Shown: piece by piece, positions 1-32,000 of the stretch
Position numbering within the stretch: position 1 is the first letter of the stretch
Layout: each line of letters starts with the position of its first letter
Source: Planctopirus limnophila DSM 3776
Lineage (GTDB): Bacteria; Planctomycetota; Planctomycetia; Planctomycetales; Planctomycetaceae
Direction of reading: 5' to 3'
DNA length: 32,000 nt
NCBI RefSeq assembly: GCF_000092105.1
Contig: NC_014148.1
Span: 3,840,001-3,872,000 of the forward strand
Translations under genes and position numbers: made by a program
Notes under the pieces: generated by a model
The model's database searches: none
Told to the model about the DNA's origin: nothing
The model's input: only the letters and a program-made list of their open reading frames with translations

Positions 1-1211
1 TCACCTCGACCGAACCACTTCCCGTGGCCACAAAACATGCCGTCACGGAAACCTATCTGCTCGAACAGTTGGGACGCCTTGGGCATACCCCTTTCGCGAT
101 ACGTGATCTCTCTGCCGAGATTGTGGGCGGCCCGATGGTTCCCATGAGCCTGCTTTCCAAAGTCAGGCAGGAACTCATCCGCCAACTCCTCGAAGCTCTG
201 GCCATTCCGGAAACTCGTACAGCAGCCACCCAGCCCATTCTCACCACCTGGCGCCAGCATCTGCAGCAATCGCGCATCGAAAGCCTCGTTCCCGAAGAGA
301 ATTCGACAACAGCAAATCAAACTCTACTCCCGCAACTTTTCGTCATGGTCCGTCAGCCCGCGCAACTGGAGCATCTCGTTCCCACTGAGCTGGAGCTCCC
401 TGGCCAGGCACAACTTGGTGGCGTATATGTCGACTTCGCAGATATTCGCGAGTACCGCCAGGCTGCTGACTGGGGACGCGCTCATGGAGTGAAGGTCTGG
501 CTGGCCACGCCGCGCATTCAGAAGCCGGGTGAATACCCCATTTTTGCCGCGATGGCCAAACATGCTCCCGCTGGTTTTCTGGTACGAAATCTCGCGGGAA
601 TTGATTACTGCACTCGTAAAAACATTCCCTTCGTAATCGATTTCTCGCTCAATTGCGCGAACGAACTGACAGCCGAGTACCTGGAAGGCTTTGGCCCTGA
701 AAGACTGACCCTTTCCTACGATCTCAACCGTGAACAACTTCTCGATCTCGTGCGTGCCGCCCGGCCGCAACGACTCGAAGTCGTCATTCACCAGCAGATG
801 CCCATGTTCCATATGGAGCATTGTGTCTTCTGTGCTGTCCTTTCGCCGGGAACCAATAAAACGAACTGCGGCCGCCCTTGTGACAACCACTTTGTCGAGC
901 TGCGTGATCGTGTGGGTATGCAACATCCCCTGACAGCCGATGTCGGTTGCCGGAACACGCTGTTCAATGCCCAGCCTCAAAGTGCTGCCGAGGTCGTTCC
1001 GGATCTGCTCGAGCATGGGGTGAGAAACTTCCGCCTCGAGTTTCTGAATCAGGATCGTCAAACCATCCGCCGAACGATCTGTGAATATCAGGCACTGCTC
1101 GATGGTCAAAGAAGAGGCCGCGAAGTCTGGCAATCGCTGAGCGCGATGAATCGCGTCGGTGTCACTCGTGGCACGCTCGAAGAACGTCGCAACCCACTGG
1201 CAATCCTGTAA
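1..1211 (+). CDS. U32-family peptidase, C-terminal portion (5' end lies outside the window)
   Basis: ORF 24..1211 has no in-frame stop back to nt 3, so it continues upstream. The translation carries U32-like segments (VWLATPRIQKPGE, FLVRNLAGIDY, EVVIHQQMPMFHMEHCVFCAVLSPGTNKTNCGRPC Cys cluster). The 300-aa antisense ORF 324..1226 is judged a shadow ORF. Confidence 0.7.
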   Translation, partial: TSTEPLPVATKHAVTETYLLEQLGRLGHTPFAIRDLSAEIVGGPMVPMSLLSKVRQELIRQLLEALAIPETRTAATQPILTTWRQHLQQSRIESLVPEENSTTANQTLLPQLFVMVRQPAQLEHLVPTELELPGQAQLGGVYVDFADIREYRQAADWGRAHGVKVWLATPRIQKPGEYPIFAAMAKHAPAGFLVRNLAGIDYCTRKNIPFVIDFSLNCANELTAEYLEGFGPERLTLSYDLNREQLLDLVRAARPQRLEVVIHQQMPMFHMEHCVFCAVLSPGTNKTNCGRPCDNHFVELRDRVGMQHPLTADVGCRNTLFNAQPQSAAEVVPDLLEHGVRNFRLEFLNQDRQTIRRTICEYQALLDGQRRGREVWQSLSAMNRVGVTRGTLEERRNPLAIL

Positions 1212-1224
1212 CAGGAAAACTGTC

Positions 1225-1677
1225 ATGGGTTCTGAGACCTCGCCCAGTCAACAAAACAGCACGAATCTGAATGCGCAACCTGGCAATAGCGAAACTACCG
1301 CTCGCTATTGCGGCATGACGCATGGCGATGCCTTGGTGGTTTTTGGATTGGCTCTTCTGCTGCTCGGCCTCGCGGGTGGGCGATTTGTGTGGCATGGAGT
1401 GTGGGGGAATCCACTGGTGCATGTCGAAACGCTCCAGGGAGAACCCATTCCGCTGAAGATCGACATTAACTCAGCGAACTGGATCGAGTTTTTGCAGTTA
1501 GATGGAATTGGCGAAACTCTGGCTCGTCGGATTGTGGCCGACCGTGACGAACGAGGCCCATTCCAGAGCGTTGACGATCTGGTTCGCGTCCGTGGCCTGG
1601 GCGAAAAAATGATCGAACGCTTTCGCCCCTACCTCACGTGCGAGCCTCGCCCAAAGTCATCCGTTAACGATCCCTGA
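1225..1677 (+). CDS. comEA: ComEA-like helix-hairpin-helix DNA-binding protein with an N-terminal membrane anchor
   Basis: C-terminal INSANWIEFLQLDGIGETLARRIVADRDERGPFQSVDDLVRVRGLGEKMIERF is the classic tandem HhH ComEA motif. A hydrophobic helix (ALVVFGLALLLLGLAGG) precedes it. I chose the ATG at 1225, 14 nt after the upstream stop, rather than the track start at 1159, which would overlap the U32 gene. Confidence 0.75.
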   Translation: MGSETSPSQQNSTNLNAQPGNSETTARYCGMTHGDALVVFGLALLLLGLAGGRFVWHGVWGNPLVHVETLQGEPIPLKIDINSANWIEFLQLDGIGETLARRIVADRDERGPFQSVDDLVRVRGLGEKMIERFRPYLTCEPRPKSSVNDP

Positions 1678-1947
1678 GAGTCTCGCCATTGGGCAGCAAA
1701 ATCTCACCTTCAGAGGTTGAGAAAACCAGATTTTTGCGAATACAGGGGGTTTGGCACAAATAGATAAACACGACTCGGCGGTTTTTGCAACTTTTACCAA
1801 AAAAACTGCCATTGACGCTCTTGCGGGCACGCTCGATGGGCGATATTTCCTTCATAAGTGAAGAAAGACTCGTCGCATCAGCGGCGTGTACCAAGGTCAA
1901 GATGATCCCGGTGCTTTCAAAGTCACTTTTGGCAAGGATGCCCGACC

Positions 1948-2349
1948 ATGAGCCGATTGCGTGTTTACTGGCCTGATGCTGTCAGCGATGCAGAAGAGTT
2001 GATTGTGCCCTTCACTCCGCTGCAGATGGATGTCGCTCCCGAGCGAACCACGCGGCGTCCTCAGCTGCCATCCCGTTCCAGTCGGTTTCCTCAGATGACC
2101 CTCCGCGCCCCTCATTTTCTGGCTGTGAGTGATTCGTACCCAACGCACGATGCCGTCAACAGCTCTGTGCTCGACCGTGCCCGCACGCTCTACCTGAACC
2201 GCTGCTGCCCCGATTGCTCCCATCCGATTGTCGAGCCCGTGGAACTCGACGACGCCATGGTCAATCGCAATGGCCAGCCCATCCCCGGGACAGCCACTCT
2301 CATAGGCTTCCGCTGCGATGCCTGCGACAACGAATGGCCCGCCCGATAA
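1948..2349 (+). CDS. hypothetical small Cys4 (zinc-ribbon-like) protein
   Basis: 133-aa ORF with an AAGGA about 11 nt upstream of the ATG. Its C-ending codon preference resembles the neighbouring genes. It has two Cys pairs (CCPDC ... CDACDNEW). No family recognised. Confidence 0.5.
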   Translation: MSRLRVYWPDAVSDAEELIVPFTPLQMDVAPERTTRRPQLPSRSSRFPQMTLRAPHFLAVSDSYPTHDAVNSSVLDRARTLYLNRCCPDCSHPIVEPVELDDAMVNRNGQPIPGTATLIGFRCDACDNEWPAR

Positions 2350-2391
2350 CAATTGATCAGCGATCGAAAATCGTTCCTGTCGGCTGACTCA

Positions 2392-4194
2392 TCACGATAC
2401 TGCTCCGGCCTCACCGGCCCATGCCGGCGGTGGAGCCATAAACTCCATCGTTGTTCGATCCACTGGATGCTGGAAACAAATGCGCCAGGCATGCAGACAC
2501 ATGACCTGCTCAGAATCCTTGGGTTCTGTCGCCAGTTCACCACTAGGCAGATAAAGCGGATCTCCCAGAATCGGTAGTCCCAAATGCCACAAGTGCACTC
2601 GGATCTGATTGGTCCGGCCAGTGATGGGCCGAACTTCCAACAGACTCGTTCCATCCTCCAGCCGCTGCACCAGTCGAAAGAGAGTACTCGCCTCGACTCC
2701 CCCCGATTCATCAATGTCGCGTGAACCCATCACACCGGCCACATCCGTCATCGGTGCATGGCATTCAAAACTCTCTTCGGCAGGCTCGCCTTGAACACGG
2801 GCCAGATAGACTTTTTCGACTTCCCGCCGGGAGAACTGTGGCTGCAAGCGCCCCGCCATGTGCCGCGTTCGTGACAACACCAGCACTCCCGTCGTCATCG
2901 CATCGAGCCGATGGGCCGCCCGTGGACTTTGCGGATCGTAAATCTGTGCCAGCAGGTACTGCAGCGTGTTGCGATGAAACCGGCCACTGGCATGCACCGG
3001 GAGTGGTGCCGGCTTGTTGATCACCACGATCGACTCGTCTTCATACAGCCAGCGAATATCGGCATTCACCGCTGGCTCAAGCGTGCCTGGCAAACGATGA
3101 ATGATCCGCTGGCCAGGTTGTACCGTCTCATCGAGCCGCATGGGCGCGAAGGTCTCGCTGAGCAGCCGACCTTCCGACTCCGCACTTTCCCACAAGCTCG
3201 CTTCCAGATGAGGCAGCACCTGCTGCAGGAATTCCCGCACAGTCAGCCCCGCATGCTTCTGCGACACCTGCAAAGGTCGATCATTCACATAAGGCACACA
3301 CCCGGGCAAGGGATCAATCAATCCCTGCAGCATTCGTTCACGTTCCCGCAGCCGGTCTTCCATTTCCTGGGCTGTCGTCTTGAAACAGTAAGGGCACGAC
3401 TGACCGATCACATAACGTGGATCGGCCTGTTCCTCCGGCACCAGTGGTGTCTGACACCTGAGACACTGCGTCGTCGATGATTCCTCCAGATTAGGATCAA
3501 CTCCCACCCGCTGATCAAAAACGAAACACTCCCCCTGATAGTGGGCACTGCCACACTCTTCAAAGTATTTCAGAATGCCGCCATCGAGCTGATAGACCTG
3601 CTCGTAACCTTCTTTTACGAAGAACGGGCCAGCCTTTTCGCAGCGAATCCCTCCCGTGCAGAACATGACCACGGGCTGCTTCTTGAGTTCCGGCGGCAGC
3701 TTCTGGCGCGACACCTCGGGAAAATCACGGAATGTCGCCAGATTGAGATCAATCGCGTTTTCGAATGTCCCGAGTTTCACCTCGTAATCGTTGCGTGTGT
3801 CGAGCAACGTCACCGGGCGGCCTTCATCCAGCCACGCCTTGAGCTCTTTGGGTGAAAGCTTGGGTGCGGGTTGCCGACTGGGGTCAATCTCCGGGAGCCC
3901 AAAGGCAATAATCTCCCGCTTGATCCGCACGAGCATCCGCGTGAAGGGTTGATGATCACTCGGGCTGTACTTGGCGGGCAAACCTTCCAACCCCGGGATC
4001 TTCCGCACCTCTTCGAGAAGTTCTGCCACTTTCTCCGGGAAGCCAGCGATGAACATATTGATCCCCTCAGTACTGAGGAGAATTGTCCCTTTCAGCTCCC
4101 GGGCATGGCAAAACGAAAGCAGCTTTTCCCGCAGGGGCTTCAAATCCGCCAACGGGGCAAAACGATAAGTCGAAATATTCGTGTAAACTGACAT
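2392..4194 (-). CDS. fusion protein: TrhO/YceA-type rhodanese tRNA U34 hydroxylase (N-terminal) plus RluA-family pseudouridine synthase (C-terminal)
   Basis: The N-terminal half matches the UPF0176/TrhO pattern (YTNISTYRF, LLSTEGINMFIAG, CTGGIRCEKA at nt 3631-3660, C-terminal Cys cluster). The C-terminal half has RluA motifs (HRLDAMTTG at about nt 2888-2913, TGRTNQIRVHL). The track ORF runs to 4263. I prefer the ATG at 4194 (MSVYTNIST...), so the start is uncertain. Confidence 0.85.
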   Translation of the reverse strand: MSVYTNISTYRFAPLADLKPLREKLLSFCHARELKGTILLSTEGINMFIAGFPEKVAELLEEVRKIPGLEGLPAKYSPSDHQPFTRMLVRIKREIIAFGLPEIDPSRQPAPKLSPKELKAWLDEGRPVTLLDTRNDYEVKLGTFENAIDLNLATFRDFPEVSRQKLPPELKKQPVVMFCTGGIRCEKAGPFFVKEGYEQVYQLDGGILKYFEECGSAHYQGECFVFDQRVGVDPNLEESSTTQCLRCQTPLVPEEQADPRYVIGQSCPYCFKTTAQEMEDRLRERERMLQGLIDPLPGCVPYVNDRPLQVSQKHAGLTVREFLQQVLPHLEASLWESAESEGRLLSETFAPMRLDETVQPGQRIIHRLPGTLEPAVNADIRWLYEDESIVVINKPAPLPVHASGRFHRNTLQYLLAQIYDPQSPRAAHRLDAMTTGVLVLSRTRHMAGRLQPQFSRREVEKVYLARVQGEPAEESFECHAPMTDVAGVMGSRDIDESGGVEASTLFRLVQRLEDGTSLLEVRPITGRTNQIRVHLWHLGLPILGDPLYLPSGELATEPKDSEQVMCLHAWRICFQHPVDRTTMEFMAPPPAWAGEAGAVS

Positions 4195-4318
4195 GCCAAC
4201 CAACAACTCAAACGGAAACTGACGACCCTGAGAAACCTCGAAACAGTCCATTGAATTTAACATGCCCGAGAGCCACTCACTATCGAACGAGTTTCACGGC
4301 ACATCAAAGGTTCTGATT

Positions 4319-5878
4319 ATGGAGCGGCAATTGGCATACTTCGCCTGGAGCCTGATCTTCTGTCTGATGGCAGGCATGTCCCTCGTCCAGCCCTGCCAAG
4401 CGGCCCACGAACCCTTCGGCATTCGCATGACCGACCGTGCGACTGGTCGCGGAATTCCTCTGGTGGAACTGACTTCCACCACTCACGAAAAGTGGTTCAC
4501 CGACAGTGCTGGCTGGGTGGTGATCGATCAACCCGATCTCATGGGGCGGGAACTTCACCTCACCATCGAGTCACCCGGTTATCTCGCTCCCAAAGATGGA
4601 TTTGGCTTCACGGGCCAGAGGGTCAAAGTTGAATCTGGCAAACAAGTGACGATATCACTCGAGCGCCAGCAACTGGCCGAAAGACTCTATCGCACCACGG
4701 GCCATGGCATTTTTCGAGCCGCTCGCAGACTGGAAATCCCTGATCTTCCCTCAGAACCAGCCGCAGCAGCCCGCATTGCCGGTTGCGACAGTGTGCTTGT
4801 CACCAGATATCGAAATCAGCTTCACTGGTTCTGGGGAGACACCCCTGTTCTCGAATATCCTCTCGGCAACTTTCATATGACGGGTGCCACCACACCTTTA
4901 CCATCGGAAGTACCGCCTCTCGATCAGCAGCCGCCATTTTATCACTACTTTGTCAAACCGGATGGTGCCGTCAAACCCATGATGCCCATGCCCGGAGATG
5001 GCCCCACCTGGATGGGTGGCTTATTCACCATTCGCGATACAAGCGGCCAGGAGCGTATGGTGGCCGGTTATTCCAAGATCAAAAGTGGTCTCGAATCGTA
5101 CCGCAGGGGGTTAGCCGTCTGGAACGATACTCAGAACCAGTTTGAACCACTTTGCGAATTTCCCGCGGGAAAATCGTTCTACCCGATCTCGCAACATCAT
5201 GTGCTGCAGACGACAATCGAACCTGAAGACGATCGCTATCTTTACTTCTGCCAGCCCTTCCCCCTCGTGCGAGTCCTGAAAAGCTGGGAAGCCATTCAAG
5301 CCATTGATCGCTACGAAAGCTATACCTGCGAAGCGGCCCACTCGACAGAAGAATCGCCCGCTTTGGATCGCGATGCCAACGGGCATTTGAAGTACGAGTG
5401 GAAACGCGGTTTTAAACCACTCACATCAGCTCGACTTCAACTATGGATCACACTGGGTTTGCTCAAAGAACAGGAAAGCCTCATCGCACTCACGGATCAT
5501 TTCACTGGTGAGCCCATCGAAGTTCATTATGGTTCAACGAGCTGGAACCCTTATCGCAAACAGTACATCACCATTTTCTCACAGCTTCATGGCAAGAAAT
5601 CAGAAGATCGGCCCGCCTCGACGCTGGGGAATGTCTGGTTGACCACAGCCCCTTCGCTCACCGGCCCCTGGAGCAAAGCGACCCTCCTGGCCACTCACGG
5701 TCCCTACTCCTTCTATAACCCCTTGCAACACCCGGAGTTTTCTGAGCAAAATGGCCGGATCATTTATTTCGAAGGGACATTCACCAAATCATTCTCCGGC
5801 TTGACCGAAAGCGTCCCACTCTACGAATACAACCAGCTGATGTATCGCGTCGATCTGGATGGCGTCAAAGCGGAATAA
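4319..5878 (+). CDS. secreted hypothetical protein (signal peptide; possible carboxypeptidase-regulatory-like N-terminal domain)
   Basis: 538-aa track ORF. The internal ATG at 4319 gives MERQLAYFAWSLIFCLMAGMSLVQPCQAAHEP, a typical signal peptide. The rest is globular with no confidently recognisable family. Confidence 0.7.
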   Translation: MERQLAYFAWSLIFCLMAGMSLVQPCQAAHEPFGIRMTDRATGRGIPLVELTSTTHEKWFTDSAGWVVIDQPDLMGRELHLTIESPGYLAPKDGFGFTGQRVKVESGKQVTISLERQQLAERLYRTTGHGIFRAARRLEIPDLPSEPAAAARIAGCDSVLVTRYRNQLHWFWGDTPVLEYPLGNFHMTGATTPLPSEVPPLDQQPPFYHYFVKPDGAVKPMMPMPGDGPTWMGGLFTIRDTSGQERMVAGYSKIKSGLESYRRGLAVWNDTQNQFEPLCEFPAGKSFYPISQHHVLQTTIEPEDDRYLYFCQPFPLVRVLKSWEAIQAIDRYESYTCEAAHSTEESPALDRDANGHLKYEWKRGFKPLTSARLQLWITLGLLKEQESLIALTDHFTGEPIEVHYGSTSWNPYRKQYITIFSQLHGKKSEDRPASTLGNVWLTTAPSLTGPWSKATLLATHGPYSFYNPLQHPEFSEQNGRIIYFEGTFTKSFSGLTESVPLYEYNQLMYRVDLDGVKAE

Positions 5879-5907
5879 CTTTGGATCCGACATGATCAAG
5901 CCAGTTA

Positions 5908-6402
5908 TTAGTCAGGCAGATTTTTCAGATCGAAGCCTTTATTCTTCAGGAATCCTGCGGCAACGTAGCATTCACGCACTTCCAGAAACATAAACAGATA
6001 TACCGGTGCAACGAGGCAGCAAGGTGAGAGAATCAAAGAAATCAACACCAGCAGCATGATCCAATACCCGCCTTGTATGGAAGCCCAAGGGTTGACTTCA
6101 AAACCCATTCGACTGATCAGCAGCCCCACCCCCAGCATAATCTGCCCGAATAGACAGGCCAATATCCCCACCGTTTCGGTATGAAACCAGACGTTCATCA
6201 GCAGAGAGGAAATGCTGAGGCCACTCAAACTCAGCACACACAGAAAAAGGAACGAAAACAATCCGATGTGAGATAACCCCACGAAAACACAGATCGCCTG
6301 TTTCCCCCAGAGTGCTTTACGGTAGACATACAACTCCGAAACGATGTGCGCATCCTCGGGGTCTTGATAATCAAGAAATTTTTCGACATCGTCCTGACCC
6401 AC
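5908..6402 (-). CDS. small multi-pass membrane protein, paralog A of a tandem pair
   Basis: 164 aa with about 4 hydrophobic helices. The C-terminal tail LSPCCLVAPVYLFMFLEVRECYVAAGFLKNKGFDLKNLPD is shared with the adjacent gene. Confidence 0.65.
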   Translation of the reverse strand: MGQDDVEKFLDYQDPEDAHIVSELYVYRKALWGKQAICVFVGLSHIGLFSFLFLCVLSLSGLSISSLLMNVWFHTETVGILACLFGQIMLGVGLLISRMGFEVNPWASIQGGYWIMLLVLISLILSPCCLVAPVYLFMFLEVRECYVAAGFLKNKGFDLKNLPD

Positions 6403-6436
6403 TCCTGTAGTCTTTCTATGATGCTGATCAGGCCCT

Positions 6437-6937
6437 TTAGTAATCAGGTAGATTCCTCAAATCAAAACCTTTGTTAACTAAAAAGCGCCCAGCCAGATAG
6501 CATTCACGGACTTCTAGAAACATAAACAGAAAGAATGGAGCCATGATACAACAGGGCGATAGAACCATCACGCTCATTAGAACAGCCATGCTCCAATAAC
6601 TGACCTGCAGTGAGTTCCATGGCTGGCTCTTAAAGCAGAATCGGCAAACGACAAGAGCAGCACCACAGGCAAACATCAGAGTCACATACCCGAGGAGAAT
6701 ACCGTCTTCTGGTCTCCTGAGAAGAGTCATCGAGAAACTTGCCACGCCCCTATTGATCAAATGCAAAGCGACAAATGTCAGTATATACAACGATGGCAAT
6801 AAGTGAATGACACCTGCAATGGAAGAGATCCAGAGTGTATTCCGGAGTGCCTTTCGATAGATAAATATCTGTGAGATCACTTCCGTTTTGACTGGGTCGC
6901 GATCGTCGAGACGATCTTCTGAACCTGAAGCAATCAT
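6437..6937 (-). CDS. small multi-pass membrane protein, paralog B of a tandem pair
   Basis: The track ORF 6437..7045 would overlap the HIT gene. The internal ATG at 6937 (MIASGSEDRLDDRDP...) gives 166 aa, colinear with paralog A. It has the same YRKAL N-terminal motif and the same C-terminal tail. Confidence 0.65.
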   Translation of the reverse strand: MIASGSEDRLDDRDPVKTEVISQIFIYRKALRNTLWISSIAGVIHLLPSLYILTFVALHLINRGVASFSMTLLRRPEDGILLGYVTLMFACGAALVVCRFCFKSQPWNSLQVSYWSMAVLMSVMVLSPCCIMAPFFLFMFLEVRECYLAGRFLVNKGFDLRNLPDY

Positions 6938-6962
6938 GTGGCCTGTTCCAACAGAGTGCTTA

Positions 6963-7370
<408 letters not shown>

Positions 7371-7485
7371 TCAGAAACCTGATCGCCAGAGCAGAACGGC
7401 CATTTGCCAGATCTGTGAAATTTTCGCGATGGCTGAATCCACCAATTGACAGCAGCATCAGAAATGAACATCTTCGTTAAAGATC

Positions 7486-9462
7486 ATGCAGAATGATTAT
7501 TTGCACGCACTCATGCCCGAGAGAATGATTATGGCTTCCACACGATCCTCCTGGTTCCGGCGGCATCTGGCCACACGGCTTTGTTTCACACTTTGTCTAT
7601 CGGTTGTCATCATGGGCAACTCTTTACTGGCCCATCCGGATCTCGAAGAAGATGGCCTGCTGACACATTTTGTGGTTGGTGGTCATCGTATTGAAAATGG
7701 CCGTGTCGAAGACCAGACCCATTCGGCCAAAGCCACGCTTGTCGGTAAACCCCAGCCGGTCACCATCGGCCCAGCCGAGGGGTTAGTCTTCAATGGAAAA
7801 GACGAGTACCTGCTGATTGCCGAGAATGTGGCAGCGGCTGGCAAGCTGCTCCCCAAAAAAGAAATGACTGTCTCGGCCTGGGTGAACCTCAAATCGATAG
7901 GCCAATGGGGAGCCATTGCCGGCTGCCTCGAAGATACTGGCAATTACGAGAAGGGCTGGCTCCTGGGCTACGAAAATGGAAAATTCTCCTTCGCCCTCGC
8001 CAGTAAAGGGAGTGATGACGGCAATGGCCTGATGACCTATCTGACAGCCAAAGAATCCATCGAACTGGGCCGCTGGTACCACATTGCCGGATCCTACGAT
8101 GGCCAGACGATGAAGCTCTACGTCAATGGCAAGCTGGCTGGTGAATCCAAAGCACAATCTGGTGAGATCCTCTATGAACCCAAGTCAGCTTATGTGATCG
8201 GGGCTTACAAGGATTCCAACGAATTTCACGGCTGGGAGGGCGCTTTTCAGGAAGTGAAAGTCTACAGCCGGGTGCTACCTGCCAACGACTTTGCAGCGGT
8301 CGCCAAAAAGAACGAGAACCTGATCAACTGGAACCCTCCCAATAACACCAAGCTCGAATTTCTCGTGAAGCCTTACCTGCAGCATGTGACTTCCACATCG
8401 ATTGTGGTCATGTGCGAAACATCGCGACCGGCCATCACAAAGGTCAACTTTGCCTTACGCCAGCCAATCACTTTGAAGGCCGCCAGCGAAACGTTATCGC
8501 TGATTCAGGAAGTCCCTCTCAAGGATCTATCGCCCGGGTCGATCTACTACTATCAGGTGCAGTGCGAATCTCCCGATGGTCAATCGATCCAAAGTGAAAT
8601 TTACAGCTTTCAGACAGCCTTTGGAGCTGACCGCCCCTGGGCCTTCGGGATTGTGGGTGATACCCAGCGCAACCCGGTCATTACAGCAGCCTGTGCCGAC
8701 GGACTCTATGCACTCCGGCCCAACTTCGTCATTCACTGCGGCGATGTCGTCGATAATGGCTTTGCCAAAAACCAGTGGATCAAAGACCTGTTCGAACCCG
8801 CCCACAATCTCATGGCACACACGGTCGTCTTCCCCACGATTGGCAATCACGAACAGAATGCCCACTGGTACTACGATTACTTCAGCCTTCCCAAGCCCGA
8901 ATACTATTACACCTTCACCTATGGCAATGCCCAGTTTTTCATGATCGATTCCAACAAGCCTCTCGATCCTGGGTCGGAACAGTATCTCTGGCTCGAGAAA
9001 GAACTGGCGAAGTCGAAAGCCACCTGGAAGTTCACCTGCCACCATCATCCCTGCTTCACCAGCGATTCGGACGATTATGGAAACCTGACAACTGGCGCTG
9101 GCGAAAGGCAACCCACCTACGGCGACCGCAATGCCCAGAAACTCATTCCGCTCTATGAGAAGTATGGTGTAGACATCGCATGGAATGGGCACATTCACGT
9201 ATACGAACGTACCTGGCCCATCTACCAGATGACCATCAATCAGAAAAAAGGGGTTCGCTACATCACCAGTGGCGGCGGTGGCGGTCATCTCGAACAAGCC
9301 GCTGCCCAGCGTGCCTGGTTCAGCCTCCACTTCAAACGAGCTTACCATTACTGCTATGTCACGGCCTTCGAGAACACCATTCAGTTCAAAGCCTACGACA
9401 CCGAAGGACGATTGTTCGACACCTTCGAACTCACCAAAGACCAGCCAGCCCCAAAGCCATAA
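7486..9462 (+). CDS. secreted LamG/concanavalin-like domain plus purple-acid-phosphatase-type metallophosphoesterase
   Basis: Signal-like N-terminus. LamG-type segment (LVFNGKDEYLLI ... MTVSAWVNL ... WYHIAGSYDG ... KLYVNGKL). The calcineurin-like motifs follow in order: GDTQRN, CGDVVDNG, GNHE, HHHP, GHIHVYER. The start could instead be ATG 7525 or 7531. Confidence 0.85.
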   Translation: MQNDYLHALMPERMIMASTRSSWFRRHLATRLCFTLCLSVVIMGNSLLAHPDLEEDGLLTHFVVGGHRIENGRVEDQTHSAKATLVGKPQPVTIGPAEGLVFNGKDEYLLIAENVAAAGKLLPKKEMTVSAWVNLKSIGQWGAIAGCLEDTGNYEKGWLLGYENGKFSFALASKGSDDGNGLMTYLTAKESIELGRWYHIAGSYDGQTMKLYVNGKLAGESKAQSGEILYEPKSAYVIGAYKDSNEFHGWEGAFQEVKVYSRVLPANDFAAVAKKNENLINWNPPNNTKLEFLVKPYLQHVTSTSIVVMCETSRPAITKVNFALRQPITLKAASETLSLIQEVPLKDLSPGSIYYYQVQCESPDGQSIQSEIYSFQTAFGADRPWAFGIVGDTQRNPVITAACADGLYALRPNFVIHCGDVVDNGFAKNQWIKDLFEPAHNLMAHTVVFPTIGNHEQNAHWYYDYFSLPKPEYYYTFTYGNAQFFMIDSNKPLDPGSEQYLWLEKELAKSKATWKFTCHHHPCFTSDSDDYGNLTTGAGERQPTYGDRNAQKLIPLYEKYGVDIAWNGHIHVYERTWPIYQMTINQKKGVRYITSGGGGGHLEQAAAQRAWFSLHFKRAYHYCYVTAFENTIQFKAYDTEGRLFDTFELTKDQPAPKP

Positions 9463-9656
9463 AAACCACTGATCACCAGTTCAAACCTCGCCCAGCGGAT
9501 TGGTCCTTTTGATTTCTACGGCTTTGTCATGAGGCCGTATTGAAAGACATTGAGGAAGATCCTCGCCAGATTTTCACTTGAATGATTATTCAAGTGTGAA
9601 ACAATAAGCGAGGGTAAGTTGCCCCGGTCGAACGGTTGTGATTGCTGGGAATCCTC

Positions 9657-10676
9657 ATGACAAAATCTGTACGAGCCTATGCCGCCAAAAGTCCGAATGC
9701 GCCGCTTGAAATGATGGAATTCCAATGGGGGGAGTTGCCCCCTGGACAAGTCGAAGTTCAGGTCGAGTCTTGCGGCATTTGCCACTCGGATCTTTCGATG
9801 CTCCACAATGAATGGGGGATGACGCAGTTTCCGTTTGTTGGCGGTCATGAAGCGATTGGGAAAATCGTCGCTGTCGGTGAAGGTGTCGATATAACGAGAA
9901 TCGGGCAGCGTGTCGGGGTGGGCTGGACATCTCAAAGTTGTATGACCTGCTCCACCTGCATGAGTGGCGATCACAATATGTGTGCCACAGCCGAAGGGAC
10001 CATTGTGGGTCGGCACGGCGGGTTCGCCGAACGAGTGCGCTGCCAGGCCCAGTGGGCTCTTCCACTGCCAGAAGCACTGGATCCACTGACCTCCGGGCCG
10101 CTCTTTTGCGGTGGAATTACAGTATTCAATCCCTTAATTCAGTTTGGCATTCAACCAACCGCCCGCGTGGGAGTGGTCGGAATCGGTGGCCTGGGGCACA
10201 TGGCACTCAAATTCGCGCGGGCCTGGGGCTGCGAAGTGGTCGCTTTCACCTCCAGCGATTCCAAGCGTGATGAGGCCATGCAGCTGGGCGCTCACCGCGT
10301 GCTGAATTCTCGTGACGACGCCGCTCTCGCTCCACATTTCGGAACATTTGATCTGATCATTTCGACGGTCAACGTCTCTTTGAATTGGCCACTTTATATT
10401 AATCTGCTCGCCCCTCGCGGCCGGTTGCACACCGTCGGTGCAATAGCGGAACCTGTTGCTCTGATTGCGTTTCCGATGATTATGGGCCAGAAATCCTTCT
10501 CAGGTTCCCCCACCGGCAGCCCGGTCTCCATGGCCAAAATGTTGAGTTTCTGCGAGCGGCACCAGATCGCTCCGGTCACGGAAGCATTCCCTCTCAGTGA
10601 GATCAACCAAGCGTTTGATCATCTGAAATCGGGACAGGCCCGCTACCGGATTGTGCTGGAGAGCGACTGGAAATAG
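9657..10676 (+). CDS. zinc-dependent NAD(P) alcohol dehydrogenase (YahK/AdhA-like, MDR family)
   Basis: CGICHSDLSMLHNEWG and GGHEAIGKIVAVGEGV zinc-ligand motifs, the structural zinc Cys cluster CMTCSTCMSGDHNMC, and the GVVGIGGLGHMA Rossmann motif. Confidence 0.9.
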   Translation: MTKSVRAYAAKSPNAPLEMMEFQWGELPPGQVEVQVESCGICHSDLSMLHNEWGMTQFPFVGGHEAIGKIVAVGEGVDITRIGQRVGVGWTSQSCMTCSTCMSGDHNMCATAEGTIVGRHGGFAERVRCQAQWALPLPEALDPLTSGPLFCGGITVFNPLIQFGIQPTARVGVVGIGGLGHMALKFARAWGCEVVAFTSSDSKRDEAMQLGAHRVLNSRDDAALAPHFGTFDLIISTVNVSLNWPLYINLLAPRGRLHTVGAIAEPVALIAFPMIMGQKSFSGSPTGSPVSMAKMLSFCERHQIAPVTEAFPLSEINQAFDHLKSGQARYRIVLESDWK

Positions 10677-10718
10677 ATACAAACCGATTCACAGCATAGT
10701 TTTATGTTATTTCCACAC

Positions 10719-10760
10719 AGAGCCCGGCACAACGACCAGCATTTGTGCCGGGCTCTTCAT
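10719..10760 (+). terminator. hairpin terminator downstream of the alcohol dehydrogenase
   Basis: Perfect 13-bp stem GAGCCCGGCACAA (10719-10731) / TTGTGCCGGGCTC (10742-10754) with a 10-nt loop, followed by a weak T-containing tail (TTCATT). Confidence 0.6.
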
Positions 10761-11262
10761 TAAGTCGTCGATCGTTTTGCTGACCGCCGTTTGCTGTTTT
10801 TGCAAAAGTGGTCATTTCTGCCTGTAAACAGCCCTAAAGCACTACGATGGGCAGGTCATCGGCTGAAAACGCCGAAAACGATTCAGTCCTGAAATTTCGG
10901 ATTGAAAGAATCCTGAATTTTGGGCTTGATCCGGCCTGATTGCCGTTGCCCGTTTCTTTTCGATCTCGCTAAAACGCCAACGTTGATTGTTCCTGCCATG
11001 GTGATTCGCCCCAGGCGATGAACCGGCGGCAGTGACTCTCAACAACTTGCCTTCTGCCATCTCTTGCCTGCCTGGATCTCCGATCCATGGAACCCGGCCT
11101 TCAGGTTCCTGCCTTTCGAATGCTTTTCCGATCTTTCAGTTTTCACTCCCGTCCCGATCACGACCCTTCCAGTCAAAAGTCGAGTTCCTCTTCTTCAACT
11201 GGATGAGTCTTTCCGATCTCACCTGTTCGCGCCTGCCCTTCGCCACCATCTGAGGTGTCTCG

Positions 11263-14200
11263 ATGTCTCATTTTGCGCGCCGATTGTTCGCCCATGCGAT
11301 CCAGCATCGTACTCGCTGGCTTTCGGCTGGATTATGCCTGACGGCTGCTTCCTCACTGCCTGTGGAATACGAAAACACTGTGCAGGCGCAGGACTGGCTG
11401 GCCGATTCGACCATCAATGTCGGATCGTCACTGTATGAAGGTGGCACTTCAACGCAGCAAGGCCAGGCCTTAGGAACTGCCTTCCGCGTCGGGCACTTCA
11501 CAGGTCCGTGGATTGGACGCGAAGATTCCATCACTCCTGTCGAATTAATGCCCTACGGCTTTATCGAAAACTTCATGCTCTTCGGTGATCTTCGCGGCTT
11601 CCGCTCGAATTCGGATCGCTATGGAGCCAACGTCGGTGGTGGTGCCCGCTACTACCTGGAAAACTACGACCGAATTATCGGTGCGAACGCTTATTTTGAT
11701 TACGACGAAACCAGTGGTGCTCCCTTCCGTGATGTCGGCTTCGGTATTGAAACGTTAGGCCGCTACTGGGATGCACGAGTCAACGCCTACTTCCCCGTAG
11801 GCCCTACAGAGCAGCTCCTCAGCCAAAGCGTCGTCACTGGCAGTCAGCGATTCCAGGATACTCGGATTCTCTTTGACCGCGAGCGAATTGTCGGTCTCGC
11901 CCCCAAAGGTTTCGATGCCGAATTCGGCATGCCGTTATTCTTCAACAGCTTCTTCGAGCGGCACGATCTCCGCGCTTTTGGCGGTTTCTACCATTATCAG
12001 TCAGAAAATCTGCCCACTCTCTGGGGTTGGAAGGGACGACTCGCTGCCGATGTCATCCCCAGCATTAACGTCGGCCTTGAAGTTGCTCATGACCAGGTCT
12101 TCAAGACAAACGTCGCGTTCAATGTCCAATGGACATTTGGTGGCTTCCGCCAGGGCGAAAGCGAACGGATCACTCAGATCAATCGCATGACCACACCTGT
12201 CCGCCGCAGCTACAACGTGGTGGTGGCCCAGAATCGCGTGGTCGATGAAGATGTTGTCGCGATCAACCCGGCCACTGGCAACCCCTACAACGTACAACAC
12301 GTGGCCAGCTTCGCCACAGGCCTTGAAGACGGTACCGTCGAGAATCCCTGGAATACCATCCAGGAAGCTCAAGGAATTGTGGGTGAAGATATCGTCTTCG
12401 TTCATGCCGACAGCGTGTTTGATAATCCCGGCACCATCAATCTCGAATCCGGTGTTCGAGTTCTCGGCGAAGGAAATGGTGTTAACCACCTCGTGAATGT
12501 TCAGGGGCTGGGGAACATCCTTTTGCCACGGGCCACCGCCGGTGTGAATCGCCCACTGATCCAGAACACCGTTGGTAATGGTGTCGTACTGGCTGCGAAT
12601 TCAGAATTCAGCGGCTTTGTCGTCGATAACCCAAGTGCCTTTGGCATCTTTGGGACAGGCGATCTCGGCCTGTCATTCATTCGCAACACCTCGGTTTCCA
12701 GCAGTGGTTCAGCCGGAATTTCTCTCAACAATACTCAAGGTGCATTGAGTATTCAGAACTCGACCATCTCCGATCCTGATGGCAATGCCAACGCTCTGGA
12801 AATCATTGGTGGAAACTCGACCGTTACCTTTACCGGGAACTCCAGCTCAACCGCCTCCGATATCACCAGTACCGGTGGTGCCGCACTGCTCGTTCAAGGC
12901 ATGACGGGTGGATCTGTCAACCTGACTGGCTCGCAGATCTCGAATGATGCGGGCCTGGGGATCCAGATTCAGAACAACGCCAGCATTGTGACCGTCGATA
13001 CTGCCACAATTTCCAATGCCACCGGCAATGCAGTACTCGTCAACAATACCTCCCGGAATGTGACCTTCCGTGGCCCGCTCACTATTTCGAATGCGGGCGA
13101 CGACTCCATTCTTATTCAGAATACAGCGGCAGGCTCAACAGTTTCATTCTCTGATCTGTCAAATACGACCGGCGTCACGATCAGTGGTCGCGGCGGACAG
13201 GGGGTGAACATCAACAATAATGCGGGCAACGTCAACTTCTTCAGCCCGCTGAGCATTGCCGGTCTGGGTGGAGTGGGTGATGCCGCCATCGACTTCCAGA
13301 ATAACTCCGGCAGTGCCTTGTTCCAGAACATTACGATTCAAGACAGTGCGGGCGATGGTATCCGGATTGGTGAAACCGCACTGGGAAGTAATAACACAGG
13401 AACCTTTACTGTCACTGGGATCACCAGTATCACCGGGAACATCGCACAAAACGGTATTGCCATTACCGATGACAGTGCTGTTGTCACTTTCGGGAATGCC
13501 GCCACAACCACCGGGATCAACGGTCGCGGGTTGGCAGGCATCAGCGTCATTGACAACAACGCCAATGTTAACTTTCTGGGAACCACCAGCATTGGTAACC
13601 CTGGCGGAAGCACCAGCCCAGCCATTGATCTGCAGGATAACGACAACGCGAATATTGTTTTTGGTAACGTGATTGTTACTGATGCGACCGGGCCGGCTGG
13701 CCAGGGTGCCGGTGCCAACATCATCGGCAATGCTTCGAATATCTCCTTTAACTCACTCAGCGTCACAACCATCGACGGTATCGGCCTCTTCGTTCGCGAT
13801 TCACAAAGCCTCACGATTGCCGATGGCTTTATCGACTCCACATTCGCTACGACAGGTCGCTCGGCCATCGATATTGAAGACTCGGGCTACGTCATCACGC
13901 TCGATGGAGCTTCGGCCGACACACCCACCGGGGCTGGTATCCGGCTGGTCGACAACACGGGGATCAACGGGACTGGCAATGCTCAGTTCGTGATCACCGG
14001 CACCGATGTCGCCCGCGACGGGGGTACCATCCAGAATGGTAACGCAGATGGTGTCTTCGCGGTGAACTCCGGTGGAGTCAGCCTCACCGGGATGACCATC
14101 AACGACAATCTCGGCCGTGGTGTGTTCGCCAGCAATCTGCGACAGCTCAATGTCTTTGGCAGCACCACAGCAGGTGACATTTTTGCCAACGGCTTCTCAG

Positions 14201-15177
14201 GCGTCGAAACTCTCAATGTGGATGTTGTCCAGATTGCCGACATGACCTTCACCAACAACGGCGCTGTCAATACGGACAATCCGGAAATCCTGCTCCGGGC
14301 GAATGCACTCTCGCAAACGACTCCCACCGGACAGACCAGCACTGGTTACCAATGGCTGATTCAACGCAACGTGATCACCGAGAACGGTGTTGACGCGGTC
14401 CGCCTTCAGTCGGAAAACACCAACGTCGGCACTCTGTTCCTGACAGTGGGTGGCCCGAACAATAGCGATCTGGTGAACTTCCTGCCTGGAGCAGCCACGA
14501 GCGATGGCAATACGATCGTACTCAATTCCATCACCCCGGGTGCAGCTGGTGTCAACGTTCAGTGGAACAATGCTCTCTCGGCTGCTGCTCAGTGGAACCT
14601 GATCACGATCACAGGTGCCAACAACGGTGCCGAGCGGATCGGGATGCGGTTTGCCACCACCAATACCCTTCAGCCACATGTAATCAACGTTCTCGACAAC
14701 ACCATCAATTCGACACGCGAGAACTCGACTGGCTTTGAATTCTCTCAAGCCGGAATTCTCAACGCGATTATTGCCCGTAATAACGTGAACTTTAATACGC
14801 CGGATGTCTTCGTCGACTTCAACCGGGCGATGCGATTCAACATCGGCAACAACTCGGTCGTCGATCTCACAGACAACGTGACCCTCGATGCCGATGATGG
14901 ATCACAAGGCTTCGTGTTTGAAACCGTGGGCAGTGGCAGCACCTTCTTCATTGCCCGCAACGATCTGACCTTTACCAATAACTTCTTCGGATTCTTTGAA
15001 GAAGGGATCGTCTTTGAAACAGTCACCGGAACTGTCAACTTCATCGGCGGTGCCGATATCACAACCAATAACCTGGTCAACTTCACCGGAACCACAGGTA
15101 CAGGCACTGCCTTCCAGTTCCTCTCGGGAACATCGACTGGCTCACTCCGTGTCAACGGAGTTCAAATCTTCCCATAA
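11263..15177 (+). CDS. large surface protein: inverse-autotransporter (intimin/invasin-type) beta-barrel domain plus a long parallel beta-helix passenger
   Basis: Signal-like N-terminus. Residues about 60-300 follow the IAT-barrel pattern (GANVGGGARYY..IGANAYFDYDE....RDVGFGIETLGRYWDARVNAYFPVG ... KGFDAEFGMPL ... FGGFYHYQ ... GWKGRLAADV). The remaining roughly 1000 aa are degenerate G/N/T/S/I-rich beta-helix-type repeats (GNAVLVNN, GLGIQIQNN, GDGIRIGE, GRGVFASN). A GAGGTG Shine-Dalgarno sits 8 nt upstream. Confidence 0.8.
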   Translation: MSHFARRLFAHAIQHRTRWLSAGLCLTAASSLPVEYENTVQAQDWLADSTINVGSSLYEGGTSTQQGQALGTAFRVGHFTGPWIGREDSITPVELMPYGFIENFMLFGDLRGFRSNSDRYGANVGGGARYYLENYDRIIGANAYFDYDETSGAPFRDVGFGIETLGRYWDARVNAYFPVGPTEQLLSQSVVTGSQRFQDTRILFDRERIVGLAPKGFDAEFGMPLFFNSFFERHDLRAFGGFYHYQSENLPTLWGWKGRLAADVIPSINVGLEVAHDQVFKTNVAFNVQWTFGGFRQGESERITQINRMTTPVRRSYNVVVAQNRVVDEDVVAINPATGNPYNVQHVASFATGLEDGTVENPWNTIQEAQGIVGEDIVFVHADSVFDNPGTINLESGVRVLGEGNGVNHLVNVQGLGNILLPRATAGVNRPLIQNTVGNGVVLAANSEFSGFVVDNPSAFGIFGTGDLGLSFIRNTSVSSSGSAGISLNNTQGALSIQNSTISDPDGNANALEIIGGNSTVTFTGNSSSTASDITSTGGAALLVQGMTGGSVNLTGSQISNDAGLGIQIQNNASIVTVDTATISNATGNAVLVNNTSRNVTFRGPLTISNAGDDSILIQNTAAGSTVSFSDLSNTTGVTISGRGGQGVNINNNAGNVNFFSPLSIAGLGGVGDAAIDFQNNSGSALFQNITIQDSAGDGIRIGETALGSNNTGTFTVTGITSITGNIAQNGIAITDDSAVVTFGNAATTTGINGRGLAGISVIDNNANVNFLGTTSIGNPGGSTSPAIDLQDNDNANIVFGNVIVTDATGPAGQGAGANIIGNASNISFNSLSVTTIDGIGLFVRDSQSLTIADGFIDSTFATTGRSAIDIEDSGYVITLDGASADTPTGAGIRLVDNTGINGTGNAQFVITGTDVARDGGTIQNGNADGVFAVNSGGVSLTGMTINDNLGRGVFASNLRQLNVFGSTTAGDIFANGFSGVETLNVDVVQIADMTFTNNGAVNTDNPEILLRANALSQTTPTGQTSTGYQWLIQRNVITENGVDAVRLQSENTNVGTLFLTVGGPNNSDLVNFLPGAATSDGNTIVLNSITPGAAGVNVQWNNALSAAAQWNLITITGANNGAERIGMRFATTNTLQPHVINVLDNTINSTRENSTGFEFSQAGILNAIIARNNVNFNTPDVFVDFNRAMRFNIGNNSVVDLTDNVTLDADDGSQGFVFETVGSGSTFFIARNDLTFTNNFFGFFEEGIVFETVTGTVNFIGGADITTNNLVNFTGTTGTGTAFQFLSGTSTGSLRVNGVQIFP

Positions 15178-15257
15178 GGCGGGATATCACCTGGCTTTGC
15201 TCAACCTGGCCTCCGATCCTTGTTGAACAAGCTTGATAACGTTCCTGTCGCACCTGG

Positions 15258-15301
15258 CAGCCCTGTGGAAATCCCCCCGATCTCCACAGGGCTGTTTCGT
15301 T
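15258..15301 (+). terminator. rho-independent-type terminator after the surface-protein gene
   Basis: 12-bp stem CAGCCCTGTGGA (15258-15269) / TCCACAGGGCTG (15283-15294) followed by TTTCGTT. Confidence 0.65.
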
Positions 15302-15715
15302 GGTCAAAAGCGCACCACTCGGCAACGCTTACCGATCTCAGGATGACGATCACCTGATGTGCCATGCTTGCGGCCGGGCGCTGTCTTTGATGTGCAACCT
15401 GGGGACATTGACCGTAAGGGTGGCCCGGCCGACTGGTGGCCGGGTTATCGTGCCATTGCACGACAAACAAGAAGCCGCGCCATGCGCGTGCCGCGCTACC
15501 ACTCTTAATTTGGTTTTGGGTGGCACGACCCTGAAGGCTTTGCGGAAGGGCGTGGTCTTTGCGTCCTTCCAAATCACATTTAATGTCACGCCGGGATGGC
15601 AGGGCTCGGATGTTTTCATCCACCCCCTGGTCAAACGAGTTCACCAGCACAATTCCATCCGAAACATACATTCATGACTTTTAACGCTGTTCGTCAAAGA
15701 CGATCAGCGTCCAAC

Positions 15716-15748
15716 GAACTGGGGGCAAACGAGGACGTTTGACCCCAG
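15716..15748. repeat. 33-bp REP-like hairpin element, copy 1
   Basis: GAACTGGGGGCAAACGAGGACGTTTGACCCCAG is the exact reverse complement of 27757-27789. It is internally self-complementary (CTGGGG-CAAACG / CGTTTG-A-CCCCAG). Confidence 0.8.
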
Positions 15749-15864
15749 ACACGCATTCAATGAGCACTCCACCAAAGTTGTGTGCAATAGACAGCGGCCC
15801 GGAGCAAGCATGCAAGTTCGCATCTCTCATATCGCTGTCGATTTCTACGATGCGTCTCACACCC

Positions 15865-15906
15865 AAACAAAAAATGCGACTCCAGGAAGACCTCCCGAAG
15901 TCGCAT
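15865..15906 (-). terminator. rho-independent-type terminator of the Fe-S protein gene
   Basis: On the minus strand, ATGCGACT...AGTCGCAT (15874-15906) forms an 8-bp stem with possible internal extension, followed by TTTTTTGTTT. It lies about 40 nt after the stop at 15945. Confidence 0.7.
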
Positions 15907-15944
15907 GAATTTTTGTCTTGGCAGTGAGAACTGATTCTCAACCA

Positions 15945-16277
15945 CTAAGCGGAGAAGCTGCTGCCACATCCGCAGCTCTTCACAGCATTCGGGTTTTCAA
16001 ACACGAATCCGCGACGATCCAATCCACTGTAGAAGTCGATGGTGGTACCATCCAGATACAACGCACTCTTCTTATCGATAGCAACCTTCACACCATGATA
16101 TTCGATCAGATGGTCGTTGACTGGATCAGCGGCTTCTTCGAAACCAAAGTTATACTTGAAGCCACTGCAGCCGCCGCCGGCGATACCGACTCGAACCAGC
16201 GTGCTCTCACTCATCTGCTGCTCACTGATGATCCGCTGGATTTCCTTAGCGGCACTTTCGGTCAATGTGACTGGCAT
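15945..16277 (-). CDS. iron-sulfur cluster insertion/assembly protein, HesB/IscA/ErpA family
   Basis: [17 protein letters not shown]...[17 protein letters not shown]...[16 protein letters not shown] shows the conserved Cys-X(n)-Cys-Gly-Cys A-type carrier signature. A GAGGAA Shine-Dalgarno lies upstream of the ATG at 16277. Confidence 0.9.
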
Positions 16278-16457
16278 GTTCTCATTCCTCAAATAAGGGC
16301 ATCGCTGTTTCACAAGTGAAAGCGAAATTCAATTGCATTATACAACCCGGCGTCACAAGTCAACAAGGGGCATTGCGTGACCTGATGCAGAATGGAAAGT
16401 GGCTTCACCGAACAATCCACCTTCCACAACATTATACACCATCGAGCAATGCGACAA

Positions 16458-17480
16458 TCAACCAGCCTTTTTCAGATTCTCTGGGCGACCTTCTGTCACA
16501 AATCCTTCGTAGACTTTCTGAATCTCTTCAGCCGACGGAATCCCCGTATGAACCCATAAGCCGTACCGCAGCTTGACGGTTTGAGATGCTCCCCTTGCCG
16601 CCAGTACCACGGGTCTTGCCAGCGTCATATCATTCTGATAAGACCCTTCTCCAAAAGGACTTACGGTGAACAGACCATAGTCCCGAACGTGGTATCTGCC
16701 GGGGCGAAAGTTGGCCGAGTCATCGAGAATTGTCACGCCGTAAGTTTTTTCGTTCACCTTTCCGGAGTAATCAATCCACGGCGCTGGCTTGCCCCAGGCC
16801 TCCTTGGTTTTGGTCTTCCCGTTGGCAGTCAGGATTTTTCCTCCCTGCAGTTCCCGCATTGTCTGAGCAATTCGAACAGCGAAAAATCCTTCTTTGGTAT
16901 CTCCCATAACCACATCATCAACCAATGGTTCCAGCAGGATCTCTGCTGCAATCAGGCGGTTCCTGGTGATCGTCCACCGTGTGGTCTCTCGCAGCTGGGC
17001 CTGCCCTTCTCCATTAAGCCACTCATTTTCGAGTCGAATCACCACCTTTTCGCCAGCCGCCTTCTCGATCGTCGCCCCGCGATTCACGATGGGCTCTCTC
17101 TCCATCCAGTGCTTACTGTGATTCACTTCATCGATGCTGATCCACAATCCTTTATGATGCGGATGCTCTTTTTCGCCCGGTTCAATGGGCCGGGTGAGTA
17201 TGGCCCCATCGGCAGCCAGGAGTGGCCAGAAATAGGGCTTTTTCAAATCCTTTCCCAAATGCAAAGTGGTAAAGGGTTGCCCATCAATGGTAATCGCAAT
17301 CTGATCTCCCTCCTGCTGAGCAACGACTCCACCGTCAGCACCAAAAGTCGTGGTCGAGCCCAGCGTCAGACTGCAGATCACTGCGATGCACCAGAGAAAC
17401 TGACCAGCCGTTGGTAAAGCCCTCTTTCCAGTCATCTGTTGGAACGTCATTGCCTTTTCTCCCGGTTGTTCAAAAATCAT
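16458..17480 (-). CDS. secreted PmoA-family / DUF6807-like protein
   Basis: Signal peptide (FLWCIAVICSLTLGSTTTFGA). Family-typical blocks are KKPYFWPLLAADGAILTRP, HPHHKGLWISIDEVN, GDTKEGFFAVRIA, WGKPAPWIDYSG and YHVRDYGLFTVSPFG. The start is ambiguous among 17480, 17450 and 17435. Confidence 0.75.
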   Translation of the reverse strand: MIFEQPGEKAMTFQQMTGKRALPTAGQFLWCIAVICSLTLGSTTTFGADGGVVAQQEGDQIAITIDGQPFTTLHLGKDLKKPYFWPLLAADGAILTRPIEPGEKEHPHHKGLWISIDEVNHSKHWMEREPIVNRGATIEKAAGEKVVIRLENEWLNGEGQAQLRETTRWTITRNRLIAAEILLEPLVDDVVMGDTKEGFFAVRIAQTMRELQGGKILTANGKTKTKEAWGKPAPWIDYSGKVNEKTYGVTILDDSANFRPGRYHVRDYGLFTVSPFGEGSYQNDMTLARPVVLAARGASQTVKLRYGLWVHTGIPSAEEIQKVYEGFVTEGRPENLKKAG

Positions 17481-17671
17481 GGTCGCCCATCATACAGCGG
17501 GACATGGCAGTCCCCATCGGATGCGACAGGCAACCATACCAACCTCAGCCGTCACTTGCCTCAGGAAATGCCCAGCGCGACTACGAAATAGCTACGGGGA
17601 TTGCCACCATTCCCACACCAGTTCAACATAACCAGTTGATTACAGGGGGTTCACTGCGATCCAGCCACAGA

Positions 17672-18643
17672 TCAATCTTTGGAGGAAGCACGTTCGCGCT
17701 CTCTGCGGATTTCAGCCACTTTCAGATGAGTGATTGCCAGATCAAGCAAGCTGAAACCATCCGTGAGCACTGGCGATGGATAATTTTTGAGATCATAGAG
17801 AATCTGTGCCGCCTCATTCGCTCCCCCCGCTTCGAGATCTGTCATCAGCGAAGCCGCCAAAGTCGATTTGGGGTTATGAACGCGAAACTTCAGATCCTGA
17901 TACACAGCATCTCGGGGCGGATACCCAGCCGCCTCAGCAATCGACCGGCATTCCTCAAGAAGTTGTAACGCATAAACACCACCACCAGCCTGCACGATAT
18001 CCCCCACCGTACCCCGCATCAGGCAGTTAATCCCCGCCAGCGTTGCCAGAAAAAACCACTTCTCCCACATCTCAAGCAAGATCTGGCGACTATGAACAGC
18101 AGTGAACTTCGCCTGAGAAAAAATCGGATCGATCACATCCACCCGCTCGGCCTGCCCGGCAAATCGTTCTCCATAAACAAAATCGTGCACATTGCTCAGA
18201 TGCACAATCTCACCAGCAGCGTTTAACCGAGCCGAAATATGGCATTTACCACCCAGCACATGCCGGGGCCCAAACGCTGCATCTAAAGCCTGCAGATGCC
18301 GCATGCCATTGAGCATGGGAATAATGAGCGTCTCAGCCCCAACAGCTGGTCGAATATCAGCAATCGACTGTTCCAGGTCATAAGCTTTGCAGGTCAAAAT
18401 CACGAGATCAAATCGTGCGGCAGGCTCACCCCGCTCTGCCATAACACGAAGCTCGCTCGCCGTCAGACATGCAGGTGCCGGGAGAAACGCATTCCCGAAG
18501 GAACTGGTGATCGCCAAACCGGCTTGAGCCAGCTTCTGTGCTCGCGCCGGCCGGACCAGAAAGGTCACATCCTGCCCCGCTTCAAGCAGCCGCCCACCAA
18601 AATACCCACCCACAGCCCCCGCACCCAAAACCAGAACTCGCAT
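17672..18643 (-). CDS. panE: 2-dehydropantoate 2-reductase family (ApbA/PanE) oxidoreductase
   Basis: MRVLVLGAGAVGGYFGGRLLEAGQDVTFLVR has the Rossmann GxGxxG motif, and length and organisation are typical of ketopantoate reductases. Whether it is the true PanE or a paralog cannot be decided from sequence alone. Confidence 0.75.
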   Translation of the reverse strand: MRVLVLGAGAVGGYFGGRLLEAGQDVTFLVRPARAQKLAQAGLAITSSFGNAFLPAPACLTASELRVMAERGEPAARFDLVILTCKAYDLEQSIADIRPAVGAETLIIPMLNGMRHLQALDAAFGPRHVLGGKCHISARLNAAGEIVHLSNVHDFVYGERFAGQAERVDVIDPIFSQAKFTAVHSRQILLEMWEKWFFLATLAGINCLMRGTVGDIVQAGGGVYALQLLEECRSIAEAAGYPPRDAVYQDLKFRVHNPKSTLAASLMTDLEAGGANEAAQILYDLKNYPSPVLTDGFSLLDLAITHLKVAEIRRERERASSKD

Positions 18644-18765
18644 GGATTAACTAGCCTCAACCAGAATCTTTTCTTCATCCGCTCTATCTGACGATGATCG
18701 ATTCCCAGCGATCATTCAACACGAGGCAGAACTTTCGTCTAACATAACCGAACGATGAAACTGAT

Positions 18766-21120
18766 TTATTCTTTGGGAAAAGGCAGATTCTCGAACTTGA
18801 ACGATACCACCTGCTCCTCAGGTTGATCGATCACCTCCACAAGTAAGACCTCATCACCATGAATTGGAAGAGATTTCAATCCAGCGAAAACATGCCACCA
18901 ACGTCCATTCTCGAATCGATTCGACGTGGTTATTTCATGCGGAGTACGAACTTTTCCCTCTAGCTCAAAATAACGAACTTTCATCTCTTTGACATACTGC
19001 ATAGAGTCTGCTGAAAATAAATAATCCGGGTAGTCTTCATAGTCATTCATATCAGGTTTAATCTCCTTCCTTAATCCTAGCTTTTTTATCAATGGGGAAG
19101 CATCATTCGATGATTTACTATCAAACAGGCCTGGGATTTCATGCACCATTCGTTTGCCACCAATCAGGCAGGTGATTTCTCCTTCCATAGAAACGATCCG
19201 TGACGCCTGAAAGCGTTGATTCGTAAATAGAAGAGCCAGATTGTTTTCGTCGGGCTCCACCTGGCCACTATGTCGCAGAATTTTGCAAATGTTCAGCGAC
19301 TCTCCATTCACTTTATCGGTTGAATCGATCACTACCTGACCTTGATCAACCTTGATGCTATGAATTTTGATCTTCCCCATCCCGCTGAGCCGGTTGAACC
19401 TCTCTCCTTTGGCGCGAAAGACAACTCCATGGGGGACGTACTGCTTCCCTGTATCTCCGTCATCAATTCGATAGATACATCTCATGGCTGAAGCGTTCAA
19501 TGTGATACCAGGCTCCAATCCCTGAGCTTCGACAGCTGGCTGAAATGGCGCACCTTGTGTGAAGAAATTCGATTCTCTGGTTTCACGCAGTTTCATTCCC
19601 GGAGCGAAATTCTTCGGCCCGCCCATAGCCATGAGCAGCATGAAACTCGAAGGGAGCTGCATCAACCTTTCTTCATCCGTTGCCGGAATGCTGGTCATAA
19701 GTCTGAGCGAACCCGGATTCTGTTCAGTTTTCAGATTCTCAATGAGATGCTTACTGATCGTGTCCAGATCTTCGGTAAAGTTCGAAATATTGGGCCGGAG
19801 AAATGTCTGAATGTATTTGATCTGATTATCAATCAAGGTTTTTAGTTTTGGGAGTTCATCAGTGCTCTTCGACAGAAGTTGAAAACCTATTGAAAGATCT
19901 TCCCCAACCTTGACCGAAAATTGCGCAGCACTCAGATCATAAGGCCACTTCCCTTGAGTCATCGGGCTTGTGCTCTCGACCTGACCAGGGATCGAAGAGG
20001 CTTTTGATGGATCAATCACCGCTACGAGGAGGTGGGCATCCCGATCGAGTGTCGCCCACATGGGATGGGGTTTGATCGACTCACCCTCGGCAATGGCCCG
20101 CTGAATAGTCTCGACAGAACCAGCTAACAGAACATCTGGCTGACTCAAATAGAATGCGCGTGCGTCTGATCGATCGCCATTGGGATCATAGTAGAGATAG
20201 TCGCGATCAGCATGTTTTCTAATCTCTCCCTTCCCATCGATGGACCGGAGATCGTCATAGCTGACAGGTCTATTGAGATGAAGGACACCCAGAGTGCTCT
20301 TCGTCCACTCCTGAGTTGACGATCCAATCGCTTGAGCAATCCTTGGAAGAAGCACTTCCATCGAATCCTCCGGCAGTGGTGCGGCCTTTTCTATAGCGGC
20401 CGAAATCATTTTCAATCCAATAGTGATACTCTTTATATCCTTCTGAGTGAGTGAGCTCTTTCCGAAAGGTAGATCCGGGCTGACTCCAAACTTGCTGCCC
20501 AGAGAAACAACCATCGGTGACTTGTTAATCTCCGCCGAATTCACATGAATCAGCAGATCGATATCGCGATCAAACCACCCCATTCCAGGAAGAAATTTTT
20601 CAACGGTCGCTTTCTCATTGTCAGCCGTTTGTGCCACTGTTTCCTTACTGGGGAGCATCTGCGCACTGATCGAAGTCTCTGTCGATGCGTCTCCTTGTGG
20701 CGAAGCAGGTTCCGGCGCTGCAACCACCGGCGTGACTTCTCTGCTCGATGAGCCTCGGAAGTACATGGCGGTCACTATCGTGCCCGCAACGAGAACGAGT
20801 AGGCACGCACCTGCAATCAGAGCAACCACTGGCGGCTTTTGGGATACGGGCTGGCGACGAGTCTTCGCTGTCGAGCCATTCCCATGAACTTTTGAGGTTG
20901 ATTTTTTATGCGGTAACTTCGCTGGTGGAGCGATCGGTTCATCAAAGTCCGAACCAAAGCCCCCCTCTTCCTCCGGAAACAACTTGGCTACGAATATCGA
21001 ACCACACTTGGCACATTTGACTTTCTTGCCAAGTTTTTCCGATGAAGCCAATTTGAAAGTTGAATCGCAGTCAGGGCACGAAATCCGCAGTGACGCCATG
21101 CTGTGCTCCGCTAAAGCCAC
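18766..21120 (-). CDS. uncharacterised membrane protein: N-terminal MJ0042-type zinc ribbon, one TM helix, P/A/S/T linker, roughly 600-aa extracytoplasmic domain
   Basis: ISCPDCDSTFKL...VKCAKCGSIFVA forms CxxC...CxxC. The TM helix VVALIAGACLLVLVAGTIVTAMYF lies at about nt 20758-20832. No family recognised for the remainder. The likely true start is ATG 21099 (MASLRISCPDC). Confidence 0.75.
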   Translation of the reverse strand: MALAEHSMASLRISCPDCDSTFKLASSEKLGKKVKCAKCGSIFVAKLFPEEEGGFGSDFDEPIAPPAKLPHKKSTSKVHGNGSTAKTRRQPVSQKPPVVALIAGACLLVLVAGTIVTAMYFRGSSSREVTPVVAAPEPASPQGDASTETSISAQMLPSKETVAQTADNEKATVEKFLPGMGWFDRDIDLLIHVNSAEINKSPMVVSLGSKFGVSPDLPFGKSSLTQKDIKSITIGLKMISAAIEKAAPLPEDSMEVLLPRIAQAIGSSTQEWTKSTLGVLHLNRPVSYDDLRSIDGKGEIRKHADRDYLYYDPNGDRSDARAFYLSQPDVLLAGSVETIQRAIAEGESIKPHPMWATLDRDAHLLVAVIDPSKASSIPGQVESTSPMTQGKWPYDLSAAQFSVKVGEDLSIGFQLLSKSTDELPKLKTLIDNQIKYIQTFLRPNISNFTEDLDTISKHLIENLKTEQNPGSLRLMTSIPATDEERLMQLPSSFMLLMAMGGPKNFAPGMKLRETRESNFFTQGAPFQPAVEAQGLEPGITLNASAMRCIYRIDDGDTGKQYVPHGVVFRAKGERFNRLSGMGKIKIHSIKVDQGQVVIDSTDKVNGESLNICKILRHSGQVEPDENNLALLFTNQRFQASRIVSMEGEITCLIGGKRMVHEIPGLFDSKSSNDASPLIKKLGLRKEIKPDMNDYEDYPDYLFSADSMQYVKEMKVRYFELEGKVRTPHEITTSNRFENGRWWHVFAGLKSLPIHGDEVLLVEVIDQPEEQVVSFKFENLPFPKE

Positions 21121-21228
21121 TCGCCTGTTATGTAGGTCTTGAGCTTATACGTAGCACAGTAAAATGAACAGTACTGCCGGATCCGAATTTTTGAGAATAT
21201 CACCCGAGGACGCAGAGAAAGAAGCCTC

Positions 21229-22731
21229 CTAACCCGGCCCCATGCCCAGGTCGTAGGCCTTCAGATTCTGGCGATAGACAGCGAGTGCCGCATGCAGCGT
21301 CGAGCGGTCGATCTTCCACTGAGGATTGCCATCCGTGAATCGATTACAGTGCTCGACCAGCAGTTGATGCAAAAACTTGAACAGGTGCCGGGGCACGCGC
21401 ATTTGCGACAATGTGCTGACAAGTTCTGCTTCCGTCACGCTGCTGTCGAACCAGTCGAGAAGCTTGGGCGGATTGGTACTGCCATTTGTACAGGCCTTAA
21501 TCCGATCGTTAGCCAGGTCGTACAGCGATTCCCCCGTCCACTCCAATGACCGGATCATATTCTGCTTGTCGAGCCGCGAACGCTCGTAGAACTCGGGGTT
21601 TTCCCGGCTGAGAAAATGACTGATCTCGACAGGCAAAAGCAGCTTAAAGCCCAGTCCCGAATGCTTGAGAAACTTGTTATCGAACATCGGCCACATGAGA
21701 TCACGCATGCGCTCGGCATTGCCGTTGATCAGATGCGGCTCATCGACACGATCCACAATCACCACCATCCCGGTGAAGCCCAACGTTCTCAGCACGCTTT
21801 GTAATTTCGAGAGGAATTCATAGCGGTCATCACTGCGGTCCTTGGCAGGGACAGGCTGTGCCACGAGGTCTTTCGATTCAAAACCCGCCAGCACCTGCTT
21901 GAGTGCAATCAAAGGATGATTCAGCACGCGCACCTGTCGGCAAACGCGCCAGGCCAGCCACAACAATTTTGTCTGCTTGATCAGCCACGGCCCCCACGCC
22001 ACCAGCAGCACCAGCCAAGGCCAGGGCCTGCCCAACTGATTCAGCGAGCCGTTCTGTGCCAGCACCCCAAAGAGGACCAGCGTGGCCAGTGCTCCCAGTC
22101 CCAGTTCCCACCAGCTCACAAAGTTGGCAAACCTCAATTTGCGACGCAAAGCATTCCAGCGTGTGGCGGGATGTGTACTGCGCGCTTTATCGAAAAAGGC
22201 GGCCAGGAGCAGCAGATCCCGCTTCTGTGAACGCGAAAGGCTCGCCAGTCGATCCGCATGAATCTCAAAAGCGCCAGGCTTGGACGTATGGCTCTCTTCC
22301 AGCACATCATCCACGAGCCGAGTCGTCGCTAACGACAGAATGGCGTCCATGTGATCCCATAGCTTCCACTGACTCAAAGCCCGCTCAGGGCGGGAAGAAT
22401 GGGGCGCCACATGCTGGCGGAAGTTATCAAGAAATGGATTGAAGTCGTCGTACTCGACCACAAACACCCGATCATTCGGATGCCCAACGTTATGCTCGGA
22501 AATCTGATCCACCACCTGCAGGCGCAGTGCCGTTTTCCCACTTCCCTTTTCACCAAACACGACGGCTGTCGATGGTTCGCCCGGGTTGCCGCAGATTTTA
22601 TCCCAGGCAGGATGGAACGTGGCCTGCGCACAAAATCGCTTGAACAGCGGATCGCTTTGTGCGTCTTCCTGACTGAATGGATTCTGAGAAAGCCCATGAT
22701 GTTCGAGAAACTGCTGAATCCGCATGAACAA
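21229..22731 (-). CDS. P-loop NTPase with a TM hairpin inserted between Walker A and Walker B (KAP-like topology; ExeA/GspA-like N-terminal motif)
   Basis: Walker A is FGEKGSGKT (nt 22531-22557). Two hydrophobic helices, FANFVSWWELGLGALATLVLFGVLA and WPWLVLLVAWGPWLI, lie at about nt 21952-22131. The Walker B-like motif is MVVIVDRVDE (nt 21740-21769). The N-terminal HHGLSQNPFSQ recalls the FGL..PF start of ExeA-type ATPases. Confidence 0.75.
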   Translation of the reverse strand: MFMRIQQFLEHHGLSQNPFSQEDAQSDPLFKRFCAQATFHPAWDKICGNPGEPSTAVVFGEKGSGKTALRLQVVDQISEHNVGHPNDRVFVVEYDDFNPFLDNFRQHVAPHSSRPERALSQWKLWDHMDAILSLATTRLVDDVLEESHTSKPGAFEIHADRLASLSRSQKRDLLLLAAFFDKARSTHPATRWNALRRKLRFANFVSWWELGLGALATLVLFGVLAQNGSLNQLGRPWPWLVLLVAWGPWLIKQTKLLWLAWRVCRQVRVLNHPLIALKQVLAGFESKDLVAQPVPAKDRSDDRYEFLSKLQSVLRTLGFTGMVVIVDRVDEPHLINGNAERMRDLMWPMFDNKFLKHSGLGFKLLLPVEISHFLSRENPEFYERSRLDKQNMIRSLEWTGESLYDLANDRIKACTNGSTNPPKLLDWFDSSVTEAELVSTLSQMRVPRHLFKFLHQLLVEHCNRFTDGNPQWKIDRSTLHAALAVYRQNLKAYDLGMGPG

Positions 22732-22795
22732 CCTTTACGGCTGGTGAATGTAAGCTCTGCAAGGCCCTCATCAACTCAATAACTGGCACTTTCCA

Positions 22796-22829
22796 CAGAG
22801 CGAAACATGATACAGAGCGAAACATGATT
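22796..22829. repeat. tandem 17-bp direct repeat in the divergent intergenic region
   Basis: CAGAGCGAAACATGATA / CAGAGCGAAACATGATT, back to back (16 of 17 identical), immediately followed by CCTTGACTTCA, which contains TTGACT. Confidence 0.7.
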
Positions 22830-23131
22830 CCTTGACTTCAAATCGCTGGCTTCCATCACCCCAGATCACAAGACCCTGCATCCATCCCTCGATCGAGGTC
22901 ACGTCCTGCCACCTGTGGAACATAGACTGACGACAATCGACGACAGAGCTCACCGGGTCATACCATCGCTGAAGGAAAGACGTTTGCCAGCACAATGCGC
23001 GCCACTACAGAATACCTGTTCTGCGCAAAACATCGCCAGTGACTTGATCCGGGGATCGACCCTTGTGGAAAATTTCACACAGAATAAATCCCACCGCGAA
23101 CCATGATCGTCTGTGAACCATCGAGAACCTC

Positions 23132-23980
23132 GTGACGCTCTCCACAGCAGCCAACACTTCTTGCAGCCCGCTTCTGTGGCCCGACTGGTCGCCAGAGATC
23201 CTGTCCAACTCGCCCAGCCACATCCTGGTGGTGCGCGTCCCGCTCGAAATCTCTCCTGGCCGCCAGACTCAGTTGCGGGAACTTCTTTCCACCTCAGAAC
23301 TGGCACGGGCCGATCGGTATCGATTTCCGGAAGTCGGTCGCCGGTTCATTGCCTGCAGAGCCGCTCTCAAAACATTGCTGGCCATGCACATGCAAGGTTG
23401 CCATCAGCCCAAAGATATTCGGTCGATCGAACTGATCCCCACAGCCAGCGGCAAACCCACCTGGGCCGGCAGCCAGAGCGATTTCAGTGTCAGCCATTCG
23501 GGCGAAATGGCCTTGATTGCCCTCCAGCTCCCCTGCTCAACCTCCACAACAGATCACTCCCCCGCACCGTTGCGACTGGGAATTGACCTCGAACATGCGG
23601 CCCGCACGACTGATTGCCTGCGCCTGGCCCGCCGGTTCTTCGCACCCGGCGAAGTCGCTGCTCTGGAAGCTCTTCCCGCAGAAGAGGTCCAGCGGGCGTT
23701 CTTCCGCTGCTGGACACGTAAAGAAGCCTATGTGAAGGCGATTGGCGTGGGCCTGGCCTACTCGCTGGAAGCGTTTGAAGTCCCGATTGATCCCCTGCCA
23801 CCGGGAACCAGCCACCGGGCACTCCTCTCGCATGCCGCCGATGTTCAACAGGTGCAGCGCTGGCAACTCTTCGAAACTTCCCCCCACCCCCAGTACGAAG
23901 CCGCCCTCTTCCTCGACTCGCCCCACCCTCCAAACATCACCTACGCCACCATCAATTGGGCGCAGACATCGATCTTATGA
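23132..23980 (+). CDS. 4'-phosphopantetheinyl transferase, Sfp type
   Basis: ELARADRYRFPEVGRRFIACRAALK, SGKPTW...FSVSHSGEMALIAL, LGIDLEH and CWTRKEAYVKAIGVGL match the Sfp/EntD-type PPTase motifs, including the W/F-x-x-KEA-x-x-K motif. Confidence 0.85.
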   Translation: MTLSTAANTSCSPLLWPDWSPEILSNSPSHILVVRVPLEISPGRQTQLRELLSTSELARADRYRFPEVGRRFIACRAALKTLLAMHMQGCHQPKDIRSIELIPTASGKPTWAGSQSDFSVSHSGEMALIALQLPCSTSTTDHSPAPLRLGIDLEHAARTTDCLRLARRFFAPGEVAALEALPAEEVQRAFFRCWTRKEAYVKAIGVGLAYSLEAFEVPIDPLPPGTSHRALLSHAADVQQVQRWQLFETSPHPQYEAALFLDSPHPPNITYATINWAQTSIL

Positions 23981-24055
23981 GTCAAGACACCCGCCGGTCT
24001 ACTCGCCGCATCGATCCATCATCACTCGAAAATTCGCCTCGAATCGACACACCAT

Positions 24056-24084
24056 TTGACGTCGCCGGGCACAAAACTTAGTGT
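24056..24084 (+). promoter_or_regulatory. candidate sigma70-type promoter for the RM gene
   Basis: TTGACG (24056-24061), a 17-nt spacer, then TAGTGT (24079-24084), about 90 nt upstream of the ATG at 24172. Consensus rules are borrowed from E. coli, so their applicability here is uncertain. Confidence 0.25.
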
Positions 24085-24171
24085 TTTCATGTTCCCCGCT
24101 TGTCGAATAACTGAATCCGATCACCACAGCTCGATTGTGATCACTGCACACCGTTTGAAACCTGGCCTGCC

Positions 24172-27100
24172 ATGACAGCTGCTTCTGTTGCTTCGATTGA
24201 TCCCGCCGCCTTCATCGCCCGCTGGGCACCTTCTGGTGGTTCCGAGCGGTCGAACTACACGCTCTTTCTCTCCGAACTGTGCGACCTGCTGGGCGTCCCG
24301 AGGCCCGAACCGGCCCAGGCCGATACCTCCCGCAGCTTCTATGTCTTCGAGCGGGATGTCACCTTCCACAACAGCGACGGCACCACCAGCACCGGCCGCA
24401 TCGATCTCTACAAACGCGGCTGCTTCATCCTCGAAGCCAAGCAAGGGGTCGAGCAGGCCGATGCCGTCGAAATCCTCTCCTCCACTCCCGCAAAGCGCCG
24501 AAAGGGTCACGGCACACGCGGCACCAAGGCCTACGACGACACCATGCTCCGCGCCCGCAGCCAGGCCGAGCAATACGCCAAAGCCCTCCCCGCCGATGAA
24601 GGCTGGCCGCCGTTCCTCATTGTCGTTGATGTCGGCCATTCGATCGAACTCTTCGCCGACTTCACCCGCAGCGGCAAGACCTACCTCCCCTTCCCCGATC
24701 CCAAGTCCTACCGCATCCTGCTCAATCAACTGGCGCATGACGACATTCGCCACACGCTGAAAACCGTCTGGACCGATCCCGTCTCGCTCGACCCCTCCCG
24801 CCGGGCTGCCAAAGTCACACGCGAACTCGCCGATCGTCTCGCCCGGCTCGCCAAATCGCTCGAAGCCTCGAAGTTTGACCCCGGGCGCGTGGCGCAGTTT
24901 CTCATGCGGTGCCTCTTCACCATGTTCGCTGAAGATGTCGATCTCATCCCGCGCGAGAGCTTCACCAACCTCCTCAAAAGCCTGCGCGATGATGTCGCCA
25001 ACTTCCCCGAGATGATCCGCTCACTGTGGGTGTCGATGGACAAGGGGCAGTTCGATCCCGTGCTGCGGAAGAAGCTCCGCCGGTTCAATGGGGGTCTCTT
25101 CGAGGACTGCGAAGCCCTTCCCCTCACCCGCGACCAGCTCGAACTCCTCATCGAAGCCAGCCAGGCCCAGTGGCGGGATGTCGAACCGGCGATCTTCGGC
25201 ACACTCCTCGAACGGGCACTCGATCCGCGCGAGCGGCACAAGCTCGGTGCGCACTACACGCCCCGCGCCTATGTCGAACGGCTCGTCATGCCCACGATCA
25301 TGGAGCCGCTCCGCGAGGAATGGGACACCGTCCGGGCCGCCGCCTTCACCGAGGCGGGTCGCGGCCACCGGGAAGCGGCCATTCAGATTCTCCGCGATTT
25401 CCACCGGCAATTGTGCGAAACCCGCGTCCTCGACCCGGCCTGCGGCAGTGGCAACTTCCTCTATGTCGCCTTGGAACATATGAAGCGGCTGGAGGGGGAA
25501 GTCCTCAACACGCTGCACGATCTGGGCTATAAACAGCGGGAAATCATCACGGTTGATCCCCACCAGTTCAAAGGGATCGAAGTCAACCCCCGGGCCGCGG
25601 CCATCGCCGACCTGGTCCTCTGGATCGGCTATCTCCAGTGGCACACTCGCACGCGGAACCTGGACGACATCTCCGAGCCGATCATCCAGAATTTTCATAA
25701 CATCGAATGCCGCGACGCGGTCCTGGCCTGGGATGCGATTGAGGAAGTCCGCGATGAACACGGCCAACCCGTCACCCGCTGGGATGGCCGCACGATGAAG
25801 AAACATCCGGTCACCGGTGAAGACGTCCCCGACGACACCGCCCGCGTACCGGTGGTGAAATACATCAACCCTAGAAAAGCCGAATGGCCAAAGGCGGAGT
25901 ACATTGTTGGGAATCCACCATTTATCGGAAATTCGAGGATGCGTCACGCGTTGGGAGATGGATACGCTGAGTGCATCCGCCAGACGTACAATCGCCTACC
26001 TGAGACTTGTGACTTCGTCATGTATTGGTGGGATCGCGCAGCAGAATTTACTTCTGACAATCAGGTGAATCGTTTTGGATTCATTACGACAAATAGTATT
26101 CGCCAAAAGTTCAGCAGGCGAATACTGGAGCAATACATCAACGGTCCTGTCGCTGCACTCTCTCTCATTTTCGCGATCCCCGACCACCCTTGGGTGGACT
26201 CCTCCGATGGCGCAGCGGTCAGAATTGCGATGACAGTGGCCGCTCCTGGAACTAAAGTAGGTCGTCTAAACAATGTTGCTTCTGAGTCGATCGGCGTTGA
26301 TGACGTCGCAGAAGTAAATCTTCGAGAGCGGATTGGTCGTATCCAAACTGACTTGACAATCGGCGCTAATGTCGCTGGTACACTCACTCTCAAAGCAACA
26401 CAGGGACTAAGTTGCCCCGGAGTTAAATTGCATGGTGCCGGATTCATCGTTTCTCCTGAAGAGGCGAGGCATCTTGGTTTAGGTAGCGTGCCGGGTCTAG
26501 AGCTTCATATTCGACAATATCGTAATGGGCGTGACCTTACTGCTAGTCCAAGAGAGGTCATGGTAATTGACTTGTTCGGCTTGGGCGTTGACGAATTGCG
26601 GCAGCGGTTTCCAGCTGTTTATCAGCACGTCCACGACCATGTGAAACCTGAACGCGATCAGAACAATCGTGCAGTTTACCGCGATAGTTGGTGGATGTTT
26701 GGAGAGCCGCGAGCTGCATTCAGGCCTTCACTGAAGGGCCTTGCACGATATATTGCCACGGTAGAAACTGCCAAGCATCGGGTATTTCAGTTTCTTGATG
26801 CTTCGATATTGCCCGACAACATGCTCGTAGTGATTGCTCTAAACGAATCGTTGCATTTAGGTGTACTAAGTTCCCGTATTCATATTGTTTGGTCTTTGGC
26901 CGCTGGTGGAACATTAGAAGATCGACCCCGATACAACAAATCGCGTTGTTTCGAGCCATTTCCATTTCCCGAAATGCCCAATCCACGCACGCCACGCATC
27001 CGCGAACTTGGCGAGCAACTCGACGCTCATCGCAAGCGACAACAAGCCGCTCATCCTGACTTGACGCTCACCGGCATGTACAACGTCCTCGAAAAGCTCC

Positions 27101-27693
27101 GCTCCGGCGAACTGTTGACGGCCAAGGAGAAGGTGATTCATGAGCAGGGGCTGGTGTCGGTTCTCAAGCAGATTCATGACGACCTCGACGCCGCCGTCTT
27201 CGAAGCCTATGGCTGGCCGGTGACACTCACCGACGAAGAGATCCTCGAACGGCTCGTCGCCCTCAATGCCGAGCGGGCCGAAGAGGAAAAACGCGGGCTC
27301 ATCCGCTGGCTCCGCCCCGAGTTCCAAAACCCCTCCGGCGGCCAGGCGATCCAGCCCGAACTCGAACTCGAACTCGAAACCGAAGCCGAGGACGAAGAAG
27401 AAACCGCCGCAGCCACCACGAAGAAAGGCGGCAAAGCCAAAAAGGGAGCTGGCAAAACAGCCCCAGGCGGCAAGACCAAAGCCCCCGCAAAGCAGCCCTG
27501 GCCCACCAAACTTTCTGAGCAGGTGCAGGCCCTCATTCAGAAACTGCAAACCGCCGACAGCCCGCTGACTGCCCAGGAACTCGCCAAAGCCTTCACCCGC
27601 GCGAACGCCGACACGATCGACGAACTCCTGGAAACCCTCGTCGCCATCGGCAAAGCCAGGCAAGTTGGCGACGACAAGTTCACAGCCGTGTAG
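24172..27693 (+). CDS. MmeI-like single-polypeptide Type IIL/IIG restriction-modification enzyme (PD-ExK nuclease, helical spacer, N6-adenine methyltransferase, TRD, C-terminal extension)
   Basis: The N-terminal [18 protein letters not shown] supplies D...ExK (D codon 24403-24405, E 24432-24434, K 24438-24440). SAM motif I is [13 protein letters not shown] (about 25426-25464). Catalytic motif IV is NPPF (25912-25923). Size and domain order match the MmeI family. Confidence 0.85.
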
Positions 27694-27756
27694 AACAGAA
27701 AGTCTCGCGCGAAGGCGCGAAGGATTCCAAGAAGAGCATGCGCTCTGGGTGGGTGG

Positions 27757-27789
27757 CTGGGGTCAAACGTCCTCGTTTGCCCCCAGTTC
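27757..27789. repeat. 33-bp REP-like hairpin element, copy 2 (inverted relative to copy 1)
   Basis: CTGGGGTCAAACGTCCTCGTTTGCCCCCAGTTC is the exact reverse complement of 15716-15748. Confidence 0.8.
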
Positions 27790-27844
27790 ATGAAACTCGC
27801 CTTATCAAAGGCGCTCACACTCTGGTGCTCTGATGCTCTGGTGC

Positions 27845-27876
27845 CATGCTTGCAGCTCTGGGCAAGCATGTTTTTG
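27845..27876 (+). terminator. rho-independent-type terminator downstream of the RM gene
   Basis: 9-bp stem CATGCTTGC (27845-27853) / GCAAGCATG (27862-27870) followed by TTTTTG. Confidence 0.6.
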
Positions 27877-28091
27877 CGATCTTCAATGTGCGATTCCTAT
27901 TGCGGGCGGGTCGGCACCTGAAGTTGGTGCATTCCGAAGACTCCATGCACCCTACGAAATTCCTTCGCGCTCTTCGCGACTTCGCGAGAGCCACAGCCTC
28001 ATGTCGGATCAAGAAAAATTGACTTATTGAGGACGAATAATGATATGCTATGAGTATCAAACTGTTTCATCTCTACAAGGAGATTTCATCC

Positions 28092-28328
28092 ATGCAGCAG
28101 GCGTTTGAAGCGATTTACGAGAATGGCACGTTCCGGCCACTCCCTGGTGGAAATCTCACCATTTCTGAAGGGAGCCGGGTGCGGCTTACTGTGGAGAATG
28201 AACCCGAACCCAAGGCCCTGGAACTGGCTTTAAACGTCTTCGCAGACTTCACAGAATCAGAAATCAAGGAAATCGAAGAGATCGCTTTGAAACGCGATCA
28301 CTTTTTCGGCTCAAGGAACCCATCCTGA
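28092..28328 (+). CDS. DUF104/AF2212-type antitoxin (VapB functional analogue)
   Basis: MQQAFEAIYENGTFRPLPGGNLTISEGSRVRLTVE matches the 'AIYENGVFKPL...EG..V' signature of this antitoxin family. An AAGGAG Shine-Dalgarno (28077-28082) precedes the ATG at 28092. The stop TGA overlaps the ATG of the PIN gene by 1 nt. Confidence 0.8.
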   Translation: MQQAFEAIYENGTFRPLPGGNLTISEGSRVRLTVENEPEPKALELALNVFADFTESEIKEIEEIALKRDHFFGSRNPS

Positions 28329-28741
28329 TGCATCCACGAACACTACTCGACACGGACGTGCTTTCGGGCTTGATGAAGAGAAATCAGACAGCATTAAACC
28401 GGGCGAGAAAGTATCTCAGCATTCATCAGTCATTCACGATTTCCCTGATGACGCGATTTGAGTTAATGCGTGGTTTGCAGGTCAAACAGGCATCAGCACA
28501 ACTCGCCGCATTTGCAGTGTTCTGTAATAACAATGTGGTACTTCCGCTCAATGACAACGTGATTGTGAGAGCTGCCGAAATCTATGCTGATCTTTACCGT
28601 CGCGGAGCACTGATCCCAGACGCCGATATTCTCATTGCAGCGACTGCGATCGAAAATGATCTCGTGCTCGCAACGAACAACGTCGATGATTTCGCCCGCA
28701 TCGCCGATCTCCAAATCGACAACTGGTTAACATCCTCTTGA
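28328..28741 (+). CDS. vapC: PIN-domain ribonuclease toxin VapC
   Basis: LLDTDVLSGL (first acidic residue), TRFELMRG, DADILIAATAIENDLVLATNNVDDF (conserved PIN acidic residues). Translationally coupled to the upstream antitoxin. Confidence 0.88.
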   Translation: MHPRTLLDTDVLSGLMKRNQTALNRARKYLSIHQSFTISLMTRFELMRGLQVKQASAQLAAFAVFCNNNVVLPLNDNVIVRAAEIYADLYRRGALIPDADILIAATAIENDLVLATNNVDDFARIADLQIDNWLTSS

Positions 28742-28761
28742 TATGATCAATCATTCATTAA

Positions 28762-29871
28762 TCAGAGTTGATCGATAGAACTCTTCAATACTCTGGAAGC
28801 ATTCGGAACCAGCGGCGATTTGAGCCCTTGACCTAATTGCTGCAGCACGTCGTCAACCTTTCGAGGTTCACACGCCTGTTCGAGCTGATCCAGAAACTGG
28901 CTTTCCCCATTCAGGCCCAATTCAAAGCCGGGGGAAAGGGCCTGGCGGTCGCCGTAGCGTAGTGAGAAAGTGCAGGTGGCCAGATCAGGTCGCTGGACAG
29001 GAAACGCGAGGAGCAGGCGCGGCCCGCGCAACGAGATAGACTCGGGCCGAAAGGCAGCCTCATCCAACTCGGGCGGGATGCTTCCCAGCAAGAGGCGGTG
29101 CTGATTGATGTTGGAAACCACGAACGACACATCCACAGCCGCTGGCTTGCCCGCTGTGGATGGCTGGCCGGCAGTTGAGGGCTGGCCGGGCCGGGCCACT
29201 CGCGTGCGGAGAATGCAATCCCAGGGTGAAACTCCCGCTTCCGGCACAGCTCGCTCGACCTCGACAGGAATTTCTACCCCCACACCGGTCGCTGACTCGG
29301 CAGCAGGAAAACTCCACTCCACGGCCCCCACGGGAAGGTTGCGCGTCTCGATCAAGACCATCCATACCCGCCAAGCCTCATCCCACTGGTCAGAAACCTG
29401 ATGGGGCTCGTAACGCCTTTGAACTTCGAAGGATCCGCTCTCTTTGACTAATGCAGCCACTGCGGATCGTGGCAGATTCCGCACAATCCAGCCAGCTTCA
29501 GCCGCGATCGAGGGGACGATGAATGGCTCTTTTTTTGCGGGATCTTCGACTTCCACGCGCAGATCGCGCAGGTCACTCCGGCAGGCGGAAAGCATCTCGG
29601 GGTCTAGCTCGACCAGCAGCCACACAGGGGAATCGAGTGAGGCATCGGCCGGACGTGCTGCCGCAGAATCGTCTTGCAAACTTTGTACGGCAGACTGCAC
29701 ATCGAGGGGAATTTTTTGAAGTTTAGCGAGGGACTTCGCACCGGTCGCTGACGCCGGCCCCGCCATGGGAGTCACTGATGTCTCACACCCGGACATCAGG
29801 CTCAATACCAGACAACACCACAGGATGCAGTGACGACGCAGAGTTTGATCAGAGAGACAGCAGGAAAACAT
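28762..29871 (-). CDS. hypothetical lipoprotein-like secreted protein
   Basis: N-terminal CILWCCLVLSLMSGCETS is lipobox-like. There is an internal short tandem peptide repeat GQPSTAGQPSTAGKPAA. No recognisable family. Confidence 0.6.
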   Translation of the reverse strand: MFSCCLSDQTLRRHCILWCCLVLSLMSGCETSVTPMAGPASATGAKSLAKLQKIPLDVQSAVQSLQDDSAAARPADASLDSPVWLLVELDPEMLSACRSDLRDLRVEVEDPAKKEPFIVPSIAAEAGWIVRNLPRSAVAALVKESGSFEVQRRYEPHQVSDQWDEAWRVWMVLIETRNLPVGAVEWSFPAAESATGVGVEIPVEVERAVPEAGVSPWDCILRTRVARPGQPSTAGQPSTAGKPAAVDVSFVVSNINQHRLLLGSIPPELDEAAFRPESISLRGPRLLLAFPVQRPDLATCTFSLRYGDRQALSPGFELGLNGESQFLDQLEQACEPRKVDDVLQQLGQGLKSPLVPNASRVLKSSIDQL

Positions 29872-30411
29872 GATGTGCGGGCCACCTCGAAAGGAACTCT
29901 GCGGGCAACGTTTTTCAGCCTGAGCCAGTTTGTCGGCGACACGCCATGAGAATCAAAGCAATCACAGTTTCCGACACAAAAACTCAGAAAACTTCCTGGT
30001 AGATGAGAGCCGGGCCATGAAGGATTTGTGTGCAGGAAGTGAAGAGTTTGCAAAGTTGGGCTTGTCGCCAACCCGGATGCAGAGATAATTGAATTGTGTG
30101 GACAGCCTTAGAATGCCTCCTCGACATACCTCCGTGAATCGATTGCGTGTCTGTTCTGGTACCCCTGGTTCTGGCAAATTCATGGTTCTGGAAAGTGTGA
30201 TTCGATTTCTCAGAATTTCTTTTGACGCGTGTTGTCGATCTCATGTTAGCATGAGGTGAAGTGATGTTGTCGATCACTGGAAGATGCCGCGAGGCTGACG
30301 TTCCTCGCATGTCGACTGTAAATATTCCCCAACGATGATCAACGCCATTCTGGGTTCTATGAGTCCAGAGTGCTGATGCAAAATTTGTTGTCGCAATTGG
30401 TGATGTGATTG

Positions 30412-30427
30412 GCAGTGAATTCACTGC
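30412..30427. promoter_or_regulatory. perfect 16-bp palindrome (possible dimeric regulator site)
   Basis: GCAGTGAATTCACTGC equals its own reverse complement. It lies in the roughly 1-kb non-coding region, about 435 nt upstream of the prkA ATG. Confidence 0.3.
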
Positions 30428-30861
30428 AATCGATGATTCGGGGGCTCTGAAAGCTCCTTTTGCTACAGCGTGTCAGACTCTCGCCAGTATTGACTCGAGA
30501 TGGGACTTCTCAGCCTGCCTTGCAAACTTTCGTCGATCGCTCTTTCCCACATCGAAACCATTGACGAACTCTCACCATAGCTTTGGCCCATAGCTATGAC
30601 TAAGTGAAGTTCATGTGCAGTTCTCCCTCTTCACCAAGGCTAGTCACAGCCTGCGCGACAGGAATGGAACTGCCATTTCATGAACCTCCCTGATGTTCAT
30701 GATGTCAGTGGCTGGCTGGTTGAACAGACCGGCAGCTCACGAACATGCAGGCACCTCGGAGATCTCATATCACAAACTTTTCATCGCTAAGAACCACAGA
30801 CTTAACGACTGATATTGCAGAATTTCAGTTTCGCCGAACGGATTCGAATTAGGAGTGAAAC

Positions 30862-32000
30862 ATGACGACAGGACAAGATCTGCTGGAAAAGTTCTCTGCC
30901 CGCCAGAATGCCGATACCTTCTGGCAGGAACACTGGCAGGGGACATTCGCCGAATATCTGGATATCGTTCGCGAAAATCCCGGTGTCGTGCGGACGGCTC
31001 ATCAGCGGATGTACGACATGATCACTTCCTATGGTGATTATTCTGTCGATGAAGGCCGCCGGGGTGGCCTGAAACGCTATGCATTTTTTGATGATCCCGA
31101 CAACGGGGGGCGCGATGCGATTTTCGGCCTCACCGAAGAACTGGCACAACTCGTCTCTGTCTTTCGCAGTGCGGCTCTCAAATACGGCAGCGAACGCCGG
31201 GTCTTGCTATTGCACGGCCCAGTGGGGAGTTCGAAATCGACCATTGCCCGACTGCTGAAAAAAGGGATTGAGCGCTATTCCCTCCAACCCGAAGGAGCAC
31301 TCTACACTTTTGGATGGAAGGAAAAGGATGGCAGCATTACCTGGGATCCGATGAATGGCGACCCCTTGCAATTGATCCCCCATGCTTATCGCCAGGAATT
31401 GTGCGATCAACTGAATGAGGAAGTTCAGAACGCGACTTATCCCATCGAGATCAAAGGGGATGTCTGCCCTCTTTCTCGATTCTACTTCCGTGAGCGTCTC
31501 GCTGAAGAAAATGGTGACTGGACGAAAGTTCTGGAATCGATTGTCGTCAGGCGATTCTTTCTATCAGAAGCCGATCGGATCGGGATTGGTACTTTCCAGC
31601 CCAAAGACGAGAAAAATCAGGACTCAACAGAGCTGACTGGCGACATTAACTATCGCAAAATCGCCGAGTATGGCAGTGAATCTGACCCGCGCGCGTTCAA
31701 CTTTGATGGTGAGTTTAACGTCGCCAATCGCGGGATGATCGAATTTATCGAAGTCCTCAAACTCGATGTCGCCTTCCTTTACGATCTGCTGGGGGCCTCA
31801 CAAGAACATAAAATTAAGCCCAAGAAGTTTGCCCAGACCGATATTGATACGGTGATTATTGGCCATACAAACGAACCGGAATATCGCAAGCTGCAGTCCA
31901 ACGAATTCATGGAAGCGCTCCGTGATCGTACGGTCAAGATTGATATTCCCTACGTCACCAAGTTGAGCCAGGAACTTTCGATCTACGAAAAGGACTACAA
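30862..32000 (+). CDS. prkA: PrkA/YeaG-family serine protein kinase, N-terminal portion (3' end outside the window)
   Basis: This gene is not in the supplied ORF track because it has no stop inside the window. Hand translation from ATG 30862 (AGGAG Shine-Dalgarno at 30851-30855) gives [15 protein letters not shown]...[17 protein letters not shown]...[57 protein letters not shown]...IGHTNEPEY...[21 protein letters not shown]. It is colinear with E. coli YeaG (LLGPVGGGKS, ...GDENNQD..., ANQGIMEFVEMFK, ...AHSNESE..., IKIYEK). Confidence 0.9.

Follow-up and report, generated by a model that had tools for sequence, protein, structure and literature searches.

Plim_2982 and Plim_2981 of Planctopirus limnophila: a planctomycete membrane ATPase and a neighbouring, probably independent zinc-ribbon protein

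We consider it probable that Plim_2982 and Plim_2981, two adjacent genes in the genome of Planctopirus limnophila DSM 3776, are independent of one another and do not constitute a cassette, the former encoding a class-wide membrane ATPase of housekeeping-like character and the latter a separate protein. Sequence comparison places Plim_2982, a membrane-anchored P-loop ATPase, in the DS-41/Sll1717 superfamily, within a planctomycete-wide clade. Plim_2981, a bitopic membrane protein, belongs as a divergent representative to a small family in the Planctomycetaceae. The genes were examined within a stretch of 32,000 nucleotides (CP001744, 3,840,001-3,872,000), hereafter the window. An original prediction, made from the DNA alone, had joined them in a two-gene cassette, possibly a membrane sensor plus NTPase system, and had described the ATPase as KAP-like.

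Results

Gene models and context

Both reading frames exist as originally described, co-directional and on the minus strand, and were identified by exact-sequence look-up. Plim_2982 (21229..22725 including the stop codon; ADG68804.1/WP_013111235.1) encodes 498 amino acids, its assignment drawing on the ORF, exact protein identity, NF053860/NF047389, hhalign and AF2. Plim_2981 (18766..21099 including the stop codon; ADG68803.1), assigned by ORF and exact protein identity, encodes 777 amino acids and was deposited as an 'MJ0042 family finger-like protein'. Since the deposited ATG starts at 22725 and 21099 replace TTG 22731 and GTG 21120, the intervening spacer (21100..21228) measures 129 bp and not 108 bp as first proposed. 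Scanning this spacer revealed neither a terminator-like nor a sigma-70-like site, and the genes may be co-transcribed in Planctopirus. Differences from P. hydrillae fall mostly at third codon positions (69/78 in Plim_2982, 91/149 in Plim_2981), which identifies both as real genes. They occupy a backbone block colinear with P. hydrillae, alongside PanE, DUF6807 and PPTase, and the remainder of the window holds ordinary metabolic genes. All coordinates given below for parts of the two proteins refer to the minus strand.

Plim_2982 is a remote relative of DS-41

The core of Plim_2982 is an intact ASCE-type P-loop of the ORC/Cdc6-STAND-like kind. The Walker A motif GEKGSGKT (residues 58-65; 22531..22554) and Walker B motif VVIVDRVDE (residues 321-329; 21739..21765) are present as predicted and invariant across 74 homologs, at G58, E59, K60, G61, G63, K64 and T65 in the first case and at V324, D325, R326, D328, E329 and P330 in the second; the catalytic lysine, formerly numbered K66, is K64 in the 498-residue protein. 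Near-invariant among the same 74 homologs is an N-terminal motif, HHGLxQNPFSQEDAQxD (residues 9-25, SLKSNPFEHYTAENEP; 22651..22701).

DS-41 ('AAA2', WP_033812887.1) is a single-gene Escherichia coli anti-phage system from DefensePredictor (Science 2026; PMC13092281); its NCBIfam model is NF053860, which falls under the Sll1717 family of P-loop ATPases (NF047389). Plim_2982 scores 113.8 bits against NF053860 (E=9.5e-33; equivalog cutoff 370) and 69.8 bits against NF047389 (cutoff 75), and hhalign gives a probability of 97.4% over 388 aligned columns with DS-41 at roughly 22-25% identity. Both proteins, each of about 500 amino acids, have a single-gene organisation with no fixed partner and agree in layout: the NPF motif and Walker A are followed by a long insert made up entirely of helices, then by a Walker B that reads hhhD(K/R)xDE and a C-terminal domain that is again helical. 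The N-terminal motif is common to both and aligns with the DS-41 N-terminus, and Walker B aligns with VLIDKLDE of DS-41. On these alignments Plim_2982 is a full-length, remote homolog of a validated anti-phage ATPase, and the earlier suggestion of a relative among conflict systems is borne out to that extent. Foldseek searches with the AF2 model returned ORC, TnsC and RdrA; the AAA+/STAND-like ATPases ORC/Cdc6, TnsC and RdrA are the best structural neighbours of the ATPase core (probabilities 0.9-0.98), the matches being weak (E of 0.04 or above, TM-score 0.26-0.37). None of them possesses a membrane hairpin, unlike Plim_2982, and sequence-level similarity to these ATPases was not found.

The sole strongly hydrophobic region of Plim_2982 lies between Walker A and Walker B, where the original prediction had placed a transmembrane hairpin, and the hydrophobicity scales and AF2 on which the call is based agree on a helical hairpin at residues ~204-262 (21940..22116). 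It is inserted into the wholly helical stretch that separates strand 2 from the strand bearing Walker B. In the AlphaFold2 model (pLDDT 87, pTM 0.83) it appears as two long helices, 202-224 and 234-264; the family-mean Kyte-Doolittle value is 1.58 over residues 208-226, and the Wimley-White octanol energy is favourable for arm 1 in 67/74 members and for arm 2 in 74/74. A loop of about 10 residues joins the arms, so that Plim_2982 has no periplasmic domain, and the positively charged flanks (+4 and +3) fit an N-in/C-in topology. The hairpin is thus predicted to be an inner-membrane anchor with both ends cytoplasmic.

Plim_2982 is conserved like a core gene

Plim_2982 is vertically inherited, class-wide across planctomycetes. 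Members of its family are found in the genomes of more than 304 species of the Planctomycetaceae and Pirellulales, with full-length identities of 52-66% outside Planctopirus that track taxonomy: 99% within Planctopirus, 64-66% in the nearest MAGs, 58-63% in Schlesneria, 54-56% in Gimesia and 52-54% in Pirellulales. Length is constant and mean column identity is 55% (74 sequences). With a dN/dS of 0.018, it is the most constrained gene of the region (0.11-0.15 for PanE, DUF6807 and PPTase), and its GC3 of 0.66 is typical of the region. No conserved neighbour was found across 80 loci; the commonest neighbouring family occurs in at most 15 of these, and MetRS-, IMPDH- and Hsp70-like genes are among the neighbours.

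These observations bear directly on the alternative that survives best, in which Plim_2982 would, like DS-41, be an ATPase that acts as a single-gene abortive-infection or anti-phage system and is fixed throughout Planctomycetia: its ATPase and C-terminal domains would detect infection, and the hairpin would serve as an effector that perturbs the membrane. We regard this as unlikely, though well short of negligible. DS-41, the sole experimentally characterised relative, is anti-phage (PMC13092281), protecting E. coli against Bas phages; the copy retrieved is carried by an IncF plasmid, with RES and RelE/ParE toxin genes around it, and in the scoring of the DefensePredictor authors DS-41 is remotely homologous to the STAND NTPase Avs1B. 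The structural likeness of Plim_2982 to RdrA of RADAR, weak as it is, points the same way, and its hydrophobic insert might conceivably be an effector that damages membranes. Against this, Plim_2982 falls far below the NF053860 equivalog cutoff and is without the C-terminal ~100 residues of DS-41 (residues ~406-502). DS-41 is sporadic, plasmid-borne and toxin-flanked, whereas Plim_2982 is length-invariant, diverges congruently with taxonomy under extreme purifying selection and has variable, mostly housekeeping neighbours. Its relatives were not found on viral contigs or in phage records, and the only plasmid-borne ones are the distant DS-41. PADLOC, proposed earlier as a check for a defence system, returned no match for Plim_2981 or Plim_2982. 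An MmeI-type IIG restriction enzyme (24172-27693) and an AF2212-like/PIN (VapC) pair (28050-28741) do lie within 6 kb, as stated in favour of a defence-island-like context, but they amount to a single strain-variable MmeI insertion beside VapBC, absent from P. hydrillae and unrelated to the backbone in which both focal genes reside.

The hairpin as a probable convergent insertion

KAP family P-loop NTPases (PF07693) include PifA and Kidins220/ARMS. Plim_2982 resembles them in that transmembrane helices separate Walker A from Walker B inside its NTPase domain and in its predicted cytoplasmic catalytic domain, and UniRef lists the P. ephydatiae ortholog, 99% identical, as 'KAP family P-loop domain protein'. 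That Plim_2982 is a bona fide KAP NTPase nevertheless seems to us quite improbable, given that the current PF07693 KAP_NTPase profile is unmatched at E<=0.01 and even at E<=10, that the top profile matches are DS-41/Sll1717 and that the nearest demonstrable relatives are soluble (DS-41). The KAP-like topology stands; by profile, Plim_2982 is not a KAP member. The hairpin is a clade-specific insertion that falls in an alignment gap of DS-41 and, since this homolog has the equivalent helical insert without a transmembrane segment, it looks from the alignment like a secondary insertion that converged on the KAP arrangement.

Plim_2981 and the linkage of the two genes

Plim_2981 has the predicted layout of a zinc ribbon, a single transmembrane helix and an ectodomain that resists placement. 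The cytoplasmic, MJ0042-type four-Cys ribbon (residues 4-38; 20986..21090) matches Pfam Zn_ribbon_5 (PF13719; 65.4 bits, cutoff 29) and TIGR02098 MJ0042_CXXC (22.9, cutoff 20.9). The helix occupies residues ~91-112 (20764..20829), the best Wimley-White window being 91-109, and a helix at 94-112 appears in an otherwise unusable AF2 model (pLDDT 29). According to the family alignment, the ectodomain of ~610 amino acids (18769..20607) has two parts, divided by a conserved hydrophobic segment, LPSSFMLLMAMGG (~residues 480-495); searches of Pfam, PHROGs and the PDB gave it no match and no assignable family or fold. The same architecture is found in 39 distant relatives. Two membrane proteins, ZitP of Caulobacter and GltJ of Myxococcus, likewise carry a cytoplasmic zinc ribbon at the N-terminus, where it serves both as a switch and as a docking module for cytoplasmic partners (PMC11135422). 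Plim_2981 shares their succession of N-terminal four-Cys ribbon, flexible charged linker, single transmembrane helix and periplasmic region, but has no GYF domain or recognisable periplasmic domain, and its ectodomain is much larger. Significant sequence similarity is confined to the generic zinc ribbon; when the family profile was compared with the PDB, the GltJ zinc ribbon (7zok) ranked first but, at E=0.15, fell short of significance.

A sensor/ATPase pair, operating in Planctopirus alone or with interchangeable partners elsewhere, is in our view more doubtful still. In its favour, the genes are co-directional with no terminator detected between them, and their adjacency is held in P. limnophila, P. 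hydrillae and a Planctopirus-like MAG. The Planctopirus genomes are, however, too close (92% nucleotide identity) for this synteny to be informative, and the co-localisation of homologs on which the cassette was to stand or fall is absent outside Planctopirus. There, no Plim_2981 relative adjoins the NTPase at any of ~78 loci, and the gene downstream of the NTPase is unrelated to Plim_2981 (67 loci with downstream sequence). Over 80 NTPase loci, tblastn with Plim_2981 gave matches in two Planctopirus loci only, and a Plim_2981-family HMM found full-length members in Planctopirus only. Conversely, neither tblastn nor HMM found the NTPase at seven loci of the zinc-ribbon family, at three of which trpC adjoins the family member, and the closest outgroup homolog of Plim_2981 (P0124, 31% identity) has no adjoining NTPase. 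On the complete chromosome of Schlesneria sp. T3-172 (CP172346.1) the NTPase (~0.66 Mb) and zinc-ribbon member (~4.0 Mb) are 3.3 Mb apart.

Four Pirellulales-type genomes do have an operon-like trio in which genes for a different ZnR-GYF-TM protein and a ~200-aa signal-peptide protein lie directly upstream of the NTPase, which leaves a small chance of a recurring link between the NTPase and zinc-ribbon membrane proteins; at one further locus, L052, a zinc-ribbon ORF is found 1.8 kb downstream. Counted as independent events, however, zinc-ribbon ORFs are not enriched near the NTPase (3 per 482 kb, against 3 per 373 kb far from it). The two genes also diverge in constraint and codon usage: at a dN/dS of 0.20 and GC3 of 0.49, Plim_2981 evolves faster than Plim_2982 and is a separate protein. 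Nothing in these data shows the two working together or in defence, as the proposed sensor system had supposed.

A GspA/ExeA-GspB-type secretion accessory system, suggested by a sub-threshold AAA_22 match (23.5 bits, cutoff 27) and by the N-terminal 'GL..NPF' motif, which the original prediction likened to ExeA-type ATPases, can be set aside as next to impossible, as neither protein matches an NCBIfam or Pfam secretion family, the NTPase has only the short hairpin loop in place of a periplasmic domain, no type II secretion genes were found in the window and the two genes are not syntenic elsewhere.

Discussion

On the reading we favour, Plim_2982 and Plim_2981 are independent genes that are neighbours by chance in Planctopirus. 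The zinc ribbon of Plim_2981 is probably a cytoplasmic protein-docking module, by analogy with ZitP and GltJ, and the protein would link a cytoplasmic partner to its two-part ectodomain in the periplasm. In Plim_2982, the hairpin would hold the ATPase against the inner membrane from the cytoplasmic side, keeping both termini within the cell. ATP binding and hydrolysis via K64 and D325/E329 would there produce a switch in conformation or oligomeric state, and the N-terminal NPF motif and C-terminal helical domain may engage a putative partner. Its very low dN/dS and its presence in so many species mean that Plim_2982 acts like a core gene and not a defence gene, and this conservation pattern argues for a housekeeping role at the envelope or membrane rather than in anti-phage defence. 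The most likely role of Plim_2982 is that of a housekeeping ATPase at the membrane, general to the planctomycete lineage.

Gene models and genomic context

Both open reading frames of the supposed sensor and NTPase pair, and the sequence features originally described for them, are present on the minus strand of the Planctopirus limnophila window. Exact-sequence look-up identified the upstream gene as Plim_2982 (ADG68804.1, WP_013111235.1, D5SS80), a P-loop NTPase of 498 aa with an ATG start at 22725, and the downstream gene as Plim_2981 (ADG68803.1, D5SS79), a 777-aa protein annotated as 'MJ0042 family finger-like protein' with an ATG start at 21099. The deposited starts leave 129 bp between the genes, and a promoter and terminator scan of this spacer gave no signal exceeding shuffled expectation. 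A third open reading frame (22950-23306, minus strand, 118 codons), which may be what the annotation calls Plim_2983, lies between Plim_2982 and Plim_2984, a 4'-phosphopantetheinyl transferase (PPTase) gene, and overlaps the 5' end of the latter. As an upstream operon partner of the NTPase it was rejected: it is probably not a gene, because its substitutions relative to Planctopirus hydrillae peak at codon position 2 (13) and not position 3 (8), which would leave Plim_2982 without an upstream partner in the window too. Plim_2984 itself (23132..23980, plus strand) has a PF01648 domain at residues 149-237. A supplementary table of a P. limnophila essentiality study lists it, likewise as a 4'-phosphopantetheinyl transferase, at 3863132..3863980 on the plus strand, the PF01648 domain there spanning 149-235 (PMC10632474), which sets the window at 3,840,001-3,872,000 of CP001744, the chromosome of P. 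limnophila DSM 3776.

The window does not qualify as a defence island. The gene for an MmeI-type IIG restriction-modification enzyme (24172-27693) and the AF2212-like/PIN (VapBC) pair are located where the original prediction had placed them, but the focal genes belong to a backbone (15794-23961) that is colinear with P. hydrillae at 92% identity and holds DUF6807, PanE, Plim_2981, Plim_2982 and PPTase. Only the block carrying MmeI (23962-27840) is missing from P. hydrillae; the VapBC pair is found in both genomes and the flanking PPTase is conserved too. The MmeI block is a strain-variable insertion or deletion adjoining a toxin-antitoxin pair. When eight proteins were submitted to PADLOC, MmeI alone was matched, and neither Plim_2982 nor Plim_2981. 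Other genes in the window encode a U32 peptidase, a pseudouridine synthase/rhodanese protein, a metallophosphatase and an alcohol dehydrogenase. A further one (11263-15177, plus strand) encodes a large protein of 1304 aa that resembles inverse autotransporters, having their beta-domain (PF11924) as well as right-handed beta-helix repeats (PF13229); it is missing at the P. hydrillae locus, where colinearity starts only at 15794.

Distribution, synteny and constraint

The original prediction envisaged a two-gene cassette and named a lack of co-localisation in other genomes as grounds for refuting it. Across genera, homologs of the two genes are indeed not co-localised, and their adjacency is specific to Planctopirus. 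Among the 67 loci with sequence downstream of the NTPase, its downstream neighbour is unrelated outside this genus, being for example a TAT-signal TIM-barrel-like protein in Gimesia and an aminotransferase-like protein in Schlesneria. Searches of the NTPase loci by tblastn with Plim_2981, PanE, DUF6807, PPTase and MmeI found these genes in Planctopirus loci only, and a Plim_2981 family HMM recovered full-length members from the two Planctopirus loci and one partial member elsewhere (L032), 6.5 kb from the NTPase and on the opposite strand. Conversely, the NTPase was not found by tblastn or HMM in seven loci of the zinc-ribbon family, including that of P0124, the closest outgroup to Plim_2981. 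Both genes occur on the complete chromosome of Schlesneria sp. T3-172 (CP172346.1), where the NTPase at approximately 0.66 Mb and the Plim_2981 relative P0132 at approximately 4.0 Mb are 3.3 Mb apart. After all-against-all clustering of NTPase neighbours, every family was confined to at most 15 of 80 loci, and the recurrent ones include MetRS-, IMPDH- and Hsp70-like proteins. Within the Schlesneria clade, 12-14 loci (L010, L012, L015-L017, L020-L022 and others) have an Hsp70-like gene and a gene for a protein of approximately 190 aa upstream of the NTPase and on the strand opposite to it, a clade-specific arrangement.

Plim_2982 homologs are numerous, with 3,934 scored matches, thousands of them full-length; the best 120 are all at least 54% identical, and when one genome per species was scanned, more than 304 genomes proved to have the gene. 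Identity declines along the taxonomy, from 99-100% in Planctopirus to 64-66% in the nearest Planctomycetaceae metagenome-assembled genomes, 58-63% in Schlesneria, 54-56% in Gimesia and 52-54% in Pirellulales-type genomes. A tblastn search of plasmids and phages returned a sole, distant relative, the anti-phage ATPase DS-41 of Escherichia coli IncF plasmids, and none in phage records; a scan of viral contigs likewise found no relatives. Calculated against P. hydrillae, dN/dS is 0.018 for Plim_2982 (5 nonsynonymous versus 73 synonymous differences), compared with 0.11 for PanE, 0.13 for DUF6807, 0.15 for PPTase and 0.20 for Plim_2981, the least constrained of the five. GC3 is 0.66 in Plim_2982 and 0.49 in Plim_2981. 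The two genes have opposite evolutionary profiles.

Plim_2982 and its relationship to KAP and DS-41 ATPases

Walker A (GEKGSGKT, G58-T65) and Walker B (VVIVDRVDE, V321-E329) do not vary across 74 homologs. An AlphaFold2 model built on the alignment of these homologs is confident (pLDDT 87.1, pTM 0.83) and presents a P-loop core in which a long insert, helical throughout, separates strand 2 from the Walker B strand. Within the insert the model places helices at 202-224 and 234-264. The predicted pair of hydrophobic helices (approximately residues 204-262) forms the sole strongly hydrophobic part of the protein. The first arm has a family-mean Kyte-Doolittle value of 1.58; the second is rich in Trp and Pro, and its Wimley-White octanol energy is strongly favourable in 74 of 74 members (median -13.4 kcal/mol, versus -0.9 for the best window elsewhere), and both flanks of the hairpin are positively charged. 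Model and hydrophobicity scales both predict the transmembrane hairpin that had been proposed between the Walker motifs. Because these motifs must share one side of the membrane, no topology other than a hairpin or a re-entrant anchor would be consistent.

KAP NTPases likewise have transmembrane helices inserted in the stretch of the P-loop domain that separates Walker A from Walker B, and the ortholog in P. ephydatiae is already called 'KAP family P-loop domain protein' in the public record. The description of Plim_2982 as KAP-like holds for its predicted topology but not for profile membership, since Pfam KAP_NTPase (PF07693) was not matched at E<=0.01 or even E<=10, thresholds at which HMMER filters may hide very weak matches. 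By the tests run, Plim_2982 would therefore converge on the KAP topology and not be a member of that family. Proteins of the ExeA/GspA secretion type, which the N-terminus had been said to resemble, join an AAA_22-type ATPase through a transmembrane segment to a periplasmic peptidoglycan-binding domain and pair with GspB/ExeB. Plim_2982 does not fit this type, given that AAA_22 is sub-threshold (23.5 bits versus 27) and that neither a periplasmic domain nor a match to a secretion family was found. All Pfam matches to the NTPase, the others being AAA_16 and NACHT, are sub-threshold. When the model was compared with the PDB by Foldseek, the matches, to ORC subunits, TnsC and RdrA, were all weak (E>=0.04, TM-score 0.26-0.37), and the BFVD viral library gave none. 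In sequence searches of the PDB neither protein and neither family profile had a significant match, a PHROGs search gave no meaningful match, and a literature search for 'Sll1717' found no papers.

Plim_2982 is best placed, on sequence comparison, as a hairpin-bearing and apparently vertically inherited branch of the DS-41/Sll1717 superfamily. A single gene, that of DS-41 ('AAA2', WP_033812887.1, 502 aa), suffices as a system to guard E. coli against BASEL phages, and the protein is rated by its authors a remote homolog of Avs1B (PMC13092281). The DS-41 model NF053860 (DS41_1_antiphage) matches Plim_2982 with E=9.5e-33 and 113.8 bits, below the curated equivalog cutoff of 370, which bona fide E. 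coli DS-41 exceeds at 414.7 bits. The Sll1717 subfamily model NF047389 (cutoff 75) gives 96.4 bits for DS-41 and 69.8 bits for Plim_2982 (E=2.3e-19), in two stretches split by the hairpin insertion. Profile alignment by hhalign (97.4% probability, E=1.2e-11, 388 columns) pairs residues 6-487 of Plim_2982 with 3-405 of DS-41, a homology that takes in the helical C-terminal domain as well as the ATPase core, and BLASTP (E=4e-11, approximately 25% identity) aligns an N-terminal block of NPF motif and Walker A and a second running from Walker B to the C-terminus. The proteins also differ: DS-41 has no comparable hydrophobic segment, the hairpin being a gap in their alignment, and its last 100 or so residues (~406-502) are without counterpart in Plim_2982, which stops 11 residues past the aligned block.

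Homology of this extent is what the main rival explanation would build on, namely that Plim_2982 keeps a DS-41-like defence function that has become fixed. We consider this improbable. A DS-41 copy on the conjugative IncF plasmid CP058102.1 of E. coli (L081, 3308-4816), with the gene of a RES-family NAD+ phosphorylase on one side and a toxin-antitoxin pair (RelE/ParE-CopG) on the other, has a typical defence/toxin-antitoxin neighbourhood, unlike that of Plim_2982, for which housekeeping neighbours across the 80 loci and the failure to find viral or phage relatives speak against residence in defence islands.

Plim_2981 and zinc-ribbon proteins near the NTPase

As originally described, Plim_2981 combines a zinc ribbon (Zn_ribbon_5/MJ0042; PF13719, 65 bits), one predicted transmembrane segment (residues 91-112) and a large C-terminal region, and matches were obtained for the zinc ribbon alone, the C-terminal region having none in Pfam, PHROGs or the PDB. 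Its close homologs are three, all from Planctopirus, and these three were all that a word-indexed search recovered when queried with the alignment of the zinc-ribbon family, zinc-ribbon words having probably swamped the candidates. Exhaustive HMMER searching with the ectodomain found 39 distant relatives (21-31% identity), which have the same architecture of zinc ribbon, charged linker, transmembrane segment, Pro/Ala linker and two-part ectodomain; Plim_2981 is therefore no orphan but a divergent member of a small planctomycete family. Shared features of the ectodomain are 'LRWMPADTE..IHVK', the hydrophobic segment 'LPxxLMMMAMTGG' and, closing the C-terminal domain, 'FRFENVPLP'. The RefSeq protein WP_230849321.1 covers just the C-terminal 398 residues (from M380; 18766-19962); its start looks wrong, because the 777-aa GenBank model ADG68803.1, which we favour, fits the architecture common to the 39 relatives. 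Profile searches of the family gave no assignment beyond the zinc ribbon, and AlphaFold2 on a four-sequence alignment reached a pLDDT of 29, too low for use.

The closest architectural precedents are ZitP and GltJ, which have the same layout of N-terminal cytoplasmic four-Cys zinc ribbon, linker and transmembrane segment. The periplasmic domain of ZitP is DUF3426; neither this nor the GYF domain of GltJ had a Pfam match in Plim_2981 or 18 relatives. The GltJ zinc ribbon was the top, non-significant PDB match of the family profile (E=0.15), and in both ZitP and GltJ the N-terminal zinc ribbon is a docking and switch module for cytoplasmic partners (PMC11135422).

Three further features of the family were observed. 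The C-terminal half of Plim_2981 (18766-19935) has a GC content of 0.449 and a GC3 of 0.47, the GC content of the window being 0.537; foreign origin, relaxed selection and low expression are possible causes. In three of the seven zinc-ribbon-family loci, from three independent genomes that include Schlesneria sp. T3-172, the family member lies directly 3' of trpC (IGPS, PF00218) on the same strand (L084, 5354-8758; L085, 5345-8729; L087, 7173-10403), an arrangement that Planctopirus has lost. The relative P0142 (1038 aa) has a segment inserted between the two parts of its ectodomain, '...NLKQILLALHNYHDAH...GGAHFGLADGSVRFISENID', which by eye is like a planctomycete DUF1559/prepilin-like domain.

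In four Pirellulales-type genomes (L071, 5267-8482; L074, L077 and L080) the NTPase ortholog is the last gene of a conserved, co-directional and operon-like trio, which may be a genuine clade-specific operon. The product of the first gene has a C-terminal transmembrane anchor and a zinc ribbon with a GYF_2 domain (36.9 bits versus a cutoff of 25.8), an arrangement of zinc ribbon and GYF that recalls the cytoplasmic switch module of GltJ; that of the second is a signal-peptide protein of approximately 200 aa with no family match; the trio zinc-ribbon protein and Plim_2981 belong to different families. Recurrent zinc-ribbon adjacency as a general rule failed a base-rate test, an HMM of the zinc ribbon alone finding 3 independent events in the 482 kb that lie no more than 3.5 kb from the NTPase versus 3 in 373 kb farther off, which is compatible with chance.

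Discussion

A two-gene system of membrane sensor and NTPase acting in a defence context is unsupported, for the adjacency is confined to one genus and the families are apart elsewhere. We think it probable that Plim_2982 is a lineage-wide, housekeeping, membrane-tethered ATPase switch, a DS-41 homolog of distinct function, and that Plim_2981 is an unrelated membrane adaptor in the style of ZitP and GltJ. A more speculative history, which we put forward as doubtful, is that an immune-type ATPase resembling DS-41 and Avs underwent domestication early in Planctomycetia and became a core nucleotide switch tethered to the membrane, gaining the hairpin and losing the C-terminal module of DS-41; its present role would be a lineage-specific one in the envelope or cell biology of these FtsZ-less dividers, in some clades perhaps with zinc-ribbon membrane adaptors, as the zinc ribbon-GYF-transmembrane protein of the Pirellulales trio might suggest.

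These results remove a false positive, in that the two genes do not make up a new system for defence or sensing, and they illustrate that adjacency within Planctopirus and a nearby restriction enzyme are weak evidence. What emerges is a planctomycete-wide, extremely constrained branch, with a predicted hairpin anchor, of the family that contains the newly validated DS-41, and so a clean case for how immune-type STAND/AAA+ and housekeeping ATPases relate. P. limnophila has many conserved 'hypothetical' proteins, and the essentiality study describes a genome-wide transposon data set for it (PMC10632474); Plim_2982 is a tractable candidate among these proteins.
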